Shown: one piece after another, positions 1 through 64,000 of the stretch | How the letters are laid out: each line of letters begins with the position of its first letter | How positions within the stretch are numbered: position 1 is the stretch's first letter | Assembly (NCBI GenBank): GCA_050173345.1 | Contig: JBFXKW010000002.1 | Span: forward strand, 79,938 to 143,937 | Length of the DNA stretch: 64,000 nt | Direction of reading: 5' to 3' | Source of the DNA: Alphaproteobacteria bacterium | GTDB taxonomy: Bacteria > Pseudomonadota > Alphaproteobacteria > UBA828 | Notes under the pieces: generated by a model | Told to the model about the DNA's origin: nothing | What the model saw: the letters and a program-made list of their open reading frames with translations, nothing else | Database searches by the model: none | Program-made: the position numbers and the translations under genes

Positions 1-404
1 ACGAGGATGGGCGTGGTCAGGAGCGTGCGCACGATCGACATGCCGGGCAGGTCGCGCAGGCGGTGGACCCAGGCCGCCAGCACGAAGCCGAGCACGAACT
101 CGGCGCCGAGCGCCGTGAACGCGAAAACGAACATGCGCGCGAGCGCGGTATGAAACTTCTGCGACGTGAACAGGTAGTAGAAATTGTCCGTGCCCACGAA
201 GCGCGGCGGGGCGACCTGGAACAGGTTCTGCCGGTAGAGCGCGGTGTCGATCAGGAAGACGACGGGGCCGATGACCAGCGCGAGAAGCACGACGACGGCC
301 GGCGCCAGCATGAGGAGCGGTGCCAGCCGCTCGCCGCGATAGACGCGCGGGCGCTCGGCCGCGGCCCCGGTCGAGACGGCCGGCTCCGGCCCCGTCAGGC
401 TCAT
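1..404 (-). CDS. Sugar ABC transporter permease (MalF/UgpA-like), partial. The N-terminus is at 404 and the gene continues past the window start.
   Basis: Reverse-strand ATG at 404..402 opens a reading frame 'MSLTGPEPAVS...LAPLLMLAPAVVVLLALVIGPVVFLIDTALYRQNLF...' that is hydrophobic and typical of the first TM/N-terminal region of a carbohydrate ABC permease. It lies directly downstream of the binding-protein gene on the same strand. It is absent from the ORF track only because it is truncated. Confidence 0.65.
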   Translation of the reverse strand, partial: MSLTGPEPAVSTGAAAERPRVYRGERLAPLLMLAPAVVVLLALVIGPVVFLIDTALYRQNLFQVAPPRFVGTDNFYYLFTSQKFHTALARMFVFAFTALGAEFVLGFVLAAWVHRLRDLPGMSIVRTLLTTPIL

Positions 405-439
405 CGGCGGGCGGTGCGGCGTGCCGCGGTTTCAAGCGC

Positions 440-1837
440 TCAGGCGTAGCCCGAGCGCTGGAACAGCACCTCCACATCCTTCTTCATGTTGGCGCAGGCC
501 TGCTCGGGCTCGGCCTTGCCGGTCACCACGTCGCCGGCATGCTGGGTGATGATCTGGAAGAACTCCGGCCCTTCGGCGAACTGCGCGAGGTGATGGCCGT
601 TCGCGATGCCCTGCGCGATCGACTTGAACACCTGGTATTGCGGCTGCGCGCCCCACTCGTTGAGCAGCGTGGCGTTGGACGGCTGCCCGCCGGCCAGGAT
701 GAAGTTCTCCGCGTTCTCCTGCCGGGTGACGAACTTCGCGAAATCGACCATCAGCTCGATGTTCTTCGACGCCTTCGGGATGGCAAGTCCGAAGCCACCC
801 TTCATGCCGGTCTGCCCGACGTTCTGGTTCGAGCCGCCGATCGGGAAGTCGCGCGACACCAGCTTGTCGTGGAAGTTCGGGTTCTCCTTCGGGTTCTGCA
901 AAATCATGAAGCCCGACCACATGACCTGCTGGTGCGACACGTCGTTCTTGAACGCCTCGGCGTTCTCGAACTCCTGGGCGTTGAGCGAGGCCTCGTTCCA
1001 GACCTTGGAGAGATCGCGCAGCATGGTCATCGCCGCGAGGTTCTCGGGCGAATCGAGCAGCACCTTGCCCGGCGGATTCGCCTCGTTCAGGCGGCCGAAG
1101 GCATCCGGCTTGTCGTTCTCGTACCATTTGCCGCCGAAGCCCCACATCATGCCGGTATAGGTCATGCCGAGGAACCAGGCGTTGCGCGCGGCGCAGGTCA
1201 TGAAGCCGGAGCCGGGCTTCGCCGCGTTGAGCTTCTGCGCGTTGGCGAGGATGGTCTCGAAGGTCGCAGGCTCGGCGAGGCCCTGCGCCTCGAAGACGTC
1301 TTTGCGCCACCAGGTCATCATGCAGTTGGCGTCGTGCACGATGGAATAGGGCACGCCGTCCCAATCCCAGCTGCCGCGATAGAAATAGGGGACGCCGTTG
1401 AGGTAGTAGTCGCGCCACTCGGGATCCTGGTCGAAATACTCGGTGAGCGGCAGCAATTTCGGATAGGACTGGCCGATCAGCACCGGGTCGAACAGGTGGG
1501 CGTCGAAGTCGCTCGAATCCTCGATCAGGCTGGTGCCGATGCGCTGATAGTGCTCGGCATAGGGCGACACCAGGACCTCGATCTCGACGTCCTTGTTCTT
1601 CTCCATATAGGCCTTGGCGCTCGCCTTGAGCGCCAGCTCCCAGCGCGGCCCGGGCATGGTGGTCACCACCAGCTTCTTGCTCTGCGCGACCGCGCCGCGC
1701 CAGGTCACCGCGCTCGACGCCGCGGCGGCGGCAAGCCCGGCCGCCGCTCCCTTGATCACCGTCCGGCGCGATACGCCTCCCCTGCCCCTTGTCCCGCCGC
1801 CGACCGTGGACTTGGTATCCCCAGACCCGTTCATCAT
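440..1837 (-). CDS. ABC transporter substrate-binding protein (extracellular solute-binding family 1, sugar-type) with a twin-arginine signal
   Basis: 465-aa ORF. N-terminal 'SRRTVIKGAAAGLAAAAASSA' RR-signal. The mature domain resembles MalE/UgpB-type sugar-binding proteins. It is operon-adjacent to the permease at 1..404. Confidence 0.85.
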   Translation of the reverse strand: MMNGSGDTKSTVGGGTRGRGGVSRRTVIKGAAAGLAAAAASSAVTWRGAVAQSKKLVVTTMPGPRWELALKASAKAYMEKNKDVEIEVLVSPYAEHYQRIGTSLIEDSSDFDAHLFDPVLIGQSYPKLLPLTEYFDQDPEWRDYYLNGVPYFYRGSWDWDGVPYSIVHDANCMMTWWRKDVFEAQGLAEPATFETILANAQKLNAAKPGSGFMTCAARNAWFLGMTYTGMMWGFGGKWYENDKPDAFGRLNEANPPGKVLLDSPENLAAMTMLRDLSKVWNEASLNAQEFENAEAFKNDVSHQQVMWSGFMILQNPKENPNFHDKLVSRDFPIGGSNQNVGQTGMKGGFGLAIPKASKNIELMVDFAKFVTRQENAENFILAGGQPSNATLLNEWGAQPQYQVFKSIAQGIANGHHLAQFAEGPEFFQIITQHAGDVVTGKAEPEQACANMKKDVEVLFQRSGYA

Positions 1838-1961
1838 GGCCGCCTCCGTGTTGGGCTACGAAACGTAAACCGCGTTTTTGATTGCCGTGACGGTAGGGTT
1901 CGTTGCCGCCGAGAGTCAACGAGGACGGAGCCGTTCCGAGCGCGCCGTCCTGCGGTGGGCG

Positions 1962-2678
1962 TCAGGCGCCGAGATAGGTGCTCAGAATCTGCGGGTTGGT
2001 CTTGAGATCGTCGGCGCCGCCCTGCCACACGAACTCGCCATGGTCGAGCAGGTAGATATAGTCGGCGAAGTTCATGACGCGGCTGACATTCTCCTCGACG
2101 ATCAGGATCGTGCGGCCTTCCTCCTTGAGCGCGCGGATCACCTCATAGATCTGGTCGACGGCGATCGGCGCGAGGCCGAGCGAGGGCTCGTCGATCATCA
2201 GGAGCCTGCCGCCGCTCATCAGCCCGCGGCCGATCGCGAGCATGCGCCGCTCGCCGCCCGAGAGCGTGCTCGCTACCTGGCGTTTGCGCTCGTCGAGGCG
2301 GGGGAAAATCTGGAAGACCGTGCGCAGCCGCTCGCCGGCCTTGGCGTAGGCGGCGGGCAGGTAGGCGCCCATCATCAGATTGTCGGCGACGCTCATCTCC
2401 GGGAAGACCAGGTCGCCCTGCGGGATGTGCACCAGGCCGAGCTCGACGATCTTCTCAGGCCGCACGCCGCCGATCGGCCGCCCGCCGGCGCGGATGCTGC
2501 CGCCCATGACCGGGATCAGGCCGGAAATGCAGCGCAGGAGCGTGGTCTTGCCGTGCCCGTTCGGGCCGATGATGGCGATCGCCGCACCCTCCGCGACGCC
2601 GAACGAAACCTCGCGGACCACCGGCTGGCCGTGATAGCCGGCGGTCACGTTCTCGAGTTCCAGGAAGACGTCACTCAT
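1962..2678 (-). CDS. ABC transporter ATP-binding protein, LivF/UrtE-like branched-chain/amide family
   Basis: Walker A 'GPNGHGKTT', signature 'LSGGERRMLAIGR', Walker B 'LLMIDEPSLGL'. The true start is most likely the internal ATG at 2678 (MSDVFLELENV...). The upstream 55 codons of the track ORF are Arg/Ser-rich junk. Confidence 0.8.
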   Translation of the reverse strand: MSDVFLELENVTAGYHGQPVVREVSFGVAEGAAIAIIGPNGHGKTTLLRCISGLIPVMGGSIRAGGRPIGGVRPEKIVELGLVHIPQGDLVFPEMSVADNLMMGAYLPAAYAKAGERLRTVFQIFPRLDERKRQVASTLSGGERRMLAIGRGLMSGGRLLMIDEPSLGLAPIAVDQIYEVIRALKEEGRTILIVEENVSRVMNFADYIYLLDHGEFVWQGGADDLKTNPQILSTYLGA

Positions 2679-2766
2679 CAGAGGCTCACCATCATCGTAT
2701 CGGCTCATTATGACAGGGCTCTTACCGAAATCCATCGGCGCCACCGTGCACCGAACGCCGCCCGCA

Positions 2767-3654
2767 TCACTTGCCCTTGCGCGGGTTGCGCTTCTTGTAT
2801 TCGTCGCAAATCTGCTTGAGCGTGACGAAGCGCACGCCGTCATGCCGGCGCATATGGTCGATCAGCCGCTCGAGCATCATCAGCATCTGCGGATGCCCCG
2901 ATGCGTCCGGGTGGACGCACGCATTGTAGATGCCCCAGTCATAGTGGCGATAGAGCCAGTCGAACTGGTCCTGCCACATCTCGCCGAGATGGCGCGGGCT
3001 GACCCAGCCATGGCTGTTCGGGAACTTCTTGACGAACATCACGGGCGGCGCGTCGTCCAGATACCAGCTGCACGGGATCTCGACGAGGTCGGTCTCGGGC
3101 CCCGGCTTCCACGGCTTCATCCAGACCTCGGCCGGCTTCGAATAGTCGATCTTGGTCCAGCTATCGTCGCGGCGCAGATAGTAGGGCGTGTGGTCGTCGC
3201 CCATCAGGCTGTGGTCGTATTCGATGCCCTTCTCGATCAGCAGGTCGATGGTGTTCTTGCTGAGCTCCCACCAGGGCGCGGTGTAGCCCTTGGGGTCCTT
3301 GCCGCTGAGCTCTCTAGCGAGCGCGAAGGTCTTGTCGAGCACCGCCGCCTCCTGCTCCCTGGTCATCGCCAGCGGGTTCTCGTGCGAATAGCCGTGCAGA
3401 CCGATCTCGTGGCCCGCCTGCACCACCAGCTCGGCCTGCTTCGGGAAGCTCTCGATCGAATGGCCGGTGATGTCCCAGGTGCCCTTGATCCCGTACTTGT
3501 CGTAGAGGTCGAGCAGGCGCGGCACGCCGAGCATGGCGGCATGCACGCCGCGCGAGATATCGCACGGCGAATCCTCGCCGCCGAACGAGCCCAGCCAGAG
3601 CGACACCGCATCGAAATGGGTGTTGAAGCAAACCAGAATTTCCTTGTCCGCCAT
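2767..3654 (-). CDS. Polysaccharide deacetylase (NodB-homology/PuuE-like) family hydrolase
   Basis: The track ORF is trimmed to the ATG at 3654 (MADKEILVCFNTHFD...). Motifs of the divalent-metal deacetylase fold are present (HxxxH-like 'GHEIGLHGYSHE'). The upstream 45 codons lack coding character. Confidence 0.7.
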   Translation of the reverse strand: MADKEILVCFNTHFDAVSLWLGSFGGEDSPCDISRGVHAAMLGVPRLLDLYDKYGIKGTWDITGHSIESFPKQAELVVQAGHEIGLHGYSHENPLAMTREQEAAVLDKTFALARELSGKDPKGYTAPWWELSKNTIDLLIEKGIEYDHSLMGDDHTPYYLRRDDSWTKIDYSKPAEVWMKPWKPGPETDLVEIPCSWYLDDAPPVMFVKKFPNSHGWVSPRHLGEMWQDQFDWLYRHYDWGIYNACVHPDASGHPQMLMMLERLIDHMRRHDGVRFVTLKQICDEYKKRNPRKGK

Positions 3655-3815
3655 GCCTGTTCCCCCTGCGTGAACCGAGCCGCCGTCGCGGCGGCCAATA
3701 TCAGCACGGCCGGGCGCAAGAAGGTAGGCCGTGATTCGCCGCTCAAATCGCTTCGGTTCGGGCGGTTCACGCTCTACGATGCCGGCCAAACAATCCGATG
3801 CATGAGGGAGGCACC

Positions 3816-4289
3816 ATGAGCTCGAAGACGACGGCGACCAAGGAGAACGCGCTCTCGAAGCAGGAGATCGACGGGCGGCTGTCGAAGACCGCCCTCGCCC
3901 GGCTCGCGAGCTACCGCGCGGACGGCATGATCCACCTCACGCCGATCTGGTTCGACTGGAACGGCAAGGTGTTCCGCCTGACGCTCGGCGCCGGCCGCAT
4001 CCACCTGAAGAACCTCGCGCGCGATCCGCGCGTCTCGATCCTGATCGACCAGGACCCGCGCCTCGAAAAAGGCATCGGCGCAGGCGCCTGGGCGATCATG
4101 TGCCGCGGCACCGCCACGCTCTCCCAGGACGCCAAGCTGATCCGCGAGGTGACGCACGCGGTGCTGGTCAAGGCGCTCGGCTCGGCCGAGGCCGACCAGT
4201 ATACCGAGCCGGTGATGGCGGAAGGCCGCACCATCGTTACCATCACGCCGCAGGACTGGCTGACCTGGGACTACAACAAGGCCGACTGA
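3816..4289 (+). CDS. Pyridoxamine 5'-phosphate oxidase-like FMN-binding family protein
   Basis: Starts at MSSKTTATKE. 'MIHLTPIWFDWNGKVFRLT' split-barrel PNPOx-like pattern. It is followed by a GC-rich hairpin at ~4313-4340. Confidence 0.65.
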   Translation: MSSKTTATKENALSKQEIDGRLSKTALARLASYRADGMIHLTPIWFDWNGKVFRLTLGAGRIHLKNLARDPRVSILIDQDPRLEKGIGAGAWAIMCRGTATLSQDAKLIREVTHAVLVKALGSAEADQYTEPVMAEGRTIVTITPQDWLTWDYNKAD

Positions 4290-4519
4290 CGCATCGGCAT
4301 CTCGGGCACCACAGCCGTGCCGCGCCTCGGGCGGCACGGCGTCCCATGAGATCGTTGTGTCAACGGGCGCAGCAGAACGATCCGCGAAGAAAAGCGCAGC
4401 AGTCTCCGCACGGGCTACCGCATCGCCACGGAACTCACCGCCGTCCCTACCGTTGTCATGGCGGAAGGGGCGGTCGCGCCTTCGTCCTTGGACGATTCCA
4501 GCAAAGGAGTTCCGACAGC

Positions 4520-4906
4520 ATGCAACGCACATGGTCAGGCAATCTCGCCGCGCTATCCGCGGCGGCGGCGATCGCCCTCATGCCGCTGGCCATCCCGGCC
4601 GCCGCGCAGGAAGCCGCGCCGGCTGATCCGCCAGCGGCCATGCAGCCCGATGAGAACGACCTGCGCGCCTTCGCCAACGCCTCGATCGGCGTCGAGGCGC
4701 TGTACGACATATGGGAGCCGAGAATTGCGAGGGCCGGCGATGAGCGGGAGGCCGAGCAGATGCGCCAGCAGGCGGCCGCCGAAATGGAAGCGTTCGTCGA
4801 GGAGCAGGGCCTGACTCCCGAGGAATACAACAACATCTACAGGCTGGCGATGGCGGACCCTGATCTGGCGGTTCGGATCGAGACGCTGCGACGGCAGATA
4901 CAGTAG
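4520..4906 (+). CDS. DUF4168-like secreted protein
   Basis: ATG at 4520 is preceded by AAAGGAG. There is an N-terminal signal peptide (AAAAIALMPLAIPAAAQ). The acidic helical C-terminal domain (EAFVEEQGLTPEEYNNIYRLAMADPDLAVRIETLRRQIQ) is typical of DUF4168. Confidence 0.55.
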   Translation: MQRTWSGNLAALSAAAAIALMPLAIPAAAQEAAPADPPAAMQPDENDLRAFANASIGVEALYDIWEPRIARAGDEREAEQMRQQAAAEMEAFVEEQGLTPEEYNNIYRLAMADPDLAVRIETLRRQIQ

Positions 4907-4953
4907 CTCGCGGGACCCGACCGAAGCAGGCGGCAGCGCCTCTCCGGCCCAGC

Positions 4954-6036
4954 TCAGAGCCTGCGCCCGGTCTCGACGTCGAAGAGCTGGACGCGGTCGG
5001 GCCGCGGGATGAGCGTTGCCGGGCTGCCGACCGCGGGCAGCACGTGGCTGCGGCCCACGATGATGCAAAGCCGCTGCCCGCCCTGCCGGCCATAGACCTC
5101 GGTGTCGCGGCCGGTCATCTCCACGGTCTCGACCGTGACCGGGATGCCGCCCGGCACGCCGGAGCCTTCCGCGATCGCGAAATCCTCCGGCCGCACCCCG
5201 AGGATCACCGCGCGCCCATCGGATGCCGCGGGCGCGTTCGAGACGCCGACCGCCGTGCCGTCCTCCAGCACCACCGCGGGGCTGCCGTTCTCGATGCGCA
5301 AGCGTCCGGGCAGCAGGTTCATCGAGGGCGAGCCGATGAACTGGGCGACGAAGAGGTTCGCCGGCCTGTCGTAGAGCTCGGCCGGCGTGCCGACCTGCTC
5401 GATGCGCCCCTCGCACAAGACGACGATGCGGTCGGCCAGGGTCATGCCCTCGATCTGGTCATGCGTCACGTAGATCATGGTGGTGCGCAGGCGCTGGTGC
5501 AGCGCGCGGATTTCGGCGCGCATCTGGACGCGGAGCTGGGCGTCGAGGTTGGAGAGCGGCTCGTCGAACAGGAAGGCCTCCGGCTCGCGCACCATGGCGC
5601 GCCCCATCGCGACGCGCTGCTTCTGGCCGCCCGACAGCTTGGTCGGCCGGCGCGCCAGCAGGTCGCCGATCTGCAGGATTTCGGCCGCCGCGCCGATGCG
5701 CCGGTCGATCTCGTCCCTGGGCAGGCCGCGCAGCTTCAGCCCGAACGCCATGTTGCCGTAGACGCTCATGTGGGGATAGAGCGCGTAGTTCTGGAACACC
5801 ATGGCGATGTTGCGGTCGCGCTCGCGCACCTCGTTGACCACGCGATCGCCGATCCGGATCACGCCGCCGCTCAGCTCTTCGAGGCCGGCGATGAGGCGAA
5901 GCAGCGTCGACTTGCCGCAACCCGAAGGCCCGACCAGCACGACGAACTCCTCGTCCTCGATCGCGATGTCGATGCCGTGCAGCACCTCGATGCTGCCGAA
6001 CCGCTTGACCGCGCCCTCGACCGAGATCGACGCCAT
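4954..6036 (-). CDS. Sugar ABC transporter ATP-binding protein (MalK/UgpC family)
   Basis: Walker [11 protein letters not shown]-loop, [14 protein letters not shown], Walker [11 protein letters not shown]. There is a C-terminal TOBE-like regulatory domain. It is the last gene of the minus-strand transporter/dehydrogenase operon. Confidence 0.9.
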
Positions 6037-6045
6037 GGCGCTGCC

Positions 6046-7707
6046 TCAGGCCGCACCCGCGAGCGGCCGGTCGGCACGCCGCAGCGTTTCGAAGTTCTCG
6101 GCGAGATGGTGCGCGGCGCGATAGGCGAGCGCGCAGAGCGTGCTGGTCGGGTTCACCGCGCCGCCGGTCGCGAACACGCTGCCGTCGGTGATGAAGAGGT
6201 TGGGGCAGTCCCATGCCTGGTGCCAGCGGTTGACCACCGAGCTCGACGGGTCGTCCCCCATGCGCGCCGTGCCGAGCAGGTGCCAGGCCGGCGGCGCATA
6301 GCGCCCGGTGGCATCGCGGAACGGGTTGACCTTGATATCGAAGGCGCCGATGGCGCGGGCGAACCCGACGGCGCGGTCGATGCCGAACCGGGCGAGCCGC
6401 GAATCGTTGCGGCACATGCCGTAGCTGATGCGGGGCGCGGGTAGACCAGAAGAATCGGTCAGCGTCTCGGACAGCGTGACGCGGTTGTCCGGCCGCGGCA
6501 GGTCGTCGCCCACGATCAGGACGCACAGGCCATGGCCGAAATGGCGCGCCATCCATTCATGGTGCTCGGCGCCCCACGGCACCACATTGCCGGAATGCGA
6601 GCCGAGCGCCTGATAGCCCGCACCGTTCAGCCGGCAGAGATGCAGGGTGACGCCGTTGACGAAGCCGCGGCTCGTGTCGGTCTCTGCGAACTCCTCGCAG
6701 ATCAGCACAGCCGAGACGATGCCCTTGTGCGAATCGGTCGGCGCATCGACCCAGCACTCGACGATGCCGAGCGTATGGTGCATCAGGTTGCGCCCGACCT
6801 GGTCCGAGCTGTTGGCGAGCCCGCGCGGATGGCGCGTGCCTTCTGATAGCAGCAGCAGGCGGGACGTGCCGACGCCGTTCGCCGCGAGGATCACGGCCGC
6901 GCCTGGCTGGAAGTGGCGCACGCCGGTGTGGCGGTCGACATAGACGACGCCGGTGGCGCGGCCGTCCGCATCGGTCTCGACGCGCTCGGCGCGGGCCCCG
7001 GTCCGCAGTTCAGCACCGGCGACCAGCGCGCGCGGCCAATGGGTGACCGCCATGTCGGCGAGCGAACCGCGCGGGCAGCCGTTCTGGCAGTTGCCGCAAT
7101 TGTTGCAGGCGGACCGCCCGTCATACGGCTCGGCGACGATGGCGCACGGCATCGGCCACCAATGCCAGCCGAGCCTGTCGAAGCCGCGCGCGGCGATCGG
7201 GCCGAACGGCCCGGGCGCGTTCGGCACGGTCTGGAACGGCCCGCGCGGCGGCATCGCCGGATCGCCGCTCCAGCCCCCGACGCCGCAGGCGCAATCGGCC
7301 GTCTCGAAATAGGGCGAAAGGTCCTCGTAGCTGATCGGCCAGTCGGGCGCGAGGCCGTGCTCCATTCCTTTCCGGAAGTCGGACGGCCTGAGACGCGGCC
7401 AGGTCGCGGTGTAGATGCCGGTGCCGCCGCCGACGCCGTTCCACATCAGCGTGCTCTCGTCGGCGGATTCGACCGGATAGTCGTGCGCCTGCGCGCGTAC
7501 ATTGGGCGAAGTCGACCAGTCGGTCAGGCGGTGCCACTCCCAATCCGTGCGGTAATGCGGCCGGTCTTCCGGCGCGAACCATGGCCCCTGCTCGAGGCAG
7601 ACCACCTTGAGCCCGCGCTCGGCGAGCACCAGCGCGGGGATCGCGCCGCCCGACCCGGCGCCGACGATGACGACGTCGGCGCTGTCATGCCGCGCCGAGC
7701 CGCTCAT
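6046..7707 (-). CDS. GMC-family FAD-dependent oxidoreductase (gluconate-2-dehydrogenase / glycoside-3-dehydrogenase large-subunit-like)
   Basis: The 815-aa track ORF is trimmed to the ATG at 7707 (MSGSARHDSADVVIVGAGSGGAIPA...), which is the ADP-binding bab fold. GMC N- and C-terminal domains follow (..GTARMG..). The 260 codons upstream in the track ORF are Arg/Ala-rich non-coding. The start overlaps the small-subunit stop by 4 nt. Confidence 0.85.
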   Translation of the reverse strand: MSGSARHDSADVVIVGAGSGGAIPALVLAERGLKVVCLEQGPWFAPEDRPHYRTDWEWHRLTDWSTSPNVRAQAHDYPVESADESTLMWNGVGGGTGIYTATWPRLRPSDFRKGMEHGLAPDWPISYEDLSPYFETADCACGVGGWSGDPAMPPRGPFQTVPNAPGPFGPIAARGFDRLGWHWWPMPCAIVAEPYDGRSACNNCGNCQNGCPRGSLADMAVTHWPRALVAGAELRTGARAERVETDADGRATGVVYVDRHTGVRHFQPGAAVILAANGVGTSRLLLLSEGTRHPRGLANSSDQVGRNLMHHTLGIVECWVDAPTDSHKGIVSAVLICEEFAETDTSRGFVNGVTLHLCRLNGAGYQALGSHSGNVVPWGAEHHEWMARHFGHGLCVLIVGDDLPRPDNRVTLSETLTDSSGLPAPRISYGMCRNDSRLARFGIDRAVGFARAIGAFDIKVNPFRDATGRYAPPAWHLLGTARMGDDPSSSVVNRWHQAWDCPNLFITDGSVFATGGAVNPTSTLCALAYRAAHHLAENFETLRRADRPLAGAA

Positions 7708-8288
7708 CGGCGGTCCTTCCGCGTGCCTTGCGACAGCGGGCCGCGGCCGGATTCGACGCCGAGCCGCTCGTCGATGATCTCGGGCGCCAACGGGTCGGAC
7801 GGCAGGGCGTCGAGCGCGACGCGCCTCACCGCTTCGGTCGGCACGAAGCCGCCGCGGCCATGGCGCGGCGCCTGGAACGCGTCGCCCGGGTCGAACGGCG
7901 CGAGCGCATAGCCGTCCGGCAGCGGCGCGTGATTGTAGACGTGACCCAAGGACCGCAAGGACTGCACGACGAGCGGGCTCTCGTAATAGGCGAGATACGC
8001 GATCATGCGCACGCGCCCGAACAAGTCCACATCCTCCGCGGCGAGCCGCTCGACGACTGCGCGCCGCGCCTCCGGGGCGAGTGCCGCGAGCGGGCCGCCA
8101 TGAGCCGCGAGGCGGGCCGCCAGTCGGGATAGCGCCTCCGCGCCGGCGAGTGCGCGCAGCCGATCGGCGAACACGCCGTGCAGGCCGACCTCGCTCGCCG
8201 AGGGAAAGCGCTCGTCGCCCGGCAACAGCGTGTTGAGCAACGCGCGCAGCTCGGCGGCAAGCTCGCGTGGCGACGGCTCTTTCGTCAT
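7704..8288 (-). CDS. Gluconate 2-dehydrogenase subunit-3-like small partner protein of the GMC oxidoreductase
   Basis: 194-aa ORF translationally coupled (ATGA overlap) to the GMC gene. The size and position match the small 'subunit 3' proteins that accompany GMC dehydrogenases. No RR signal is visible. Confidence 0.55.
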   Translation of the reverse strand: MTKEPSPRELAAELRALLNTLLPGDERFPSASEVGLHGVFADRLRALAGAEALSRLAARLAAHGGPLAALAPEARRAVVERLAAEDVDLFGRVRMIAYLAYYESPLVVQSLRSLGHVYNHAPLPDGYALAPFDPGDAFQAPRHGRGGFVPTEAVRRVALDALPSDPLAPEIIDERLGVESGRGPLSQGTRKDRR

Positions 8289-9116
8289 CGCGACGCACCC
8301 CCTGCGGTGAGGCCGCGCACCAGCCAGCGCTGGAAGAACACGGCGAGAAAATAGATCGGCACGATGCCGGCGAGCGAGGCCACCGCCATCTGGCCGTAAC
8401 GGAGCTGCCGGTCGCCCTGATAGAGCGAGAGGCCGACCGGCAGGGTCTGCGTAGCTTCGCTGCGGGTGAGGAACGAGGCGAGCAGGAACTCATTATAGGA
8501 GAGGATCATGCAGATGATCCCGGTGCTCACGATGCCGGGCGCGATCAGCGGCACGACGATGCGCACGAGCGTGGTGAACTGGCCGGCGCCGTCGAGCCGC
8601 GCGGCCTCCTCGATCTCGCCCGGCAGGCGGCGCACGAAGCTCGAGAGCAGCCAGAACGCGACCGGCAGATTCATCACGCCGTAGACCAGCGCCATGCCGA
8701 ACTGCGTGTTGGCGAGACCGATATGGCGCAGCAGAAAGAAGAGCGGAAACAGCGCGACGATCGGCGGCGCCACATAGGTCGCGAGGATGAAGGAGGGCAG
8801 CAGCCCGCCGCCGAGCCTGTGGCGCACGATGGCATGGGTCGCCGGCACCGCGATCAGAAGGGTGATCGCCGCGCCGAGCAGCGCGCAGATCGCCGAGTTG
8901 CGGAGATACGTCGGCACCTTCACCGAGCGCCAGGCATCCGGGTAGTTCTGCCAGAACGCCTCGCTCGGCAGGAAGTTGCTGGTCGCGATGTCGGCCTGCG
9001 ACTTGAGCGAGACCATGACGAGGAAGACCAGCGGAAAGACGAAGAAGAGCAGCACCGCGCCGGTCGCGGCGGCGCGGCCGGCGCTCAGCGCGCCGCGGCT
9101 GGCGCGCGGACTCAAG
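8285..9116 (-). CDS. Carbohydrate ABC transporter permease (MalG/UgpE-like)
   Basis: EAA loop 'EAARLDGAGQFTTLVRIVVPLIAPGI'. The proposed start is the TTG at 9116..9114, preceded by GGAGG, which overlaps the stop of the upstream permease. The longer track ORF (to 9517) has a non-coding Arg-rich N-terminus. Confidence 0.7.
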
Positions 9117-10050
9117 CGAGCCTCCGCTCGGCCCGGCCATGGGCCAGGGTGAACGGCAAGGTGATCAGCCCGACCACGGCGGCGAACACCAGCGTCTGCG
9201 CGGCGGCGAGCCCGATGTCGAACTGCTGGATGGCGACGCGGTAGATGTAGAAGCTCGACACCGTGGTCGCCTGCCCCGGCCCGCCGCCGGTGAGCACGAA
9301 CACCAGGTCGAAGACCTTGAACGCGATGATCAGCTTGAGCAGCGCGATCGCGATGAGGGCCGGCGCCAGCATCGGCAGCGTGATGTGCCAGACCCGGCGC
9401 CAACCGCTCGCGCCGTCGAGGCGGGCCGCCTCGTAGATCTCGCCCGGCAAGGTCTGCAATGCCGCATAGACCATCAGCGCGACGAACGGCGTCCACTGCC
9501 AGACATCGGCCAGGCACACGAAGGGAAACGCGAAGCTCGGCGAGCCGAGGAACGACACCGGCTCGCCGATCACGCCGAGCCAGTTGAGGAAGCCGTTGAG
9601 CCAGCCGCCCTTCGGCATCAGCAGCAACTGCCAGATCACGCCGACGGTGACCGGCGGCGTCATCAGCGGCAGCAGGATGAGCGTGCGCATCAGCGCGCGG
9701 CCGCGCACCGCGCGGTCCATCAGCAGCGCAACGGCGAAGCCGAGCACCATCGAGACCGCGGTGGTCAGGAGGGCATAAGCCGCCGAGCGGCCGAGCGAGC
9801 CGGTGAAGCGCGGCTCGCCGAACGCCTCGCCAAAGTTCTCGAAGCCGACCCAGCCGCGGAACGGCGTGCCCAGGTTCGAATCCGAGAACGAGAGCAAAGC
9901 GAGATAGATGAACGGATAGACGGTGAACACGGTGAGCCCCGCGACCAGCGGGACCACCATGCCCCAGGCGGCGAACCGGCGGCCCGCCCGCGGACGATCG
10001 AGCGCAAAACGGGCGCGCAAGCCGTTCAGCGAGCCAGCCGCCGGCGTCAT
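9112..10050 (-). CDS. Carbohydrate ABC transporter permease (MalF/UgpA-like)
   Basis: 312 aa, six predicted TM segments. EAA motif 'EAARLDGASGWRRVWHITLPMLAPAL'. Confidence 0.85.
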   Translation of the reverse strand: MTPAAGSLNGLRARFALDRPRAGRRFAAWGMVVPLVAGLTVFTVYPFIYLALLSFSDSNLGTPFRGWVGFENFGEAFGEPRFTGSLGRSAAYALLTTAVSMVLGFAVALLMDRAVRGRALMRTLILLPLMTPPVTVGVIWQLLLMPKGGWLNGFLNWLGVIGEPVSFLGSPSFAFPFVCLADVWQWTPFVALMVYAALQTLPGEIYEAARLDGASGWRRVWHITLPMLAPALIAIALLKLIIAFKVFDLVFVLTGGGPGQATTVSSFYIYRVAIQQFDIGLAAAQTLVFAAVVGLITLPFTLAHGRAERRLA

Positions 10051-10089
10051 CTCAGCCGCTCCGAGACGACAGCGAACGCGACGCGACGC

Positions 10090-11415
10090 TTAGCCGAGAA
10101 TCTTCTCCCAGCGCGACTGGGCCGAGTTCAGCGCTTCTTCCGCGCTCTTGTTGCCGGCAAGCGCATCGCCGAGCTCGTCGGTGAGCGCCTGCAGGAGCTC
10201 GGGCGATTGCGGCTTGGTCGGCCACGCGAAGGCGTTGTCGATCGACTGCTCGACGGCCTCGGCCTGCAACGGCGCGAACTCGCGATAGGCCGGCAGCGCC
10301 GAGCGCCGCGTCGGGTCGACGCCGGTCGTGTTGTCGGTGAGCGCGCGGACGTGGAACTCCTTGCTCGCCGCCATGCGCACGAACTCCCACGCGGCTTCCG
10401 GGTTCTTCGAGCCGGCCGAGACGCCGAAGCCGAAGCCGGCGTTGAGCGCGGGGCGATGCACCGTGTTGTCGCCGCCGACCGGCATGGCGACCACGCCCCA
10501 CTGGTCCACGATCTGGCTCTGGTTGGGGTCCTGCGCCCAGGTGCCGAGGTCGGTCCAGAACTCGATCAGCCCCGCCTTGCCGCCCAGGAAGACCGGGATC
10601 GCGTTGCCGAACTCGGTTTCGAGCGCGGTCGGCACCGCGTGCGGCGCGGCATCGAGGAGCGCCTGCACGGCGCCGATCGCGGCCGGCGTCGCGAGCGACG
10701 GCTTGCCGTCCGCGTCGAGGAACGAGCCGCCGAAGCCGCCGAGCCGGTTGGCGAAGGTCGAGCCGAGGATGATCGGGAACTGCTTGCCGAGGACCAGCGC
10801 GCCGTAGATGCCGTTGCCGCTCTCAGCCGCCGTGACCGTCTTCGCGACGTTGAGGTAGTCGTCCCAGGTCTTCGGCGCCGCGAGGCCGTTCCGCTCCAGG
10901 ATGGTGCGGTTGTAGAAGAGGACGTGCGTGTCGCCGTCATAGGGCAGGCCGTAGCGGCGGCCGTCCACCAGCGTATAGGTGTCGTAGAGCGAGCCGAGGA
11001 AGTCGCCGGGGTCGAGGTCCTTGTCGGCGTCGATCTTGTCGGTGATGTCTGCCAGCACCTTGTCGCGCACCAGCGCTTCCTTGTCGACGTACCAGTATTC
11101 GAAGACGTCGTGCTGGTTGGCGCCGGAGACGACGTCGAGGGTGGCCTGCGCGGTGATCTGGTCGTAGGGCACCTTGACCGCCTCGACGGTCGCGCCGGTC
11201 AGCTCGGCGAAGGCCGCGCTCAGCGGGTCGATCGAGCCGGCATGCGGGTTGATCACCATGAAGCTGAGCGTGATGCCCGAGAAGTCCGCCGCGGACAGCC
11301 GGCGCACGGTGGCGGCCGGCAGCAGCGCGACCGCGGCGGCGCCGAGCGCCGTGCCGCGCATGAAGCGGCGACGCGTGATGCCGCGTCCCGCGGGAAACTT
11401 GTGATCGTATGACAT
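10090..11415 (-). CDS. ABC transporter substrate-binding protein (sugar family) with a TAT signal
   Basis: 'RRRFMRGTALGAAAVALLPAA' twin-arginine leader. 441 aa with family-1 SBP-like composition. It is the first gene of the operon SBP-permease-permease-small subunit-GMC oxidoreductase-ATPase, all on the minus strand. Confidence 0.85.
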   Translation of the reverse strand: MSYDHKFPAGRGITRRRFMRGTALGAAAVALLPAATVRRLSAADFSGITLSFMVINPHAGSIDPLSAAFAELTGATVEAVKVPYDQITAQATLDVVSGANQHDVFEYWYVDKEALVRDKVLADITDKIDADKDLDPGDFLGSLYDTYTLVDGRRYGLPYDGDTHVLFYNRTILERNGLAAPKTWDDYLNVAKTVTAAESGNGIYGALVLGKQFPIILGSTFANRLGGFGGSFLDADGKPSLATPAAIGAVQALLDAAPHAVPTALETEFGNAIPVFLGGKAGLIEFWTDLGTWAQDPNQSQIVDQWGVVAMPVGGDNTVHRPALNAGFGFGVSAGSKNPEAAWEFVRMAASKEFHVRALTDNTTGVDPTRRSALPAYREFAPLQAEAVEQSIDNAFAWPTKPQSPELLQALTDELGDALAGNKSAEEALNSAQSRWEKILG

Positions 11416-11519
11416 TGCCGTGTTTCTCCCGTTAGCCGAAGGGGTGCTCTCGTGAGGCCACTAAGATCGTAACGAACGTGTGTTATATTGTAAATTACAT
11501 CCAATTTTCGATGATTAAA

Positions 11520-12542
11520 TCAGGTCCTGACCACCAGCTTGCCCAGGTTCTCGCTCCGGTAGAGCTGCGCCAGCGCCTCGGGCGCCTTGTCGAGGCCGTC
11601 GACGAACTCCTCGCGATGGTTGAGCCGGCCCTCCCTGATCCATTGGGAGAGCGCCTCGATGCCTTCGGCATAGCGCGACTGATAGTCGAAGATGAGCATG
11701 CCCTCGACGCGCGCCCGGTTGACCAGGATAGCGCGCTCGAAGCGCGGGCCGAGCGGCGGCGGGTCCCAGCTCGCGGTGGCCGCGGTGCCGCAGATCACGA
11801 TGCGCGCCTTCGGGTTGAGGCGGCGCAGCACGGCATCGAGGGTCGCGCCGCCGACATTGTCGAAATAGCCGTCGATCCCGTTGGGGCAGGCCTGCGCCAG
11901 GGCCGCGTCCATGTCTACGGCCGTCCGATAGGCGATCATGCCGTCATAGCCGAACGTCTCGCGGCACAGCTTCGCCTTCTCCTCGGTACTGGTGATGCCG
12001 ACCGTCTGGGCGCCGAGCAGCCTGGCGACCTGGCCCGCGACGCTGCCGACGCCGCCGGCCGCGGTCGAGACCACCACCGTCTCGCCCGCCTTCGGCCGCA
12101 GGATGTCGACCACGCCGAAATAGCCGCTGAGCCCGGTGTGACCGAGCACGCCGAGCGCCGTGCTCGGCGGCGCGACGTTCGGGTCGACGCGCCTGATCAC
12201 CTCGCGGCCATCGGAGACCGCGTGGCTCTGCCAGCCGAACATGCCGAGCAGCCACTCGCCGGCCGCATAGTCGGGATGCCGGCTCTCCACCACCTCGCCC
12301 ACGCCGAACGCGCGCATCACGGCGCCGATCGGCACCGGGCTCGAATAATTCTGCACGGCGCTGATCCAGCCCTTCTGCGCCGGATCGACCGAGACGAAGC
12401 GGTTGCGCAGCAGGAACGTGCCTTCCCCCGACCGCTCAACCGGCACGTCGGAAAGCTCGAAGCAATCCGGCGTCGGCAGCCCGTTGGGCCGGGCGCGCAG
12501 CAGCACGCGGCGGTTGATCTCGTTCGTCATCGGGTCAGCCAT
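11520..12542 (-). CDS. NADP-dependent oxidoreductase, medium-chain dehydrogenase/reductase family (YncB/PTGR-like)
   Basis: Start is the ATG at 12542 (MADPMTNEINRRVLL), preceded by AAGGAAG. There is a Rossmann 'STAAGGVGSVAGQVARLLGA' motif. Confidence 0.8.
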   Translation of the reverse strand: MADPMTNEINRRVLLRARPNGLPTPDCFELSDVPVERSGEGTFLLRNRFVSVDPAQKGWISAVQNYSSPVPIGAVMRAFGVGEVVESRHPDYAAGEWLLGMFGWQSHAVSDGREVIRRVDPNVAPPSTALGVLGHTGLSGYFGVVDILRPKAGETVVVSTAAGGVGSVAGQVARLLGAQTVGITSTEEKAKLCRETFGYDGMIAYRTAVDMDAALAQACPNGIDGYFDNVGGATLDAVLRRLNPKARIVICGTAATASWDPPPLGPRFERAILVNRARVEGMLIFDYQSRYAEGIEALSQWIREGRLNHREEFVDGLDKAPEALAQLYRSENLGKLVVRT

Positions 12543-12561
12543 TTCTTCCTTGTATTGCGAA

Positions 12562-13869
12562 TTATCCGAACGGCTCCCACGCACGCAGCTCCCTCACCGC
12601 CGCGGTCAGCGCGCCGATCGAGGCGTAGCCTTGGGGCGCGACGATGAGCTCGCTGGCGAGCCTGAGGCCGCGCGCCTCGCAGCGTGCCCGCCGCGCCGGA
12701 TCGGCGATCCATTCGAAGTCGATATTGTGCGCGAGCCCGACAATGCGGCGGATCATCTCGGTGCCAACAAAGCCGAGCGTGTCCTGGTACAGGCGATCCA
12801 TCCAGGCCTCGCGCTCCGCATCAAGCCGCCGCGCGCTGGCAGAGCTTTCGAACAGCACGACCGGATAGCCATCGCCGGCCGGCGCTTCACGCCACAGCGC
12901 GAGGAACCTCTCCCTGAACGCCGACCAGAAGGTCTCGACCTGTTCGATGATCCAGTCGCGATAGGCATCCCGTTCGCCTGGGCCGCGCTCATGGCCGTCC
13001 TGCGACAGGTAGCTGAGCAGGAGGTTCGCGATCAGGCTGCCGAGGTCGAAGCCCATCGGCCCGACGAAGGCGAACTCTGGGTCGATCACGCGGACGTCCG
13101 TCTCCGTCACCATGATCGAGCCGGTGTGCAAATCGCCGTGCAGGAGCGCCTGCGTCTCGCCCATGAACTTCAGCTTGAGCCGGGAGACCGCGATCTTGAG
13201 CTCGTCGTCCTCGCGCAGCGCAGCCGCGTAGGAATCGAGATAAGGCGCCGTCCAGCGGTTGTTCGGCGCCATCATGTAGGGCTCGGTGAAGAACAGGTCC
13301 TCGCTGATGCCGCACATCGCGGTGTTGCCGGCGAACGCGCCGATGAGCGCCTTCATCGCCTCGGCGCGCAGCGCGAAGACGCTGGTGAAATAGAGCGTGC
13401 GCGCGGCGAAACCGGCGAGCGCCTCGGCAAGCCCGGGATAGACCGTGCCCGCGATCATGCCGCGCCTGAGGATGATGTGGGGCTCGAGCAGGTCCATGAC
13501 GAAGAGCGCCTGCGACGCGTCATAGTGATGGATCGCGGGCACGAGGCCCGGCGCGTGGCGCGCCTGCTCGACCAGGGCAAGGTGTTCGTAATGGCTCCGT
13601 TCGAGCGAGAGCGGCCAGCTCTCGCCGACCATGCGCACATAGGGCAGCGACTGCTTGACCGCGACGCCGCCCGCCGGCCCGCGCACCTTGAAGACGAGGT
13701 TGAGGTTGCCGTCACCCACCTCGTCGACCTGCCAGGCCGAAGGCTCGCCGCCGATCAGCCGGGCGAGCCGCGGGATGGCCGCCAGGTAGCGGACCAGCGA
13801 GGCGCGGTCATGCGGGCGATACGAGGTGGCCCGCCCAAGAGGCGAAGTCATTCGATCTGTTCCCGACAT
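12562..13869 (-). CDS. mtnK: S-methyl-5-thioribose kinase
   Basis: 'VDEVGDGNLNLVFKV' nucleotide-binding motif and APH-like kinase core (HGDLHTGSIMV...IDPEFAFVGPMGFDLG), characteristic of MtnK. Length ~430 aa. Confidence 0.75.
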   Translation of the reverse strand: MSGTDRMTSPLGRATSYRPHDRASLVRYLAAIPRLARLIGGEPSAWQVDEVGDGNLNLVFKVRGPAGGVAVKQSLPYVRMVGESWPLSLERSHYEHLALVEQARHAPGLVPAIHHYDASQALFVMDLLEPHIILRRGMIAGTVYPGLAEALAGFAARTLYFTSVFALRAEAMKALIGAFAGNTAMCGISEDLFFTEPYMMAPNNRWTAPYLDSYAAALREDDELKIAVSRLKLKFMGETQALLHGDLHTGSIMVTETDVRVIDPEFAFVGPMGFDLGSLIANLLLSYLSQDGHERGPGERDAYRDWIIEQVETFWSAFRERFLALWREAPAGDGYPVVLFESSASARRLDAEREAWMDRLYQDTLGFVGTEMIRRIVGLAHNIDFEWIADPARRARCEARGLRLASELIVAPQGYASIGALTAAVRELRAWEPFG

Positions 13870-13996
13870 TGGGCCATGCCGACGGTCTGCCCCATCATCG
13901 GCGCTACCATGCGGAGGCTAAAGCAGCGATGCGGCGGCTGCCAAGCTCGGACCAAAGGCGAGTCCCTCTTGCTGCATCGCAGCACGGCGCGGCGAT

Positions 13997-14701
13997 TCAG
14001 ATCGCGAGATAGCGCCTCGCGGTCTCGGGCTCGGCGAGCTGCTCCGGCGTCAGCTCGGCGACCAAGGCGCCCTTGTCCATCACGACGCAGCGTTCGGCCG
14101 TCATGTAGACCAGGTCGAGGTTCTGCTCGACCAGCAGCACAGTCAGCCCGCGCGCCTCGTTCTGCTCGAGGATGACCTCGGCGATCTGCTGCACGATGCT
14201 GGGCTGGATGCCCTCGGACGGCTCGTCCAGCAGCAGGAAGTCGGGGCTGCCGATCAGCACGCGGCCGATCGCAAGCATCTGCTGCTCGCCGCCGGAGAGC
14301 GTGCCGGCCTGCTGGCGCGCGCGCTCCTTCAGCCTCGGGAACCAGGCGAAAACCTCCTCGTAGTGGGACGGCGCGCGACGGCCGCCACCTACGGCCTCGC
14401 CCATGCGCAGGTTTTCGATCACGCTGAGCCGCGGGAAGATGCCCCTGCCCTGCGGCACATAGCCCATGCCGAGCCGCGCCATGTCGCGCGCGTCGCGGCT
14501 GGTGACGTCCTCTCCCTTGTAGCGGATGCCGCCGCCGGTCACCCGCAAGAGCCCGGCGATGGTCTTGACCAGCGTCGTCTTGCCGACGCCGTTGCGTCCG
14601 ACCACGCCGAGCACCTCGCCCTGATTGAGCGCGAGCGAGACGTCCCGCACGATGGGCACGCCGCCATAGCCGGCGTTCAGCGTGTCAAGCTCGAGGAACA
14701 T
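13997..14701 (-). CDS. Amide/urea-type ABC transporter ATP-binding protein (LivF/UrtE/FmdF-like)
   Basis: Start is the ATG at 14701 (MFLELDTLNAGYGG). Walker A GRNGVGKTT, LSGGEQQMLAIGR, LLLDEPSEG. Upstream 70 codons of the track ORF are non-coding. Confidence 0.85.
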   Translation of the reverse strand: MFLELDTLNAGYGGVPIVRDVSLALNQGEVLGVVGRNGVGKTTLVKTIAGLLRVTGGGIRYKGEDVTSRDARDMARLGMGYVPQGRGIFPRLSVIENLRMGEAVGGGRRAPSHYEEVFAWFPRLKERARQQAGTLSGGEQQMLAIGRVLIGSPDFLLLDEPSEGIQPSIVQQIAEVILEQNEARGLTVLLVEQNLDLVYMTAERCVVMDKGALVAELTPEQLAEPETARRYLAI

Positions 14702-14726
14702 CTGGCGTGCCCCCGTCGCCGCCGCG

Positions 14727-15716
14727 TCACAACGCCGGCAGCAGGCGCGACTTCGGATATTCGGCGCCGACCACGTGCTGGAGCGTGACAGCACGCACCA
14801 TCTGGTAGGTACGGATGCGGAACGCCGGGTCGCACGACATGCGGATATACATGTCCTTCGGCGCGATCTTGTAGTCCTCCTGCAGCCATTCGAGCATGTT
14901 GGCGCAGGCATCGTAGACCGCGTGCTCCATCGGCAGGTTGATGCCGATGGCGACGATGCTGTCCGGCTTGATCACGCGCACGCAGGGCAGCCGCTTGTTC
15001 TTGATCACCGTGCAGCTGAGCTGCACCGAAGCGCGCGTCTCGTCGGCGATGCCGGTGAACTCGGTATCGCCCTGGCCGCCATGCGCGTCGCCGATGTAGA
15101 GCAGCCCGCCCTTGTTGTAGGAGTTCAGCAGGATCGTGTGGCCGGCGCGGATCTCCCGGCAATCGATGTTGCCGCCGAACGGCCCCTGGCCGAGCAGCGA
15201 GGTGAACACCTCGCGCTCGGGCGCGGTCGCCATGGTGCCGAGGAACGGCATGAGGTCCCAGCTCAGCTTGTCGGAATACTTGCCCTTGCCGTCGCGGGTA
15301 TGGCCGCTCGGGCCCGGCAGGTGCTCGATCACCTGGACGTGCGGCTTGGCGCAGTCGCCCCATTTGATCGAATCGCCGTACGGCCCGATGCCCGGCAGGA
15401 TGCCGGAGAAGCCGTAGCGCCACGGGTCGATATGATCGATGGTGACCGCGAGCACGTCGCCGGCCTCGCAGCCTTCGACATGGATCGGACCGACCACCGG
15501 GTTGTAGAGCGGCGGCCAGGCCTTCTGGAGCTTCTCAAGGTGTCCGTCGCCGCCGAAGGGATGGACCTTCGGCTTGTCGCTGTCGTCCTCGATGAGGCCG
15601 GAAAGCGCGTCGTCGGTCTCGACGACGAACGTCTCGCCCTGCTTGACGCGCAGGCACACCTCGTCCCGGTTGTCGAAGGCGTAGCGGGTCACCTGGCCGC
15701 GCTTGATCGTCTGCAT
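14727..15716 (-). CDS. fmdA: Formamidase/acetamidase (FmdA_AmdA family)
   Basis: 329 aa with the FmdA/AmdA family signature regions (…GPIHVEGCEAGDVLAV…, …GGNIDCREIRAGHTILL…). It is embedded between the two ATPase genes of an amide ABC transporter. Confidence 0.85.
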   Translation of the reverse strand: MQTIKRGQVTRYAFDNRDEVCLRVKQGETFVVETDDALSGLIEDDSDKPKVHPFGGDGHLEKLQKAWPPLYNPVVGPIHVEGCEAGDVLAVTIDHIDPWRYGFSGILPGIGPYGDSIKWGDCAKPHVQVIEHLPGPSGHTRDGKGKYSDKLSWDLMPFLGTMATAPEREVFTSLLGQGPFGGNIDCREIRAGHTILLNSYNKGGLLYIGDAHGGQGDTEFTGIADETRASVQLSCTVIKNKRLPCVRVIKPDSIVAIGINLPMEHAVYDACANMLEWLQEDYKIAPKDMYIRMSCDPAFRIRTYQMVRAVTLQHVVGAEYPKSRLLPAL

Positions 15717-15734
15717 GATTGCATTTCTCCCTTT

Positions 15735-16493
15735 CTATGTCGGTCGGTCCTTGCGGCGGCGCGGCCGTTCGAGCTTGGCCGCGCCGAGATAGATGCGGCG
15801 CACCTCCTCATGACTCTCGATCTCGGCGAGCGAGCCCTCGGCGAAGATGCGGCCGTAGTGCATCACCGTGATCGGCGCGCCGAGCTGGCGGACGAATGCC
15901 ATGTCGTGCTCGACGACGATGGCGGCGACCCCCTCATCGTTGACGGCCCGGATCAGGCGGACGGTCGCCTCGGTCTCCTCGGGGCCCATGCCGGCGGTCG
16001 GCTCGTCGAGCAGGAGCAGCTTCGGCTTCATGGCGAGCGCCATGCCGATGGCGAGCCATTGCTTCTGGCCGTGGGCGAGGCTGCCGGCGAGCTGGTGCTC
16101 GGTGCCCGCGAGGTTGAGGCGGGAGAGCATGCGCGCGATCTCGCCCTCGACCTCGCGCCGGCCGAAATGATGGCGCAGCGGCAGCAGCAGGTTGTGGCGC
16201 ACGGTGAGGTCCGAATAGACCGCGAGGTTCTGGAACTTGACGCCGATGCCGAGATGGGCGCGCTGGTGCGGCCCGAGGCGCGTCACCTCGCGCCCGGCGA
16301 AGCGGATCGCGCCGGCATCGGCCCGCACGCTGCCGAGCAGGAGCTTGAAGAGCGTGCTCTTGCCCGCGCCGTTCGGCCCGATGATGCAGCGGAGCGCGCC
16401 GGGTGCGATGCTGAGCGCGACGTCGCTCACCGCCTGGACGCCGCCGAACCGCTTGGAGACACCGCGCGCTTCGAGCAGAAGCTCAGCGGGCAT
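15735..16493 (-). CDS. Amide/urea-type ABC transporter ATP-binding protein (LivG/UrtD-like)
   Basis: Walker A GPNGAGKST, signature, Walker B LLLLDEPTAGM. 252 aa. Confidence 0.9.
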   Translation of the reverse strand: MPAELLLEARGVSKRFGGVQAVSDVALSIAPGALRCIIGPNGAGKSTLFKLLLGSVRADAGAIRFAGREVTRLGPHQRAHLGIGVKFQNLAVYSDLTVRHNLLLPLRHHFGRREVEGEIARMLSRLNLAGTEHQLAGSLAHGQKQWLAIGMALAMKPKLLLLDEPTAGMGPEETEATVRLIRAVNDEGVAAIVVEHDMAFVRQLGAPITVMHYGRIFAEGSLAEIESHEEVRRIYLGAAKLERPRRRKDRPT

Positions 16494-17604
16494 GGCTGCC
16501 TCCCTCCCCGCGCCCGATGCCGAGGCGGTCGAACAACCGGCCGATGCGCTCGCCGAGGCCGACCAGGACGCCCTCCGGCATCAGCAGCATGCCGCCCAAG
16601 AGGATGCCGCCGAGCACCACGAAGGCGATGTCGCCCTGGAGCGCGAGCTTCTGCGACAGCCAGACCAGGAACACGGTGCCGAGCACGGTCGCGGTCAGGC
16701 TCTTGCGCCCGGCCACCGCGACCCAGATGACCGGCAGGATGTTGTAGTAGACGCCGAACACGTTGGGCGTGATGAAGTTGCCCCACGACACATAAAGGAT
16801 GCCGGAGAGCGAGGCGAGCAGCGCCGAGAGGCAGAACACGGCGAGCTGCAGCAGGCGCACGTCGTAGCCGAGCGCCTCGGTGCGGTCCGGGTCCTCGCGG
16901 ATGGCGACCAGGACATGGCCGAGCCGCGAATTGACCAGCGCGCGTAAGCCCAGATAGCAGAGCACGCCGAGGCCGAGCGTCAGGTAGTAGAACGCCTGGG
17001 AGCGGCCGCCGAACTCGATCATGCCGCCTTCGCCGAAGCCGAGCGTGAGCGAGGGCGGCTCGCGGATCACGCCCGAGAAGCGGCCGAGCCCGTTATTGCC
17101 GCCGAGATGGGCGTTGCCGATGAACCAGCCCTGGCCTGCGGTCTGGTTGAGGAAGGTCTCGATTAGGAGCGTCACCACCAGCATCAGGATCGCGACATAG
17201 ACACCCTTGAGCCGCGCGTAGAACATGATCCAGCCGAGCAGCGCCGCGACCAGCACGGGAAAGCCGAGGCCGGCGAGCAGCGCGAGCCAGGTGTTGCCGT
17301 GCGCCTCGATCAGGTTGATGCCGACGATGCCGTAGGCATAGCCGCCAAGCCCGAGGAAGGCCGACTGGCCGAGGCTCAGGATGCCGGCGAAGCCCCAGAT
17401 CAGGCAGAGCCCGAGCGCGAGGAACACGTTGCTCAGAAAATTGCTGAAGTTGAGCAGCTCATAGCGCGACAGGAAGGCGGGCGCGACCGCCATCACGGCG
17501 ACGAGCACGGCGAACACCAGCCAGAACGGCAGCGACCTGCCGGTCTCGAGCGGGCCGTTGACCGGCCCGAGCAGGCGGTCGAGGAAGGCTTCGGTGCGCG
17601 CCAT
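16483..17604 (-). CDS. Branched-chain/amide ABC transporter permease (LivM/UrtC-like)
   Basis: 373 aa, polytopic membrane protein with the LivM-type conserved core. It overlaps the ATPase start by 11 nt. Confidence 0.85.
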   Translation of the reverse strand: MARTEAFLDRLLGPVNGPLETGRSLPFWLVFAVLVAVMAVAPAFLSRYELLNFSNFLSNVFLALGLCLIWGFAGILSLGQSAFLGLGGYAYGIVGINLIEAHGNTWLALLAGLGFPVLVAALLGWIMFYARLKGVYVAILMLVVTLLIETFLNQTAGQGWFIGNAHLGGNNGLGRFSGVIREPPSLTLGFGEGGMIEFGGRSQAFYYLTLGLGVLCYLGLRALVNSRLGHVLVAIREDPDRTEALGYDVRLLQLAVFCLSALLASLSGILYVSWGNFITPNVFGVYYNILPVIWVAVAGRKSLTATVLGTVFLVWLSQKLALQGDIAFVVLGGILLGGMLLMPEGVLVGLGERIGRLFDRLGIGRGEGGSHAR

Positions 17605-17610
17605 GCCGCG

Positions 17611-18501
17611 TCAGCCCCGCCGCGATTCGAGCCGGCGCCGCTCGATCCAATCCGAGATGCCGGACGGCATCAGCCGGATCAGCACGAAGGCGAAGACCAG
17701 CATCGCCACCTGGCCGAGCAGGATGTTGAACTGGTTGGTGAAGACCGTCTTGACCGCGCCGAGCGAGAGCACGCTGGCGAGCAGGCCGGAGACCAGCTCC
17801 GCGCCGCCGCCGACCACCACCGTGATGAAGGCCTGCGGCGTGTAGCTCTGGCCGTAGAACGGGCCGATCGTCGAGGTCAGCGCAAGCAGCCCGCCGGCGA
17901 GGCCGGCCAGCATGGTGCCGAGCCCGAAGGTCAGGGTGTAGATGCGCGCGACGTCGACGCCGAGCGCGCGCGCCATGCTCGGGTCCTGCATGGTGGCGCG
18001 TGCATGCAGGCCGAAGCGCGTGAACCTGAAGAGCGCCCAGACCGCGGCGATCAGCACGAGCCCCATCGCGAAGATGAAGAGGCGATAGTACGAGAACGAC
18101 AGCTCGCCCACGGCGAAGCTGCCGAACGGCGTCGGCACGCTCTTGATCAGCGGGCCAAGCACGAGAAAGGCGCCCTGGCTCAGGATCAGGCTGATGCCCC
18201 AGGTCGCGACCAGCGAAGCGAGCAGCGCGCCGTAGAAGCGCCGCACGACCAGGCGCTCCAGCACGATGCCGACGATGCCGGCGCCGATTCCGCCGAAGAT
18301 GACGGCGAGCGGCGTCGGTATGCCGGCATAGTGCGAGAACGAGGTGATGTAGGCGCCGATCATCATCATCTCGCCGTGCGCCATGTTGATGACGCCCATC
18401 ATGCCGAAGATGACGATGAGGCCGATCGCCGCGAGCACGAGGAGGGCGATCGTGTCCGCGTACTGATAGAGCAGGCTGACGATGAAGGTCAGCGTATCCA
18501 T
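17611..18501 (-). CDS. Branched-chain/amide ABC transporter permease (LivH/UrtB-like)
   Basis: 296 aa, eight hydrophobic segments. LivH-family motif 'MAHGEMMMIGAY'. Confidence 0.85.
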   Translation of the reverse strand: MDTLTFIVSLLYQYADTIALLVLAAIGLIVIFGMMGVINMAHGEMMMIGAYITSFSHYAGIPTPLAVIFGGIGAGIVGIVLERLVVRRFYGALLASLVATWGISLILSQGAFLVLGPLIKSVPTPFGSFAVGELSFSYYRLFIFAMGLVLIAAVWALFRFTRFGLHARATMQDPSMARALGVDVARIYTLTFGLGTMLAGLAGGLLALTSTIGPFYGQSYTPQAFITVVVGGGAELVSGLLASVLSLGAVKTVFTNQFNILLGQVAMLVFAFVLIRLMPSGISDWIERRRLESRRG

Positions 18502-18600
18502 TGGCGCCGAGGATAAGGCCGGAGCGCGTTGCGACCAAACAGTACGAGCGTGGGGCCGGGCACCTGCCCTGCCCCACGCCGCACCGTCATGACGCCGTGC

Positions 18601-19878
18601 CTACTCTTTCTTGTACTTCGCGAAGCGTGGATCGTCCCACGGCAGGAACTGCCGGGCCTCGTCCTTCGCGACCAGGTTGACGCCGATCGAGCGCAGCCAC
18701 CACGGCTCGATCCAGCCGAGATCCTCGACGATCTCGACCTCGTGGTTCTCGGTGATGCGCCCCATCCGCATGTGGATGGTCAGGTGGTGGGTCGCCGGGT
18801 CGAGGAACACGCGGCCCTCCGGCGCCTCGAAGAACAGGCCGGATTCGAGCGCCTTGATCGTCGCCTCCGTCTCGGTCGTGCCGGCGCGCTCCCAGGCGAG
18901 CGCCATCAGATGCACCGCGATGTAGGCCGCGCGGGTCATCTCGTTGATGTACGGCTCGTCGGGGCTGATCTCGCGCGCCAGCTTGTTGAAGCGCTCGGCG
19001 GCCTCGCCCGGCGTCTCCTCGAGATAGGCGAACGGGACGTACATGTCCTTGAGCGCCGGCGGCGGATAGCGCTTGTGCTCGTAGCCCTGCTGGATGTTGA
19101 CCGTGGACATCGCCGGGATGGTCGCGCCGGCCGCCGCGGCCTGCGGGTAGTAGTTATACTGCGCGCCGCCGACCAGGTAGAACACGCCGAAGTCCGGCTT
19201 CGCCTTCTGCACGTTGGCGATGGTCGAGGCGAAGTCGGCATTGCCGAGCGGGATGAACTCCTCGCCGACGATCTCGCCGCCATAGAGCCCGGCCGCGACG
19301 TGGGTCCACAGCGCGCTGACCTGGCCGAAGCCGTAATCGGCCGCCAGAATGTACATCTTCGGGCCGAATTTCTTGATCATGTATTCGACGCCGGTGAGGA
19401 TCTGCTGCTCCGGGATCGGCCCGGTGAAGAACGAGTAGTGGTCGGCGATGCCGCCCTCGCCCTGGTTGTTGTGCCAGTAGATCACCTTGTTCTTGACCGC
19501 GACGGCGCGGGCCGCCTCGCGCGCCGAGCTGGTGGCGCCGGCCATGACCACGTCCACCTCGTCGTCGAGGATGCACTTCTCGGTCAGTTCCTGGTGCCGC
19601 TTGACGTCCGACTGGCCGTCATAGAAGACCAGCTCGAGCTGCCGCCCGAGCACGCCGCCCTTGCCGTTGATCTCCTTGATCGCAGTCTGGTAGCCGAGCG
19701 TCTTCGGCTTGACGATCAAGGCGAAGTCGCCGGAATGGTCGTCGATCGCGCAAATCTTGATCGGCCCGTCGTCCGCGGCATGGGCCTGCCCCGTACCGGA
19801 GATGGCCAGGCCAGCGGCGATGGCGAGCGCAAAGCCCGCGCCGAGCCATCGCGTCATCGTATGGCGTCTGTTCTGCAT
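18601..19878 (-). CDS. Periplasmic amide/urea-binding protein (UrtA/FmdD-like, LivK superfamily)
   Basis: Signal peptide (MTRWLGAGFALAIAAGLAISGTGQAHA) and type-I periplasmic binding fold. It is the first gene of the SBP-LivH-LivM-LivG-formamidase-LivF operon. Confidence 0.8.
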   Translation of the reverse strand: MQNRRHTMTRWLGAGFALAIAAGLAISGTGQAHAADDGPIKICAIDDHSGDFALIVKPKTLGYQTAIKEINGKGGVLGRQLELVFYDGQSDVKRHQELTEKCILDDEVDVVMAGATSSAREAARAVAVKNKVIYWHNNQGEGGIADHYSFFTGPIPEQQILTGVEYMIKKFGPKMYILAADYGFGQVSALWTHVAAGLYGGEIVGEEFIPLGNADFASTIANVQKAKPDFGVFYLVGGAQYNYYPQAAAAGATIPAMSTVNIQQGYEHKRYPPPALKDMYVPFAYLEETPGEAAERFNKLAREISPDEPYINEMTRAAYIAVHLMALAWERAGTTETEATIKALESGLFFEAPEGRVFLDPATHHLTIHMRMGRITENHEVEIVEDLGWIEPWWLRSIGVNLVAKDEARQFLPWDDPRFAKYKKE

Positions 19879-20103
19879 GCTGTTCCCCCTAATCTAGGCG
19901 TCCACGGCCACGCCTCGCTGCCGCGCCGCTTCGTCGAAACCGCGCGCTCGAGGACGCTCAGGGCCATACCCACCCTTCGCCGCGGCCGTGATTTGTCACC
20001 CCGACCTGCGAAGTCTTGCGAAGCGGTATGGGACCAGCAAGTAACCCCTTAGGGTGACGCTGCCCTCTCCGCACCGGCTTCGATGCAGAAGCGTTCCGAA
20101 ATG

Positions 20104-20838
20104 TCAGGAGAGCAGCTGCATCTCGCAGGCGCGCGCCACGGCCTGAGCACGCGTGGTGGCGCCCATCTTGCGCATGGCGCGCTTGAAGTACACCCGTACC
20201 GTCTCGTGCGAGAGGCCGAGGATGAGCGCGACCTCCTCCGTCGTCTTGCCTGCCGCGGCCCAGCGCAGGCATTCGCGCTCGCGCATGCTCAGCGGCGCGT
20301 CGTCGGAAACCTCGACGAACTGCGGAAAGTGCTCCCGCGCCGCTTCATGAAACACATGAGTGAGGAAAAGCAGGCGCTCCGAATGCTGCTCGATGCGCCG
20401 CGCCCAGCCCCGGTCGCTCTTCTCCCCGACCACGGTGACGAAGCCGAAATGCCCCGGCGTGTGCACGGGCACGGTAAAGCCCTCGACGAGCCCGAAATCG
20501 GCGAGGTAGCGCCATGCCTTAGTCTCGAGCGGCGACAGGTCCGTCCGCCTGCGGACCGAGTCCCAGTCGAACGCGACGCGGCCGTCGAAGCACGCATGAT
20601 AGTAGGGGCATTGCGCGTTATAGAGGTGCCAGGCCTCGTCCCAACCCGGCGGGAAATTGAACGAGCGATGACGGTACACGCGCCAGCGCCCGTCGACGCC
20701 CTGTGCGGCGCCCCTCACGAAGCCGGCGACGAGGCGGTGAACCCCGATCTCGCCCGCCGCCCGTGTCAGGACGCCGAGCGCGGCATCCATGCTGTCGGTG
20801 GCGAAGATCTGCTCGCGAAGCTGCTCACGGGTTTGCAT
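20104..20838 (-). CDS. LuxR-family transcriptional regulator (N-terminal ligand/autoinducer-binding-like domain plus C-terminal HTH)
   Basis: C-terminal 'LSMRERECLRWAAAGKTTEEVALILGLSHETVRVYFKRAMRKMGATTRAQAV' is a canonical LuxR/GerE HTH. A ~170-aa N-terminal domain precedes it. The gene is immediately downstream of the fmd operon. Confidence 0.75.
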   Translation of the reverse strand: MQTREQLREQIFATDSMDAALGVLTRAAGEIGVHRLVAGFVRGAAQGVDGRWRVYRHRSFNFPPGWDEAWHLYNAQCPYYHACFDGRVAFDWDSVRRRTDLSPLETKAWRYLADFGLVEGFTVPVHTPGHFGFVTVVGEKSDRGWARRIEQHSERLLFLTHVFHEAAREHFPQFVEVSDDAPLSMRERECLRWAAAGKTTEEVALILGLSHETVRVYFKRAMRKMGATTRAQAVARACEMQLLS

Positions 20839-20969
20839 GGCCGATTCCCCCGAATTCGGCGCTTTGCGTAGCCGTGCCAGGCCACATGGCGAGGCGCTTG
20901 CCTCAGGGGGAGAGTCAATACCGACAGCCGGCCCGTGACAAGCGTCCTGAACGGCAAACGGCAGCCGCT

Positions 20970-23900
20970 TCAGAACAGTTCGAGCTGCCGGTCCGGCGCC
21001 TTCGGGGCGAGCGCCGCCATGCGGCTGCGCTCGATAAGCGCGGCCTCGATGTCGTTGAGGAACGGCGAGGCCGGAAGATCGCGCACCGCGCCGCGCCAGG
21101 AGCGCTTCTCGGCGCGGCAGAGGAACAAGCGGTCCTTGGCGCGCGTCATGCCGACGTAGAAGAGGCGCCGCTCCTCCTCCTGCGCGGCCGCATCGCCTTG
21201 GCCGCCGAAGCGCAGCGGCAGGATGCCGTCCTCCAGCCCGACGATGAAGACGACCGGGAACTCCAGCCCCTTGGCCGCGTGCAGCGTCAGCAGAGAAACC
21301 CGGTCCGCGCGCGGATCCCAGCCATCCGCCTCGCTGGTCTGCGCCAGCGCATCGGCGAAGCGCCGAACGTCGCCGTCGCAGGTTTCGGCGAGCGCCAGGA
21401 GTTGCCGAAGCACGGACTCCGGCAAGCGCGGGGCAGCTTCATCCGACGCACCGGCGAGACGACCCGCCACCTCCTTCACCCGCGCGACCAGGTCCGCCAC
21501 GCTTGCGTCTGCATCGAGCTGTTGCATCAACGCCTGCACCGCCGGCATCTCGGCGAGCGGCGCGTGGCCGTACTTGCCGAACGGCATGCCGGAGCGCGCC
21601 AGCGCCTCGCAGAGCGGTGCCGCCTGCGCGTCGGTCCGGTACAGCACGGCGAAATCGGCGAACGACAGGCCCGCTGCCCCGCCATGCGCCGCGCGCCCGC
21701 TGTCGATCGAGAAGAAGCTGTGGCCGCCGATCATGGCCTCGATCGTCTGCACCACGAACTCCGCCTCGGCACGCTCGCTGCGCGCAACGTGGATCGTCAC
21801 GCGCTCCTGCATGTCGCGCACCACCTCGCCGATCGCGTCCTCGCTCGCGACCGGCGCGATGACCTGCGACGAGGCGCTGACGATCGTCCCGCTCGAGCGA
21901 TAGTTGCGCGCCAGCCGGAGCGTGGCGGCATCGGGATAGTCCGCCACGAAGCGCGCGAAGCATGACGCATCCGCGCCGCGGAAGCCGTAGATCGCCTGGT
22001 TGGGGTCGCCGATGACGCAGAGATTGGCGCCCGGCGGCGCGAGCAGCCGGAGCAGCCGGTATTGCTGCGCGTCGACGTCCTGGAACTCGTCGACGCAGAG
22101 CCAGCGGAACTGCTCCCGATAGCGCGCCGCCAGTGCCGGGTTCGCCTCCAGCGCCTGCACCGCGAGCCCGACCAGGTCGTCGAAGTCGATCCAGTCGCGC
22201 GCTGCGAGCGCGCGTTGATAGGCCGAGAGCGCCTTGGCCACGTCGTCCTCCGGCGGCGCGCCCGCGCGCTTGGCGAGCGAGATCGCGCGCAGCAGGGAGC
22301 GTGCCTTGCGCGCCGAAACGCCCATCGCCTCCGCGAGCAGCGCCTCGCGCGCGGCCTCGTCGGCGATGCGGAAATCGCCGCGCAGCCCGGCCGCATCGTG
22401 GTGTTCCCTCAGGATGGCGAGCCCCAGGGAATGGAAGGTGTGGACCGGGATCGCCCGCCAGGCCTGCGGCACGAGCGCTGCGAGCCGCTCGGCCATCTCG
22501 GCCGCGGCGCGCCGGGTGAAGGTGATGGCGAGGCAGGCCTCGGGCGGGGCGCCGCATGCCCCGATGAGATGGGCGATGCGATGGGCCAGCACGCGCGTCT
22601 TGCCCGCGCCGGGGCCCGCGACGATCAGGAGCGGCCCGGCGACCCGCTCGGCCGCCTCGCGCTGCGCCTCGTCGAGCGCATCGAGGGTGCCGGTCGCCGG
22701 CGCCATCGGCGCATCGCGAGGCGTGCTTGCCGCCGGCTCGGCTGGCGGGCTCGCCTTCGGCCGGCGCTCAACCTCGCCCTTTGGTGTCAAGGCAGCGCGG
22801 TTCGCCGCTGGCAGCTCGAACAGCAGGCCGCCGCCCTTTTGCCGGCGCAGCTCGTCGGGCTTGAACAGGCGGATCACGCCGTACTCGCCGTCATAGCCCG
22901 GCTCGCGGATCACTTGCCCCGCGCGCAGCCGCGCGATGGCTTCCGCCAGCACCGGCGCGTCGGCCTGCGCGATGTCCTCGACCGGCACGCTCTCCAGGAT
23001 CGCAAGCTCCGGCCCGAGCCGCGCCAACAGGCGCTCATAGCGCTGCCCGACCGACTTGCTCCCGACGCCGGTGCCTTCGAGCTCCGCCAGCATCTCGGGC
23101 AGCGGCACGAGGCTGAGCGTCTTGCCTGCCTTGGGCGGCGGCGTCACCTGATCTGCCGGCCGGTCGGCGAGCGTCTCGATCCGGTGCAGCACGCCGACGG
23201 TCAGCGGCGTGCCGCACACCGGGCAGAGGCCATCATGTGCCCTGGTCTCCGCCGGCGTGAAGCGGACGCCGCATTTGCGGTGCCCGTCCATGTGGTACTT
23301 GCCTTCCTCCGGGAAGAACTCGACCGTGCCGACGAAGCCCGCGCCGGCCTTGAGCCCTTCCAGGATCGCAAAGTAATCGAGCGCGGTGTCGTAGGTCGTG
23401 GCCTCGCGGCCGATCTTGGGCGGCGAATGCGCGTCCGAGTTCGAGACCAGCCGGTAGCGGTCGAGCGAGGAGATGCGCCAGTTCATCTCGGGGTCGGAGG
23501 AGAGCCCGGTCTCGACCGCGAAGACGTGCTCGGCGAGATCGCCATAGCAATCCTCGATCGAGTCGAAGCCCGACTTCGAGCCGAGCGCCGCGAACCACGG
23601 CGTCCAGATATGCGCCGGGATGAGGTAGGAATGCGGGCCGGTGTCGAGCGTGATCTCGAGCAGGTCGCGGGAATCGAGGCCGAGGATCGGCCGGCCGTCG
23701 GACGCCAGATTGCCGATGCGCGCGAGGCTGGCGACCAGCCGGTCGGCGGCGTCCATGTCGGGCACGAAGATCAGGTGATGGACCTTCCTGACCTTGTCGC
23801 CCTTCTTGTAGATGGTGGAGATCTCGACCTCGAGCATGAAGCGCACCGGCCGGCCGGCGCAGGCAGCCGGCGCCTGGCGCTCGACCTCCGCCTCGATCTC

Positions 23901-24104
23901 GGGGCGCAGGCGGAACAGGCCGGGCTCGGCCGGCACCAGGGTTTCCTTGATCTGCGCGCGCCAAGCCGGATGGGTGAAATCGCCGGTGCCGACGATCGTG
24001 ATGCCCTTCTTGAGACCCCACAGCGCGAGATGCTCGAGGTCGGCGTTCTTCGCCGTCGCGCGCGAGTATTTCGAGTGGATCTGGACGTCGACGTGGAAGC
24101 GCAT
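20970..24104 (-). CDS. PHP-family phosphoesterase / Zn-ribbon / UvrD-like SF1 helicase fusion protein (1044 aa)
   Basis: The N-terminal ~300 aa carry PHP motifs (HVDVQIHSKYS, HIWTPWF, SNSDAHS). A Cys4 ribbon follows (GHRKCGV...CPVCGTP). The C-terminus is a UvrD/Rep helicase with Walker A 'AGPGAGKT', 'VDEFQD' and 'TLHAAKGLEFPVVFIVG'. Confidence 0.85.
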   Translation of the reverse strand: MRFHVDVQIHSKYSRATAKNADLEHLALWGLKKGITIVGTGDFTHPAWRAQIKETLVPAEPGLFRLRPEIEAEVERQAPAACAGRPVRFMLEVEISTIYKKGDKVRKVHHLIFVPDMDAADRLVASLARIGNLASDGRPILGLDSRDLLEITLDTGPHSYLIPAHIWTPWFAALGSKSGFDSIEDCYGDLAEHVFAVETGLSSDPEMNWRISSLDRYRLVSNSDAHSPPKIGREATTYDTALDYFAILEGLKAGAGFVGTVEFFPEEGKYHMDGHRKCGVRFTPAETRAHDGLCPVCGTPLTVGVLHRIETLADRPADQVTPPPKAGKTLSLVPLPEMLAELEGTGVGSKSVGQRYERLLARLGPELAILESVPVEDIAQADAPVLAEAIARLRAGQVIREPGYDGEYGVIRLFKPDELRRQKGGGLLFELPAANRAALTPKGEVERRPKASPPAEPAASTPRDAPMAPATGTLDALDEAQREAAERVAGPLLIVAGPGAGKTRVLAHRIAHLIGACGAPPEACLAITFTRRAAAEMAERLAALVPQAWRAIPVHTFHSLGLAILREHHDAAGLRGDFRIADEAAREALLAEAMGVSARKARSLLRAISLAKRAGAPPEDDVAKALSAYQRALAARDWIDFDDLVGLAVQALEANPALAARYREQFRWLCVDEFQDVDAQQYRLLRLLAPPGANLCVIGDPNQAIYGFRGADASCFARFVADYPDAATLRLARNYRSSGTIVSASSQVIAPVASEDAIGEVVRDMQERVTIHVARSERAEAEFVVQTIEAMIGGHSFFSIDSGRAAHGGAAGLSFADFAVLYRTDAQAAPLCEALARSGMPFGKYGHAPLAEMPAVQALMQQLDADASVADLVARVKEVAGRLAGASDEAAPRLPESVLRQLLALAETCDGDVRRFADALAQTSEADGWDPRADRVSLLTLHAAKGLEFPVVFIVGLEDGILPLRFGGQGDAAAQEEERRLFYVGMTRAKDRLFLCRAEKRSWRGAVRDLPASPFLNDIEAALIERSRMAALAPKAPDRQLELF

Positions 24105-24164
24105 GGTCGTCCGCAGCCCGCGATTGATTCAGACGCGTCCGGCTTCCCGGCAATGGAAAAGTAT

Positions 24165-24207
24165 CGTCGAGTCGGCGGCGGCGGGGAAGCGCTATCGGCC
24201 TCCCCGC
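24165..24207 (-). terminator. Candidate intrinsic terminator downstream of the encapsulin gene
   Basis: GC-rich perfect hairpin gcggcgggga(ag…cc)tccccgccgc lies immediately 3' of the encapsulin stop on the transcribed strand. It is followed on that strand by a short ttttcc tract. Confidence 0.4.
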
Positions 24208-24229
24208 CGCCGGCCGGCGAACGCTGGCG

Positions 24230-25048
24230 CTACTTCTTCGCGGCCCTGTAGGAGAGCGGTACCGCGGCCTCGGCGGCGAGCACCCGGAAGGTGAAGCTTT
24301 CCTGCAGATAGAGCCGCACCGTGGTCGCCGTGTGGTCGAGATAGCCGATCGAGAAATCCTGGCCGACCGTCAGCTCGAAATCGCCGCCGCGCAGCGACAT
24401 CACCACCGCGCCGTCGACGCCCGGCGCCCACACCACCGGCCCGTCGAGCAGGCGCTCGACATGGTCGAAGACGCGATAGCCGCCCGATGTCGTGGTCTCG
24501 GTCAGCCCGGTATAGCAGCGCGGCCCGAGCGCGATGCCGTAGGGGCCGGCGACGCCGTCATTGCGCAGCTTGCTGAGCGCCTCCGCGACCACGATGGGAT
24601 AGCGCGTATAGTCGTCGGTGAGGGTGAGGCCGGCCTTTTCGGCGGCCTCGCCGATCCCCTTTATGCCGGCGCCCGGGTGGCCATGAAAGACGGCGGCGTC
24701 CTCAGCGATGGCGATGGCGCGCGCCGCCGCGATCACCGGCTCCAGCTCGGCGTCCTTGCTGCCGCGCTCGATCGCCTCGAACTCGCTGCGCGGCAGTTCG
24801 AACGGAACGCGCAGCTCGACCAGCGGCTGAACACGCCGGAGGCGGCTCTCGATGCCCTCGCGCCAGGACGGCTTGACCGGCTCGGTCCGCCCGAGGCTGA
24901 CCGCGCAGGCATCCCAGCCCAGCGGGCCAACGAAATCGACGAGCTTGCGCGCGGCGAGCGTCAGCTTGAGCGTGCGCCGCGCCTCCTCGTCGATCTCCTT
25001 CCACGCGGCCGCGGAGATCGGCGCCAGTTCGCGAAGCAGGTTGTTCAT
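24230..25048 (-). CDS. enc: Family-1 encapsulin nanocompartment shell protein (linocin-M18/HK97-fold)
   Basis: The N-terminus 'MNNLLRELAPISAAAWKEIDEEARRTLKLTLAARKLVDFVGPLG' is the conserved family-1 encapsulin start. 272 aa. It lies 4 nt downstream of a cargo gene with a targeting peptide. Confidence 0.85.
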   Translation of the reverse strand: MNNLLRELAPISAAAWKEIDEEARRTLKLTLAARKLVDFVGPLGWDACAVSLGRTEPVKPSWREGIESRLRRVQPLVELRVPFELPRSEFEAIERGSKDAELEPVIAAARAIAIAEDAAVFHGHPGAGIKGIGEAAEKAGLTLTDDYTRYPIVVAEALSKLRNDGVAGPYGIALGPRCYTGLTETTTSGGYRVFDHVERLLDGPVVWAPGVDGAVVMSLRGGDFELTVGQDFSIGYLDHTATTVRLYLQESFTFRVLAAEAAVPLSYRAAKK

Positions 25049-25052
25049 GGCG

Positions 25053-25421
25053 TCACGCTCCCCTCAGGCTGCCGATGCCGAGCGAGCCGTCGCCCGCCTC
25101 GCCGCGGCCATCCCCTGTATCCGCTTCCTCGATCTCCAGGATGGCGCCTTCGGCGAACAGGTAGGTCTTGAGCATCTCGTTCAGCACCGGGTCGTGGCGG
25201 CGCAGCCATTCGAGGAGCATCGACGCGTGCTCCTTCTCCTCGTCACGGTTGTGCGCGAGGATGCCGCGCAATTCGGTATCGCCCGCGACGTCGACCCGCT
25301 GGTCGTACCAGTCGACGGCCTCGAGCTCCTCTCGAAGCGAGACGATCGCGCGGTGCCGGTCGAGCGTCTCGGGCCTGAGCTTGCCCCGCTCCTCGTGAAG
25401 TTGTTCGCTCGAATCAGTCAT
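25053..25421 (-). CDS. Encapsulated ferritin-like cargo protein (EncFtn/Flp) with a C-terminal encapsulin targeting peptide
   Basis: Start is the ATG at 25421 (MTDSSEQLHEERGK…), preceded by GGAGGGAGAG. The ferritin-like di-iron motif 'ILAHNRDEEKEHASMLLEWLRR' is closely similar to Rhodospirillum EncFtn. The C-terminal '…GDGSLGIGSLRGA' matches the GSLxIGSL cargo-loading peptide consensus. Confidence 0.8.
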   Translation of the reverse strand: MTDSSEQLHEERGKLRPETLDRHRAIVSLREELEAVDWYDQRVDVAGDTELRGILAHNRDEEKEHASMLLEWLRRHDPVLNEMLKTYLFAEGAILEIEEADTGDGRGEAGDGSLGIGSLRGA

Positions 25422-25605
25422 TCTTCTCTCCCTCCGGAAATGGCTGGCACGCGATGAGCGACAGACACGCAGGTATATTGTGACGAGCAGCGCGGCTTCC
25501 TCGCCACGCCGTGCGCCCCGGGGCATTATGCCGCAATTCGGCGGTCGATAACGTTGAACGCTTGGGCCGTGTCGCGGGTTTCTTTTTGCCCGACGGCGTT
25601 CCCGG

Positions 25606-28600
25606 TCATGCCGGCTCGGCGTGCGGGGGGTCTCCGCCGTCGCCGACCATCACGGCCCGCCGGAGCGTGCCGGGTTGCCGCAGCAGCGCCTTGCGGGCCT
25701 CCCATTGCGACGCCGGGTCCAGCGTCTCCAGGTATTGCACCTCGCCGCCGGCCAGGACGGCCAATGGCAGGCCGTCGCGATAGAGCAGCCGGTTGCCGGC
25801 CAGGGTCGAGAGCTTCGCCGAGCCTGCGAGGATGCCGATCAGGTTGAGCGGATCGGCGCCGGAGAGCGAGACGAACTCGCCGGTCTCCGGCTTCCGCCTC
25901 GTCTCGCGCAGCCTGCCGATGGCTTCGGGCAGCGCGAACTGCTCGCCGGGGAAGCCCGCGACGAAGCGGCCGCCCCGGATTTCGCCGCGCGCCTCGAGCC
26001 GGCGATAGACCCGCAGCAGGTCGCGCCAGGGCGGCAGCCAATCCGCCTCGCGGCCGGTCAGGCGTCCGAACACGACGCCGTAGCGGCGCAGCAGCGTGCG
26101 CGCGATGTGCTCGACCGCGTTCGCCGCATCCTCGGCCGTGCCCGGCCGCGAGCGACGCGCCAGCGCCCAGCGCCCGGCATTCTCCATGTCGAACACGGCG
26201 GTGCGATGGCGCCGCCGCGCCCCGGCGAGCGGCCGGCGCCGCGCCGCCGGCACGAGCAGCGCGCGCAGGCCTGCGAAGCTGTCCGAATTGACGAGGCCGA
26301 GCGCGACCAGTTCCGCAAGCGCCTCCTCGACCTGCGTGCGCAGCAATCCCGTACCCTCGACCAGCTCGTCGAAGAACAGTGCGCCGCGCTCGCGCAGGCA
26401 TTGCATCACGGCCTGCGCGCGGACGCTCGGCCGCGCCGTTTCGTCGGCCGGTGCCGGCGGTCCCCAATGCCGTGCGTGACGCCGCGCCAGCAAGGCGATC
26501 GGCGTGGTGCGCACCGGCGAGACGCCGCGCTCGCCTTCGCCCGTCCGCGCTGCACGCGGGCGCAGCCGCGCCCACGAGATGCGCCCGGCAAGGCAGAGAT
26601 CGTCGAGCCAGGCCGGGTCGTAGCCAGCGAGGCGTGCCGGCAGGATTTCGCTCTCCCACGCTCCGGCCGGCGCCTCGAAGCCTTCGAGCTGCCCGACGAT
26701 CGCCTCGACCGCCTCCGGGCCTTCCATGCGCGCGTCCGCGGTCACGCGCTGCCAGCCGAGCAGGAAGCGCAGGAAGTCGCGCGCCGAGACCGGCTCGATC
26801 TCCGCGCGCAGCCGCTTGATCGTGTACTGGTGGATGCGCGCGAGCAGGCGGCGCTCGCACCATTCCTCGCCGGCGCCGAGCGGGCTGAACCGGCCGCGCA
26901 TGGCGAAGCCTTCGGCCTCGAGCGCGGCGAATGCCGAGGCGAGCTCGCGCGCCGCGATGCCGAGCGCTTCCGCGAGAGCGCCCTGCTCGACCGGCCCCTG
27001 GCCTTCGAGCCGGCCGCGCACGATCTCGACCAGCGCCTCGTCGCGCAGCCATTCCCGCGCATAGGCCTCGGGCGCGGCGATGTCCGGCTCGGCCGGTACA
27101 TCGGGCCACAGCGCGCGGAACTGCGGCAACCGTTCGGCCGCGACCCAGAGCGCCTTGCCCGGCGCGCCCAGCCGGGTGACGCGCTTGTCGCGCGCGAGCT
27201 GCGCCAGGAATTCGTTCCAGCCCGGCCCGGCCTCCGCCTCTTCCTCGTTCAAGGCGCCGAGCCAGACCAGCGCATCGTGCAGCTCGTCGGCGTTGCGCGC
27301 ATCGGGCCACGCCTCGGCGCGCACGCGCGTGATGGCCTCGGCATCGAGCCGGCCGAACTCGGCCGCGCTCTCGGGCCCGGCCCAGTGCCGGCTCATCACC
27401 GCCTGGGTGCGGCGCTCCTCGAGCGGCGCATCGTCGAGATAGGCATAGGGCCGGGCGGAGAGCACCTCGAGCGCGAGCGGCGAGGGCTGGGTCAGGTCGC
27501 GCGCCACCACCTCGATCTCGCCGGCCTCCAGCCGGGCGAGCAGCCGCTCCAGGCCCGCGACGTCCATCGCCTCGGTCAGGCAGTCGCCAATGGTCTGGTT
27601 GACCAGCGGGTGGTCCGGGATTTCGCGCTCGCCGACCAGGTTCTCGGCGCAGGCGAGCTGATCGGGGAACACGGTGGCGATCAGGTCTTCAGCCTCCATG
27701 CGCACGAATTGCGGCGGCACCTTCTTGCCGCCGCGGAAGCGCGGCAAGGCGAGCGCGACGCTCGCCACCCAGCGCCAGCGCGTCAGGAACATCGGCGCGT
27801 CCAAGAGCGCCTGGATCAGCACGTCTCTCGCGCTCGCCGCATGCAGATAGCCGCGCACCTCGGCGAGCTCGAAGCTGTGCGCCGCGGTGAGCGAGAGTAC
27901 GATGTTGTCCTCGGTCGCGGCCGCCTGAAGCTCGAAGTTGAAGCGCCGGCAGAACCGCTTGCGCAATGCCAGGCCCCAGGCCCGGTTGAGCCGGCTGCCA
28001 TAGGGCGAATGGATGACGAGCTGCATGCCGCCGGCCTCGTCGAAGAAGCGCTCGAACACCAGCCGCTCCTGCGTCGGCAGGCAGCCGAGCGCCGCCTTGG
28101 CCGCGGCGAGATAGTCGGCGAGCTCGCGCGCCGGGGTCTCCTCGATACCCAACTCCTCGACCAGCCAGCACACCGCGTCGTCGCCGTCCAGACGCGCGGC
28201 GACCTCGGCACGCAGGCGAGACACGGCGAGCGACAGCTCGTCGCTGCGGCCCGGCGCCTCGCCCAGCCAGAACGGGATGGTCGGCGCCAAGCCATTGGCG
28301 TCCTCGACGCGCACCGTGCCGCGGTCGACGCGCAGGATGCGATAGGCATGATTGCCGAGCAGGAAGACGTCGCCGGCCAGGCTCTCGACCGCGAAGTCCT
28401 CGTTCACCGTGCCGATGAACTGGCTCTCCGGCTCGAGCAGGACGCGATAGTCGGCGTTGTCGGGAATCGCACCGCCCGAGGTCAGCGCGGTCAGCCGCGC
28501 GCCGCGCCGGCCGCGCAGCACGTGATTGACCGCATCGTGATGGATCAGCGCGCCGCGCCGGCCGCGGCCGGTGGCGAAGCCCTCGCCGAGCATCCGGACG

Positions 28601-29976
28601 ATCGCGTCGAAGTCTTCGCGCGGCAGCGCGCGATAGGGCCAGGCGCGGCGGAGCAGCGCATAGAGATCGTCCTCGCGCCATTCCTGCGCCGCGACCTCGG
28701 CAACGATCTGCTGGGCCAGCACGTCGAGCGGCCGCGTCGGGATCGAGAGGCGATCAAGCTCGCCCTGCCTGACGCTGCCGATCAGCGCCGCGCACTCGAC
28801 CAGCTCGTCGCGCGAGAGCGGGAAGAGGCGCCCCTTGGGCGTGCCGCCGACCGCGTGGCCGGAGCGCCCGACCCGCTGCAGGAAACTCGCGATCGAGCGC
28901 GGCGAGCCAAGCTGGCAGACCAGCTCCACCTCGCCGATGTCGATGCCGAGCTCGAGCGACGCGGTCGCGACCAAGGCCCGCAACGCGCCGCGCTTGAGGC
29001 GCTGCTCGGCGTCCAGCCGGTGCTCCTTGGCGAGGCTGCCATGATGGGCGGCGACCTGCGCGGCATCCAGCCGCTGCGACAGGTGATGCGCCACCCGCTC
29101 GGCCATGCGCCGCGTGTTGACGAAGATCAGCGTGGTGCGGTGCGCCTCGATGAGCTGCGCGAGGCGGTCATAGGTCTGCTCCCAGACGTCGTTCGACATC
29201 ACCGCTTCGAGCGGCGCGGGCGGGATTTCGAGGGCGAGGTCGCGCGCCCGCTGATGGCCGGTGTCGACGATCCTGCAAGCGCCGGCCGCCTCGCCGGCTG
29301 GCCCGGCGCCGGTCAGGAAGCGGGCGACCTCCTCGATCGGCTTCTGCGTCGCGGAGAGCCCGATGCGCTGCAGCGGGCGGCCGCAGAGCGCCTCCAGCCG
29401 TTCGAGCGACAGCGCGAGATGCGCCCCGCGCTTGTTGGGCGCGAGGGCGTGGATCTCGTCGACGATCACGCTCCGCGTGGTGTGCAGCATGGCGCGGCCG
29501 GATTCCGAGCCGAGCAGGATATAGAGCGATTCTGGCGTGGTCACCACGATGTGCGGCGGCCGGCGCAGCGCCCGAACACGGTCACCCGCCGGCGTGTCGC
29601 CGGTGCGTACCCAGGTGCGGATTTCGACGTCGGGCTGACCTTGCGCGCGCAGCGCATCGCGGATGCCGGCGAGCGGCGCCTCCAGATTGCGCTGGATGTC
29701 GTTCGACAGCGCCTTCAGGGGCGAGACGTAGACGACCCGCGTCTCGTCGGGCAAGTCGCCCACGAGGCCGTGCCGGGCCAGCTCGTCGAGCGCGGCGAGG
29801 AAGGCGGCGAGCGTCTTGCCCGAGCCGGTCGGCGCCGCGATCAGCACGTTCTCGCGCGCGCGGATCGCCGGCCAGGCCTGCGCCTGCGCCGCGGTCGGCG
29901 CCGCGAAGCGGCCTTCGAACCAGGCGGCGACCGCCGGATGGAACAGCGTCTTCAGGTCGAGGGCGGTGGCGTCCAT
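25606..29976 (-). CDS. lhr: Lhr-family ATP-dependent DNA helicase (large helicase-related protein, 1456 aa)
   Basis: Walker A 'APTGSGKT', DEIH box, SAT, and the Lhr-core WH/beta-barrel/C-terminal extension. The size matches Lhr. The entire antisense strand also forms a 1478-aa ORF, which is a GC artefact. Confidence 0.9.
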
Positions 29977-30145
29977 GCGTTCAAGGATAGCCGCACCGGA
30001 CCAGCGACGACAGCAGCGACGTCACGGCGATCCCGCGGGGTTCTGCGACCAGGGTAGGATGGAATCTAAGCCGCGACCCGACGGAATCAACGCGACCGTC
30101 GGCGCCCCACAACCGGGCGAACGAGGCGGCTATCGCCGGATTCGG

Positions 30146-31417
30146 TTAGGCGGCGTTAGGTCGGGCGATGCGCGGCGACAGCACGCGGAGCGCGGCATCC
30201 ACCATCTCTGGATCGTACAGGCGGCCGCGATTGGCGCGGAGCTCTTCCAGGGCCTTCTTCAGCCCCGGGGCGCGCCGGTAGAGGCGATCGGACTCCATGG
30301 CGTCGATCACGTCCGCGATGCCGAGGATCCTGGCCTCGGGCAGGATGGCATCGCCCTTGATCCCCTCGGGGTAGCCCGAGCCGTCCATGCGCTCGTGATG
30401 CTGATAGGCGATCATGGCGACCGGCCAGGGGAAATCGACGCGCCTCAGCACGTCATAGGAGAGCCGGGGATGCGAGCGAGTAACGGCCATCTCCGACTCG
30501 CTGAGCGGCGTGGACTTGGTCAGGAACTCCATGGGCACGGCGATCTTGCCGAGATCGTGCACCAGCGCGGCCAGCCGCAAGCCCTCGATCCGCTGCTCGT
30601 CCATGCCCGCCTCGCGCGCGATATCGCAGGCGAGCGTCGCGACGCGCTCCTGATGACCCTGCGTATAGGGATCGCGCGCCTCGGCCATGGCGCCTATCGC
30701 CTCGACGAATTGAATCAGCGCGAGCTGCAGGCCGCGGAAGCGGGAACGCGATTGCGTCTCGGCCCGTTCGACCGCGGACATGTCGTGGCCGATGCCGAGA
30801 ATACGCTGCACCGCGCCGTCCGGCCCGCGCAGCGGCGTGCTCCGCAGCAGGAACGGGGTGGTGCCGTGCTTGGTGAGGATGTGGCAGCGAAGCTCGGCGG
30901 CGGCGCCGGACCGCGCCTCGTCGAACGCCTGAGCGGCCGCGGCGCGATCCGCCTCCACGACCAGGTCGAGGCCCGAGACGCCTTTCAACTGGTCCCGCGT
31001 CCGGCCGAGCATGCGTTCGGACGCCTGATTCAACCGCACGATCCGGCAGCCGGCGTCCAGCTCGAACACCGGCTCCGGCAGCGCGTCGATCAACCGGTCT
31101 TCCGATATCGCCTGAGAGCGCAGCGCCGAATCCTTGGCGCTGGACTGGCGAAAGATCAGCCGGGCGCCGAAGAAGAGGAGCGTCGCGGTCGCAGCGACGA
31201 AGAGCCAGCCCTTGATGGATTGCGCCAGGGTCAGCGTCTCGACATCGGTGTCGACAAAGAAAAGGAAGAGCGCGCGGTCCGACAGGGCGATCCAGATGGT
31301 CGCGACCGCGGCGTAGCCCGCGGCGATGAGCAGCGACCATAAGGTGTGTGGATGGCGGGCGAGGCTCGCCAGCACGCCGTTGCGAGCAGTGAAGCGGTCG
31401 GCTCTGACCAGACTCAC
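30146..31417 (-). CDS. Membrane-anchored PAS-domain HD-GYP phosphodiesterase (c-di-GMP signalling)
   Basis: Two N-terminal TM helices, a PAS-like region, then 'HHERMDGSGYPEGI' HD-GYP signature with HD metal ligands (HDLGK). Confidence 0.8.
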   Translation of the reverse strand: MSLVRADRFTARNGVLASLARHPHTLWSLLIAAGYAAVATIWIALSDRALFLFFVDTDVETLTLAQSIKGWLFVAATATLLFFGARLIFRQSSAKDSALRSQAISEDRLIDALPEPVFELDAGCRIVRLNQASERMLGRTRDQLKGVSGLDLVVEADRAAAAQAFDEARSGAAAELRCHILTKHGTTPFLLRSTPLRGPDGAVQRILGIGHDMSAVERAETQSRSRFRGLQLALIQFVEAIGAMAEARDPYTQGHQERVATLACDIAREAGMDEQRIEGLRLAALVHDLGKIAVPMEFLTKSTPLSESEMAVTRSHPRLSYDVLRRVDFPWPVAMIAYQHHERMDGSGYPEGIKGDAILPEARILGIADVIDAMESDRLYRRAPGLKKALEELRANRGRLYDPEMVDAALRVLSPRIARPNAA

Positions 31418-31668
31418 GACTGACGGCCTTGTTCGGCCTCGACGGAGAAACCTGAACCGAGGCCCGGTTGCCCAAGACAGGAAAACCGTATGGTTTATGA
31501 GGTTAAGAAACCGTTAAGCCGACACAAGCGCCGCACGGCCGGCTCGCCGAGGTGAACCGGACTTCGGCCGAAAACTCGCCACCGAAGGCTAGGGCCGCGC
31601 GCCGCCTCGCGACGCCTGCCTCGGCTGGCGAGGCAGGCGCCGCAAAGCGCGGTGCAACGGCCCGCGCG

Positions 31669-32604
31669 CTACTCCGCCACCGCCACCTTTGGCGCCGGCG
31701 CCGCAAGCAAGCTCGCGATCGGCGTCGCGTGCCAGCCTTGCTTGCGCTTCTCCCAATAGAGGTCGCGGAGCTGGCAGGTGGCGAGGCCGGGCGCGCCATT
31801 GCCGATCGGTTTGTCGTTGACCCGCGTGATCGGGATGACGCCGCCGCCGGTCGAGGAGATGAAGACCTCGTCGGCCCCGGTCAGGTCCTCGGGGCGAAGC
31901 TCGGCCGCCTCAGCGGCGACGCCGATCGACTGGCAGAGGTCGAACACGGTGCGCCGCGTGATGCCTTCGAGCATGTTCTCGCCCGGCGTGCGCGCCTTAT
32001 TGTTCTTGATGATCCAGACGTTGAAGCCCGGCCCCTCGGTGAGGAAGCCGTCCATCGAGAGCAGCACCGGCGCATCCGCGCCTGCGTCGAGCGCCTCGAA
32101 CTGGGCGCTCGTCAGGTCCATGCGGTTGAAGTTCTTGCAGCGCTGGTTGATGGCGGCGTCCGGCGCGCGCCGCGTCTTGGCGATCCACAGATGGCCGCCG
32201 GTCTGCGTGCGCTCCTTCGGGATGACCGAGAAGTACGGCACCGAATAGGCGATGAACTCGTTGATGCAGGTGCGCGGGTCGCCGAGCTCGTTGCCGTCGG
32301 CATAGCGGCCGCGCGTGCAGAGGATGAAGACCAGGCCCGCTTCGATGCCCGAGCGGTCGACGCACTGCGCCATGATGTGCGCCATCTCGTCGTCGCTGAC
32401 CGGCGGCTTCAGGCGGACGCCCGCGCAGGAGGCGTGGAACCGCTCGATATGGTCGGCGAGCCGGAAGAAGTTGCCGTCGGCGAACGACAGCGCGTCGAAC
32501 ACCACGTCGCTCTTGGTGAAGGCCGGATCGAGTATGCCGACGGTGGCATCGTCGACCGGCATGTAGCGCCCCTTCTGGTAGGCAATCCCCTTGGAATCGG
32601 TCAT
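31669..32604 (-). CDS. Aminotransferase class IV (branched-chain/D-amino-acid aminotransferase fold)
   Basis: Start is the ATG at 32604 (MTDSKGIAYQKGRYMP), preceded by GGAGGGAG. Fold-type IV PLP motifs are present (…EVFISSTGGGVIPITRV…). Confidence 0.8.
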   Translation of the reverse strand: MTDSKGIAYQKGRYMPVDDATVGILDPAFTKSDVVFDALSFADGNFFRLADHIERFHASCAGVRLKPPVSDDEMAHIMAQCVDRSGIEAGLVFILCTRGRYADGNELGDPRTCINEFIAYSVPYFSVIPKERTQTGGHLWIAKTRRAPDAAINQRCKNFNRMDLTSAQFEALDAGADAPVLLSMDGFLTEGPGFNVWIIKNNKARTPGENMLEGITRRTVFDLCQSIGVAAEAAELRPEDLTGADEVFISSTGGGVIPITRVNDKPIGNGAPGLATCQLRDLYWEKRKQGWHATPIASLLAAPAPKVAVAE

Positions 32605-33091
32605 CTCGCAGTCTCCCTCCCGCCGGCATGCCCGGCCCCACGCCACGGCACCACCCGACGCCTGAACGGACACGGTAGGGCAGCGGCGAGGACGGGGTCA
32701 ATCGCGGCGGGAGGGGCGAAATTCGAGGCAAGCGCGAGGCAGGCGGGCGACATGCGGCAATAGTCGCCTGCATTCACGCCTGATCGACCGCACGACCACC
32801 CCGCGGACCGATAAGATGGCGCTCGCGCTCAAGGGATGCCGCCACAACTGCGCGGCGGCTGGCAAATCGCAAGGCCGCTAGCATCGCCTATTGACGAGCC
32901 CCGCGTTCAATGGTCCACAGCCGGATGATCGTGGAGACCGGGCGCACATGTATAAAATATAAGCACGGCTTTTATCATTGTTTTTCCAACATAATCTATT
33001 CGAATCGCACGAATTCCTGAGAACGCAACAAAATACTCATACCCTGAACGCCTCGCGTGCGCTTTGCTCGCGAGTATTCGGGAGATCCACC

Positions 33092-34237
33092 ATGACAACT
33101 CAGCAGCACGTTTCCATTCCCAACGATGTGCGCACCTGGGCCAACGACGGTTCCCCCATTCCGGATTGGGTACGAACGCACATAGTGGACAAGATGACGC
33201 CCAACGGTACTTTCCTCCTCTCAACGCCTATTGGGACCGCCAGGGTTCATCTCGGCAATATCGTGATTGAGCATTGTGGCGAACTATGGTCCCGAACACC
33301 CGATGAGGTTTCCAAACTCATTGAAGGACTCCAAGCGGAAACCACGCCGGCCGCAGCCGCGATCGGACCGGGCAAATCAGCCCAGTTCGGAACCAGAAGT
33401 AAGTCGGGGAAAGGCAAGAAGCGCGGCACCCAACGCAAAATGGCTTTCCGCCTACCCATCGGCTCCATGCCGAGCATCGAATGGGTGCATACCTCGGAGC
33501 TTGTCGTCGACCAATCCTACCAACGCTCTATCGACAACGAAGGATCGCGCCGGCTGATAGCTAGCATCGCAGCCAACTTCGATTGGCGGCTCTGCGCGCC
33601 GCTCGTCGTCTCGCGGCGTGCAGATGGCTTGAAAGTCATCATCGATGGGCAGCATCGCTGGGCAGCAGCTGTTCGCCGAGGTGATCTACCTCAGCTGCCC
33701 TGCTGTCTCTTCACCTATGCCAGCCCGGAGGATGAGGCGCGTATGTTCATTGTCGCCAACAGGGCGCGCAAACCGATGAACCGCTTGGATGACTTTCATG
33801 CTGCGCTTGCCGCAGCGGACGAGGATGCATTGGAGATCCTGCGCCTGGTGACCGAGGCTGGGCTGACGATCGCGCGGCATACATCCTTCACGGCATGGAA
33901 GCCGGGAGAGGTGGCCTTCACGTCGTCCATCGCGACCGCGCTCCGTCGGCATGAAGACGCGGTGGTATCAGCGGCGCTGACATGCATGGCCGAGGCATTC
34001 GAGGGGCAATCCCTGACCCATGGCGCATCAGTGTTCGGAGCCTTGATCAAAATCTTCGCCAATCCACCCGAGGGTTTCGACCCCGACAGGCTCGTGCCGG
34101 TGCTGCGCCGCTTCGACATGGCGAGCTTAGCCAAAATCGTTCGAGATCAAAGAGGCGTGGATGCTCGGGTAAGCACCGTATTCACGGCCATAGTAGAAGC
34201 GTTGGCCAACCTCGATGATGATTCCCCGATGGCATGA
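33092..34237 (+). CDS. ParB/Srx-fold DGQHR-motif protein (ParB-like nuclease domain) of unknown function, island-encoded
   Basis: ATG at 33092 after GGAGA. The central domain 'LVVDQSYQRSID…LIASIAANFDWRLCAPLVVSRRADGLKVIIDGQHRWAAA' carries the ParB/DndB-type DGQHR signature. It is flanked by unrelated N- and C-terminal regions. GC content of the gene and its flanks is clearly below the window average. Confidence 0.55.
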   Translation: MTTQQHVSIPNDVRTWANDGSPIPDWVRTHIVDKMTPNGTFLLSTPIGTARVHLGNIVIEHCGELWSRTPDEVSKLIEGLQAETTPAAAAIGPGKSAQFGTRSKSGKGKKRGTQRKMAFRLPIGSMPSIEWVHTSELVVDQSYQRSIDNEGSRRLIASIAANFDWRLCAPLVVSRRADGLKVIIDGQHRWAAAVRRGDLPQLPCCLFTYASPEDEARMFIVANRARKPMNRLDDFHAALAAADEDALEILRLVTEAGLTIARHTSFTAWKPGEVAFTSSIATALRRHEDAVVSAALTCMAEAFEGQSLTHGASVFGALIKIFANPPEGFDPDRLVPVLRRFDMASLAKIVRDQRGVDARVSTVFTAIVEALANLDDDSPMA

Positions 34238-34246
34238 GGGGAGGAG

Positions 34247-34280
34247 GTGCCGTGTTCGGGGTTGTCCGGAACACGGCACC
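34247..34280 (+). terminator. Candidate intrinsic terminator after the ParB-like gene
   Basis: Perfect 14-bp stem ggtgccgtgttcgg / ccggaacacggcacc with a 6-nt loop, 10 nt after the stop. It is followed by tatcgtttca. Confidence 0.45.
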
Positions 34281-34403
34281 TATCGTTTCACCAGAACGAT
34301 CATCTACGCTGGACGCCGCCGCAATGTCTCTCTCCGGACAGGACAAGGAGGTAGAAGGCGGGCCGTAGACGATAGTGATGATCACTACGCTTTCGCTGTG
34401 GTC

Positions 34404-34829
34404 CTATCTTGAAGCCGAAGTTCCGTTCGGGGCGATCAAAGAGAGCTTGGGGAAATAGGTCCGATAACGCGCCGCATCCCTCGTCAATAGCGAATATCCG
34501 GCTACAGCCGCGTGGGCGCCTATGAAGAAGTCCGGAAGCGGCAAACTCTTTGTTCCGCTTCGCTGCCGATAGGCGAGGAACGCCTTGCCAGCGAGAAAGG
34601 CCGCTTCGTACGGGATGGACTCACGATCGAACATGGTTTTCGGGAGCGCGGCATCGAGATCTTCGATGCGTGAATATCGAATCGACACCTCAGCATAGAT
34701 GACCGGATTGATGACGAGGCGGTACCGATCGGCGGCGCGCTTGAGGGCCTCCGCGGACCACGCAAGCCAACGCGCGTCTTCCGTCATGACGTCAAGAAGA
34801 ACATTAGCGTCAACCAGGACGGCTGTCAT
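34404..34829 (-). CDS. vapC: PIN-domain ribonuclease toxin VapC
   Basis: 'MTAVLVDANVLLDV' with the first acidic PIN residue. 141 aa. Its start abuts the stop of the upstream antitoxin gene. Confidence 0.8.
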   Translation of the reverse strand: MTAVLVDANVLLDVMTEDARWLAWSAEALKRAADRYRLVINPVIYAEVSIRYSRIEDLDAALPKTMFDRESIPYEAAFLAGKAFLAYRQRSGTKSLPLPDFFIGAHAAVAGYSLLTRDAARYRTYFPKLSLIAPNGTSASR

Positions 34830-35060
34830 TCAGTCATCGCGGGTCAGCGCCATTATGGCATCGGTGCTCATCGACACGTCGCCGCGGCCCCGCAGATGGG
34901 CAACGAAACGAGCGCCGCGACCGCCCTTGCCGGCCTTGGCACGAACGATACGCACAACCTTGCCGTCGAACTCGAACTCCACCTCGGTATGGGGCAACAG
35001 GCCCGCCCGTTCACGGATATCGACTGGGATAGTCACCTGCCCCTTCGACGTAATGCGCAT
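34830..35060 (-). CDS. vapB: AbrB/SpoVT-type antitoxin VapB
   Basis: 76 aa. 'ITSKGQVTIPVDIRERAGL' swapped-hairpin AbrB motif. The stop is adjacent to the vapC start. Confidence 0.7.
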   Translation of the reverse strand: MRITSKGQVTIPVDIRERAGLLPHTEVEFEFDGKVVRIVRAKAGKGGRGARFVAHLRGRGDVSMSTDAIMALTRDD

Positions 35061-35227
35061 GAGTCGTCTCCTTACTCTTACATGTAAGAGTAAGGAGATT
35101 TGTGCCGAATTTCAAGCCGCCCATCGACGCCGGGACAAGACCGTCGCGGCCTCTCGATCACAGCAGCACGGTTGATAGCAATCCGGGGAGGGGCAGTGGC
35201 GCAGCATGGAGCGCCATGGCGCAAATT

Positions 35228-35317
35228 TGGCGGAGGGGGCGGGATTCGAACCCGCGATACGTGTTACCGTATGCACGCTTTCCAAGCGTGTGCCTTAAGC
35301 CACTCGGCCACCCCTCC
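35228..35317 (-). tRNA. tRNA-Ser (anticodon GGA), 90 nt with a long variable arm
   Basis: The reverse complement reads GGAGGGGTGGCCGAGTGGCTTAAGGCACACGCTTGGAAAGCGTG…GGTTCGAATCCCGCCCCCTCCGCCA. It has a 7-bp acceptor stem, D-arm GCCGAGTGG…AAGGC, anticodon loop TTGGAAA, T-arm GGTTCGAATCC and an encoded CCA. Confidence 0.85.
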
Positions 35318-35420
35318 TGCCGTGCCGCAGGGCCGGCAGGGCGGACAATAGCAAGAATGGGGAAGCCTGCAACACGCGCCGGCCGCCGGCAGCGGGCCGG
35401 TTTGCTTCCATGATTCGATA

Positions 35421-35440
35421 AGGCAATTGTATACTTGACT
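35421..35440. repeat. Left terminal inverted repeat of the IS1595-family element
   Basis: aggcaattgtatacttgact. Its exact reverse complement is at 37645-37664. Confidence 0.75.
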
Positions 35441-35493
35441 ACACAACATGCCCGAACCATCTGAAACCCGACAGGCCGGCGAAGAGGTTACGA

Positions 35494-36129
35494 TTACTCC
35501 GAGGATGACGGACGCGGGGATTGCTGCCTTGCAGCTTTTTTCCGGGTCGGCTTCTGACGTTTTGGTTGGTGCGGTTTATAGCGCCATGAGGCATGCAGAA
35601 GGTGGGCGAATGTCCTCACGGTATCTGCATGAGCCCGCGCCGAGAAGTCGCCGTGATTTATCAAAAGATACGCCATGATCTTGCGCAGATCGGCGGTCAT
35701 ATCATTTAGAAGGGTAGGCGATACTGGAATTTCTTTGCGGTGTTTGTCCGTGAGGGCGACCAAAAAATTGGAGCTAATTCGTTCGTCAATCTTGTCGGGG
35801 ACTGGGTCCGCTCCGTAATGCAAGATCTGATTGCGCACATCGTTGATGTGCCCGAGCTGTGTTAGCACCGCATCGGTTTCCTTCCTGCGCTCTTGGTCGG
35901 TCTCGGATATCAGCATCAAGCGACGCAGCAAGCCATTTGCGGTATCCACGCGAGCGCCCGAGAGAAGAGCGCGCGCGACAGGGAGGGTAAGCTTCGCCAC
36001 GCTGGAAACTGCTATGAATAGAGCGCCTTCGACGGATGAGAAGGCATCTACAAATTCACCGAGGGATTCATGATACCTTCGAGTTTGCTCTTGTTCGCCG
36101 AGCATGCCGTGAGGCCCATAGTTAGCCAT
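35494..36129 (-). CDS. Hypothetical protein, passenger gene inside the IS element
   Basis: A 254-aa track ORF. The probable start is the internal ATG at 36129 (MANYGPHGMLGEQEQ…). GC is low and there are no recognisable motifs. The basic C-terminal tail (KPHQPKRQKPTRKKAARQQ) reads into the IR. Confidence 0.4.
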   Translation of the reverse strand: MANYGPHGMLGEQEQTRRYHESLGEFVDAFSSVEGALFIAVSSVAKLTLPVARALLSGARVDTANGLLRRLMLISETDQERRKETDAVLTQLGHINDVRNQILHYGADPVPDKIDERISSNFLVALTDKHRKEIPVSPTLLNDMTADLRKIMAYLLINHGDFSARAHADTVRTFAHLLHASWRYKPHQPKRQKPTRKKAARQQSPRPSSSE

Positions 36130-36672
36130 GGCTAAGCCCTCCGATCCGACCAAAGACCCGAAGTTCCGCGAGACGGTGGAGCGGATGCTACGCGCGCCAC
36201 CGAAACCGCATAAACCTACATCAAGCAAGATGTCTGACAGAAAGAAAAAGCCGCCCAAGAAGGAGGGCGGCTAGGAGGAAAGATGGACGAGCGAGAGTTG
36301 CGCCTTGAATGTTTGCGTCTTGCCGCTGTAGGTGGCGGCGATTATGCGAAGGTGCTCGACGTGGCGGGTCGGTACGCCAATTTCGTTGAAGGGTCAGGCG
36401 TTCCGAACGGTTTGGAGACAGTCGCGGTACAAGCCGATGAGGTAGCGCCTGTCAACTAGTTCTTCCCCGCCATCTTTGGCGATGAGGGGGTTGGCGGTTT
36501 TCGCTTCGGCTTGCATGATTGTTTGCATCAGACGCCATGCAACCTGTTCGGGCGAATTCTTGCCGAGATGTACAATGGGTCTGTCAGCCATTAGGGTTCT
36601 CCCTAGCCATCGGGTTGCTTGCTATAAAGGCGGCTCAGGATCATCCGCCATTCTTGGCGTGTGAGTCGAGGC

Positions 36673-37599
36673 TTAGACGTTCGGCCCGAGATCAGCCCGC
36701 CGATAGGTGAGGCGCTTCCCTTCGATGCCCTTGAGCGCCTTGACGGCGCGCTCGCTGTCATCGACGCCAAGGGCAGCGCGTTCGCTGTAGCGGAAATCGA
36801 ACTCCGCCAGATAGCGGTGAAGATGCTGCTCACCGCAGTGCTGGTAGACGCCCTTCATGCCGCGCTTGAAGATGCTGAAATAGCCTTCGATGGTGTTGGT
36901 ATGGATCGGGCCGCGCCCGTACTCGCCGGCCATGTGGCGCACGACGCCATGCTCGACGAACTCGCGCCCGACCTTCGTGTAGTGGCGCGCCTCATCGGTC
37001 ATCAACCGCGCTTCGCGGGCCACGTTCTCGCGCACGATAGGGGCGACGGTGGAGGTTCTCAGGTCATTCACGACCATCGAGCGCGCGCGGCCGGTCTTGC
37101 GGTCAACGAGCGACAGCACCTTGTGCTTGTGCTCGTAACCATGTCGCACAGGCTTGCCCTTCTTGCGGCCTATGAAGGTCTCGTCCGCCTCCACCGTGCC
37201 GCCATCGCTGCCGAAGGGCGACAGGTCATCAGAGCGCATGCCCTCGCGGATGCGATGCGCCATGAACCAGGCTGTCTTGTAGGTCACGCCGAGCATGCGG
37301 TGGAGCTGATGGGCTGACATGCCCTTCTTGCTCGACACCATCAAATGGGTTGCCAGAAGCCACTTATGGAGCGGCACATGGGAACGCTCGTACAGCGTGC
37401 CGACGCGCACGGTGAACTTCTTGCGGCACTCGCGGCAGTGATACCAGCCCGCGCCCATCGCGCCTTCGGCCGGCAGGGCACGCACGGTCTCAAGCTGGCC
37501 GCAGAACGGGCAGAACGGACCATCCGGCCAGCGCACGCTTTCGAGGTATTCGCGGGCCGTGGTTTCATCGGTGAAGATCGGGGCGGTGAGTTTCGGCAT
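36673..37599 (-). CDS. IS1595-family transposase (ISXO2-like DDE transposase with N-terminal zinc ribbon)
   Basis: N-terminal 'CPFCG…CRECRKKF' zinc ribbon, then the ISXO2-like DDE_Tnp_IS1595 core (…HTNTIEGYFSIFKRGMKGVYQHCGEQHLHRYLAEFDFRYSER…). Confidence 0.85.
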   Translation of the reverse strand: MPKLTAPIFTDETTAREYLESVRWPDGPFCPFCGQLETVRALPAEGAMGAGWYHCRECRKKFTVRVGTLYERSHVPLHKWLLATHLMVSSKKGMSAHQLHRMLGVTYKTAWFMAHRIREGMRSDDLSPFGSDGGTVEADETFIGRKKGKPVRHGYEHKHKVLSLVDRKTGRARSMVVNDLRTSTVAPIVRENVAREARLMTDEARHYTKVGREFVEHGVVRHMAGEYGRGPIHTNTIEGYFSIFKRGMKGVYQHCGEQHLHRYLAEFDFRYSERAALGVDDSERAVKALKGIEGKRLTYRRADLGPNV

Positions 37600-37644
37600 G
37601 GCTGATCACTCCTTGCCGCCCAAGGTAAGCGAAGATGGCTGTTC

Positions 37645-37664
37645 AGTCAAGTATACAATTGCCT
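37645..37664. repeat. Right terminal inverted repeat of the IS1595-family element
   Basis: agtcaagtatacaattgcct, the reverse complement of the left IR. It is followed by the duplicated TTCGATAA. Confidence 0.75.
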
Positions 37665-37815
37665 TCGATAAGCTCACGCTTCGACAGGCTCAGCATGAGG
37701 GCGTTGATTGCGGCCGCCGTCATTTCTGCCGAGGCAAGTGCGCGCGAACGAGCCACAATGCCGCGCGGTGCCGCCTCCGCATCGTCCATCGCGCCATTCC
37801 GCCGCCGGAGCGATC

Positions 37816-38388
37816 ATGATCCGTTGGCTTCTCGACAGGCTCGCCTTGCTCTGCCTCCTCGTCACGCTCGGCGTGGTCGGCAACGAGCTCTGGCAGGCCG
37901 CCACGGCGGGGCTGGGCTATCGGGTGATTCCGCTCTGGGAGCTGTGGGGTGCGATCCATGAAGAGAGCCTCGACGGGGTGCAGGTCCAGGTGGAGGGAAC
38001 CTCGCCCTGGCTGTGGCGGACCATCGTGCTGCCCATCCTGCTGGGCCCGGCCTGGGCCGTGCCGCTCGGCCTCGCCCTGCTGTTCCGCATCCTCGCCGCC
38101 TTCGCGCCACGCCGCGGCCGCGACGATGGCCGCGCGGTGCGGAAGCCGCGCGTCCCGACATGGCAGCGACGCGCGCCCGCACCCAAGGCGCCCGACACCG
38201 CGTCCGATATCGAGGCCCTGGCCGAGCCCTGGCCCCGGTCGCCTTGGCGGCGAAGCGCGGCGCAGCCCACGCCGCCCAAGCCCGCCAAGTCCACCACGCC
38301 GATCGACCTGCCGAAGGACATGAAGCCGCCATTGCGCAAAGCGGCGCCTTCCGGCCGCCGCCGGCCGACCGTGACGCGCCATCCTTGA
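37816..38388 (+). CDS. Hypothetical membrane protein (three TM segments, proline/basic C-terminus)
   Basis: ATG at 37816 (MIRWLLDRLALLCLLVTLGVVG…). The gene sits between the IS and the nitrile hydratase cluster and shows a GC third-position bias. Confidence 0.4.
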   Translation: MIRWLLDRLALLCLLVTLGVVGNELWQAATAGLGYRVIPLWELWGAIHEESLDGVQVQVEGTSPWLWRTIVLPILLGPAWAVPLGLALLFRILAAFAPRRGRDDGRAVRKPRVPTWQRRAPAPKAPDTASDIEALAEPWPRSPWRRSAAQPTPPKPAKSTTPIDLPKDMKPPLRKAAPSGRRRPTVTRHP

Positions 38389-38454
38389 CCCTCCGCCGCG
38401 CCCTGCCCTACGCTCGCCTGATCTAGCGATCGGACTCGCAAGGGAGAACGCGCC

Positions 38455-39057
38455 ATGGCAAGCCATCGGCACAGCGAGCCGCCATCCGATCCCGCGCTCA
38501 GGGTCAAGGCGCTCGAATCGCTGCTCATCGAAAAGAAGCTGATCGACGCGGCCGCGATGGACGCGCTGATCGATACCTTCGAACAGAAGGTCGGCCCACG
38601 CAACGGCGCCAAGGTGGTGGCGCGCGCCTGGGCCGACCCGGCCTACAAGCAGCGCCTGCTCGCGGATGCGACCGCCGCGATCGCCGAGCTCGGCTATTCC
38701 GGCATGCAGGGCGAGGACATGGTGGTGGTCGAGAACACGCCCAAGGTCCACAACCTGCTCGTCTGCACGCTGTGCTCCTGCTATCCGTGGCCCGTGCTCG
38801 GCCTGCCGCCGGTCTGGTACAAGGCGGCGCCCTACCGCTCGCGCGCCGTGATCGAGCCGCGCGCGGTGCTCGAGGAGTTCGGCGTCAAGCTCGCCGACGA
38901 CGTCGAGATCCGCATCTGGGATTCGACCGCGGAGCTCCGCTACATGGTGCTGCCCGAGCGGCCCGCCGGCACCGAGTCTTTGAGCGAGGACAAGCTCGCC
39001 GCGCTGGTCACCCGCGACGCCATGATCGGCGTCGCCAAGGTCGCGCCGCCGCGCTGA
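38455..39057 (+). CDS. nthA: Nitrile hydratase alpha subunit, cobalt type
   Basis: Metal-binding claw '[10 protein letters not shown]'. Threonine and tyrosine in V-C-T-L-C-S-C-Y mark the Co-type; Fe-type enzymes have VCSLCSCT. 200 aa. Confidence 0.9.
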
Positions 39058-39070
39058 ACGGGAGGGCGAG

Positions 39071-39382
39071 ATGAACGGCATCCACGATCTCGGCGGCATG
39101 CACGGCCACGGGCCGGTCAACGCGGAAGCCAACGAGCCGGTCTTCCACGGCGATTGGGAGAAGCGCGCCTTCGCGCTGATGATCTCCTGCTTCGCCGGCG
39201 GGCAATACAATGTGGACGAGTTCCGCCACGCCATCGAGCGGATGGACCCGGCCGAATATCTGCGTTCGAGCTATTACGAGCACTGGCTGCACGCGGTCGA
39301 GACGCTGCTGGTCGAGAAGGGCGTCATCAAGCAGAGCGAGCTCGCCGCCAAATGGGCGACCGTCGCCAAGGGAGGCGCCTGA
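39071..39382 (+). CDS. Nitrile hydratase beta subunit, N-terminal half (separate ORF)
   Basis: 'MNGIHDLGGMHGHGPVNAEANEPVFHGDWEKRAFAL…' is the canonical beta-subunit N-terminus. The ORF stops at TGA 39380-39382, after the sequence AAGGGAGGCGCC. Confidence 0.8.
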   Translation: MNGIHDLGGMHGHGPVNAEANEPVFHGDWEKRAFALMISCFAGGQYNVDEFRHAIERMDPAEYLRSSYYEHWLHAVETLLVEKGVIKQSELAAKWATVAKGGA

Positions 39383-39732
39383 TGCCCCTGCTCAGCAAGG
39401 ACATGGTGCCGACGCTCGTCGCCAATGGCGGCTCGACGCGCGTCAACGCCTCGGTCGCGCCCAAGTTCAAGAAGGGCGACAAGGTGCTGGCGCGCAACCT
39501 CAACCCGCCGGGCCATATCCGCCTGCCGCGCTACGCGCGAGGCAAGCGGGGCGAGGTGGTGGTCGATCACGGCGTCTTCGTGTTCCCGGATACCAACGCG
39601 CACGGCAAGGGCGAAAAGGCGCAGCACGTCTATACCGTGCGCTTCGCCGCGCGCGACGTGTTCGGCCCGGCGGCGGGCGCCAAGGACGCCGTCTACGCCG
39701 ACCTGTGGGACGACTATCTCGACCCGGCCTGA
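39382..39732 (+). CDS. Nitrile hydratase beta subunit, C-terminal half (separate, translationally coupled ORF)
   Basis: ATG overlaps the preceding TGA (TGATG), with AAGGGAGG 6 nt upstream. 'APKFKKGDKVLARNL…GEVVVDHGVFVFPDTNAHGKGEKAQHVYTVRFAARDVFGP' matches the beta C-terminal barrel. Confidence 0.8.
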   Translation: MPLLSKDMVPTLVANGGSTRVNASVAPKFKKGDKVLARNLNPPGHIRLPRYARGKRGEVVVDHGVFVFPDTNAHGKGEKAQHVYTVRFAARDVFGPAAGAKDAVYADLWDDYLDPA

Positions 39733-39748
39733 GCGGGAGCCCGCCCCC

Positions 39749-40156
39749 GTGGTCTCGCCCACCGCCCTCGATGAGACGCCCGGCCTGCCGCGCGACCGCG
39801 ACGGCCCGCTGTTCGCCGAGCCGTGGCAGGCGCAGGCCTTCGCGCTCACCGTGAAGCTGCACGAGGCTGGGCACTTCACCTGGCCCGAATGGGTGGCGTA
39901 TCTGAGCCGCGAGGTCGCGGCTGGCGCGCCGGCGGGTGCATCAGGCGCCGAAACCGTCTATTATCTGCAGTGGCTGGCCGCACTCGAGAAGCTGGCCTCC
40001 GACAAGGGATTGACCTCGCCCGCCGCGCTCGCCGCCCGCAAGGCCGAATGGCTGGCGGCCCACGGCGCGACGGCGTTCGGCGAGCCGGTTACGCTCGAAG
40101 CGGCGCACAGGCACGACCATGAGCATGACGGCAGGAAGCAAGGGGAACAAACATGA
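39749..40156 (+). CDS. Nitrile hydratase accessory/activator protein (beta-homolog, P14K-like)
   Basis: GTG at 39749. 'FAEPWQAQAFALTVKLHEAGHFTWPEWVAYL' is the beta-like motif typical of NHase metallochaperone/activator proteins. ~135 aa with a His-rich tail. Confidence 0.65.
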   Translation: MVSPTALDETPGLPRDRDGPLFAEPWQAQAFALTVKLHEAGHFTWPEWVAYLSREVAAGAPAGASGAETVYYLQWLAALEKLASDKGLTSPAALAARKAEWLAAHGATAFGEPVTLEAAHRHDHEHDGRKQGEQT

Positions 40157-40341
40157 CGGTGAAGAAGGCAGCGCGTGAGGGGCACGTTTCTGCGTGGGCG
40201 GCGTTCGTGCGGGCTTGGCCGGTGGCGATCGCCGTGATGCTGGGCGTCGGCCTCATCTATGGCGCGGGCTTCGCCGGCTCCGAGGTGCTGCACGATGCGG
40301 CGCATGACGCGCGCCACTCCTTCACCTTCCCCTGCCACTGA
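40153..40341 (+). CDS. cbtB: Cobalt transporter subunit CbtB
   Basis: 62 aa, one TM segment, then 'YGAGFAGSEVLHDAAHDARHSFTFPCH' His-rich tail characteristic of CbtB. It overlaps the preceding stop (ATGA). Confidence 0.75.
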   Translation: MTVKKAAREGHVSAWAAFVRAWPVAIAVMLGVGLIYGAGFAGSEVLHDAAHDARHSFTFPCH

Positions 40342-40359
40342 GCGCCGGGAGCCCCCGCC

Positions 40360-41208
40360 ATGATCGGACGTCCCGCCCCGAGCGGCAACGGCCACGACGC
40401 CGCCCTGGCTCGCCGCCCCGCCGCGATCGGCCTGGACCGGCTGCGCCAGATCGTTCTGGTCGCGCTGATCGCCGGCGTGCTCGCCGGCCTCGCGCTCACC
40501 GGCCTGCAGCGCATCGCCGTGGTGCCCATGATCCTCGAGGCCGAAACCTACGAGACCGCCGCCGGCGGCCATGAGCACGGCCATGACGATGCCGCGGCCG
40601 CCACAGGCGCGGACGCCCACCAGCATGACAGCGCCCAGGCGCACGAGCACGAGTCCGCCGCGGCGGCGCCAACGGACGCCGCCGACGAGGGCGACGCCAA
40701 TCGCTTCTGGCTGACGCTCGCCGCCAACCTGGTCTCCGCGGCCGGCTTCGGGCTGCTGCTCGCCGCCGGCATGAGCCTGCTCGCCGCCACCGGAAGGCGC
40801 ATCGACTGGCGCAAGGGGCTGCTCTGGGGCCTCGCCGGCTTCGGTGCCTTCCAGCTCGCGCCCGCGCTCGGCCTGCCGCCGGAACTCCCGGGCTCCGCCG
40901 CGGCCGAGCTCGGCGCGCGCCAGGGCTGGTGGCTGCTCACCGTGCTCCTGACCGGCATCGGCCTCGCCTGGGCCGCCTTCGCGCCGCGCTATTGGCTGCG
41001 GCCGCTCGCGGTGGTGCCGATCATCATCCCGCATCTGATCGGCGCGCCGCAGCCCGAGCACCATGGCGGCCTCGCGCCCGAATCGCTGGCGACCGGCTTC
41101 ATCTACGCCTCGCTGATCACCAATTTCGTGTTCTGGATCGGCCTCGGCGCCCTCGCCGGCTACGCCCACGCCTGGTTCGAGCGGCGCGGCGCGGCGGCGC
41201 GGGCCTGA
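40360..41208 (+). CDS. cbtA: Cobalt transporter subunit CbtA
   Basis: 282 aa, five TM segments. His-rich loops (HEHGHDD…HQHD…HEHE) and the conserved C-terminal CbtA core. Confidence 0.8.
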   Translation: MIGRPAPSGNGHDAALARRPAAIGLDRLRQIVLVALIAGVLAGLALTGLQRIAVVPMILEAETYETAAGGHEHGHDDAAAATGADAHQHDSAQAHEHESAAAAPTDAADEGDANRFWLTLAANLVSAAGFGLLLAAGMSLLAATGRRIDWRKGLLWGLAGFGAFQLAPALGLPPELPGSAAAELGARQGWWLLTVLLTGIGLAWAAFAPRYWLRPLAVVPIIIPHLIGAPQPEHHGGLAPESLATGFIYASLITNFVFWIGLGALAGYAHAWFERRGAAARA

Positions 41209-41284
41209 GCGCGGCGCGGGGGCCTCTGGATTCCGGATGCCGCCGCGCCCATCTCGAAGTCATAGGCAAGACGGGGAGCGGACC

Positions 41285-41620
41285 ATGAGCACTGCCCTAT
41301 CGCGCCGCCGGTTTCTGCTCGGCACGGTGTTCGCCAGCCTCGGCGGCGGGCTCGCGCTGTCGGCCGCCGGCAAGGCGCATGCGCTGTCGAGCGAGCCGCT
41401 GCCGCACAATCTGCGCTCGCTCTATCTCGCAGGCTGCCAGCGCGCCGGCGAGCACGAAGCCTTGATCGACCAGGTGCTCGCCCAGCTTCGCGACGACGGC
41501 GTCAATGTCGACGACCCCGCGATACGCCAGGCCGCGCTCGACACCACCTATTGCAGCATCTGCGGCTGCCCCTTGAGCCAGCACGCGAGAAAAAGCCCGC
41601 CCGTCTCCTCCGGCACCTGA
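41285..41620 (+). CDS. Small TAT-signal protein with a C-terminal CSICGC cysteine motif, function unknown
   Basis: 'MSTALSRRRFLLGTVFASLGGGLALSAAGKAHA' twin-arginine leader. The mature ~75-aa domain ends with YCSICGCPLSQH. It is the last gene of the nthA-cbtA string. Confidence 0.45.
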   Translation: MSTALSRRRFLLGTVFASLGGGLALSAAGKAHALSSEPLPHNLRSLYLAGCQRAGEHEALIDQVLAQLRDDGVNVDDPAIRQAALDTTYCSICGCPLSQHARKSPPVSSGT

Positions 41621-41632
41621 GGCCGGCGCGGC

Positions 41633-43438
<1,806 letters not shown>

Positions 43439-43510
43439 TCAGGAACGATCTGTGCGCCAGCCATGAGTATGAAACCGGTTGCTTCTGCTATATCGCGAGG
43501 CCGCCGGCAC

Positions 43511-43735
43511 TCAAAGCTGCTCGAATTCCTCCGTGGAGAGCCCCGCTTGTCGGAGAATGCTTCGGAGCGTGCCCGTAGAGACCTCTCGATGTGCCGGAAC
43601 GATCGCCGTGCGAACGACCGCACCTTCTGTCTTTACAAATTTCACATGGCTACCTTTTCGACTGGCCTCGGCAAAGCCAGCCGCCATGAGCTTCCGCCTG
43701 ACCTCGCGATAGGCAAGTGGTCTAAGAGGTGCCAA
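43511..43735 (-). CDS. hicA: HicA-family mRNA interferase toxin
   Basis: 74 aa. 'KGSHVKF' motif and dsRBD-like fold signature of HicA. It overlaps the hicB stop by 14 nt. Confidence 0.7.
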   Translation of the reverse strand: MAPLRPLAYREVRRKLMAAGFAEASRKGSHVKFVKTEGAVVRTAIVPAHREVSTGTLRSILRQAGLSTEEFEQL

Positions 43736-43928
43736 CCTCCACCTCGATCGGACGAATCGCGGGCAGGTCTGTTGCGCAAGGCGGCTCGAAGTGCAAGGTC
43801 AACGCTTCCTTCAGATTGTCCAGTGCCTCGGCCTCGGTCTCTCCTTGGCTTGCGACATCAACCTCCAGGCATTGCGCGACATACCATTCGCCCTCATGGG
43901 TGAGGCTTGCCGAAAATGTCCGTGTCAT
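43722..43928 (-). CDS. hicB: HicB-family antitoxin
   Basis: Start at the internal ATG (MTRTFSASLTHEGEWYVAQCLEVDVASQGETEAEALDNLKEAL), the partial RNase-H-like fold of HicB. ~68 aa. Confidence 0.65.
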   Translation of the reverse strand: MTRTFSASLTHEGEWYVAQCLEVDVASQGETEAEALDNLKEALTLHFEPPCATDLPAIRPIEVEVGTS

Positions 43929-44005
43929 TTCATCGATCCTCCGATCGTGGAGACCCGCCGGAGAGAAGGTCATGATCGCAATGTAGGGGATGGCGAGGCG
44001 AGCTT

Positions 44006-46411
44006 CTATCCCCTGAGCCGACCGCCGGTCGCTTTCTCGACCGCCTGGACCACCTTCTTGGCCACCGCCTCGATCTCGGCGTCGGTGAGCGTACGGTCCT
44101 GCGGCTCGAGGCGCACGGTGATGGCGAGCGATTTGGTGCCGGGCTCAAGCCCCTCGCCCGCATAGGCGTCGAACAGGCGCACGTCCGCGATCAGGGCGCG
44201 GTCGGCGACGCGCGCCGCCTTGAGCACCGCCTCGGCCGCGACCTCGGCGTCGAGGATGAAGGCGAAATCGCGTTCGACCGCCTGGAACTCGGAGGCCTTG
44301 AGCGACGGGCGCGCCTTGCCCGCCTTCTCCTTGGGCAGCGGCAGCGCGTCGAGGAACAGCTCGAAGGCCGCGACCGGCGCTTCGAGATCGAGCTTCGCGA
44401 GCACGGCCGGATGAAGCTCGCCGAACTGGGCGACGATGCCGGCACCCAGTCTCAGGCAGCCCGAGCGGCCCGGATGATACCAGGCCGGCGCGTCCGCCGT
44501 GGTCTGCAGCGAGGCGGCCGGCCCGCCGATCGCGGCGACCGCGCCGAGCACGTCGGCCTTGGCGTCGAAGGCGTCCACCGTGCGCGCGCGCCCCTGCCAG
44601 TGCCGCGGCAGCGCCTCACCGGTGCGGATACCGGCGGCGACGATCCGCTGGCCCGCGGGCGTGTCGTCCCGATATTGCGGCCCGATCTCGAACAGGCCAA
44701 CCGAGGCCATGCCGCGCGCCGCGTTACGCGCCGCGGCGCCGAGCAGGTTGGGCAGGATCGAGGGCCGCATCACGTCGAGATCGGCGCTGATCGGGTTGGC
44801 GAGCCGGAGCGAATCGGGCACGCCGCCGAACAGCGCAGCCCGTTCGCCCGACATGAACGACCAGGTCACCGCCTCATGCAAGCCGCGCGCGGCGAGCGCG
44901 CGCCGCGCCAGCCTGACCCGGCGCTGGCCGGCGTCGAGCGCAGGCTGCGGCTCGGCCGTCGCCCGCCTGAGCGAGACCGCCGGGATCGCGTCATAGCCCT
45001 TGATGCGCAGCACCTCCTCGACGATGTCGGCCTCGCCCGCGATGTCGCTGCGCCAGGAGGGCGGCACGATGCGATAATGTTCGCCGCCGCCTTCGACCTC
45101 GAAGCCGAGCGCGCCGAGGATGGCGCGCGTCTCGGCCTCGGGCACGTCGAGCCCGCCGAGCGAGGCGAGGCGCGAATGCCTGAACGCGATCGAGCGACGC
45201 CAGGCGGGCTCCGCGCCCGCCACCACCGGCTCGCTCGGCTCGCCGCCGCAGAGATCGAGGATCAACCGGGTCACCGCCTCCATGCCAGGATGCGCGAAGG
45301 CGGGATCGACGCCGCGCTCGAAGCGGTAGCGCGCGTCGCTCTCGATCGCGAGCTTGCGCCCCGTCGCCGCGGTACGCTTGGGGTCGAACAGCGCGATCTC
45401 GACGAACACATTGCTTGTCGCCTCGGTGCAGCCCGAGCTCGCACCGCCCATCACGCCGGCGAGCGAGAGCACGCCGGTCTCGTCGCCGATCGCGGTCATC
45501 TCGCCGTCGAGCGCGTAGCTCTTGCCGTTGAGCGCGAGGAATTCTTTGCCGCCGCAACCGAGCCTGAGCCAGAGATGACCGCCCTTGATCCGGTCGGCGT
45601 CGAAGACGTGCACCGGCCGGTTCAGGTCGAAGGTCACGAAGTTCGTGATGTCGACCAGCGCCGAGATCGGCCTGAGGCCGACCGCGCGCAGCCGGTCCTG
45701 CAGCCATTTCGGGCTCGGGCCGTTGTTCACCCCGCGCACATAGCGGCCGATGAAGAGCGGGCAGGCATCCTCCTTGCCCGGCGGGAAGTCGAGGCGCACC
45801 CCGAGCGGGCTCTCGAACCGGCCGGGCACCGGCGCGGGCACCGGCGTCCTGAGCCGGCCGATGCCCTTGGCCGCGAGGTGCCGCGCGATGCCGCCGACGC
45901 CGAGGCAGTCCGCCCTATCCGGCGTGATCGCGAGGGTGAGGATCGGGTCGTCGAGCCCCATCACCGAGGCGAACGGCTTGCCGACCGGCGCGTCCGCCGG
46001 CAGCTCGATGATGCCGGCATGCTCGTCCGACAGCCCCATCTCGCGCTCGGAGCACAGCATGCCGTTGCTCTCGGCGCCGCGGATCACGGATTTCTTGAGG
46101 TGCAGGCCGGTGCCCGGGATCACCGTGCCGGCCGGCGCGAACACGCCCTTCATGCCGGTGCGCGCGTTGGGCGCGCCGCACACCACGTTGACCTTCTCCT
46201 GGCCGGTATCGACGATGCAGACGCGGAGCTTGTCGGCGTTCGGGTGCGGCTTCGCCTCGACCACGTAGGCGACCGTGAAGGGCGCAAGGCGCGCGGCGTG
46301 GTCGGTGATTTCCTCGACCTCGAGGCCGATCGAGGTCAGCGCGTCGGCGATGGCGTTGACGTCGGCGTCGGTTTCGAGATGCGTCCTCAGCCAGGACAGG
46401 GTGAACTTCAC
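44006..46411 (-). CDS. pheT: Phenylalanine-tRNA ligase beta subunit
   Basis: 801 aa. '[16 protein letters not shown]' canonical start. The tRNA-binding, B3/B4, B5 and anticodon-binding domains are conserved. Confidence 0.95.
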
Positions 46412-47520
46412 CGCGACAGCCCCGTCGCCAGGCTCGGCGTATCGAGCGCGCCGAAGCCGTAGTGCCTGAGCCAGCGCAGATCGGCGTCGAAGAAGGTGCG
46501 CAAATCCGGGATACCGTATTTCAGCATGGCGCAGCGCTCGACGCCGAGGCCGAAGGCGAAGCCCTGATAGCGCGTCGGATCGACGCCCGCGAGTTCGAGC
46601 ACCCTCGGATGCACCATGCCGCAGCCGAGGATTTCGAGCCAGTCGCCGCCCTGGCCGAGCTTGAGCTCGCCGGCCTTGCGCGAGCAGCCGATGTCCATCT
46701 CGGCCGACGGCTCGGTGAACGGAAAGAAGCTCGGCCGGAAGCGCACCGGCAGGTCGTCGAGCTCGAAGAAGGCACGCACGAAGTCGATCAGGCAGCCCTT
46801 GAGGTGCCCCATATGGGTCGAGCTGTCGATGACGAGACCCTCGATCTGATGGAACATCGGGGTGTGCGTCATGTCGTAGTCGACGCGATAGGTGCGGCCC
46901 GGCACGATGATGCGATAGGGCGGCGGCCCGGCCTCCATGGTGCGCACCTGCACCGGCGAGGTGTGCGTGCGCAGGAGCTTGGCCTCGCCGTCAGGGCCGG
47001 GCGGCAGGTAGAACGTGTCGTGCATCTGGCGCGCCGGATGCTCGGGCGGGATATTGAGCGCGGTGAAGTTGTGGAAGTCGTCCTCGATGTCCGGCCCTTC
47101 GGCGACCTTGAAGCCCATGTCGGCGAAGATCGCGACCAGCTCGTCGATCACCTGGGTGATCGGGTGGATGCGGCCGTCCTGCTCGGGCCGCGCCGGCAGG
47201 CTGACATCGATCCGCTCGGCGGCGAGCCTTGCATCGAGCGCGACGCCGGCGAGCGCCGCCTTGCGGGCAGCGAGCGCCTCGGTCAGCTCGTCCTTGACGA
47301 CGTTGAGGCGGGCGCCGAGCGCCTTGCGCGCCTCGATGTCCGCAACCGCGCCGAGCGCCTTCATCCGTTCGGTGAGACGGCCCTTGCGGCCGAGCGCGTG
47401 GACCCGCAGCTCTTCGAGCGCCGCGAGGTCGCCGGCGCCTTCTACAGCCGACATCAGCTCGGCGCGCAGCGCCGCGACCTCGTCCACCGCGGCGGCCCCG
47501 GGTTTCGCGCTCTCGCCCAC
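46408..47520 (-). CDS. pheS: Phenylalanine-tRNA ligase alpha subunit
   Basis: Class-II motifs are present (…[17 protein letters not shown]…). The stop overlaps the pheT start (ATGA). An alternative start at the internal 'MSAVEGAG' is possible. Confidence 0.95.
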
Positions 47521-47528
47521 GCCGGACC

Positions 47529-47894
47529 TTAAGAGCGGCTCGCGCGCGCGGCCTCGGCCTTCTCCACGACCGCCTTGAAGCCGGCGGCGTCGCGTGCCGC
47601 CAGGTCGGCGAGCACCTTGCGGTCGATCTCGATCCCGGCGAGATCGAGGCCGTTGATGAGCTGCGAATAGGTCAGGCCGTGCTCGCGCGCCGCCGCGTTG
47701 ATGCGCTGGATCCAGAGCGCACGGAAAGCGCGCTTCCGGTTGCGGCGGTCGCGATAGGCGTATTGCAGCCCCTTCTCGACCTTCTCGATGGCGATCCGGT
47801 AGTTGGTGCTGGCGCGGCCCCGATAGCCGCGGCCGCGGCCGACCATTTCCTTGTGCCGGGCGTGGGTGGTGACGCCCCGCTTGACGCGTGCCAT
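47529..47894 (-). CDS. rplT: 50S ribosomal protein L20
   Basis: '[16 protein letters not shown]…[16 protein letters not shown]' is highly conserved. Confidence 0.95.
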
Positions 47895-47906
47895 GTCTCG
47901 CCTCCC

Positions 47907-48107
47907 TCAGCCGCCGTAGGGGAGCCAGCGCCGCACGTGCTTGGCGTCGCCCTCCTCCAGGATGGCCGAGCCGCGCTGGTTGCGCTTCACCTTGCTGGTC
48001 TTGTCGGTCAGGATATGGCGGTGATACGCCTTGTTGCGGCGCACCTTGCCGGTCGCGGTGAAAGAGAAGCGCTTCTTGGCGCTGCTCTTCGACTTGAGCT
48101 TAGGCAT
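47907..48107 (-). CDS. rpmI: 50S ribosomal protein L35
   Basis: '[14 protein letters not shown]…[14 protein letters not shown]'. 66 aa. Confidence 0.9.
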
Positions 48108-48277
48108 TTTCCAACTCTCTGAATTAGGCGGGTGGCCGCATGGGCGCGACGAAACGGGTGACTGGGCATGCCTGGGCCCGCCCCCCGGAATGAGGCGGCC
48201 GTTTTACAGAGAAGCCAGGGGATTGGCAAGCCCGATCGGGCCGCCGGCAGGGCCGGCCAGGACGCGGCGCGGGCCTC

Positions 48278-48721
48278 TCAGGGCTCCAGCTCGCGCGGGC
48301 CTTCCCTCAGCCAGTGCTGGATGCGTTCGCGCAGGCGCTCCGGGCGGTAGGGCTTCACCAGATAGTCGTCGGCGTCGGTGCCGAGGGCGCGCGTCACGTC
48401 CTCCGGCGAGCCGAGCGCGGTCAGGTAGATGATGCGGGCGCGCAGCAGCGGAAAGTGCAGGCGAATCCGCCGGCAGGTCTCGTAGCCGTCCATCTCGGGC
48501 ATGATGATGTCGAGCAGGATGATGCGCGGGTTGGTCCGCTGCAAGAGCGCAAGGCACTCCGCGCCCGAGCCGACGCCGAGGAAGCCGTGGCCGGCGCGCT
48601 CGATCAGCTCCTTGGTGACGTGCCGGCTGGTCGCGTCGTCGTCCACGCAGAGGACGAGCGCGCCGCGATGCCCGCCCCAGGCGACGCGCGGCCGGTTCGC
48701 CTCGTCGCGCGCCTCGCTCAT
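48278..48721 (-). CDS. Single-domain response regulator (CheY-like receiver)
   Basis: 'LVLCVDDDATSRH…ILLDIIMPEMDGYETCRRIR…DYLVKPY' shows the phospho-acceptor Asp and the DD pair. It is inserted between infC and rpmI. Confidence 0.75.
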   Translation of the reverse strand: MSEARDEANRPRVAWGGHRGALVLCVDDDATSRHVTKELIERAGHGFLGVGSGAECLALLQRTNPRIILLDIIMPEMDGYETCRRIRLHFPLLRARIIYLTALGSPEDVTRALGTDADDYLVKPYRPERLRERIQHWLREGPRELEP

Positions 48722-48965
48722 CGCCGCCGCCCTCCGGCGACGGGCGGAGCGGCCCGCCGGGTACGATGCGGGACGATCGGTCCTGCTTCAGGGAGTTGCG
48801 TTCTGGATGGGAATCGCCGCGTTCGCGCTTCAGCAGGCGTGGAGCCGTTCGCGCTGGTCTGCATCGGATCAGAGCCGGTTTGCCCAGGGTTGCTCCGCCA
48901 ATCCTGCCCGCGATTGGCTAAACGAAGCGTTACCGCAACTTAGATAAGGCGGACTACCCCGCCGG

Positions 48966-49505
48966 CTATTTGTGCGAGATCACCATGGTCATCTGCCGGC
49001 CTTCGAGCTTCGGCATCTGCTCGACCTTGGCGATCTCGGCGAGATCGTCGCGCACGCGCTCCAGCACCTTCGCCCCGAGCTCCTGGTGGACCATCTCGCG
49101 GCCCCGGAAGCGCAAGGTCACCTTGACCTTGTCGCCTTCCTCGAGGAACCGGCGCATGTTGCGCATCTTGACCTGATAGTCCGCGTCATCGATCGTCGGG
49201 CGGAGCTTGATCTCCTTGATCTCGATGACTTTCTGCTTCTTGCGTGCCTCGGATGCCTTCTTCTGGGCTTCGTACTTGTACTTGCCGAAGTCCATCAGCT
49301 TGCACACCGGCGGGTCGGCGTTGGGCGAGACCTCGACGAGGTCGAGCCCGATCTCCTCGGCCATCTCGATGCCGCGGCGCACGCTGACGACGCCAACCTG
49401 GCTGCCGTCGTGACCTATCAGGCGAATTTGGGGTGCGGTGATTTCGTCGTTGACGCGAGGGCCCTCACGCGAGGGCGTGGTCGTCGCGGGAATGAACCTG
49501 GCGAT
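48966..49505 (-). CDS. infC: Translation initiation factor IF-3, with a non-ATG (ATC/ATT) start
   Basis: The track ORF (GTG at 49382) covers only the C-terminal part. The frame stays open upstream and encodes '[28 protein letters not shown]', the conserved IF3 N-domain. The only candidate starts are ATC at 49505 (AAGGGAAG 4 nt upstream) or ATT at 49493, consistent with the autoregulatory AUU/AUC start known for infC. The window contains no alternative infC. Confidence 0.8.
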
Positions 49506-49520
49506 GCGTCTTCCCTTTCT

Positions 49521-51488
49521 CTATGACGCCGATGCGGCGGCGGCTTCGGCAGGCGCCGGCTCGGCCTCAGGGGCCGAACGGGCCAATGGTCCGGCCGCCT
49601 CGCCGGTCAGTCTATCGAGCGCCTGATTCAGCGCAAGCACTTCTTGTGCGGCGCCGCCGAGCCGGCGCATGGCGACGCTTTGACTCTCCGCCTCGCGCTT
49701 GCCGACCGCGAGTATGACGGGAATCTTCGCGGAGGAATGCTCGCGTACCTTGTAGCTGATCTTCTCGTTGCGCAGGTCGGTCTCGACGCGCAGGCCGCCC
49801 GCCTTCAGGCGCTCGGCAACCTCTCGGGCATAGCCGTCGCTGTCGTTGGTGATGGTCGCGACCACGGCCTGCACCGGCGCGAGCCAGAGCGGCAGGCGCC
49901 CCGCATGGTTTTCGATCAAGATGCCGATGAAGCGTTCGAGCGAACCCAGGATCGCGCGATGCAGCATGACGGGACGGTGACGCTGCCCGTCCTCGCCGAC
50001 ATAGCTGGCATCCAGCCGCTCGGGCAGCACGAAATCGACCTGCAGCGTGCCGCACTGCCAGTCGCGGCCGATCGCGTCGCGCAGCACGAATTCGAGCTTC
50101 GGCCCGTAGAACGCGCCCTCGCCGGGGTTGAGGGTGTAGTCGAGGCCGGCCGCCTTGCAGGCGTCCTTGAGTGCCTGCTCGGCGCGGTCCCACACCGCGT
50201 CCTCGCCCGCCCGCACCTCGGGCCGGTCCGAGAACTTGACGGTGAAGTCGGGAAAGCCGAAGTCGCGGTAGATGCTGCCGAGCAGCTCGCAGAAGACGCG
50301 GGTCTCCTCGGTGATCTGCTCGGGTGCGCAGAAGATGTGCGCGTCGTCCTGGGTGAAGCCGCGCACGCGCATGATGCCGTGCAGCGCGCCCGACGGCTCG
50401 TAGCGGTGGCACGAGCCGAACTCGGCCATCCTGAGCGGCAGGTCGCGATAGCTCTTCAGCCCGTGGCGGAAGATCTGCACATGGCCGGGGCAGTTCATCG
50501 GCTTCAGCGCGAGCACGCGGTCCTCGGCCTCCGAGGTGAACATGTGCTCGCGGAACTTCTCCCAATGGCCCGAGGCCTCCCACAGCGCGCGGTCGATCAG
50601 GAGCGGCGTGTTGACCTCGACATAGCCGGCGCCTTCGAGCCGGCGGCGCATGTAGTTCTGGACGGTGCGGTAGAGGGTCCAGCCCTTCGGGTGCCAGAAC
50701 ACCATGCCGACCGCCTCGTCCTGGATGTGGAAGAGCGCCATCTCACGGCCGAGCCGGCGATGGTCGCGCTTCTCGGCCTCTTCCAGCCGGGTCAGGTAGG
50801 CGTCGAGGTCGGCCTGGCTGGCCCAGGCGGTGCCGTAGATCCGCTGCAGCATCTCGTTGCGCGAATCGCCGCGCCAATAGGCGCCCGCCAGCTTGAGCAG
50901 CTTGAACGCGGCGACCTTGCCGGTGGACGGCAAATGCGGCCCGCGACAGAGGTCGATGAACTTGCCCTGGCGATAGAGGGTGATCGGCTCGCCGGCCGGG
51001 ATCGCCTCGATGATCTGCGCCTTGTAGTGCTCGCCCTGCTGCTTGAAGAAGTTGATCGCGGCCGAGCGTTCCCACACCTCGCGCACCACCGGCTCGTCGC
51101 GCGCGGCGATCTCCCGCATGCGCGCCTCGATCTTCTCCAGGTCTTCAGGCACGAAGGGAGTCGCTCTCGCGAAATCGTAATAAAAGCCGTCCTCGATCGC
51201 CGGGCCGATGGTGACCTGGACATCGGGGTAGAGCTCCTTGACCGCCTCGGCCATCAGGTGCGCGGCGTCGTGGCGGATCACCTCGAGCGCCGCCGCATCC
51301 TTCGCGGTGACCAGCCGAACCCTGGCGTCCGCCTCGATCGGCCGCGACAGGTCCCAGAGCGCGCCGTCCACCTCGATCAGGAGGGCCGCCTTGGCGAGGC
51401 CGGGCCCGATCGCCGCGGCCAGCTCGGCGCCCGTCACCGGGCGCTCGAAGGCGCGGACGCTGCCGTCGGGAAGGGTCAGGTTTGGCAT
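49521..51488 (-). CDS. thrS: Threonine-tRNA ligase
   Basis: 655 aa. TGS, editing and class-II catalytic motifs (…[26 protein letters not shown]…). It is immediately upstream of infC, as in the canonical thrS-infC-rpmI-rplT-pheST arrangement. Confidence 0.95.
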
Positions 51489-51607
51489 GGTTCGGCGGCC
51501 GGGGGAGGTTGCACGAAGCGAAGGTTACTTGCCCATGCGGACCCGCCCTGTCAAGGCGCGTTCGCGGCGGGCTTCGAGCTTGCGCGCCAATCTGTTAGGG
51601 ATTGGTT

Positions 51608-52291
51608 ATGGAACCCCCGAAGACGCTGCGCCCGCTCGACGCGGCGAGCCTGGTCCTCTACCGGCGGCGGAACCGCGGCCCCGAGGTGCTGATGGGCCAG
51701 CGCCATGCCGGCCACGTCTTCATGCCGCACCGCTTCGTCTTCCCCGGCGGGCGGGTCGACCCGCGGGATGCCCGCGTCGCCGCCGCCTCCGCGCTGCCGC
51801 CGGCAGCCGAGGCCAAGCTCGCGCTCGGCTGCCGCAGCCCTGCCCGGGTACACGCGCTCGCCATCGCCGCGGTGCGCGAGACCTATGAGGAGACCGGGCT
51901 GATGATCGGCGTGCCCTCGCCGTTCGCCGGCCGGCTCGACGAGCGCCACTGGCAGGGCTTCCGCGAGGCCGGCATCGCGCCCGCGCTCGACCGGCTCCGC
52001 TACATCTTCCGCGCCGTGACGCCGCCGGGCATGGTGCGGCGCTACGATGCCCGATTCTTCCTGGCGGAGGCCGACGGCACGCTGCACGGCGCGCTCGGCG
52101 GCGACGGCGAGCTCGAGAACATGGCGTGGCTCGCGATCGAGGAGGCGCTCGCGCTCGACCTCTCGCTCCCGACGCGCCTGGTGCTCGAAGAGGTGCCGCG
52201 CCTGATCGGGACCGACCCTTCCGCCGACGCCGGCCGCCCGGTCCCCTTCCTGTTCACCCGCCGCGGCCGCGACATCCTGAAGGCGGAGTGA
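51608..52291 (+). CDS. NUDIX hydrolase
   Basis: Nudix box 'GGRVDPRDARVAAASALPPAAEAKLALGCRSPARVHALAIAAVRETYEETGL' (REx2EEx2G). The start is ambiguous between the ATG at 51602 (MVMEP…) and the ATG at 51608 (MEPPKT…). Confidence 0.7.
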   Translation: MEPPKTLRPLDAASLVLYRRRNRGPEVLMGQRHAGHVFMPHRFVFPGGRVDPRDARVAAASALPPAAEAKLALGCRSPARVHALAIAAVRETYEETGLMIGVPSPFAGRLDERHWQGFREAGIAPALDRLRYIFRAVTPPGMVRRYDARFFLAEADGTLHGALGGDGELENMAWLAIEEALALDLSLPTRLVLEEVPRLIGTDPSADAGRPVPFLFTRRGRDILKAE

Positions 52292-52294
52292 AGT

Positions 52295-53194
52295 TCACGA
52301 TCCGGCGAAGCGGTACCGGCCCGCAACGGTCAGGGCGCCCTCGCTCACCACCGCGCCGCGCTCGACCAGCTCGATGAGATGCGCGAGGACGGAGCGGCCG
52401 GCCGCGCCATGCAGCCTCGGGTCGACGTCCTTATAGAGGGCACGCACGATCTCGGGGATGGTCGCGATGCCGTCGCGCAGGCAGGAGAGGATTTGCGCCT
52501 CGCGCTCGGCGCGATGCTCCAGCAGCGCCGCGACATGCGCCTGCGGCTCGCGGATCGGCGCGCCATGGGTCGGCCAGTAGATCGTCTCGCCGCGTTCCAG
52601 CAGCGCGCCGAGCGAGGCGCGGTAGGCGCGCATGTCGCCGTCCGGCGGCGAGACCACCGTGGTCGACCAGCCCATGACGTGATCGCCGCAGAAGAGCGCG
52701 GCCTCTTCGCGCAGCGCGAAGCACAGATGGTTCGAGGTGTGGCCGGGCGTGTGCACCGCCTCGAACGTCCAGCCTCGCCCTTCGATGACGTCGCCGTGCG
52801 TGATGCGGATATCGGGCACGAACTCATGGTCGGCGCCCTCCTCCACCGCCTCGGCCGCATGCTCGCCGCCATGCGGGCCGAAGCCGTAGGTCGGCGCGCC
52901 GAGCCGTTCCTTCAGGTGGCGCGCCGCCGGCGAATGGTCGCGGTGCGTGTGGGTGATCAGCAGATGACTCACCGTCTCGCCCTCGACCGCGCGGAGCAGC
53001 GCCTCGATATGCTCGTCGAGCTCGGGGCCCGGATCGATGATGGCGACCGTGCCGCGCCCGACGATGTAGGTGCCGGTGCCGTGGAAGGTGAACGGCCCGC
53101 CATTGCGCGCGACCACCCGTCGCACCAGCGGCGTCAGCTCGGCGACGGCGCCGTAGGCGAAGTCGAGCGTGCGGTCGAAGACGAGCGGCGGCAT
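52295..53194 (-). CDS. MBL-fold metallo-hydrolase
   Basis: 'LLITHTHRDHSPA' HxHxDH motif with downstream His/Asp ligands. 299 aa. Confidence 0.8.
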   Translation of the reverse strand: MPPLVFDRTLDFAYGAVAELTPLVRRVVARNGGPFTFHGTGTYIVGRGTVAIIDPGPELDEHIEALLRAVEGETVSHLLITHTHRDHSPAARHLKERLGAPTYGFGPHGGEHAAEAVEEGADHEFVPDIRITHGDVIEGRGWTFEAVHTPGHTSNHLCFALREEAALFCGDHVMGWSTTVVSPPDGDMRAYRASLGALLERGETIYWPTHGAPIREPQAHVAALLEHRAEREAQILSCLRDGIATIPEIVRALYKDVDPRLHGAAGRSVLAHLIELVERGAVVSEGALTVAGRYRFAGS

Positions 53195-53207
53195 GGCGGC
53201 TTCCGGT

Positions 53208-54152
53208 TCAACGCAGTTCGAGCGCCGACCTTACGGCTTCAGGCGACAGGCTGGCGAGGTCCGCCGCGCGGATGACCTTCACCGCCGCGCCGCGCGGCGC
53301 GCACAGCGCAGGGTCGGACTCGGCCGAGAACAGCACGACGGACGGGCAGCCCAGCACGGCGATCAGGTGCATCGGCCCGGTGTCGTTGCCGACGGCACCG
53401 GCGGCGCGGCGCGCCAGCGCGGCGACTTGGCCGAAACTGGTGCGGCCGCTGAGATCGACGGCATCCGGCAGCCGTCGTGCAATGTCTCCGATCGGCGCCC
53501 GGTCGGCTCCAGCGCCGATCAGCACCACGCCGACACCTTTCTCATGCAGCCACCGGCCGAGCGCGGCATAGCCATCAGCCGGCCAGCGCTTGGCCGGCCG
53601 ATGCGCCGCGCCGCCCGGCACCATGAGCACATAGCGCGCCGGCAGCGCGAAGCCAGAGAGATCGCCGTCGAGCCAGCCGAGATCGGGCGCAGGCACGTTC
53701 CCGATGCCGGCGTCCCTCAGTTGTTCCCGCTGGCGCTCGATCGTGTGCATGAAATCGCGCCGGGGGTTGCCGTGCGGATGCGAGCAGCCGCGCGCGACGC
53801 CCGACCATTCCGGCCGCGGCGCCGCGAACAGCCGGTAATAGGCGCTCGACCGGGCCGAGGTCTGCAAATCATAGACGCGCGAGAAGCCGCCGGCGCGCAG
53901 CCTGCGGCGCAGCCTCAGCACCCCGGCGAGATCGTACCAGGGCGGCCGCGCATCGACCCAGACCGCGTCGAAATAGGGCGAGGCTTCGGCGAGCGCCGCA
54001 TAGGGCGCGGTGGTCAGCAGCACGATCTCGTCGCCGGGGTGATGGGCGCGGATGGCGGCGAACGGCCCCATCGCGAGGATCATGTCGCCGAACGCACCAT
54101 GCTTGATGACCAGGATGCGCCGCGGTTTCGCCGCGCCCGAATGTCCGCTCAA
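53208..54152 (-). CDS. Glycosyltransferase family 9 (ADP-heptose:LPS heptosyltransferase-like)
   Basis: 'RRILVIKHGAFGDMILAMGPF' GT9 N-terminus. The proposed TTG start at 54152 overlaps the TGA of the upstream GT4 gene (TTGA). The longer track ORF (to 54206) would overlap the GT4 gene by 58 nt. Confidence 0.65.
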   Translation of the reverse strand: MSGHSGAAKPRRILVIKHGAFGDMILAMGPFAAIRAHHPGDEIVLLTTAPYAALAEASPYFDAVWVDARPPWYDLAGVLRLRRRLRAGGFSRVYDLQTSARSSAYYRLFAAPRPEWSGVARGCSHPHGNPRRDFMHTIERQREQLRDAGIGNVPAPDLGWLDGDLSGFALPARYVLMVPGGAAHRPAKRWPADGYAALGRWLHEKGVGVVLIGAGADRAPIGDIARRLPDAVDLSGRTSFGQVAALARRAAGAVGNDTGPMHLIAVLGCPSVVLFSAESDPALCAPRGAAVKVIRAADLASLSPEAVRSALELR

Positions 54153-55309
54153 CCGCCAGGCCCGCCTTCTAGCACCTCGCGATAGACCGCGAGCGTGCGT
54201 TCGCACATGGCACGCAGGCTGAAATTGGCCTCGACATGCGCCCGCGCCGCCGCGGCACGCCTCGCCCGCTCCTCGGCATCGAGCGACAGCGCCTCGTCGA
54301 TCGCGCGCGCCATGGCGGCCGCATCGCCCGGCGGGACCAGCCAGCCGGTGAGCCCGGCCAGCACCGTCTCGCGCGCGCCGCCGTGGTCGGTCGCGACCAC
54401 GGGCACACCCATCGCCTGCGCCTCGGCGGCGACCCGGCCGAACGCCTCGGGGCGCCTTGAAGCCGAAACCACCACGTCAGCCAGCATGTAGGCGGCCGGC
54501 ATGTCGTCGCAACGGCCGACGAAGCGCACCCGGCTCGCGAGGTCGAGCGCCGCCGCCCGCCCCAACATGGTCTCGACGAAGCTCTGCGCGTCGGTGCCGT
54601 TGCCGACCATCACGCAGCACGCATCGGCGCGCACCCGCGCCATCGCCTCGATCAGCAGATCATGGCCCTTCCAGGTGGTGAGGCGGCCGGGCAGCATCAC
54701 GACCGGCGCGCCGTCCTCGAGCCGCCACCGCCTGGACAGCCCGACGATACGGTCCGCGCTGACCGCCCGTGGCGTGAACTGGTCGAGGTCGACGCCGCGC
54801 GGGATGATCCTGATGCGCGAGCGATCGACGGCATGGTGCCGGACGATGCGGTCCGCGATGAAGTTCGAGATCGCGATGACGCGCTCGCCCCGCGTCATGA
54901 TCGCGTTGTAGGCGCGCTTGAGCGGAACCCTGGTGCCGTGCGTGCCATGCACCGTGGTGACGAAATGCCGGCGCGTGGCGCGCGCCGCGTAGTAGGCGCA
55001 CCATGCCGGCGCGCGCGAGCGGGCATGGACGATATCGACGCCCGCCTCTTCGATCAGCCTCTTCAGGCGCCGGATATTGGCCGCCATCACGAACGGGTTC
55101 TTGCTGTGCAGCGGCAGGCGCACATGCCGGCCGCCGAGCGCGTCGATCCGGCCGGCGAGGCGCGTCGCGTTCGAGGCGACCACGGCGCCCCAGCCGGCCT
55201 GGACCAGCGCGCGGGCAATGTCGATCGTGCCGCGCTCGACCCCGCCGCCGCCGTCGAGATCCGGCAAGACCTGGAGGACGATCGGCGCGCGCCCCGTTTG
55301 CTCGCTCAA
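54149..55309 (-). CDS. Glycosyltransferase family 4 (GT-B, retaining)
   Basis: 'E…FGRVAAEAQAMGVPVVATDHGGARETV' EX7E GT4 motif. 386 aa. Confidence 0.8.
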   Translation of the reverse strand: MSEQTGRAPIVLQVLPDLDGGGGVERGTIDIARALVQAGWGAVVASNATRLAGRIDALGGRHVRLPLHSKNPFVMAANIRRLKRLIEEAGVDIVHARSRAPAWCAYYAARATRRHFVTTVHGTHGTRVPLKRAYNAIMTRGERVIAISNFIADRIVRHHAVDRSRIRIIPRGVDLDQFTPRAVSADRIVGLSRRWRLEDGAPVVMLPGRLTTWKGHDLLIEAMARVRADACCVMVGNGTDAQSFVETMLGRAAALDLASRVRFVGRCDDMPAAYMLADVVVSASRRPEAFGRVAAEAQAMGVPVVATDHGGARETVLAGLTGWLVPPGDAAAMARAIDEALSLDAEERARRAAAARAHVEANFSLRAMCERTLAVYREVLEGGPGG

Positions 55310-55414
55310 GCTGATATTCTCTCCGGTATCGACCGCCGAGTTTGGCGCGGCTGCCAGGCGATACGCCGACCGCCGCGAGCCGCATCTTCAACCAAGAACG
55401 CTTCGAGCCCGACC

Positions 55415-56185
55415 ATGAGCCGATCAGCGACCATCGCATCGCCGAGCCGCCTGACGCGCGGAGACGGCGCCACCATCGCCTACCATCGCACCGAGGGCAA
55501 GAGTCCCGGCGTCGTCTTCATGGGCGGCTTCATGTCGGATATGAGCGGCATCAAGGCGACCACGCTCGAGGCGCATTGCCGCGCAACCGGCAGGGCCTAT
55601 CTGCGCTTCGACTATTTCGGCCACGGCGAATCGAGCGGGCGCTTCGAGGACGGCACCATTGGCCGCTGGCAGGACGACGCGCTCGCCGTGCTCGACGCCC
55701 TGACCGCAGGCCCGCAGATCGTGGTCGGCTCCAGCATGGGCGGCTGGATCGCGCTGCTCGCGGCGCTGGCGCGGCCGGAGCGGGTGCACGCGCTGATCGG
55801 ACTCGCCGCCGCCCCCGACTTCACCGAGGATCTGCTCTACGCCGCCTTCGACGCCGAGACCCGCGCCGCGCTCGAACGCGACGGCAGGATCGAGATACCT
55901 TCGGACTATGGCGATGCGCCCTACCCGATCACGCGCCGGCTCATCGTCGATGGCCGCCGCCATCTCCTGCTCGGGCAGGCGATCGGGCTGCGTTGCCCGG
56001 TGCGGCTGTTTCAGGGCATGAACGACGCGGACGTGCCCTGGCGCCACGCGCTGCGTATCATGGAGCGGATCGAGGGCGAGAATGCGATCCTCACCCTGAT
56101 CAAGGACGGCGATCACCGGCTGTCCAGGCCCGAGGATCTTGCCCGCATCTGCGCCGAGATCGACGCGCTGGCGAGTGGACAGTAG
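55415..56185 (+). CDS. Alpha/beta-fold hydrolase
   Basis: ATG at 55415 (MSRSATIASPSRLTRGDGATIAYHR…). Nucleophile elbow 'GSSMGG', and Asp/His further on. Confidence 0.75.
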   Translation: MSRSATIASPSRLTRGDGATIAYHRTEGKSPGVVFMGGFMSDMSGIKATTLEAHCRATGRAYLRFDYFGHGESSGRFEDGTIGRWQDDALAVLDALTAGPQIVVGSSMGGWIALLAALARPERVHALIGLAAAPDFTEDLLYAAFDAETRAALERDGRIEIPSDYGDAPYPITRRLIVDGRRHLLLGQAIGLRCPVRLFQGMNDADVPWRHALRIMERIEGENAILTLIKDGDHRLSRPEDLARICAEIDALASGQ

Positions 56186-56292
56186 GGCTTCAATTCTTGG
56201 TGACGCGGGCGGCCATGGCTATACAATCCGCGCCCGTTCCTTCTCATATGTCCGGCGAAGGGCCGACCCTCGAAGCGTGCGGGGTATCGAAC

Positions 56293-56898
56293 ATGGCGAA
56301 AGCGATCCAGGCGAGACGCAAGGCGCATAGGCGCGCGCTGAGCGGCAGCGCCGCCGCGCTCGTCTGCGGCCTGTTCGCCGCAAGCATCGCGGGCGCGGCC
56401 AACCCGATCGCCGAGCTCGACGCCGGGCCGGACGGTACGCCGATCATCCGCATGACGACGCCCGACGCGCCGACGCCCGCACCGGCCGTCTCGTTCGTCG
56501 ATGCCTCGGGCGCCACGCAGCCGCTCGCGGCCTACAAGGGCAAGCTGACCGCCCTTCATTTCTGGGCGACCTGGTGCGCGCCCTGCCGCGTCGAGCTGCC
56601 CAAAGTCGATGCCATGGCGGCGGCATTGGCCGGCGCGGACTTCGCGGTCGTGCCGGTCTCGGTCGATCGGGACGGCCCTGAGATCGTCACGACGTTCTAC
56701 GAGCAGCACCAGATCAGCAACCTGCCGCTGTTCCTCGACAACGGCCTCGCGGCGTTCCGCGCCTTCAAGCTCGGCGGCGTTCCCGCCACCGTCTTCATCG
56801 ATGCCGAGGGCAACGAGATCGCCCGCGTGCTCGGCGATCGCGACTGGTCGAGCCCCGAGGTCATCGAGTTGATCCGCAAGATGATCGAGCGGAGCTGA
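56293..56898 (+). CDS. TlpA-family thiol:disulfide oxidoreductase (periplasmic thioredoxin-like)
   Basis: Signal/anchor (ALSGSAAALVCGLFAASIAGA), 'HFWATWCAPCRVELP' WCxxC active site. 201 aa. Confidence 0.75.
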   Translation: MAKAIQARRKAHRRALSGSAAALVCGLFAASIAGAANPIAELDAGPDGTPIIRMTTPDAPTPAPAVSFVDASGATQPLAAYKGKLTALHFWATWCAPCRVELPKVDAMAAALAGADFAVVPVSVDRDGPEIVTTFYEQHQISNLPLFLDNGLAAFRAFKLGGVPATVFIDAEGNEIARVLGDRDWSSPEVIELIRKMIERS

Positions 56899-56902
56899 CC
56901 AA

Positions 56903-57691
56903 CTAGAGTAGAGCCTTCAAGCCGGCCCGATAGTCCGGATAGCGCAGGCGCACGCCGAGCTCCTCCTTGATGCGCCGGTTCGAGACCCGCTTGCTCTCGG
57001 CATAGAAGCTGCGCGCCATCGGCGACAGCGTGGCGGCGACCTCGTCATAGGCGACGAGCGGCGGCGGCGCGACGCCGAGCAGCGCGCAGGCATGGGCGAT
57101 GACCTCGGCCGGCGGCGCCGGCTCGTCGTCGCAGACATTGTAGACGGCGCCCGGATGCGGCCGCTGCATCGAGGCTTCGAGCACGGTCGCGATGTCCGCG
57201 ACATGGACGCGCGAGAACACCTGGCCCGGCTTGTCGATCCGTTTCGCCGTGCTGGCCCGCACGGCATCGAGCGCGCTGCGCCCCAGGCCGTAGATGCCGG
57301 CGAGGCGGAAGACATGGACGGGCACGCCCGCGTCCCGCCAAAGCGCGAGCCAGCCATTCTCGGCATCGAGCCGGGCCTCGCCGCGCCGGCCGCTCGGGTG
57401 CGGCGGCGTCGCTTCGTCGACCCAGCCGCCGCCGCGATCGCCATAGACCCCCGTGGTCGACAGATAGCCGAGCCAGCGCAGCGCACGCGACGCCGCGATG
57501 TCGCCGCCATGGAGCTTGAGCACGGGGTCGCCGCGTTGGAGGTCGGGCGGGATCGAGAGCAGGACATGGCTCGCCTCCGCCAGCCACTCGCGCCCCGCAT
57601 CGAGCGGCGCCGTGCCGTCGAACAGCACGGCCTCGACGCCTCGGGCACGCAGCGCGTCCACCGCTTCGGGCGTGCGGGCGGTGCCTGCCAC
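56903..57691 (-). CDS. NAD-dependent epimerase/dehydratase-like SDR protein. This is the minimal ORF, and the true N-terminus probably extends ~30 codons upstream.
   Basis: The track ORF begins at GTG 57691. The open frame upstream, as implied by the track frames, encodes the Rossmann start '…FRLFCFGHGYTASALAARLGAGWRVAGTART…' without a canonical start codon before an in-frame stop near 57800. Confidence 0.65.
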   Translation of the reverse strand: MAGTARTPEAVDALRARGVEAVLFDGTAPLDAGREWLAEASHVLLSIPPDLQRGDPVLKLHGGDIAASRALRWLGYLSTTGVYGDRGGGWVDEATPPHPSGRRGEARLDAENGWLALWRDAGVPVHVFRLAGIYGLGRSALDAVRASTAKRIDKPGQVFSRVHVADIATVLEASMQRPHPGAVYNVCDDEPAPPAEVIAHACALLGVAPPPLVAYDEVAATLSPMARSFYAESKRVSNRRIKEELGVRLRYPDYRAGLKALL

Positions 57692-57831
57692 GCGCCAGCC
57701 GGCGCCGAGCCGCGCGGCGAGCGCGCTCGCGGTATAGCCATGGCCGAAGCAGAACAGGCGGAACGGCTCAGGAATGGTCGGGCCCCGCTCGGGCTTGCAT
57801 TTTTACGGGCGGCATAGAGATTCTACGGACC

Positions 57832-58650
57832 ATGCGATCCCGGCTGCAATGCCTCGCCGTCCGGCGCGGCGTTCCTTCCCTGCTATTGGGCGTTCTGCTG
57901 CTGGCCATGTCGCCCGCCGGCGCGGCGGACGAGGCGGCGAAGCCCGGCGCCTACCAGGAATGGAGCGGCGTCAGCCCCGAGCAGTATTCGGAATGCATCG
58001 ACCTCGCCTTGCGCGAGCCCGAAGCCGGCTTCGAGCGCGCGATCGGCTGGCGCGACATGGGCGGCGGCGCGCCGGCGCGCCACTGCGTCACGGTCGCGCT
58101 CTACGCGCTCGGCCACTTCGCCGAGGCGGCCAAGCGGCTGGAGGAGCTTGCGACCGAGGGTGGCACGCTGCCGGTGACGCTGCGCACCGCCCTGCTCGGC
58201 CAGGCCGGCGAAGCCTGGATGGCGGCGCGCGACTATTCCAGGGCCTATGCCACCCTGAGCGCCGCGCTCGAGATCACGCCCGACGACACCACGCTGCTGC
58301 TGGAACGCAGCCTCGCCGCGGCCGGCGCGGAAAGCTATTTCGACGCGCTCGACGACCTCAACCGGGTGATCGACATCGCGCCCGACAATGCGGACGCGCT
58401 TGCCTTCCGGGCCGCGGCCTTCCGCTATCTCGATTCGCTGGAGCTCGCGAACGACGACGTCGAGCGCGCGCTGGAGGTCGACCCCTCGCATGCCGGCGCG
58501 CTCCTGGAGCGCGGCAACCTCCGCAAGGTTCAGGGCGACGCGGCGGGCGCGCGCAAGGACTGGCTCAAGGTGATCTCGCTCGCGCCCGAATCGGCAACCG
58601 CCGACGCCGCGCGCGTCAATCTAGAGGCGCTCGACGTCAAGACCCAGTAG
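57832..58650 (+). CDS. Secreted tetratricopeptide-repeat protein
   Basis: Signal peptide (LLLGVLLLAMSPAGAAD) followed by TPR-like helical repeats. Confidence 0.65.
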   Translation: MRSRLQCLAVRRGVPSLLLGVLLLAMSPAGAADEAAKPGAYQEWSGVSPEQYSECIDLALREPEAGFERAIGWRDMGGGAPARHCVTVALYALGHFAEAAKRLEELATEGGTLPVTLRTALLGQAGEAWMAARDYSRAYATLSAALEITPDDTTLLLERSLAAAGAESYFDALDDLNRVIDIAPDNADALAFRAAAFRYLDSLELANDDVERALEVDPSHAGALLERGNLRKVQGDAAGARKDWLKVISLAPESATADAARVNLEALDVKTQ

Positions 58651-59794
58651 TCCTGAACGGCGCCTCCCACTCGCGCCGCACGGCGTCGTCGGGCTCGCCT
58701 GCCAGGCGGTGCGCCTTCTCCTCGGCGAAGCGGGACGGGCTGAGGCGCGCCAGCGCCCAGGCCGCCATCGCGCGCACCAGCGGCGATGCGTCGTCGAGCC
58801 GCGCCGCCGCGCTCCCGGCCAGCGAACGGTCCCCGCTGTTGCCGACCGCGATCAGCACGTTGCGGAGGAAACGATCCCGGCTGATGCGCTTGATCGGCGA
58901 GCCGGCGAAGCGTTGCCGGAACGCGGCATCGTCGAGCGTCGCAAGCTCGGCGAGCGGTGGCGCTTCCAGCCCGGCGCGCGCGGCGAAGCGGAGCTCGCGC
59001 CCCGCCGCCGCGAACTTGTTCCAGGGGCAGACCGCGAGGCAGTCGTCGCAGCCATAGATGCGGTTGCCCATCGCGGTTCGGAATTCCGGCGCGATGTGCC
59101 CCTTGTGCTCGATCGTGAGGTAGGAGATGCAGCGCCGCGCGTCGAGCCGGCGCGGCGCCGGGAACGCCCTGGTCGGGCAGGCATCGAGGCAGCGCCGGCA
59201 GCGCCCGCAATGGTCCTCGAACGGTTCGTCCGGCGGCAGGTCGAGCGTCGTGAAGAGGGCCGCGATGAAGAGCCAGGAGCCGTGCTCGCGCGACACCAGG
59301 TTGGTGTGCTTGCCCTGCCAGCCGAGGCCGGCGGCCTGGGCGAGCGGCTTCTCCATCACCGGCGCCGTATCGACGAACACCTTGACCTCGCCGCCATGGC
59401 GCTCGACCAGCCCGCGTGCCACCCGCTTGACGGCGCGCTTGAGCACGTCGTGATAGTCGGCGCCGCGCGCATAGACCGAGATGTTGCCGGCGCCGGGCTT
59501 GGCCAAGGTCTCCAGCGGGTCGCGCGAGGGCGCATAGCTCGCGCCGAGCACGACCACGCTCCTCGCCTCGGGCCAGAGCGCCTGCGGCGCGCTGCGCTCT
59601 TCGGCGCGCGCTTCGAGCCAGCCCATGTCGCCGTGATAGCCCAACGCAAGAAAGCCGCTTAAGCCCTCGCGTGCGGCCGCCGGCAATTGTGCCGGGGCGA
59701 AGCCGACCGCATCGAAGCCGTGCTCATGGGCAAGCGCGGCGACCGCCCGCTTGATCTCGGCGGGGTCCGGCTCTCGCGCACGCGGCAGCGCCAT
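58637..59794 (-). CDS. queG: Epoxyqueuosine reductase (tRNA queuosine biosynthesis)
   Basis: Start at the internal ATG 59794 (MALPRAREPDPAEIKRA…). 4Fe-4S ferredoxin motifs 'CGRCRRCLDACP' and 'CDDCLAVCPWN' plus the C-terminal HEAT-like region typical of QueG. Confidence 0.85.
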   Translation of the reverse strand: MALPRAREPDPAEIKRAVAALAHEHGFDAVGFAPAQLPAAAREGLSGFLALGYHGDMGWLEARAEERSAPQALWPEARSVVVLGASYAPSRDPLETLAKPGAGNISVYARGADYHDVLKRAVKRVARGLVERHGGEVKVFVDTAPVMEKPLAQAAGLGWQGKHTNLVSREHGSWLFIAALFTTLDLPPDEPFEDHCGRCRRCLDACPTRAFPAPRRLDARRCISYLTIEHKGHIAPEFRTAMGNRIYGCDDCLAVCPWNKFAAAGRELRFAARAGLEAPPLAELATLDDAAFRQRFAGSPIKRISRDRFLRNVLIAVGNSGDRSLAGSAAARLDDASPLVRAMAAWALARLSPSRFAEEKAHRLAGEPDDAVRREWEAPFRTTGS

Positions 59795-59802
59795 CGCCCG
59801 GC

Positions 59803-60471
59803 TCAGAAGTCGAGGTCGGCGTAGTGCCTCGGCGGCGGCACGCCGGCGATGTAGTCGGCGAGCAGCGGCCGGAACGAGGGGCGCGACTTGATGCGCGCAT
59901 ACCAGTCGCGCGCCGCCTCGTAGCGCTCCCACGGCACGTCGCCCAGATAGTCGATCACCGAGAGATGCGCGGCGGCGGCGATGTCGGCGAGCGAGAACTC
60001 GTCGCCCGCGAGCCAGCGCCTTCGGTCGGTCAGGTAGCCGATATAGTCGAGATGGCCCCTGATGTTGGCGAGGCCGGCACGTACCGTCTCCGAGTCAGGC
60101 GGCTGCTTGTGCAGGAAGCGCTTGGTGAACTTCTCGCCGTGCAGATACTGGGTTACCTCGCGCGAGAACTTGACGTCGAACCACGCGACCAGGCGGCGCA
60201 CCTCGGCGCGGGCGAGCGGCGCGGTGCCGATCAGCGGCCGATCCGTATAGACGTCCTCCAGGTATTCGGCGATCGCCTCGGCGCCGACCACGGCCACGCC
60301 ATCGGCCTCGACCAGCACCGGCGGCTCGCCGGCCGGGTTCAATGCGAGGAACTCGTCGCGTCGCTCCCAATAGGGTTCGACGACGAGCTCGAATTCGAGG
60401 TCCTTCTCGGCGAGCGCCACCCGGACGGTCCGACAGGCCGGCGAGAGCCAGATATGGTAAAGCCGCCGCAT
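59803..60471 (-). CDS. Glutathione S-transferase
   Basis: Start is the ATG at 60471 (MRRLYHIWLSPACRTVRVALAEK…), the GST N-terminal thioredoxin fold with a Ser/Cys catalytic site, followed by the C-terminal helical domain. The 599-aa track ORF upstream is a non-coding extension. Confidence 0.85.
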   Translation of the reverse strand: MRRLYHIWLSPACRTVRVALAEKDLEFELVVEPYWERRDEFLALNPAGEPPVLVEADGVAVVGAEAIAEYLEDVYTDRPLIGTAPLARAEVRRLVAWFDVKFSREVTQYLHGEKFTKRFLHKQPPDSETVRAGLANIRGHLDYIGYLTDRRRWLAGDEFSLADIAAAAHLSVIDYLGDVPWERYEAARDWYARIKSRPSFRPLLADYIAGVPPPRHYADLDF

Positions 60472-60699
60472 GACGGTACAGTCTAGAGCAGGGTGGTCTG
60501 GGATGGAATCGCCCTGCGCTTCCATCCCGAACGTGAATCCTGCTCCATTCAACAAGTTGGAGCGCGATTCACCGATCAGGTTGGCGCGACCTGATCGGCT
60601 CGTGCTCCGGCCCGCGCCGGGCAGGCATGCAGCGCCCGCGTCACCGAAAGTTGAAACCTGCTTACTCTCCGTGTCCGGGCGGCGTGCTATGTATTCCGC

Positions 60700-61470
<771 letters not shown>

Positions 61471-61499
61471 TCCGACCAGCTTTGTTCGTCGTACTCCCC

Positions 61500-61875
61500 T
61501 AGCCCTCTTCAAGGAGAGGGAACAGAAGGTGTGACGTCGCCGCCTTGCTCCCTTCCCCTCGAAACGGGCCGATCGCCTACAAGTGCCTGTCGGCTTCGGC
61601 ATGAATCCCCTCTCCGCCCTCGGGGGCGGAGAGGGCCAGGGTGAGGTGGGGGGAGCCGATGCAGGCTGCCAGGCTATGCGGGACTCCGTCCGCTTCCTAC
61701 GTCAACGTCTCACATTGTGCCGCCGCACCCCACCTCACCCGGCGCGCTGGCGCGCGCCACCCCCCGATCAAGTCGGGGGCAGGCTCTCTCCGCCCCGCCG
61801 GCGGAGAGGGTTCCGTGGTGCCGGCCCATTCGATCCGTCCATTGACGATTGCCTCGACCTCAGGGAGAGGATTGG
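61500..61875. repeat. Cluster of GC-rich palindromic repeat units (REP/MITE-like) in the DUF1223-htpG spacer
   Basis: Three hairpins built on CCTCTCC…GGAGAGG sit at ~61504-61521, 61607-61635 and 61784-61810. A 12-bp long-range inverted repeat ggtgaggtgggg / ccccacctcacc at 61640-61653 and 61727-61739 brackets them. None of the track ORFs here looks coding. Confidence 0.5.
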
Positions 61876-61922
61876 GGTGGGGTTGACTCGCGGACTCAAG
61901 GCGCGTCCGGCAACCATCTGCA

Positions 61923-63818
61923 TCAACCCGGCGATGGCTCGAAGGCGCGGGCGAGGATGTCGGCCAGGCGCTTGGAGAAGGCGGCGGGGTCGCGCGGCGG
62001 CTCGCCCTCGACGATGCGCGCCTGGTCCAGCAGGAGGTGCGCGGCGTCCTCCAGCGTGTCCGATGCGCCGGCCCTGCCGACCAGCGCGGCGAGCGCGCGG
62101 ATCAGGCGATGGCCGGGGTTGAGCTCGAGGATCCGCTTCTGCGCCGGCACCTCGCGCTGATAGCTGCGCAGCAGGCGCTCCAGATGCATGTCCATGTCGC
62201 CCGCATCGGCGACCAGGCAGACCGCGCTGTCGGTCAGCCGGTCGGACCGGCGCACGTCCTTGACCTCCTCGCCGAGGCTCAGCTTGACGATCGCGATCAG
62301 CTTGTCGAGGTCGCCTTCGCTCTCAGGAGTCGGGGGCGTCTCCGGCGCATCCTTCGGCGGGATCGCGGCAAGGTCGGCGCCGCCCTGGTTCACCGAGCGG
62401 AACGGCTTTTCCTTGTGCTCGCCGACCGCGGGCAGCCAGAAATGATCGACCGCATCGGCCAATAGCAGAACGTCGAGACCGCGCGAGCGGAAGCCCTCGA
62501 CCTGCGGGCTCTTGCGCAGCGCCTCGACCGAATCTCCCGTGATGTAATAGATCGCGCTCTGGCCTTCAGGCATGCGCGCCACATAGTCGTCGAGCGATGC
62601 CCACTCGTCGGCCCTGCCGTTCAGGGTGCGGAAGCGCGCGAGCCTGACGAGCGCCTCGCGGCTCTCCTGGTCCTCGTAGATGCCTTCCTTGAGCACCGGG
62701 CCGAAGTTCTGCCAGAACGCCGCATAGTCGGCCGGCGCGTCGCTCGCCTTCTTCTCGATGTCGCCGAGCACGCGCTTGACCAGGCCGGCCTTGATCCTGG
62801 CGAGCAGCGGGTTGTTCTGCAGCGTCTCGCGGCTGATGTTGAGCGGCAGGTCGTTGGAATCGACGACGCCGCGCAGGAAGCGCAGGTAACGCGGCAGCAG
62901 GCCCTCGCAATCGTCGGTGATGAAGACGCGCTTGACGTAGAGCTTCACGCGGTGGCGCCGGTCGGGCTCGAACAGGTCGAACGGCCGCCGGTCGGGCACG
63001 AACAGCAGCGCGGCGTATTCCATCCGCCCCTCGGCTCGCAGGTGGACGGTCAGCCAGGGATCGCCCGCCATATGGGCGACGTGGTGGTAGAACTCGCGCG
63101 CCTTCTCCTCGGTGATCTCGGATTTGGGCCGGGTCCAGAGCGCGGAGGCGGTGTTGAGCGTCTCGCTCGTCCGGCTCTCGCCCATCAGCTTGATCGGCAG
63201 CGCGATATGGTCGGAATAGGTCGCCACGACGTGGCGGATGCGCTCGGGCTCGAGGAACTCGGAGGCGTCCTCGCGCAAATGCAGGACGATGCTGGTGCCG
63301 CGCCGGACCTCCGCCTCCGGCGTCACCGTAAAATTGCCGCTGCCGGCCGATTCCCAGCGCCAGCCCTCGGTCTCGCCGGCACGCCGCGTGATCACCTCGA
63401 CGCGCTCGGCGACCATGAAGACCGAATAGAAGCCGACGCCGAACTGGCCGATCAGGTTGACGTCCGACGTCTTGCCCTCGGCGAGCGCCTTGACGAACGC
63501 CTCGGTGCCGGAGCGCGCGATGGTGCCGAGGTTCTCGATCAGCTCGGCGCGGTTCATGCCGATGCCGTTGTCGGTCACGCTCAGCGTGCGCTTGCCGTTG
63601 TTGATCTCGATCATGACCTTGAGCTCGGGATCGTCGGCGCTGAGCGCAGGATCGGTCAGCGCGGCGTAGCGCAGCTTGTCGCAGGCGTCGGAGGCGTTCG
63701 AGATCAGCTCGCGCAGGAAGATGTCCTTCTCGCGGTAGAGCGAGTGGATCATCAGGTCGAGCAGCTTGCTGACCTCGGCCTGGAAGCCGAATGTTTCGCG
63801 CTGGGCGGTGTCGGTCAT
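61923..63818 (-). CDS. htpG: Molecular chaperone HtpG (Hsp90)
   Basis: 'LISNASDACDKLRY' GHKL ATPase N-domain plus the conserved middle and C-terminal domains. 631 aa. Confidence 0.95.
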   Translation of the reverse strand: MTDTAQRETFGFQAEVSKLLDLMIHSLYREKDIFLRELISNASDACDKLRYAALTDPALSADDPELKVMIEINNGKRTLSVTDNGIGMNRAELIENLGTIARSGTEAFVKALAEGKTSDVNLIGQFGVGFYSVFMVAERVEVITRRAGETEGWRWESAGSGNFTVTPEAEVRRGTSIVLHLREDASEFLEPERIRHVVATYSDHIALPIKLMGESRTSETLNTASALWTRPKSEITEEKAREFYHHVAHMAGDPWLTVHLRAEGRMEYAALLFVPDRRPFDLFEPDRRHRVKLYVKRVFITDDCEGLLPRYLRFLRGVVDSNDLPLNISRETLQNNPLLARIKAGLVKRVLGDIEKKASDAPADYAAFWQNFGPVLKEGIYEDQESREALVRLARFRTLNGRADEWASLDDYVARMPEGQSAIYYITGDSVEALRKSPQVEGFRSRGLDVLLLADAVDHFWLPAVGEHKEKPFRSVNQGGADLAAIPPKDAPETPPTPESEGDLDKLIAIVKLSLGEEVKDVRRSDRLTDSAVCLVADAGDMDMHLERLLRSYQREVPAQKRILELNPGHRLIRALAALVGRAGASDTLEDAAHLLLDQARIVEGEPPRDPAAFSKRLADILARAFEPSPG

Positions 63819-63872
63819 GGCAGCCCTCTCGGCGGGGGTTTTCCGGCCGGCGGATCAACGGTCTGGCGGCCG

Positions 63873-63901
63873 ATATAAGCGGCGCCGCGGCGGGGTTCAA
63901 G
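63873..63901 (-). promoter_or_regulatory. Candidate sigma-32 (RpoH) heat-shock promoter for htpG
   Basis: On the htpG strand: CTTGAA – 16 nt – CTTATAT, ~55 nt upstream of the htpG ATG. This matches the alphaproteobacterial RpoH consensus CTTG-N17-CYTATNT. Confidence 0.5.
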
Positions 63902-64000
63902 CGCGCGACGCTGTGCCCAAGCGTGCCGCCAAGCTTTGGCTTGCCTTTTCGCCTCGGTCTGATCAGATGCTTGGCCATGGAGCGGCGGATTCCCGATTCT

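Follow-up and report, generated by a model that had tools for sequence, protein, structure and literature searches.

In the 64,000-nucleotide stretch of alphaproteobacterial DNA analysed here (the window), one minus-strand gene at 20970..24104 joins a nuclease-like module, a zinc site and a helicase in a single polypeptide, raising the questions of what enzyme this is, whether the joining is genuine and what the motor would do for its partner. The gene is the longest open reading frame of the region, starts with ATG, contains no internal stop codons and encodes 1044 residues plus the stop; an identical protein, derived from an Alphaproteobacteria MAG, is deposited at NCBI under MGD9536416.1 with the name ‘UvrD-helicase domain-containing protein’. 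The initial annotation had described a PHP phosphoesterase, a Cys4 ribbon and an SF1 helicase, and this ORF, all motifs quoted from it (Table 1) and the three-part layout were borne out. Its product is a bacterial endonuclease Q (EndoQ) of the long form, fused to a UvrD-like helicase, in which the catalytic, base-pocket and zinc residues and those of the helicase motifs are almost all retained.

The first ~423 residues are, by homology, a full-length member of the endonuclease Q family of lesion-specific nicking endonucleases. A phmmer comparison with P. furiosus EndoQ (PfuEndoQ) gave E 2.7e-44, aligning query residues 6–422 to chain residues 6–389 end to end over all three domains at ~29% identity, and Foldseek against 5zb8 and 7k30 gave E 5.5e-22 with TM-scores of 0.70–0.72 (normalised to target). 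NCBIfam TIGR00375, which had been guessed beforehand, matched residues 99–411 (E 4e-45) with 154.8 bits, under its curated cut-off of 326.6; this model is of type ‘hypoth_equivalog’, its 374 positions equal the short-form length, and the fusion clade shares only ~29% identity with short-form EndoQs. Pfam PF27218 (MJ0043_C) is precomputed for the fusion protein, PHP_C gave a weak match (E 0.019), and the search for PF02811 (PHP) in the protein returned no match. The PHP assignment is made because the module is homologous to PfuEndoQ, whose crystal structure shows the PHP fold. The proposed PHP module stands as a fold, whereas the generic phosphoesterase with 3′–5′ exonuclease or phosphatase activity gives way to a predicted lesion-nicking endonuclease, and ‘end processing’ was the wrong analogy for such a module.

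Table 1. Coordinates of the fusion gene, its parts and its neighbours in the window
Feature	Position	Strand	Residues	Basis
EndoQ–helicase fusion ORF	20970..24104	-	1-1044	
EndoQ catalytic PHP domain	23313..24104	-	1-264	residue-by-residue alignment to PfuEndoQ 5zb8/7k30
PHP-domain metal and pocket residues			Gln8 (Pfu His8), His10, Glu94, His109, His165, Trp170, Gly200, Ser202, Asp224, His226	
N-terminal motifs HVDVQIHSKYS; HIWTPWF; SDAHS			4-14; 165-171; 223-227	
EndoQ Zn-binding domain	23106..23312	-	265-333	alignment to PfuEndoQ
Zinc-region motifs CGV; CPVCG			278-280; 294-298	
EndoQ C-terminal helical domain (MJ0043_C region)	22836..23105	-	334-423	aligned to Pfu 304-389
Disordered Pro/Ala-rich linker (~50 residues)	22689..22835	-	424-472	pLDDT and composition
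Conserved peptide opening the linker, GGLLFELP	22809-22832	-	425-432	alignment
UvrD/PcrA-like SF1A helicase	21000..22688	-	473-1035	Pfam, PDB phmmer, Foldseek
Walker A AGPGAGKT			496-503	
Motif II VDEFQD			671-676	
Motif III GDPNQAIYGFRGA			699-711	
GLEFPVVF (GLEFPVVFIVG)			946-953 (946-956)	
YVGMTRAKDRL			983-993	
Predicted C-terminal beta-sliding-clamp-binding motif QLELF	20973..20987	-	1040-1044	sequence motif
LuxR-type regulator	20104-20838	-		locus context
GC-rich hairpin between encapsulin stop and fusion start	24177..24211 (approx.)	-		RNA fold
Encapsulin	24230-25048	-		locus context
EncFtn	25053-25421	-		locus context
Lhr	25606-29976	-		locus context

The active-site residues of EndoQ, whose roles are known from mutagenesis and structures (PMC5961232; PMC8307549), are almost entirely kept. 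Six of the seven metal-site residues are the same as in Pfu (His10, Glu94, His109, His165, Asp224 and His226), the exception being Gln8 for His8; these six, together with Gly200 and Ser202, are invariant in the alignments and Trp170 is near-invariant. The base pocket and wedge of Pfu, namely His139, Gly169, Ser171 and Trp144, are all kept as His165, Gly200, Ser202 and Trp170. In the family, His8, His10, Glu76, His84, His139 and Asp193 have been termed ‘completely conserved’ metal ligands (PMC5961232), and Pfu His195 is conserved, yet a ligand of neither Zn in the Pfu structure. At the zinc site, His275, Cys278, Cys294 and Cys297 align to Pfu Cys249, Cys252, Cys268 and Cys271; as residues 260–310 hold three cysteines only, the ‘Cys4 ribbon’ is in fact three Cys with His275 at the fourth ligand position. 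The three Cys are invariant, and His275 nearly so, throughout the fusion clade, and the His-Cys3 variant is plausibly still a zinc site, though not C4. The C-terminal helical domain, which is the DNA-binding one, has AF2 helices at 335–394 and ends with a conserved GYDGEYG hairpin. In sum, compared with P. furiosus EndoQ (5zb8, 7k30–7k33), the window protein is identical at all but one of the seven metal residues, at the Trp wedge and the Gly/Ser pocket, and at all but one of the four zinc ligands. It differs by Gln for His8, by His for Cys249, by a ~25-residue insertion in its PHP domain (residues 67–100), and at the C-terminal side, where the linker, the 560-residue helicase and a clamp motif of bacterial type take the place of the archaeal PIP box for PCNA.

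The second half matches Pfam UvrD-helicase at residues 477–723 (E 1e-68, 232.5 bits against a cut-off of 23) and UvrD_C at 875–998 (118.9 bits against 25.6), PDB phmmer reached E 6e-81 to D. radiodurans UvrD and PcrA, and Foldseek reached E 1e-39. Helicase motifs I–VI are intact and their residues are invariant in the alignment, so that the fold, all motifs and about 30% identity are shared with UvrD/PcrA/Rep (2is1, 4c2u, 1pjr, 1uaa). UvrD works at the nicks that repair endonucleases leave during mismatch and nucleotide-excision repair. Query residues 474–860 align to E. coli UvrD 7–392 and residues 923–1035 to UvrD 544–652; between them, 62 residues replace about 151 (UvrD 393–543), leaving the 2B domain ~90 residues shorter, and since the alignment stops at UvrD 652 of 720 with 9 query residues remaining, the ~60-residue UvrD tail is missing. 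The regulation of this motor may thus depart from that of UvrD. A clade-specific insert, GGHSFFSIDSGR, lies at residues 793–804. The NCBIfam equivalog scores all fall far under their cut-offs, with PcrA at 381 against 911 bits, Rep at 317 against 951, UvrD at 303 against 1144, AddA at 136 against 708 and RecB at 129 against 696, and by these scores the helicase half is no orthologue of UvrD, PcrA or Rep; that the architecture differs from those of UvrD, Rep, PcrA, AddAB and RecBCD had been recognised correctly.

The two halves are joined by the Pro/Ala-rich linker, across which pLDDT falls to 31–35 (residues 425–470, AF2); the junction lies at residues 424–472, and not at 23150–23250 as previously placed. 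The peptide opening the linker, GGLLFELP, reads as a degenerate internal clamp-motif-like element: L428 is invariant and F429 and P432 are near-invariant, and a canonical Q..LF occurs at this linker-start position in 61% of diverse fusions versus 2.9% of control windows. At the opposite end, Q1040 and L1043 of QLELF are invariant in the same alignment, and a motif-like C-terminus was found in 115 of 120 close orthologues and 88 of 126 diverse representatives, versus 7 of 3669 control ORFs (0.19%). A QL[DS]LF-type motif at the extreme C-terminus has been tabulated for long bacterial EndoQ homologues, and archaeal EndoQ binds PCNA, and is stimulated by it, through its C-terminal PIP box (PMC4858679, the tabulated motif in Suppl. 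Fig. S1). In the AF2 model (pTM 0.54), confidence is low near the active-site loops, and the arrangement of the EndoQ half versus the helicase half is not reliably readable from it.

An assembly artefact, one of the conditions under which the initial annotation would have been abandoned, was rejected, as the fusion is intact and recurs in about ten phyla. At least 120 full-length orthologue clusters were found (62–82% identity, 98–100% coverage), and among the 150 nearest 50%-identity representatives, 126 were at least 900 residues long and 118 had Walker A plus DExQD. In a species-representative genome collection at least 600 stretches matched; the best 80 of these loci spanned about ten phyla, and about 60 of the best 80 were complete fusions of roughly 880 residues or more. 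The EndoQ half keeps 58–71% identity across phyla, and the helicase halves are about 48% identical among themselves versus about 30% to canonical UvrD/PcrA; being closer to each other than to UvrD/PcrA, they indicate that the two halves co-evolve.

This architecture, which the initial annotation could not assign to a named family, has been documented before. Shiraishi et al. (2016, Sci Rep, PMC4858679) tabulated bacterial EndoQ homologues of 941–1244 residues with their C-terminal clamp motifs, including Inquilinus limosus WP_034836501 (1056 aa), Zymomonas mobilis WP_011241259 (1047 aa), Sorangium cellulosum WP_012236160 (1089 aa) and Geobacter metallireducens WP_004512662 (1075 aa). The window protein resembles these in length and in ending with a clamp motif, and Sorangium, Saccharopolyspora, Opitutaceae and Caldilinea occur both in that list and among the best loci here; unlike the listed forms, it belongs to a sub-clade with Gln replacing His8, and the 2016 table gives motif positions only, without identifying the extension as a helicase. 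As cited by Miyazono 2018 (PMC5961232), a 2017 paper in Biosci Biotechnol Biochem distinguishes three EndoQ families according to their domain organisation, and fragments of relatives carry the NCBI name ‘endonuclease Q family protein’. In the literature accessible to us, we found no biochemistry of any long-form EndoQ or of cooperation between the halves.

The genomic neighbourhood was likewise examined. As noted initially, Lhr, EncFtn, encapsulin and the fusion share the minus strand, but the supposed linkage was not kept: encapsulin or EncFtn lay within 10 kb in none of the 80 best species loci and a weak Lhr-like match in one, relatives at 68–70% identity lay in unrelated neighbourhoods, and no flank gene cluster recurred in more than 17 of the 80. 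The adjacency of Lhr and encapsulin to the fusion gene is thus coincidental. The hairpin in the 125-bp gap after the encapsulin gene, previously called terminator-like, does exist (about 14 paired positions with one bulge; z = −2.9 for the 128-nt intergenic RNA), but no U-run directly follows it and a consensus terminator scan on the minus strand made no call; it is possibly the terminator of the encapsulin operon. The fusion gene is probably transcribed on its own, as had been proposed.

For the protein as a whole, we favour with moderate confidence a reading in which EndoQ, linker, SF1A helicase and clamp peptide serve a repair pathway that nicks and unwinds DNA at deaminated or abasic bases while tethered to the clamp; beyond ‘EndoQ module plus SF1A helicase’, we infer this mechanism throughout by analogy. 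Like characterised EndoQs, the nuclease module would flip out a base that is deaminated (uracil, hypoxanthine or xanthine) or missing (an AP site), cut the phosphodiester bond directly on its 5′ side, yielding a 3′-OH and a lesion-carrying 5′-phosphate, and remain bound to the nicked product. By analogy with the post-incision role of UvrD in mismatch and nucleotide-excision repair, the motor tethered to EndoQ would then load at the nick and travel 3′-to-5′ along the intact strand, peeling away the lesion-bearing strand and also turning over the tightly bound nuclease, and polymerase and ligase would complete the repair. The QLELF tail, judging from its motif, may dock the enzyme on the sliding clamp, in parallel with the archaeal PIP box and PCNA. 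EndoQ products are known to be 3′-OH and 5′-P, with a downstream helicase step proposed earlier (PMC4357722), and EndoQ is retained on the nicked product (PMC5961232). Against this reading, bacterial Pol I might in principle deal with an EndoQ nick unaided, which leaves the need for a motor unexplained. Gln8, the TIGR00375 score under its cut-off, the shortened 2B domain and missing tail, the low-confidence AF2 model and the stand-alone relatives described below also weigh on that side.

A different timing, in which the motor would act before incision, is unlikely; here a clamp-tethered translocase would carry the enzyme close to replication forks along DNA that is single-stranded or nicked, so that EndoQ can scan for deaminated bases, or the motor would locally destabilise the duplex to help base flipping. 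Cutting template single-stranded DNA at a fork would produce double-strand breaks, UvrD-type motors act after incision in nucleotide-excision and mismatch repair, and we know of no ATP requirement in any known EndoQ, which also counts against such a motor. This timing is nevertheless consistent with the two clamp-motif-like peptides at the domain junction and the C-terminus, with the cleavage of ssDNA as well as dsDNA by archaeal and bacterial EndoQ (PMC4357722; PMC8307549; PMC4858679), with the link of archaeal EndoQ to PCNA (PMC4858679), and with the reported enhancement of EndoQ cleavage by base-pair instability (PMC8438529).

The Gln8 substitution raises the further alternative, which we regard as distinctly improbable, that the EndoQ module is catalytically attenuated in this lineage and serves chiefly to recognise damage or target DNA, delivering the helicase to lesions. 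This metal ligand is Gln in the window protein and 25 of the 120 close orthologue clusters, and in none of the 146 diverse representatives or the 80 best species loci, and the low AF2 confidence near the active-site loops could be read the same way. Against attenuation, all 25 Gln8 proteins are intact at every other metal ligand, in the base pocket and zinc site and in the helicase motifs, a pattern expected of an active enzyme; furthermore, the Pfu H8A mutant keeps about half of its activity (PMC5961232), and the essential zinc of PfuEndoQ is bound by Glu76, His84 and His139 (PMC5961232; PMC8307549), whose counterparts are all conserved in the fusion protein.

That the protein is a single-gene anti-phage nuclease–helicase destroying incoming DNA with uracil or other non-canonical bases, in line with the defence role once suggested for it, seems to us very improbable. 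EndoQ does cleave dU-DNA and a defence role has been suggested for Bacillus EndoQ (PMC8307549), the helicase or the whole gene is lost in some lineages, and PADLOC GajB and RTasHel models match the helicase half at E 1e-76 to 1e-79. These matches are, however, generic UvrD similarity, no PADLOC model matched the EndoQ half, and, whereas GajB of Gabija stands beside the ATPase-nuclease GajA, neither a GajA-like nor any other conserved partner gene was found beside the fusion, whose neighbours in the window are encapsulin and LuxR and whose neighbourhood is not conserved. The EndoQ domain occurred in 0 of 50,697 phage records and 1 of 72,556 plasmids, and the high identity of the EndoQ half across phyla and the clamp tail resemble a housekeeping repair enzyme. 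Least plausible is the initially suggested double-strand-break end-resection enzyme like AddAB, RecBCD or AdnAB, with which the protein shares an SF1A motor (as in AddA, RecB and AdnB) covalently attached to a nuclease, since that nuclease is an apparent EndoQ, a PHP-fold, lesion-specific nickase with an intact base-flipping pocket lying N-terminal to the motor, rather than a C-terminal PD-(D/E)XK domain degrading DNA ends, the AddA and RecB equivalog scores lie 5–25 times under their cut-offs, and neither a PD-(D/E)XK domain in the protein (Pfam, NCBIfam) nor an adjacent partner subunit gene was found.

The fusion gene shows no sign of defence or mobility and looks housekeeping rather than mobile, given its lack of conserved neighbours and near-absence from plasmids and phages. 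According to later papers (PMC5961232, PMC8307549, PMC8438529), the EndoQ of Bacillus pumilus and B. subtilis (Shiraishi et al. 2017) nicks at dU, dI and AP sites, showing that the EndoQ family is functional in bacteria, although this is a short form without a helicase and only distantly related to the window protein; the one Bacillales-type match obtained, from Brevibacillus, has 29.6% identity over residues 107–411. Among close relatives, about five EndoQs are genuinely stand-alone with no helicase within 10 kb, indicating that the motor is dispensable in some lineages. The fusion itself is real, selected, chromosomal and widespread in bacteria.

ORF scanning and translation identified a reading frame of 1044 codons at 20970-24104 on the minus strand, which begins with ATG and is free of internal stops, and every motif string quoted for it in the initial annotation was found again in the same order and positions. 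Because of the G+C content of about 70%, long antisense ORFs are also present at this locus; it is homology, not ORF length, that qualifies the fusion as a real gene. An identical protein from the Alphaproteobacteria MAG GCA_050249575.1 is on deposit with only a generic label, 'UvrD-helicase domain-containing protein'. In a PDB sequence search, aa 6-422 matched positions 6-389 of endonuclease Q from Pyrococcus furiosus (PfuEndoQ; E = 2.7e-44), i.e. the whole crystallised enzyme comprising the PHP catalytic, zinc-binding and C-terminal helical domains, the limits of which were defined in PMC5961232. Two of the checks proposed in the initial annotation, a TIGR00375 search and structure prediction, returned EndoQ: NCBIfam TIGR00375 matched, as did the second EndoQ family model, Pfam MJ0043_C, and an AlphaFold model built from 59 orthologues matched the fold of PDB entries 5zb8 and 7k30 (TM 0.70-0.72). 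The N-terminus had been read as a PHP phosphoesterase; a PHP fold was upheld, but it is assigned by way of the crystal structure of EndoQ, because the Pfam PHP model gave no match. Functional residues of PfuEndoQ have been defined experimentally (PMC5961232, PMC8307549), and nine of them (Pfu His10, Glu76, His84, His139, Trp144, Gly169, Ser171, Asp193 and His195) were transferred through pairwise sequence alignment to His10, Glu94, His109, His165, Trp170, Gly200, Ser202, Asp224 and His226 of the window protein, respectively, all invariant or almost so in two family alignments. The presumed Cys4 ribbon proved to be a putative His275-Cys278-Cys294-Cys297 zinc site, a composition that holds for the whole clade in the family alignments.

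Residues 473-1035 constitute an SF1A helicase of the UvrD/PcrA/Rep type (E values of 1e-68 in Pfam, 6e-81 in PDB and 1e-39 in Foldseek), with all helicase motifs intact in the window protein and the family alignment. NCBIfam equivalog scores for UvrD, PcrA and Rep reached only about one third of the cut-offs, so the helicase half is an orthologue of none of them. Compared with E. coli UvrD, 62 residues stand in for ~151 of the 2B domain, and the C-terminal ~60-residue tail is absent. A Pro/Ala-rich stretch (aa 424-472), predicted to be disordered (AF2 pLDDT 31-35), connects the two halves; owing to this linker and a pTM of 0.54, the full-length AF2 model does not allow the nuclease-motor arrangement to be deduced. 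Compared with UvrD, PcrA and Rep, the 2A domain contains an inserted peptide, GGHSFFSIDSGR (aa 793-804, 21693-21728), which is invariant or almost so in the close orthologues, is found in no more than 20 of the 126 diverse fusions, and is modelled at low confidence.

Searching with the full-length protein yielded at least 120 clusters of 1014-1099 aa proteins with 62-82% identity and 98-100% coverage, while the EndoQ module alone retrieved 3767 representatives at 50% identity clustering by exhaustive HMMER, 1118 of them at E ≤ 1e-30. Among the nearest 150 representatives, 126 were at least 900 aa long and 118 possessed a downstream Walker A plus DExQD. At least 600 matching stretches were recovered when one genome per species was scanned, and the best 80 of these loci included Alphaproteobacteria, Binatia, Gemmatimonas, Melainabacteria, Acidobacteriota, Verrucomicrobiota, Myxococcota (Sorangium), Planctomycetota, Chloroflexota and Endomicrobia, as well as many Actinomycetes (Micromonospora, Salinispora, Streptomyces, Saccharopolyspora). 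About 60 of these best 80 were complete fusions, most others were cut by contig ends, a few were frameshifted or split, and about five were true short forms, for which no helicase was found within 10 kb. This orthologue evidence excludes an assembly fusion of two genes, which the initial annotation had posed as a refutation; the fusion is genuine, ancient and widely distributed. Four loci with an apparent short form and a helicase directly downstream (L009, L040, L051 and L068) were considered as split-gene 'Rosetta stone' cases and rejected, as they look like MAG frameshifts or split calls. Across phyla, the EndoQ halves share 58-71% identity; the helicase halves, with a median of 48%, are clearly closer to one another than to canonical UvrD/PcrA (~30%), and therefore both halves have evolved together. 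Reviews confine EndoQ to Euryarchaeota and a few bacteria (PMC8438529), a range contradicted by the at least 600 stretches, with cultured Micromonospora, Salinispora, Streptomyces and Sorangium among the best 80.

The window protein terminates in DRQLELF, of which Q1040 and L1043 are invariant in the family alignment, and this QLELF tail fits the bacterial beta-clamp-binding consensus QL[DS]LF. Of the 120 close orthologues among the matches listed, 115 had a Q-L-x-L-F-type C-terminus, as did 88 of 126 diverse representatives, versus 7 of 3669 control ORFs; Actinomycete proteins end in QLRL[LI]. The C-terminal clamp motif of bacterial EndoQ homologues, including 941-1244-aa forms from Sorangium, Inquilinus, Zymomonas, Saccharopolyspora, Caldilinea, Geobacter metallireducens and Desulfovibrio, had already been tabulated by Shiraishi et al. 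(2016, PMC4858679, Suppl. Fig. S1), and the C-terminal PIP box of archaeal EndoQ binds PCNA and stimulates cleavage (PMC4858679). Not in that table is a second Q-x-x-L-F, located 12-36 residues past GYDGEYG at the EndoQ/linker junction in 61% of diverse fusions versus 2.9% of control windows. It lies where short-form EndoQs end and may, judging from the sequences, be a retained second clamp contact. In the window clade the junction peptide has degenerated to GGLLF[DE]LP (aa 425-432, 22809-22832).

UvrD acts post-incision in nucleotide-excision and mismatch repair, and SF1A helicases have 3′-to-5′ polarity. We consider it probable that the fusion as a whole is a clamp-docked enzyme that nicks and then unwinds. 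Docked on DnaN through its QLELF motif, it would, like characterised EndoQs, cut in a lesion-specific manner directly 5′ of an AP site or of a uracil, hypoxanthine or xanthine base, and the cut would leave a 3′-OH and a 5′-phosphate with EndoQ staying on the product; going by the roles of UvrD and the SF1A polarity, the tethered motor would then take the intact strand at the nick, and its direction would peel off the lesion-bearing 5′ end and aid turnover. Incision by EndoQ is known to generate 3′-OH and 5′-phosphate ends (PMC4357722), and the enzyme lingers on its product (PMC5961232). Its discoverers proposed two onward routes, namely strand-displacement synthesis combined with flap cleavage by a nuclease, or else 'removal by helicase activity' (PMC4357722). 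With more reserve than belief, we also suggest that the fusion, not the short Bacillus-type form, is the main bacterial EndoQ among the relatives found and could be an autonomous, glycosylase-independent, clamp-docked 'nick-and-peel' excision machine; because diverse members carry both the junction and the C-terminal clamp peptides, a single enzyme could fill the two clefts of the beta dimer. Were this true, nature's own fusion would answer what acts downstream of EndoQ incision, i.e. a UvrD-type helicase. That the motor serves in scanning before incision is unlikely; the nick-and-unwind order is modelled on the post-incision roles of UvrD.

Besides the zinc site, the window protein departs from PfuEndoQ in the metal site, where Pfu His8 is replaced by Gln8 (codon 8, 24081-24083; motif DVQIHS). 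Of the 120 close orthologue clusters among the matches listed, 25 had Gln8, which occurred in none of 146 scorable diverse representatives or the best 80 of at least 600 species loci. The Pfu H8A mutant retains about half of the activity (PMC5961232), and all other catalytic and helicase motifs are kept in each of the 25 Gln8 proteins. By these comparisons Gln8 has the appearance of a substitution that is tolerated or adaptive at one metal site, not of decay, and may alter the metal preference at that site. It is quite improbable that an attenuated nuclease serves here as a sensor.

As in the initial annotation, Lhr and the encapsulin operon directly downstream of it neighbour the fusion, which is followed by an autoinducer-binding LuxR-type regulator; all lie on the minus strand (table). 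No luxI-type synthase was found among the called genes within 10 kb, and the regulator may therefore be a LuxR solo. The suggested linkage with Lhr and encapsulin was not kept in the other loci surveyed. When the window Lhr, EncFtn, encapsulin, LuxR and PAS-HD proteins served as tblastn queries on the best 80 of at least 600 loci, including flanks of up to 10 kb either side, EncFtn, encapsulin and the LuxR gene were found in none, Lhr at comparable strength in none (with one weak Lhr-like match), and PAS-HD once. When 3745 flank ORFs were clustered de novo, no cluster was shared by more than 17 of these 80 loci, the recurring ones reflecting synteny inside Micromonosporaceae only, and two relatives at 68-70% identity have unrelated ABC transporter or PKS genes as neighbours, often with opposite-strand flanks. 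The fusion behaves as a stand-alone chromosomal housekeeping gene and adjoins Lhr and the encapsulin operon only incidentally. In Micromonosporaceae only, the EndoQ-helicase gene is preceded on its own strand, at a median distance of 38 bp, by a metallophosphoesterase gene, as with the 441-aa calcineurin-like enzyme at 7538-8863 of locus L038, which has equivalents in about 15 Micromonosporaceae loci. Such neighbours recall the helicase/phosphoesterase pairing of Lhr-MPE. The hairpin noted after the encapsulin gene is real and GC-rich, but has no U-run. No SOS box (GTTC-N7-GTTC) was present in the 125-bp upstream gap, window-wide counts being at chance level, and no sigma-70 promoter was called in a scan that is uninformative at this GC content. 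A defence or mobility role was rejected, as PADLOC matches were generic and confined to the helicase half, and phages and plasmids were essentially empty of the EndoQ domain (no phage record; 1 of 72,556 plasmids); we regard defence as very improbable, and end resection as scarcely credible.

Positions of other genes in the window
Feature	Position	Strand	Remarks
LuxR-type regulator, autoinducer-binding domain	20104-20838	-	131 bp downstream of the fusion
EncFtn + encapsulin two-gene operon	24230-25421	-	EncFtn 122 aa; Linocin_M18 shell protein 272 aa; 4 bp apart
Lhr helicase	25606-29976	-	1456 aa; all four winged-helix domains
DUF6551 protein	32978-34237	+	in low-GC stretch
PIN-domain toxin	34404-34829	-	in low-GC stretch
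tRNA-Ser(GGA)	35228-35317	-	in low-GC stretch
IS1595-family transposase	36673-37599	-	in low-GC stretch

Elsewhere in the window, 32000-38000 has a low GC content (0.58-0.62 versus ~0.69 elsewhere) and looks like a small integrated island. Two ORFs in it, 35494-36258 (-) and 37720-39234 (-), had no Pfam match. In 2-kb windows, the AT skew was 0.30 at 8001-10000 and 0.21 at 16001-18000, versus about ±0.1 elsewhere.

Miyazono et al. 2018 (PMC5961232) refer to a 2017 paper in which EndoQ is classified, 'based on the domain organization', in three families. Our full-text literature search, partial in coverage, found no paper naming the EndoQ-helicase fusion, nor did a literature search find a biochemical or genetic study of it. 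Both halves have family models in databases, and the architecture and clamp motif were on record by 2016; with its Gln8, the window protein adds a slightly unusual new member to the family catalogued then and is not a new kind of system. EndoQ is in use as a uracil-detecting reagent in APOBEC and deaminase assays (several papers), so mesophilic, ATP-coupled variants could have practical use. The conserved EndoQ-UvrD-type fusion is a direct genomic hint at the helicase route after EndoQ nicking and, as a one-protein system, provides a good experimental lead on the downstream steps of EndoQ repair.

Follow-up and report, generated by a model that had tools for sequence, protein, structure and literature searches.

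The question raised by the locus

Does an encapsulin cassette that lies between the genes of two large helicases belong to a conserved arrangement linking iron storage to DNA repair, or is it simply their neighbour? The first-pass annotation had called the placement unusual and had offered both neighbourhood and co-regulation as explanations. In the window, by which we mean the whole analysed stretch of 64,000 nucleotides, lhr, encFtn, enc and PHP-uvrD share one strand, with outer gaps of 184 nt and 125 nt. The helicase flanks on a single strand that had been claimed are borne out by their domains, and the strand is the minus strand. The proposed spacing of cargo and shell holds as well, as the encFtn stop codon (TGA, 25055-25053) and the enc start codon (ATG at 25048) leave a 4-nt spacer. 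All in all, each sequence statement of that annotation is confirmed. The features of the locus are as follows.

29976..25606, minus strand: Lhr-type helicase gene, 1456 aa, with Lhr winged-helix domains and DEAD_assoc
25422..25605, minus strand: lhr-encFtn intergenic region, 184 nt
25426..25435, minus strand: Shine-Dalgarno-like GGAGGGAGAG, 4 nt 5' of the encFtn ATG, from the raw sequence
25421..25053, minus strand: encFtn cargo gene, 122 aa, encapsulated ferritin-like cargo (predicted ferroxidase)
25056..25094, minus strand: targeting peptide GDGSLGIGSLRGA of EncFtn, from alignment with GDGSLGIGSLKG of Rhodospirillum rubrum
25048..24230, minus strand: enc shell gene, 272 aa, family-1 encapsulin shell with HK97 fold
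24177..24211, minus strand: GC-rich stem-loop, 19 nt past the enc stop, from folding against shuffles
24104..20970, minus strand: PHP-UvrD fusion gene, 1044 aa, N-terminal TIGR00375/MJ0043-type PHP region and UvrD helicase

We consider it very probable that encFtn and enc make up a self-contained operon, a family-1 (classical) encapsulin system of the EncFtn/Flp type, and that lhr and PHP-uvrD are unrelated neighbours outside the system. The identities of the genes, the catalytic and targeting residues, the tight pairing of encFtn with enc and the lack of conserved helicase synteny were observed directly. The system is a known one and is correctly annotated, as the shell protein already carries the NCBI name "family 1 encapsulin nanocompartment shell protein"; an identical shell protein is found in an NCBI MAG of an Alphaproteobacteria bacterium (GCA_050249575.1, contig JBFWQG010000010.1). 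Past this correct annotation, the significance of the locus is small.

By precomputed Pfam matches, the neighbours up to 10 kb from the shell gene encode a PAS-HD protein, a class-IV aminotransferase, a LuxR-type regulator, an amide-type ABC transporter, a formamidase/acetamidase and a MazE/PIN pair, and among these matches there is no iron or oxidative-stress gene. The LuxR-type regulator (20104-20838, minus strand), directly 3' of PHP-uvrD, combines an autoinducer-binding domain with a GerE HTH. It may be a LuxR solo, since none of the genes called up to 10 kb from the shell gene has a typical autoinducer-synthase Pfam match. On the other side, a tRNA-Ser(GGA) gene (35228-35317, minus strand) is followed by genes for MazE (34830-35048), a PIN toxin (34404-34829) and DUF6551 (32978-34237, plus strand). 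The PIN and DUF6551 genes have a GC3 of ~0.65 against 0.81-0.95 in the surrounding genes, and the segment 32978-35317 resembles a small islet that was acquired horizontally at the tRNA gene.

The EncFtn cargo

The claimed 122-aa EncFtn cargo with a targeting tail is fully supported. The protein matches Pfam PF22277 (EncFtn-like) with an E-value of 6.2e-38 over profile positions 1-85 of 85, and NCBIfam TIGR04535 (encapsulin-associated ferritin-like) with 143.1 bits, above the cutoff of 125; by these two models it has the two-helix ferritin domain of EncFtn-like proteins. It contains ILAHNRDEEKEHASM and its C-terminal end is GDGSLGIGSLRGA. The best PDB match is the encapsulated ferritin of R. 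rubrum (E 3e-40), to which the cargo is 68% identical over aligned query residues.

Previous work on R. rubrum EncFtn assigned Glu32, Glu62 and His65 together with Tyr39 to the ferroxidase centre (PMC5012862, He et al. 2016), Glu31 and Glu34 to an entry (secondary) site, and H57, E61 and E64 to a proposed exit site (PMC5012862). In the present cargo E31, E32, E34, W38, Y39, E62 and H65 are all seven identical to R. rubrum with the same numbering, which by residue identity provides the ferroxidase-centre and secondary-site ligands of the class. The exit-site residues H57, E61 and E64 are also identical and lie inside the motif HNRDEEKEH. Ferroxidase activity and a metal-dependent decamer are thus predicted for the cargo on the strength of orthology.

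The tail is a regular property of such proteins, as an LxIGxL motif is present within the last 25 residues in 81 of the 83 shell-adjacent EncFtn homologues considered below. A search of all six frames found no other targeting tail in the window that would indicate a second cargo. The position of GGAGGGAGAG as a ribosome-binding site 4 nt before the ATG supports the 122-aa start of encFtn. We rejected a longer, 157-aa version (ORF from 25526): its first 35 residues have no match, the Pfam match begins only at residue 42, and the public gene call likewise gives 122 aa.

The encapsulin shell

The 272-aa shell protein starts with MNNLLRELAPISAAAWKEIDEE, the conserved start that had been noted for family 1, and its assignment to that family is secure. 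It matches PF04454 (Linocin_M18) with an E-value of 3.3e-89 over profile positions 1-253 of 253, which makes it a full-length HK97-fold protein of the classical family-1 kind, and it reaches 314.9 bits with the NCBIfam equivalog NF041155 encap_f1, whose cutoff is 100. The match covers residues 4-265 of 272 and no further Pfam domain is present; it is this lack of an added N-terminal domain or fusion that separates family 1 from Family 2 and from the Flp-fusion and cytochrome-fusion types. The shell gene also has a dedicated adjacent cargo with a C-terminal targeting peptide, encFtn, 4 nt 5' of it.

Encapsulins have the HK97 fold in common with phage capsids, with which they have sometimes been confused (PMC8346489), a circumstance that would favour reading the shell gene as a remnant capsid gene of an HK97-type prophage instead of an encapsulin. 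We give this reading a vanishingly small probability: the encap_f1 equivalog is matched at three times its cutoff, the dedicated cargo with its targeting peptide directly precedes the gene, phage genes are absent within 10 kb, and a compositional island test puts the GC content of the cassette at 66-70%, like that of the neighbouring genes.

The best PDB match of the shell is the type 1 shell of R. rubrum (9ry4, E 3e-99), with a full-length alignment and 63% identity over aligned query residues. For cargo and shell alike, the Pfam and PDB matches lie far outside what chance would give. Among other shells that are experimentally T=1, those of Klebsiella and Mycobacterium match at ~1e-75 and that of T. 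maritima at 1e-43, whereas EncA of Myxococcus xanthus and the 6nj8-type shell match at 1.6e-10 and 2.8e-9, respectively. The R. rubrum shell forms 24-nm compartments (PMC5012862). Because the present shell is much closer to the T=1 shells than to EncA or the 6nj8-type, a ~24-nm T=1 particle is its expected product, and icosahedral self-assembly and cargo loading are predicted through orthologues at 63-68% identity.

Proposed function

By orthology with R. rubrum, we suggest how the two products might work together. EncFtn would form iron-bridged dimers that build an annular decamer, with di-iron ferroxidase centres at the dimer interfaces, and its C-terminal peptide SLGIGSLR would dock it on the shell's inner surface. 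Sixty copies of the shell protein would self-assemble into a T=1 icosahedron, ~24 nm in size. Fe(II) entering through the shell pores would be oxidised by EncFtn and deposited as a ferric mineral in the lumen, which may both store iron and guard against Fenton chemistry. As a canonical EncFtn encapsulin, the system suggests that the MAG with the identical shell protein (GCA_050249575.1) probably has an encapsulin-based iron store.

encFtn-enc as a unit in related loci

We compared the locus with 84 non-redundant loci around Enc homologues, namely 80 from GTDB genomes (59-70% shell identity) and the four closest public relatives (75-79%). This set spans Alpha-, Beta- and Gammaproteobacteria as well as Actinomycetota, most of its loci have 10 kb on each side, and it covers relatives with usable flanks that are no closer than ~80% in shell identity. 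In 83 of the 84 loci encFtn immediately precedes the shell gene, and the remaining one is cut by a contig end. A 4-nt ATGA overlap is the commonest form of the encFtn/enc junction (42/83 loci), and other loci, too, have the 4-nt gap of the present pair. The pair is best read as a compact, self-contained iron-storage module that relocates freely amid unrelated neighbourhoods.

The best GTDB shell matches (~70%) are not confined to Alphaproteobacteria and include Gamma- and Betaproteobacteria (Competibacteraceae, Burkholderiales, Casimicrobiaceae). For the adjacent Lhr, the few close relatives with a name are all alphaproteobacterial (Xanthobacteraceae, Hyphomicrobiales, Dongiaceae). The mixed classes of the shell relatives, set against the alphaproteobacterial Lhr relatives, are consistent with horizontal mobility of the encFtn-enc cassette.

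Gene order around the helicases

If the placement of the cassette had a meaning, the same gene order might be expected to recur. With Lhr, the PHP region and the UvrD region of the window as tblastn queries (E <= 1e-5), none of the three was found within 10 kb of Enc in any of the 84 loci, and the neighbour genes of the four closest shell relatives are entirely different. On the PHP-UvrD side, we used 80 metagenome loci in which the PHP region has a homologue (52-71% identity), and in about 60 the upstream sequence extends for at least 1.5 kb, sufficient for detecting a shell gene; Lhr, EncFtn or Enc lies within 10 kb of PHP-UvrD in 0/80. On the Lhr side, neither Enc nor PHP-UvrD lies beside Lhr in the three closest relatives examined (77-78% identity), whose flanks all differ. 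The order lhr-encFtn-enc-PHP-uvrD is thus not conserved from any of the three sides (0/84 Enc, 0/80 PHP-UvrD and 0/3 Lhr loci).

The PHP-UvrD fusion (20970-24104, minus strand) joins an N-terminal PHP-type region (TIGR00375 / PF27218 MJ0043_C) to a UvrD/PcrA-type SF1 helicase, and its scores with the equivalog models of PcrA, UvrD and Rep stay well under their cutoffs. UvrD is fused directly downstream in ~70 of the 80 metagenome loci with the PHP region, which indicates that the PHP-UvrD fusion is a widespread gene.

We also took a Pfam census of the genes immediately beside encFtn-enc, 80 upstream and 79 downstream, using a GC3-based gene caller whose predictions for the contig of the window agreed with the public gene calls. 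No recurrent partner family emerged on either side. The commonest families are LysE (6/80), aldehyde dehydrogenase (5) and MR_MLE (5) upstream and LysR regulators (9/79) downstream. DNA-repair families amount to one LigD_N and one RNase HII among the 80 upstream genes, and there is none among the 25 commonest downstream families listed.

Individual loci do carry repair-type genes near the pair. Two of the four closest shell relatives have divergent LigD-type genes just 5' of encFtn (L086:1496-4016 and L087:8475-9394; also L088), which encode a 3'-phosphoesterase and an ATP-dependent ligase, with Prim-Pol additionally in L086; in a further locus (L084), DprA-TopA lies near encFtn. A general association of encFtn-enc with DNA repair, for which these LigD and DprA-TopA cases were considered, was dropped in view of the census.

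In the literature, a full-text search did not find encapsulin, EncFtn and helicase together, and a large survey of encapsulin systems describes Flp/EncFtn operons without mention of helicases or DNA repair (PMC8346489). As the arrangement is absent from every locus examined on the Enc, PHP-UvrD and Lhr sides, simple neighbourhood is favoured. The placement is indeed unique among these loci, as the word "unusual" had implied, and it looks like a chance neighbourhood, with no sign of a meaning in these data. Of the two explanations first offered, neighbourhood is therefore the one that the absent synteny favours, whereas co-regulation finds no support in comparative genomics. We regard this negative outcome as useful, in that the position between two large repair helicases, striking as it is, leaves no trace that comparative genomics could detect.

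Transcription of the cassette

A scan of positions 20500-30500 for sigma-70 promoters gave no consensus match, the 184-nt lhr-encFtn gap included, and a scan of the same region for intrinsic terminators gave matches at chance level, none of them relevant on the minus strand. The RNA of the lhr-encFtn gap folds no better than its shuffles (z +0.36). In the whole window an Rfam scan returned one tRNA only, with no riboswitch or sRNA near the operon. The lhr-encFtn gap is long enough that it is presumed to hold the cassette's own promoter, a putative element inside 25422..25605 from which encFtn-enc would be transcribed independently of the flanking genes.

Downstream of enc, a 73-nt segment that contains the stem-loop at 24177-24211 has a folding energy of -43.2 kcal/mol (z -4.49), and 0/200 shuffles were as stable. 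With no U-tract directly after it, this stem-loop does not qualify as a canonical intrinsic terminator; it possibly marks the 3' boundary of the encFtn-enc transcript or stabilises it, and is at most a non-canonical terminator. We also considered the stem-loop as a repeated, REP-like element of the window and set the idea aside, as 4 matches against 1.9 expected are not significant.

The lack of a detected promoter consensus, together with a source that is a MAG and known from sequence alone, might suggest a cassette that is intact in sequence and nonetheless silent or decaying in its host. We judge this highly unlikely, because neither ORF is truncated, every functional residue is conserved, the GC3 of 0.81-0.90 is typical of expressed host genes, and a strong RBS is present.

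Since the four genes lie on one strand and the scan detected neither a canonical terminator nor a promoter at the two junctions, read-through transcription is possible, and with it a quite different view of the locus: the four genes might form a lineage-specific oxidative-damage module, in which encFtn-enc would share its transcription or regulation with lhr and/or PHP-uvrD and the cell would induce iron sequestration and DNA repair jointly. The gaps of 184 and 125 nt are short, and the divergent LigD genes that two of the closest relatives have 5' of EncFtn would fit such a view. Moreover, lhr mutants of E. coli are sensitive to oxidative stress (PMC10953399), which makes the theme of co-regulation plausible; comparative genomics, however, lends it no support. 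The arrangement recurs in none of the Enc, PHP-UvrD and close Lhr loci, DNA-repair families are not enriched beside the pair, enc is set apart from PHP-uvrD by a very stable hairpin, and the full-text search did not bring encapsulin, EncFtn and helicase together. We therefore think such a module very unlikely. It is also very improbable, in our estimation, that in this uncultured alphaproteobacterial lineage a mobile encFtn-enc landed between lhr and PHP-uvrD and was then recruited into a shared transcription unit, induced by oxidative stress, that couples iron sequestration with the repair of oxidative DNA damage. Our preferred reading remains that of a self-contained encapsulin operon beside two unrelated helicase genes.

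Comparison with known systems

The closest characterized system is that of R. rubrum (Rru_A0973/Rru_A0974; PDB 5da5, 33bf, 9ry4), whose host is also alphaproteobacterial and whose two genes have the same order. Besides the 68% identity of the cargo, the 63% identity of the shell and the seven shared residues E31, E32, E34, W38, Y39, E62 and H65, the two systems have near-identical tails, GDGSLGIGSLRGA here and GDGSLGIGSLKG there. They differ in that the linker from the EncFtn core to the tail is ~9 residues shorter here, that the present shell has no 5-residue insertion near residue 64, and that the genomic neighbours are different; the present locus, moreover, is known from its sequence alone. 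Haliangium ochraceum (PDB 7oe2, 7odw) likewise has a family-1 shell and a decameric EncFtn cargo with a C-terminal localisation sequence, but it is more distant (cargo E 3.4e-34, shell E 1.6e-68) and its host is deltaproteobacterial. M. xanthus, with EncA and EncB/C/D (PDB 4pt2, 7s8t), also has an iron-storage encapsulin with ferritin-like cargo, but EncA forms a larger T=3/T=1 shell, and its several cargo proteins are encoded partly elsewhere. The cargo studied here reaches 18 bits with the EncB-specific model, far from its cutoff of 210. Thus, of the two systems that had been proposed for alignment, Myxococcus offers only remote homology (shell 1.6e-10, EncC 1.7e-06), whereas R. rubrum aligns well in both cargo and shell.

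Follow-up and report, generated by a model that had tools for sequence, protein, structure and literature searches.

A likely tRNA-integrated remnant carrying vapBC and a DUF6551-family protein with a ParB-like fold

DndB is a dimeric repressor of the ParB fold that carries a DGQHR motif and recognises palindromic sites in the promoter of its own gene (PMC4507180). In the ParB fold the P-motif generally reads GxxR, and phage fusions of this fold with DUF6551 bind CTP or ATP in vitro, with an R-to-A mutant of GxxR serving as the negative control (bioRxiv 10.1101/2025.10.10.680097). The same work suggested anti-defence or phage-host roles for phage orphans of the ParB fold. Orphan proteins with the ParB-CTPase fold that are encoded by mobile elements have only recently been recognised as a class, and here we describe one that is encoded beside a vapBC pair in a short low-GC islet next to a tRNA-Ser(GGA) gene. 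All positions are numbered on the whole 64,000-nt stretch that was analysed, which we call the window. The islet and its borders contain the following features.

32706..32726, plus strand: distal att-like direct repeat, GGCGGGAGGGGCGAAATTCGA, matching the tRNA-Ser 3' end at 17 of 21 positions; left edge of the islet
32727..35227, no strand: low-GC islet of 2.5 kb, called horizontally acquired and integrase-less from its GC content and the absence of an integrase or integrase remnant
32950..33051, plus strand: AT-rich non-coding stretch 5' of the DUF6551 gene, presumed promoter region, from sequence
33052..33074, plus strand: conserved leader hairpin, CTCGCGTGC-GCTTT-GCTCGCGAG, from covariation in 24 aligned leaders
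33092..34237, plus strand: gene for a 381-aa DUF6551-family protein
34245..34281, plus strand: terminator-like hairpin with a 16-bp stem, 8 nt past the stop codon; inverted repeat 94% complementary
34404..34829, minus strand: vapC, PIN-domain toxin of 141 aa (Pfam PIN 40.7 bits, cut-off 23.6)
34830..35060, minus strand: vapB, AbrB/MazE-fold antitoxin of 76 aa (Pfam MazE_antitoxin 29.1 bits, cut-off 24.7; TIGR01439 28.5 bits, cut-off 28.3)
35067..35098, no strand: perfect 32-bp palindrome directly upstream of vapB, TCTCCTTACTCTTACA joined without a spacer to TGTAAGAGTAAGGAGA, 100% complementary
35228..35317, minus strand: tRNA-Ser(GGA), putative integration target (ARAGORN; Rfam tRNA 59.9 bits)

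The islet has a GC content of 58.9%, compared with 69.3 ± 2.0% for the rest of the window (n = 216 sliding 2.5-kb windows outside 32727-37671, the lowest at 64.5%), and thus lies more than 5 SD under the local mean. GC3 ranges from 65 to 74% in the three islet genes and from 87 to 93% in the flanking aminotransferase and HD-GYP genes, a difference of 20 to 25 points. An earlier note on this DNA had described a sharp drop in GC from about 32.7 kb up to the tRNA, quoting an AT-rich string that we located at 32950-32980, and had named uniform composition as the result that would overturn its account. Calculation bore out the drop, and the presence of foreign DNA at the 3' end of tRNA-Ser is supported. 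The low-GC tract does not end at the tRNA as had been assumed, but runs on past its 5' side to about 37.7 kb, because of a neighbouring IS1595-family element.

35422..37663, minus strand: IS1595-family element of 2242 bp, a separate insertion (inverted repeats, sequence, DDE_Tnp_IS1595, NF033547)
36673-37599: transposase of this element (DDE_Tnp_IS1595, E 1.7e-33; NF033547, 198 bits)
35494-36258 and 36394-36591: passenger ORFs of this element

This element, which with its own transposase forms a second low-GC block (58.6% GC) missed in the earlier note, was assigned to the IS1595 family by its transposase domain, its terminal inverted repeats of 19 to 26 nt and a perfect 8-bp target duplication, TTCGATAA, at 35414-35421 and 37664-37671.

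ARAGORN and Rfam agree on the tRNA-Ser gene, and since it lies on the minus strand, the islet is on its 3' side, as had been proposed. An Rfam sX4 match that merely overlaps the tRNA was disregarded (52.5 bits against a threshold of 70). The earlier note had seen no attachment-site direct repeat and had advised looking for a partial copy of the tRNA-Ser 3' end near 32.7 kb. When all 70 21-mers of the tRNA were compared with both strands of the window, such a copy was found at 32706-32726, in direct orientation relative to the proximal copy at the tRNA 3' end (35229-35249) and exactly where the GC content drops. In a search space of 128 kb it is the sole match with five or fewer mismatches to the 3'-terminal 21-mer, and at four or fewer mismatches all 70 21-mers together gave only two off-target matches in the window. 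The repeat is, however, short, degenerate and recognised only post hoc. We estimated a chance probability of about 1e-3 for this post hoc repeat, a value that depends on the tolerance chosen around the boundary.

No integrase gene was called within 10 kb on either side of the islet, and tblastn searches of the window for a tyrosine integrase, a serine recombinase or AlpA, with the proteins of homologous loci as queries, returned nothing significant. Given this absence, together with the foreign composition and the position at the tRNA-Ser 3' end, the description of the islet as a decayed tRNA-associated island remains the best reading. A comparison with strains lacking the islet, which had also been advised, was carried out and yielded no such strain. 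A scan of genome contigs with the flanking aminotransferase recovered only relatives at 37 to 69% identity, and in the 21 closest that were scanned (60 to 69%) no tRNA-Ser was present near the gene; when the exact proteins were looked up, every contig recovered was 100% identical to the window and came from another assembly of the same population. We propose that a mobile element was acquired horizontally and integrated at the 3' end of tRNA-Ser(GGA), which would have left a remnant bounded by the tRNA 3' end on one side and by the degenerate 21-bp copy on the other, and we regard the 2.5-kb segment, in which no recombinase remains, as immobile. We consider it likely that the segment is such a decayed tRNA-integrated remnant, carrying vapBC and an accessory gene of the DUF6551 family whose product would be a nucleotide-gated DNA-binding protein.

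The vapBC pair adjoins the DUF6551 gene, as the earlier note had stated, and is intact. The toxin retains the acidic PIN residues D7, E47, D100 and D118 in its translation, the antitoxin gene lies upstream in the same operon with its stop codon abutting the vapC start (TGAATG), and both domains pass their Pfam cut-offs. Going by the mode of action of other type II antitoxins with this fold, the 32-bp palindrome is likely the autoregulatory operator of the pair. The NCBIfam VapC equivalog model reached just 17.5 bits, where its cut-off is 80, showing that this VapC is a divergent member. By addiction logic, vapBC would probably disfavour loss of the segment. A linked unit of DUF6551 and vapBC was considered and ruled out: tblastn with VapB and VapC from the window found no match in any of about 120 homologous DUF6551 loci, and the PIN gene beside the homologue at locus L006 is only 28% identical to vapC of the window. 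The association with toxin-antitoxin genes is therefore generic, with no conserved operon, and the two modules may have arrived separately.

The 381-aa protein contains the literal DGQHR letters at residues 185-189 (nt 33644-33658), as had been noted. D185-G-Q-H-R189 is invariant across 46 homologues, and G186-Q-H-R189 corresponds to the Box II P-motif GxxR. The earlier note had taken this as a DndB-type domain and had advised profile searches, with failure there as a refutation. That assignment failed: TIGR03187 scored 21.7 bits against a curated cut-off of 58.85 (E 1.4e-4) and aligned over residues 179-231 only (53 residues, model positions 97-154 of 276), and the search returned no DndB equivalog. 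Pfam DUF6551 (PF20188) was passed instead, with 46 bits against a gathering threshold of 26.8 (E 6e-12), residues 141-353 matching profile positions 4-211 of 242. In agreement with this, the identical protein is named "DUF6551 family protein" at NCBI, and nearly all listed homologues carry a precomputed match to the same model. No Dnd or Dpt partner gene was present within 10 kb on either side and PADLOC gave no match to the protein, which is in line with the lack of such partners stated earlier.

From its N terminus onwards, the protein consists of a beta+alpha domain (residues ~10-84), a linker that is basic and disordered (85-120), a fold of the NTP-binding ParB/Srx type (~125-230) and a C-terminal domain made of helices (232-376). 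The earlier claim of a ParB/Srx-fold domain held for the structure, in that the core domain resembles the ParB/sulfiredoxin (ParB-CTPase) fold and carries GxxR, but not at the level of the Pfam ParBc model. Neither ParBc (PF02195) nor DUF262 matched at E<=0.01 and TIGR00180 was likewise unmatched, so membership of the ParB group rests on fold and PHROG evidence. KorB and PadC are among the structural neighbours; PDB searches with the protein sequence and with the family profile found no match. The flanking domains had been described as unrelated. This is true of the N-terminal domain, which matched no known family or fold, but the DUF6551 match takes in most of the C-terminal domain. The protein does not qualify as part of a canonical ParABS system, with no ParA-like gene within 10 kb on either side and no LG(R/K)GL (ParA-binding) motif readable in its sequence. 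By comparison with ParB, KorB, DndB and the phage DUF6551 fusions, it is most likely a nucleotide-gated DNA-binding switch that would act on mobile-element or incoming DNA, in regulation or exclusion. It would not act in phosphorothioation.

The DUF6551 gene appears to form a single-gene cassette made up of a leader hairpin, a Shine-Dalgarno sequence, the ORF and a terminator hairpin. DNA similarity between loci is confined to the gene, about 70 nt upstream and about 40 nt downstream; conservation with homologous loci starts at about 33024, the position at which blastn similarity to locus L085 begins. No match to the sigma-70 consensus was found in the upstream region, and the promoter is accordingly only inferred. 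Between the leader hairpin and the Shine-Dalgarno sequence GGGAGA (33080-33085) lie 5 nt. We named the hairpin by hand on the leaders of 24 homologues, aligned with MAFFT, and afterwards checked it against controls. In total, 83% of cells were paired, compared with 71.8% in shuffles (0 of 500 reached this value) and 26 to 53% in slid controls; both sides change in 7 of 9 pairs, with a covariation score of 0.336 versus 0.165. The mean MFE z-score of the leaders was -1.8 (n = 42). The hairpin has no Rfam match, and RNAalifold returned no consensus structure for the leader alignment. Sequestration of the Shine-Dalgarno sequence was considered and dropped, its pairing probability being 0.68 versus 0.63 in dinucleotide shuffles, and our claim for the leader is limited to the hairpin itself. 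Downstream, the window containing the terminator-like hairpin has an MFE of -34.5 kcal/mol (z -4.6), and in 19 of 44 homologues z falls below -2 at the same place, although the sequences there differ.

Full-length homologues with 55 to 85% identity occur in Rhizobium, Agrobacterium, Mesorhizobium, Methylobacterium and Sphingopyxis and on IMG/VR viral contigs. Their loci are islands and prophages of many Alphaproteobacteria, often amid toxin-antitoxin genes and next to tRNA genes (Lys, Asn, Arg, Thr, Gln), guaA, or serine or tyrosine recombinases, and the gene has a GC content of 55 to 62% in hosts of 58 to 69% GC. Recombinases adjoin only a minority of the loci, so a location at an island edge is a tendency and not a rule. 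No intact att repeat was found within the flanks examined of the other tRNA-adjacent islands, which extend beyond those flanks. Among the recurrent neighbour families of 208 ORFs at 46 non-redundant homologous loci there was neither Dnd, Dpt or Ssp nor ParA. In true phages, shorter homologues belong to early lytic operons together with genes for replication and recombination, and in mycobacteriophage Ramsey the homologue directly follows a cro-like gene. The gene is intact and keeps all family-invariant residues in integrase-less islets, both here and at L006/L007.

Could the low-GC tract be native AT-rich intergenic or tRNA-flanking DNA with fast-evolving genes, and not a horizontal acquisition? 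The flanks of tRNA genes are often odd in composition, and an empty site was not found among the scanned relatives. Yet the depth of the drop in GC and GC3, the att-like repeat at the boundary and the fact that the closest relatives of the protein (up to 85% identity) belong to distant alphaproteobacterial orders all argue against native DNA, which we regard as extremely improbable. The idea that the gene is an orphan DndB-type (DGQHR) component of DNA modification or defence, stripped of its Dnd/Dpt partners, is close to refuted, and we would give it very little weight. It draws on the motif, on the local TIGR03187 match, on some viral structural neighbours auto-named "sulfur modification protein" and on DndB itself being a ParB-fold repressor with this motif. 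However, G-Q-H-R is here the reading of GxxR, the P-motif common to the fold, the protein passes the DUF6551 model and falls far short of TIGR03187, PADLOC was negative, and phosphorothioation genes do not recur beside the homologues.

For the role of the DUF6551 gene, a possible though unlikely reading is that the cassette works on its own, as a single-gene module of conflict between mobile elements and their rivals or hosts, serving superinfection exclusion, defence or anti-defence. The protein would use an NTP-gated ParB fold to clamp or mark DNA entering the cell, and selection would keep the gene after its carrier island decays. Consistent with this, the cassette moves as a unit of promoter, leader, ORF and terminator among unrelated islands and prophages, no partner gene is conserved, and the gene persists intact in integrase-less islets; the roles suggested for phage orphans (10.1101/2025.10.10.680097) point the same way. 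Toxin-antitoxin and defence genes appear to be plentiful around it, including Gabija-like OLD/UvrD, HipBA, AbiE, JetD and a Schlafen-like ATPase. Against an exclusion or defence role stand the lack of any matching PADLOC model, the absence of a recognisable effector domain such as a nuclease, and the early lytic operons of the shorter phage homologues, which are not typical moron positions. The protein could also be the element's maintenance or regulatory factor, either a repressor like KorB or a factor that acts on the excised circle much as partition proteins do, and would then survive here as a functionless but undecayed relic; this, too, seems unlikely. KorB and PadC as structural neighbours, the proximity to recombinases or AlpA in several loci, the position after the cro-like gene in Ramsey and the precedents of DndB and KorB as ParB-fold repressors that bind palindromes speak for such a regulator. 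The recombinases, however, are unrelated (serine and tyrosine) and the target sites many and diverse, which argues against co-evolution with one integration system; ParA is missing both here and from the recurrent neighbours; the gene has stayed fully intact in two islets that lack an integrase; and the leader stem includes G-U pairs, which fit an RNA hairpin better than a DNA operator. The more specific proposal that the protein with its N-terminal domain and the covarying leader hairpin constitute a previously undescribed nucleotide-gated module of inter-element conflict, a self-contained cassette that would hop between alphaproteobacterial islands and prophages and be kept by selection in integrase-less remnants, is one that we put forward as doubtful.

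The finding is real but fairly ordinary, since stand-alone ParB-like proteins such as this one are frequent in phages and genomic islands. For annotation, a tempting but wrong DndB-like defence label is replaced by the correct family, DUF6551, and the boundaries of the small tRNA-Ser islet and the neighbouring IS1595 element are now fixed. Strong cross-order conservation, a private N-terminal domain, the single-gene cassette, the covarying leader hairpin and homologues in strains of Rhizobium, Agrobacterium, Methylobacterium and Sphingopyxis that can be cultured give this subfamily experimental handles. If the protein proved to exclude or defend on its own, it would represent a new mechanism class on the ParB fold; should it be no more than a relic regulator, the locus would be ordinary.

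Compared with known systems, the protein shares its superfold and the DGQHR spelling of the P-motif with the DndB/DGQHR proteins of phosphorothioation (TIGR03187, TIGR03233), but it differs from them in its family model, in its flanking domains and in the absence of dndCDE, dptFGH or ssp genes here and among the recurrent neighbours of its homologues. Unlike KorB, PadC and canonical ParB, which are CTP-dependent DNA clamps or regulators, it lacks a ParA or KorA partner as well as a recognisable parS or OB site, is unmatched by ParBc and TIGR00180, and has a different C-terminal domain. The vapBC pair shows nothing unusual and, like type II VapBC systems, combines a PIN toxin bearing four acidic residues with an AbrB-fold antitoxin encoded upstream, genes that abut and a palindromic putative operator. 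As a whole, the islet is like decayed tRNA-integrated islands (integrase-less remnants, CIME-like) in its location at a tRNA 3' end, foreign composition, putative flanking copy of the tRNA end and toxin-antitoxin module; it differs in being very small and in the degeneracy of its repeat, which makes mobilisation in trans unlikely. The protein belongs to Pfam DUF6551, a family of orphan proteins with the ParB-CTPase fold from phages and mobile elements, whose threshold it passes and with which it shares a ParB/Srx fold bearing GxxR, followed by a helical domain.

The islet (32727-35227) has a GC content of 58.9% against a window mean of 68%, and 2.5-kb sliding windows outside 32727-37671 (n=216) had a GC content of 69.3 ± 2.0%, with a minimum of 64.5%. 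Likewise, GC3 was 65 to 74% for the three islet genes versus 87 to 93% for the flanking aminotransferase and HD-GYP genes. ARAGORN and Rfam placed tRNA-Ser(GGA) on the minus strand, which puts the islet directly against the tRNA 3' end. The low-GC islet beside this tRNA, described earlier from the sequence alone, was borne out, as was the AT-rich string quoted from it.

Features of the islet and its surroundings (window coordinates)
32706-32726: distal degenerate attachment-like repeat, GGCGGGAGGGGCGAAATTCGA, matching the 3'-terminal 21 nt of the tRNA at 17 of 21 positions
33052-33074: leader stem-loop, ending 5 nt before the Shine-Dalgarno sequence
33092-34237, plus strand: gene for the 381-aa protein
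34245-34281: long hairpin past the stop codon (z-score −4.6)
34404-35060, minus strand: vapBC
35067-35098: perfect 32-bp palindrome just upstream of the antitoxin gene, overlapping the vapB ribosome-binding region
35228-35317, minus strand: tRNA-Ser(GGA)
35229-35249: proximal repeat, the 3'-terminal 21 nt of the tRNA, GGCGGAGGGGGCGGGATTCGA
35414-35421 and 37664-37671: perfect 8-bp target duplication, TTCGATAA
35422-37663: 2.2-kb IS1595-family element with near-perfect terminal inverted repeats and a transposase
35494-36258 (254/211 aa) and 36394-36591 (65 aa): passenger open reading frames of this element

The earlier note had reported no attachment-site repeat. A search of both window strands with all 70 tRNA-Ser 21-mers gave just two off-target matches with at most 4 mismatches, and one is the degenerate copy at 32706-32726, which lies in direct orientation exactly at the GC drop. 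Its chance expectation is approximately 1e-3 for some 10 terminal 21-mers within ±200 bp of the boundary, a post hoc estimate with a chosen tolerance. The absence of an integrase held: none was called within 10 kb of the islet, and tblastn using recombinases from homologous loci detected no recombinase remnant. Rfam also gave a subthreshold match to the proteobacterial small RNA sX4 at 35112-35329 on the minus strand (52.5 bits; gathering score, 70), which covers the tRNA and approximately 115 nt downstream and probably owes its score to the tRNA portion.

The low-GC tract had been taken to end at the tRNA, but it runs on past the tRNA 5' side to approximately 37.7 kb. This block is a separate event, namely, an IS1595-family element inserted 97 bp upstream of the tRNA 5' end, which may affect the tRNA-Ser promoter. 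Its passenger open reading frames had no match in Pfam, NCBIfam, PHROGs, or PADLOC.

The vapBC pair is present as described and is an ordinary type II module, apparently intact. The toxin passes the Pfam PIN model, with D7, E47, D100, and D118 readable in the sequence, the antitoxin passes AbrB/MazE models, and the antitoxin stop codon directly abuts the toxin start codon. Two independent short-read contigs from the window's population (L004 and L005) both terminate at 35096, within the palindrome, which suggests an assembly break there or population heterogeneity beyond it, such as the presence or absence of the insertion sequence.

The 381-aa open reading frame and its DGQHR letters (residues 185 to 189) are where they were claimed to be, but the DndB-type label attached to them did not survive the profile searches named beforehand as its refuting test. 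TIGR03187 reached 21.7 bits against a cutoff of 58.85, aligning across the motif region only, and neither Pfam DUF262 nor ParBc matched; nor did PADLOC. By contrast, the protein passes Pfam DUF6551 (46 bits versus 26.8; residues 141 to 353), PHROGs labels this region “ParB-like partition protein” (E value, 2e-16), and NCBI gives an identical protein, found in the metagenome-assembled genome of an alphaproteobacterium, the name “DUF6551 family protein.” Because the TIGR03187 score and genomic linkage both failed, the 381-aa protein lies outside the DndB family, and a Dnd-related reading is very improbable, although its mode of work may be broadly DndB-like or KorB-like. An AlphaFold2 model built on 46 homologues (pLDDT, 81) comprises an N-terminal beta+alpha domain (residues 10 to 84), a Lys/Arg-rich disordered linker (85 to 120), a ParB/sulfiredoxin fold (approximately 125 to 230), and a helical C-terminal domain (232 to 376). 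Among the proteins scanned, a single one of 452 aa (P0156) carries the rare N-terminal domain without a following DUF6551; in its place is a weak match, under the cutoff, to the P4-type primase/helicase-associated DUF3987 (E value, 8e-5). This hints that the N-terminal domain is an adaptor for DNA-handling proteins of mobile elements.

We found 416 homologues of the 381-aa protein, including full-length ones with 55 to 85% identity in Rhizobium, Agrobacterium, Mesorhizobium, Methylobacterium, Methylorubrum, Hephaestia, Sphingopyxis, and many metagenomes; IMG/VR viral contigs also carry such full-length homologues. Between loci, nucleotide similarity is confined to the gene, approximately 70 nt upstream, and approximately 40 nt downstream; the gene keeps a GC content of 55 to 62% regardless of host composition, and the window's vapBC was not found beside other DUF6551 homologues. 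What is conserved and moves horizontally is therefore a cassette of one gene, whose ParB-fold DUF6551 product keeps its nucleotide-binding signature intact.

In all close homologues, a stem-loop lies a short way 5' of the Shine-Dalgarno sequence; it occupies a matching position in loci L001, L002, L006, L011, L047, L085-L114, and L166. In a MAFFT alignment of 24 leaders, not fitted to structure, 83% of cells were paired versus 71.8% in column shuffles (0/500), 7 of 9 stem pairs were altered on both sides, and the covariation score was 0.336 versus 0.165; sliding the partner by 1 to 3 columns lowered pairing to 26 to 53%. The mean minimum free energy z-score was −1.8 (42 sequences), Rfam had no match to the hairpin, and G-U pairs in the stem favor an RNA hairpin over a DNA operator. 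Sequestration of the Shine-Dalgarno sequence by the helix was not above shuffles (predicted pairing probability, 0.68 versus 0.63), so no such role is proposed. The stem-loop may act on mRNA stability or in regulation. Hairpins of differing sequence follow the stop codon at the equivalent place in 19 of 44 homologues (z < −2), consistent with a private terminator.

In Rhizobium and Agrobacterium the gene sits at an island edge, immediately behind a large serine recombinase; in a metagenomic lineage, beside tRNA-Asn, convergent with a tyrosine integrase and with hipBA on the opposite side; in Sphingopyxis and its relatives, bordering prophage-like regions on their tRNA-Lys or tRNA-Arg side; and in Methylobacterium, flanked by a Phd/PIN pair and an AlpA gene. 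True-phage homologues lack the N-terminal domain and occupy early operons, as the third gene past a cro-like repressor in mycobacteriophage Ramsey and amid Erf, exonuclease, and SSB genes in Paracoccus phage Shpa. This occurrence in intact elements, near recombinases, AlpA, and cro-like genes, speaks for an element regulator or maintenance factor, a relic in the window, a role we hold possible but rather unlikely.

In a further lineage, the gene lies between guaA and der, in a second islet that lacks an integrase (L006/L007, 6541-11013; L008 and L009); this islet also holds a Phd/PIN pair, a TacA-like antitoxin, and a 450-aa weakly AAA-like protein, which shows that DUF6551 plus toxin-antitoxin genes without a recombinase is a recurring arrangement. 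Among 46 nonredundant homologous loci, toxin-antitoxin families were the commonest recurring neighbors (PhdYeFM, 5; PIN, 6; also HipA, AbiE, HigB, and TacA), immediate recombinase neighbors were only occasional, and guaA adjoined the homologue in five or six. A tRNA gene lay within 3 kb in 6 loci, including 5 of the 22 whose flanks span 3 kb or more on each side, against approximately 2 expected by our own estimate from tRNA density. Defense-type cargo in DUF6551-bearing islands (L001, 1713-5278; L010, 1-6064; L002, 12195-15866) includes a Gabija-like OLD-TOPRIM and UvrD pair, an AAA_15/21 ATPase adjoining very large unknown proteins, and Schlafen-like AlbA_2/HATPase, DUF6602, and SRAP genes. 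A stand-alone conflict function (exclusion, defense, or antidefense) would fit the protein's autonomy and absence of a partner, its toxin-antitoxin and defense neighborhoods, and its survival in integrase-less islets; like the regulator role, we hold it possible but rather unlikely.

The window holds foreign DNA abutting the 3' end of a tRNA gene, flanked by a degenerate repeat, with no recombinase and with vapBC intact. The segment is probably what is left of an island or prophage that has decayed and lost mobility, and vapBC, through addiction, would disfavor its deletion. Two phage DUF6551 fusions bind CTP or ATP in vitro (bioRxiv 10.1101/2025.10.10.680097); by analogy, the 381-aa protein probably does so too, and the nucleotide would gate its dimerization and DNA binding, as suggested by ParB, KorB, and DndB (PMC4507180). 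Elsewhere in the window, the annotation of the identical contig lists an encapsulin (Linocin_M18) with an EncFtn cargo gene (approximately 24230-25421, minus), a 1,456-aa Lhr-type helicase (25606-29976, minus), a nitrile hydratase cluster with CbtA/CbtB cobalt transport genes (38455-41208, plus), and a HicA/DUF7387 toxin-antitoxin pair (43511-43928, minus).

Overall, the earlier finding was real and reasonably interpreted, but its family label, missing repeat, and low-GC extent needed correction. Three features appear undescribed in the sources searched, among which two listed papers mention DUF6551: how the N-terminal domain is combined with the rest of the protein, the covariation-supported hairpin in the leader, and the movement of the gene as a cassette. 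These are modest additions to knowledge; the locus itself is of known kinds, namely, the remnant of an island at a tRNA gene, a VapBC toxin-antitoxin module, and an orphan ParB-fold protein of the DUF6551 family.

Follow-up and report, generated by a model that had tools for sequence, protein, structure and literature searches.

Three-subunit nitrile hydratases (NHases) are already known from ToyJKL, Streptomyces canus and Microvirga flocculans. In ToyJKL of Streptomyces rimosus, the function of the beta subunit is distributed over two polypeptides, and ToyJ alone has been reported to be sufficient for maturation and activity, according to Nelp et al. (2014), as cited in PMC7329996. The enzyme of Streptomyces canus CGMCC 13662, AnhD-AnhE-AnhA, is an active NHase of the Co type that has been described as AnhD2E2A2, with AnhD and AnhE (10.4 and 11.4 kDa) representing the N-terminal and C-terminal parts of beta (PMC7329996). 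A proteobacterial Co-type NHase, that of M. flocculans, is also reported as a three-subunit enzyme in a review (PMC11573777). Ensifer adhaerens PnhA, considered as a further three-subunit candidate, was rejected, its beta gene being 657 bp long. The searchable literature yielded no proteobacterial example of the arrangement alpha, beta-N, beta-C and activator.

Here, we describe a locus with this arrangement in an alphaproteobacterial, MAG-derived sequence, of which a stretch of 64,000 nucleotides (the window) was analysed. Its genes lie on the plus strand in the order alpha, beta-N, beta-C, accessory protein, cbtB and cbtA. The alpha gene, nthA (38455-39057; 200 aa, 21.9 kDa), matches PF02979 (E=2e-91) and scores 311.5 bits on TIGR01323 in profile searches, above the cut-off of 249.85. 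NHases of the Co type are marked by Thr and Tyr within the metal-binding claw motif. Both residues occur in the VCTLCSCY sequence of NthA (residues 103-110, codons at 38761-38784), whose claw residues are Cys104, Cys107, Ser108 and Cys109. The Co-type site recognized in the first-pass annotation is thus present, and motif and TIGR01323 match together identify the alpha subunit of a Co-type nitrile hydratase (EC 4.2.1.84). The gene downstream of the beta region (39749-40156; 135 aa, GTG start) encodes a nitrile hydratase accessory protein, with a TIGR03889 score of 88.1 bits (cut-off 46) that identifies it as the dedicated downstream activator of a Co-type NHase. It also matches PF21006 and is therefore a homologue (paralogue) of beta-N, in agreement with the initial suggestion of a beta-homologous activator; its C-terminal tail is rich in His and Asp (HRHDHEHD).

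The ATG of cbtB overlaps the stop codon of the accessory gene as ATGA. Together, cbtB (40153-40341; PF09489, E=8e-18; TIGR02459, 64.7 versus 64.4 bits) and cbtA (40360-41208; 282 aa; PF09490, E=4e-50; TIGR02458, 228 versus 182.9 bits) encode the small and large subunits of a proposed cobalt transporter. Directly 5' of alpha, a gene call (37816-38388, plus strand) specifies a basic, predicted membrane protein of 190 aa that has no Pfam match and shares 37% identity (E=4e-18) with an equally placed 190-aa ORF in the syntenic relative L088; its membership in the operon is uncertain. A promoter scan detected no promoter 5' of alpha, and in an Rfam scan of the whole window a tRNA was the sole hit and the operon showed no riboswitch. 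A terminator-like hairpin (41620-41634, plus strand) occupies the gap that separates the last gene of the plus-strand run from the convergent lepA; it is a consensus match whose occurrence is within chance expectation (one found, 1.5 expected). An amidase or aldoxime dehydratase gene is absent within 10 kb of the locus, making the pathway context thinner than for its plasmid-borne relatives.

The beta subunit is encoded by two genes of 103 and 116 codons, as the first reading of the sequence had proposed. Beta-N (39071-39382, plus strand; 11.5 kDa) comprises the N-terminal arm and the helical domain (PF21006, E=7e-43), and beta-C (39382-39732, plus strand; 12.6 kDa) the linker helix and the SH3-like barrel (PF02211, E=5e-33). 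Beta-N spans positions 1-98 of PF21006 and positions 1-98 of the 226 positions of TIGR03888, and beta-C covers positions 117-226 of the latter model. No single polypeptide reaches the TIGR03888 cut-off of 152.2 bits, the stop codon dividing the match into halves that score 140.9 and 124.6 bits. The proposed alignment to a full-length beta subunit, that of P. putida (3QXE_B), showed that no linker segment is missing: beta-N matches residues 1-96 (61% identity) and residues 2-116 of beta-C match residues 104-219 (52% identity), so that the halves follow the chain end to end (residues 1 to ~102 and 104-219), and the combined length of 103 + 116 = 219 aa equals that of 3QXE_B. The cut lies within the linker that joins the two domains and leaves each half with one active-site arginine. 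Catalytic and second-shell residues are found in both, with R52, E56, Y68, Y69 and W72 present in beta-N and H45 and R47 of beta-C as the counterparts of P. putida beta H147 and R149; the two halves thus provide both domains and both active-site arginines of an NHase beta subunit. When modelled alone with AF2, beta-N (pLDDT 82) matches NHase beta chains as well as the beta subunit of thiocyanate hydrolase (SCNase), and beta-C (pLDDT 86) is co-extensive with the SCNase alpha chain 2DD4_A. Both halves are under purifying selection, with dN/dS values relative to L088 of 0.20 for beta-N and 0.26 for beta-C, compared with 0.19 for alpha.

The two genes meet in a candidate coupling junction (39368-39384, plus strand). 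As first described, the TGA of beta-N (39380-39382) shares one base with the ATG of beta-C (39382-39384), forming TGATG, and a Shine-Dalgarno (SD) sequence, AAGGGAGG, at 39368-39375 is followed by a 6-nt gap to this ATG. Among the 28 loci in which both halves are present (from 30 split loci among 53 sampled), 25 display a T[GA]ATG junction, with TGA or TAA as the stop codon, and an SD-like motif accompanies it in 24 of these 25. An identical junction is present in L088 and L089, although their flanks have diverged, and across the aligned loci the junction sequences vary except for the SD and T[GA]ATG. Purely from its geometry, we infer that the two halves may be translationally coupled by reinitiation. 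A hairpin enforcing such coupling was considered and dropped, as RNA folding revealed no significant structure at the junction (z = -0.65). Since the start codon is not sequestered, independent SD-driven initiation of beta-C, instead of reinitiation, is equally possible.

The first reading had placed split-beta enzymes outside the norm for proteobacterial NHases, but in the wider comparison the split is far more frequent than this implied. It occurs at the same alignment column, in the linker, in 30 of the 53 alpha-first genome loci sampled, and the best 120 beta-N homologue clusters all consist of proteins of 99-104 aa with 64-86% identity that contain PF21006 only; the best beta-C homologues have 115-120 aa and contain PF02211 only. 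Cultured Agrobacterium, Rhizobium, Aminobacter, Rhodopseudomonas, Azospirillum and Paracraurococcus are represented in the sample. Cultured carriers include A. tumefaciens AF1/95 (pAt), A. vitis VAR06-30, Aminobacter sp. MSH1 (pUSP2), Paracraurococcus lichenis LOR1-02 and Rhodopseudomonas sp. AAP120, and the window locus is an ordinary member of a large proteobacterial split-beta clade. A search of a 50%-identity representative library returned 3066 relatives (E<=0.001), many of which are contig-end fragments, so that their lengths are unusable for estimating the split fraction. In a bootstrapped neighbour-joining tree of alpha plus beta, the backbone has supports of 4-40% and only local nodes are reliable, such that fission and fusion events are not countable on it; at one local node, a split clade is sister to a fused clade with 90% support. 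Within this tree, split loci branch from among fused enzymes of Proteobacteria, suggesting that the split may have originated independently of the actinobacterial examples, ToyJKL and S. canus.

The stop codon at 39380 could in principle be an artefact, a frameshift introduced into an ordinary one-piece beta gene by sequencing or assembly, given that the sequence is MAG-derived, that the operon has a GC content of 71%, a setting in which indel errors do happen, and that a 1-nt insertion or a 2-nt deletion would restore one reading frame. However, the identical junction is found in at least seven independent assemblies (three NCBI MAGs and four Logan read-set assemblies), and it recurs in dozens of species and on four complete plasmids of cultured strains, with stop, ATG and SD conserved as a unit. 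An error is thus effectively refuted, its probability being negligible, and the original preference for a genuine split over a nonsense error is upheld by these assemblies and species and by the purifying selection on both halves. A recently frameshifted pseudogene, with a dead enzyme and an untranslated downstream half, is what annotation pipelines tend to make of such loci: the halves fall individually below the TIGR03888 cut-off, NCBI labels them "hypothetical protein" and "SH3-like domain-containing protein", and the gene tables of three plasmids list no CDS for the beta region (PLSDB gene tables leave out pseudogenes). Such decay is at odds with dN/dS values in the halves that are near that of alpha, with intact beta-C ORFs of 113-119 aa kept in three classes of Proteobacteria with identities of 45-65% and with the retention of the beta-C start codon, the SD and the active-site residues, and we consider it extremely improbable.

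Another way to obtain a functional enzyme would be programmed -1 (or +2) frameshifting or stop read-through, which would generate a full-length beta subunit and reduce the two ORFs to a mere appearance. The SD-like element right before the stop resembles the prfB recoding site, and the beta-C frame in the window is open far upstream, from 39058. Yet, the shift needed is -1 or +2, as opposed to the +1 of prfB, and the junction contains neither a conserved slippery heptamer nor a stimulatory RNA structure. Moreover, the beta-C frame opens merely 10-33 nt 5' of the ATG in several relatives (L009, L037 and L077), and the TAA stop of many loci excludes a UGA-specific mechanism. Recoding thus appears very unlikely. 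We assign a similarly low probability to the enzyme being one of the specialised relatives with three subunits, thiocyanate hydrolase or a nucleoside NHase of the toyocamycin type, a link at which the first-pass annotation had hinted. This link holds for the shared three-polypeptide architecture, and two SCNase subunits do correspond to the halves of NHase beta, at the fold level only (beta-N versus 2DD4_B, TMq 0.65; beta-C versus 2DD4_A/G, TMq 0.70-0.74). Beyond architecture and fold it fails: identity to the SCNase chains is 21-27%, compared with 52-61% to P. putida beta, and alpha scores 188.8 bits on TIGR03887 (thiocyanate hydrolase gamma; cut-off 291.45), against 311.5 bits on the NHase alpha equivalog. 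Toyocamycin-type and sulfur-oxidation genes are absent within 10 kb, and in the plasmid relatives an amidase and a transporter adjoin the NHase locus, as in classical nitrile operons. The locus is predicted to encode a P. putida-type cobalt NHase, not a thiocyanate hydrolase.

We therefore consider it highly probable that this P. putida-type cobalt NHase produces its beta subunit in two pieces, divided at the linker that connects the helical domain to the SH3-like barrel. The following scheme for its synthesis, assembly stoichiometry, catalytic activity and maturation route is conditional and derived from sequence. Alpha, beta-N, beta-C, the accessory protein, CbtB and CbtA would be encoded on one mRNA. 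A ribosome ending beta-N at the UGA would restart at the overlapping AUG (UGAUG), aided by the SD within the last beta-N codons, and the halves would thus be produced side by side in about equal amounts. They would then combine with alpha to form (alpha/beta-N/beta-C)2, the equivalent of the normal alpha2beta2 complex, with R52, Y68 and W72 from beta-N and H45 and R47 from beta-C contributing to the active site. CbtAB would bring in cobalt, and the accessory protein, which is paralogous to beta-N and has a His-rich tail, may load it into alpha via subunit swapping. It is tempting to extend this model to a large proteobacterial three-polypeptide clade whose origin is separate from those of ToyJKL, SCNase and the S. 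canus enzyme and in which free beta-N exchanges with the activator on alpha during cobalt loading and the junction has been repeatedly gained and lost by single-base changes, a scenario that we regard as speculative and rather doubtful. The fused beta gene of locus L067 carries the sequence GAGGAGA..ATG, which would be read as the scar of a lost junction under this extended scenario.

The proteobacterial split-beta clade is mis-annotated in RefSeq. Because the halves lie under the cut-off of the nthB model, they are labelled "hypothetical" or "SH3-like domain-containing protein" or go unlisted, and gene-count surveys of nitrile metabolism consequently under-count NHases. Strains affected by such hidden enzymes include Agrobacterium and Aminobacter sp. 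MSH1, the latter having been obtained from dichlobenil-treated soil. While reviews from 2024 and 2026 treat three-subunit NHases as rare, our data show that they are common in Proteobacteria. For enzymologists and for users of NHases as industrial or bioremediation catalysts, the split marks a place in the beta linker where nature has shown that a P. putida-type enzyme can be cut, which could help to engineer subunits and to study the swapping of the activator onto alpha.

The closest solved relative of the enzyme is the Co-type NHase of P. putida NRRL-18668 (PDB 3QXE, accessory protein P14K). The two systems share a total beta length of 219 aa and the order alpha-beta-accessory, and P. putida R52, E56, W72, H147 and R149 are conserved in the window locus. 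However, P. putida beta is one chain, whereas a stop/start interrupts the window locus where residue ~103 would fall, within the linker between the domains. The thiocyanate hydrolase of Thiobacillus thioparus (2DD4) shows the same domain-level cut, beta-N being the counterpart of SCNase beta and beta-C that of SCNase alpha, but SCNase beta bears an N-terminal extension of ~45 residues, and the substrate of SCNase differs from that of NHase. In its architecture, the window locus belongs with the split-beta three-subunit NHases of the ToyJKL and AnhDEA kind. ToyJKL, likened to it by architecture alone, comes from an actinobacterium, where it forms part of a nucleoside antibiotic cluster; the window locus has a dedicated accessory protein and a cobalt transporter. 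The S. canus genes are arranged in the order beta-N, beta-C, alpha, whereas the window locus places alpha first. Moreover, a separate activator gene is absent from ToyJKL and S. canus, where AnhD doubles as the swapping chaperone of the S. canus enzyme, whereas the window locus has a separate one at 39749-40156. Finally, the alpha gene of M. flocculans is reported to separate the two beta genes (review PMC11573777), whereas the beta genes of the window locus lie next to each other and share one base.

The operon in the window, encoded on the forward strand, opens with the gene for the alpha subunit (38455-39057; 200 aa), whose product passes the alpha equivalog model TIGR01323 (311.5 bits; cut-off 249.85) and carries the VCTLCSCY motif at residues 103-110, in agreement with its first-pass annotation as part of a Co-type nitrile hydratase. 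It is followed by two separate ORFs for the halves of the beta subunit, beta-N (39071-39382; 103 aa; PF21006, NHase_beta_N) and beta-C (39382-39732; 116 aa; PF02211, NHase_beta_C), which cover positions 1-98 and 117-226, respectively, of the 226-position beta model TIGR03888. As read from the sequence beforehand, these ORFs overlap in a TGATG, with the beta-N stop TGA (39380-39382) and the beta-C ATG (39382-39384) sharing an A, and the Shine-Dalgarno motif AAGGGAGG is located at 39368-39375, 6 bases ahead of the beta-C ATG. The next gene (39749-40156; 135 aa; GTG start) had been described as a beta-homologous activator, and its product indeed passes TIGR03889 while also matching the beta-N domain; its C-terminal tail reads HRHDHEHD. 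All features noted beforehand are thus confirmed. The ORF list continues with cbtB (40153-40341) and cbtA (40360-41208), both on the forward strand.

The split had been proposed to be real rather than a nonsense error of sequencing, and several lines of evidence bear this out. The exact proteins, with an unchanged junction, are present in three NCBI MAG assemblies ('Alphaproteobacteria bacterium') and four independent Logan read-set assemblies. A search of beta-N against 5.8 billion protein clusters returned 1099 matches, the best 120 of which (64-86% identity) are all 99-104 aa long and comprise the N-domain only; reciprocally, the top matches of beta-C are 115-120 aa long and limited to the C-domain. 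A genome scan with one genome per species yielded 593 confirmed loci. Among the best 80 of these, beta-N ends at about codon 103 in 30 of the 53 alpha-first loci (window included), making the arrangement less exceptional than the first-pass annotation implied, whereas the loci with beta before alpha are all fused, except for two apparently damaged genes. T[GA]ATG, with TGA or TAA as the stop, occurs in 25 of the 28 split loci holding both halves, preceded in 24 of these 25 by a purine-rich, Shine-Dalgarno-like motif 4-12 nt upstream. Carriers span the Alpha-, Beta- and Gammaproteobacteria and include the cultured Paracraurococcus lichenis, Rhodopseudomonas sp. AAP120, Azospirillum sp. and Aquicoccus sp.; matching junctions are also found on finished plasmids of Agrobacterium tumefaciens AF1/95, A. 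vitis VAR06-30, Rhizobium sp. NIBRBAC000502774 and Aminobacter sp. MSH1. Relative to the syntenic locus L088, which is likewise flanked by lepA and pheT and shows 78% identity in beta-N, the 19-base junction AAGGGAGGCGCCTGATGCC is constant in the midst of diverged flanks, with dN/dS values of 0.20 for beta-N, 0.26 for beta-C, 0.19 for alpha and 0.24 for the accessory gene. Together, the assemblies, homologues, hosts, junction conservation and dN/dS values argue that beta-N and beta-C are both functional and evolve under purifying selection.

Between them, the two halves constitute a complete beta subunit. Their summed length of 219 aa equals that of the single-chain beta subunit in the closest solved structure, the P. 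putida Co-type enzyme (3QXE chain B), whose residues 1-96 are aligned by beta-N (alignment envelope to about 102) and residues 104-219 by residues 2-116 of beta-C. Alignment of both halves to this full-length chain and to split and fused relatives, as the first-pass annotation had suggested, revealed no missing beta segment: the linker is equally long in split and fused proteins, and the initiator methionine of beta-C occupies the column directly ahead of the conserved Pro-x-Leu-Thr with which the C-terminal half begins. Beta-N contains R52, E56, Y68, Y69 and W72, and beta-C contains H45 and R47, corresponding to P. putida H147 and R149. In characterised enzymes, these residues line the active site, whose predicted lining is consequently divided between both proteins. 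In AlphaFold models of the individual halves, both of which are confident, beta-N (mean pLDDT 82) forms helices at residues 28-99 after a disordered stretch of about 20 residues, as expected for an arm wrapping alpha, and beta-C (mean pLDDT 86) a short helix followed by a beta-barrel. Foldseek matches both models to nitrile hydratase beta chains. Thiocyanate hydrolase gives further matches, of beta-N to its beta chain (TMq 0.65) and of beta-C to its entire alpha chain (TMq 0.70-0.74, TMt ~0.70). The models thus put the cut at the domain boundary used by thiocyanate hydrolase, but identity to these chains is only 21-27%.

A thiocyanate hydrolase proper can be dismissed, given that the alpha subunit fails the corresponding gamma model (188.8 versus 291.45 bits). 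Among neighbouring gene calls, no toyocamycin or sulfur metabolism genes were found within 10 kb of the operon. The same range contains no called amidase gene; in plasmid-borne relatives, an amidase and a transporter are encoded directly upstream. Alternatively, recoding at the junction might join both frames into a single beta subunit. However, this is unlikely, since the ribosome would have to shift by -1 or +2, no slippery site is conserved among relatives, and the beta-C frame opens just 10-33 nt ahead of its ATG in several of them. Moreover, many loci have TAA in place of TGA, and the junction RNA lacks significant structure (z = -0.65).

For two separately translated halves, the genes are most likely transcribed as a polycistronic message, in which termination-reinitiation at the overlapping UGAUG, or initiation driven by the Shine-Dalgarno motif, would provide beta-N and beta-C in roughly equal amounts. 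Together with alpha, they would then assemble into an (alpha/beta-N/beta-C)2 complex equivalent to alpha2beta2. CbtAB would import cobalt, and the accessory protein, a beta-N paralogue, would aid its insertion into alpha. Maturation would follow the self-subunit-swapping route of Co-type enzymes (PMC7329996), yielding a presumptive hydratase.

In a bootstrapped neighbour-joining tree of alpha plus beta, whose backbone is weak, all split loci fall within the alpha-first proteobacterial clade, interleaved with fused loci. One node with 90% support unites a split clade (loci L024, L025 and L052) with a fused clade (L066, L067 and relatives through L042). Where the beta linker of fused L066 and L067 corresponds to the split position (near 4300), both retain GAGGAGA, and L067 also an in-frame ATG, which looks like a re-fusion scar and may serve as a lead. 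Toggling between both states would be mutationally cheap, because one inserted base in TGATG fuses the frames. Two MAG loci (L007, 2651-4668; L018, 2652-4668) encode a full-length beta subunit (226 aa) immediately ahead of the alpha, beta-N, beta-C and accessory genes, so that fused and split beta genes flank alpha in an order reminiscent of that reported for Microvirga flocculans. Beta-C-like paralogues (31-40% identity) lie ~0.5-1.5 kb downstream of the split genes in L063 (5120-6072) and L077 (5122-6111), the latter with a beta-N-like copy as well. A Halobacteriales archaeon (L071, 4001-4190) has an in-frame TAG at beta codon 63, unrelated to the linker split, which could reflect a pseudogene, an assembly error or another cause.

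Directly upstream of the operon, the region 35231-37700 has the appearance of a hot spot for insertions. It comprises a tRNA gene of 87 nt (35231-35317, minus strand) and, after it, a stretch of lower GC content (58% versus 68% for the window) containing an IS1595-family transposase gene (36673-37599, minus strand). In L088, a phage-type integrase gene lies on the corresponding side. Directly ahead of alpha, an ORF (37816-38388, plus strand) encodes a very basic predicted membrane protein (190 aa; pI 11.3) with a Pro/Arg-rich tail, which matches no Pfam family and is kept in position in L088 (37% identity). The ORF after cbtA (41285-41620, plus strand; 111 aa) specifies a twin-arginine-type signal (SRRRFLLG) and a CSICGC motif, has no Pfam match and lacks a counterpart in the syntenic loci L088 and L089. 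The region lies between two toxin-antitoxin pairs, a PIN/MazE-like one upstream (~34400-35060) and HicA/DUF7387 downstream of lepA (~43510-43930), with both sets of coordinates derived from the gene calls of locus L090.

Database annotation handles split-beta loci badly. NCBI labels the halves in the window 'hypothetical protein' and 'SH3-like domain-containing protein', RefSeq applies the latter name to both halves in Aminobacter sp. MSH1 (L093; pUSP2, 1875-4595), and the gene tables of the A. tumefaciens, A. vitis and Rhizobium plasmids (L086, L092, L094) lack CDS for them. In all four of these plasmid loci, the split takes the form T[GA]ATG. The alpha cysteines of MSH1 (105, 108 and 110) have the same numbering as those quoted for the characterised enzyme of Aminobacter sp. 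CGMCC 1.17253 (PMC13243292), suggesting that a family member may already have been expressed and assayed with its split unremarked.

Reviews from 2024 and 2026 still term the three-subunit arrangement unusual or novel (PMC11573777, PMC13243292), and the full-text literature searched contained no description of an alpha/beta-N/beta-C/activator form in Proteobacteria. The large clade of the window enzyme thus appears undescribed in searchable literature, yet plain in sequence databases. The three-subunit kind itself is already known, and the window adds a further member. Documented examples are AnhD-AnhE-AnhA of Streptomyces canus and ToyJKL of S. rimosus (PMC7329996). The S. canus enzyme lacks an activator, and its genes run beta-N, beta-C, alpha, whereas in the window alpha comes first and an activator is present. 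In the three-subunit plasmid enzyme of M. flocculans, the two beta genes reportedly lie on either side of alpha (PMC11573777), whereas those in the window are adjacent and follow it.
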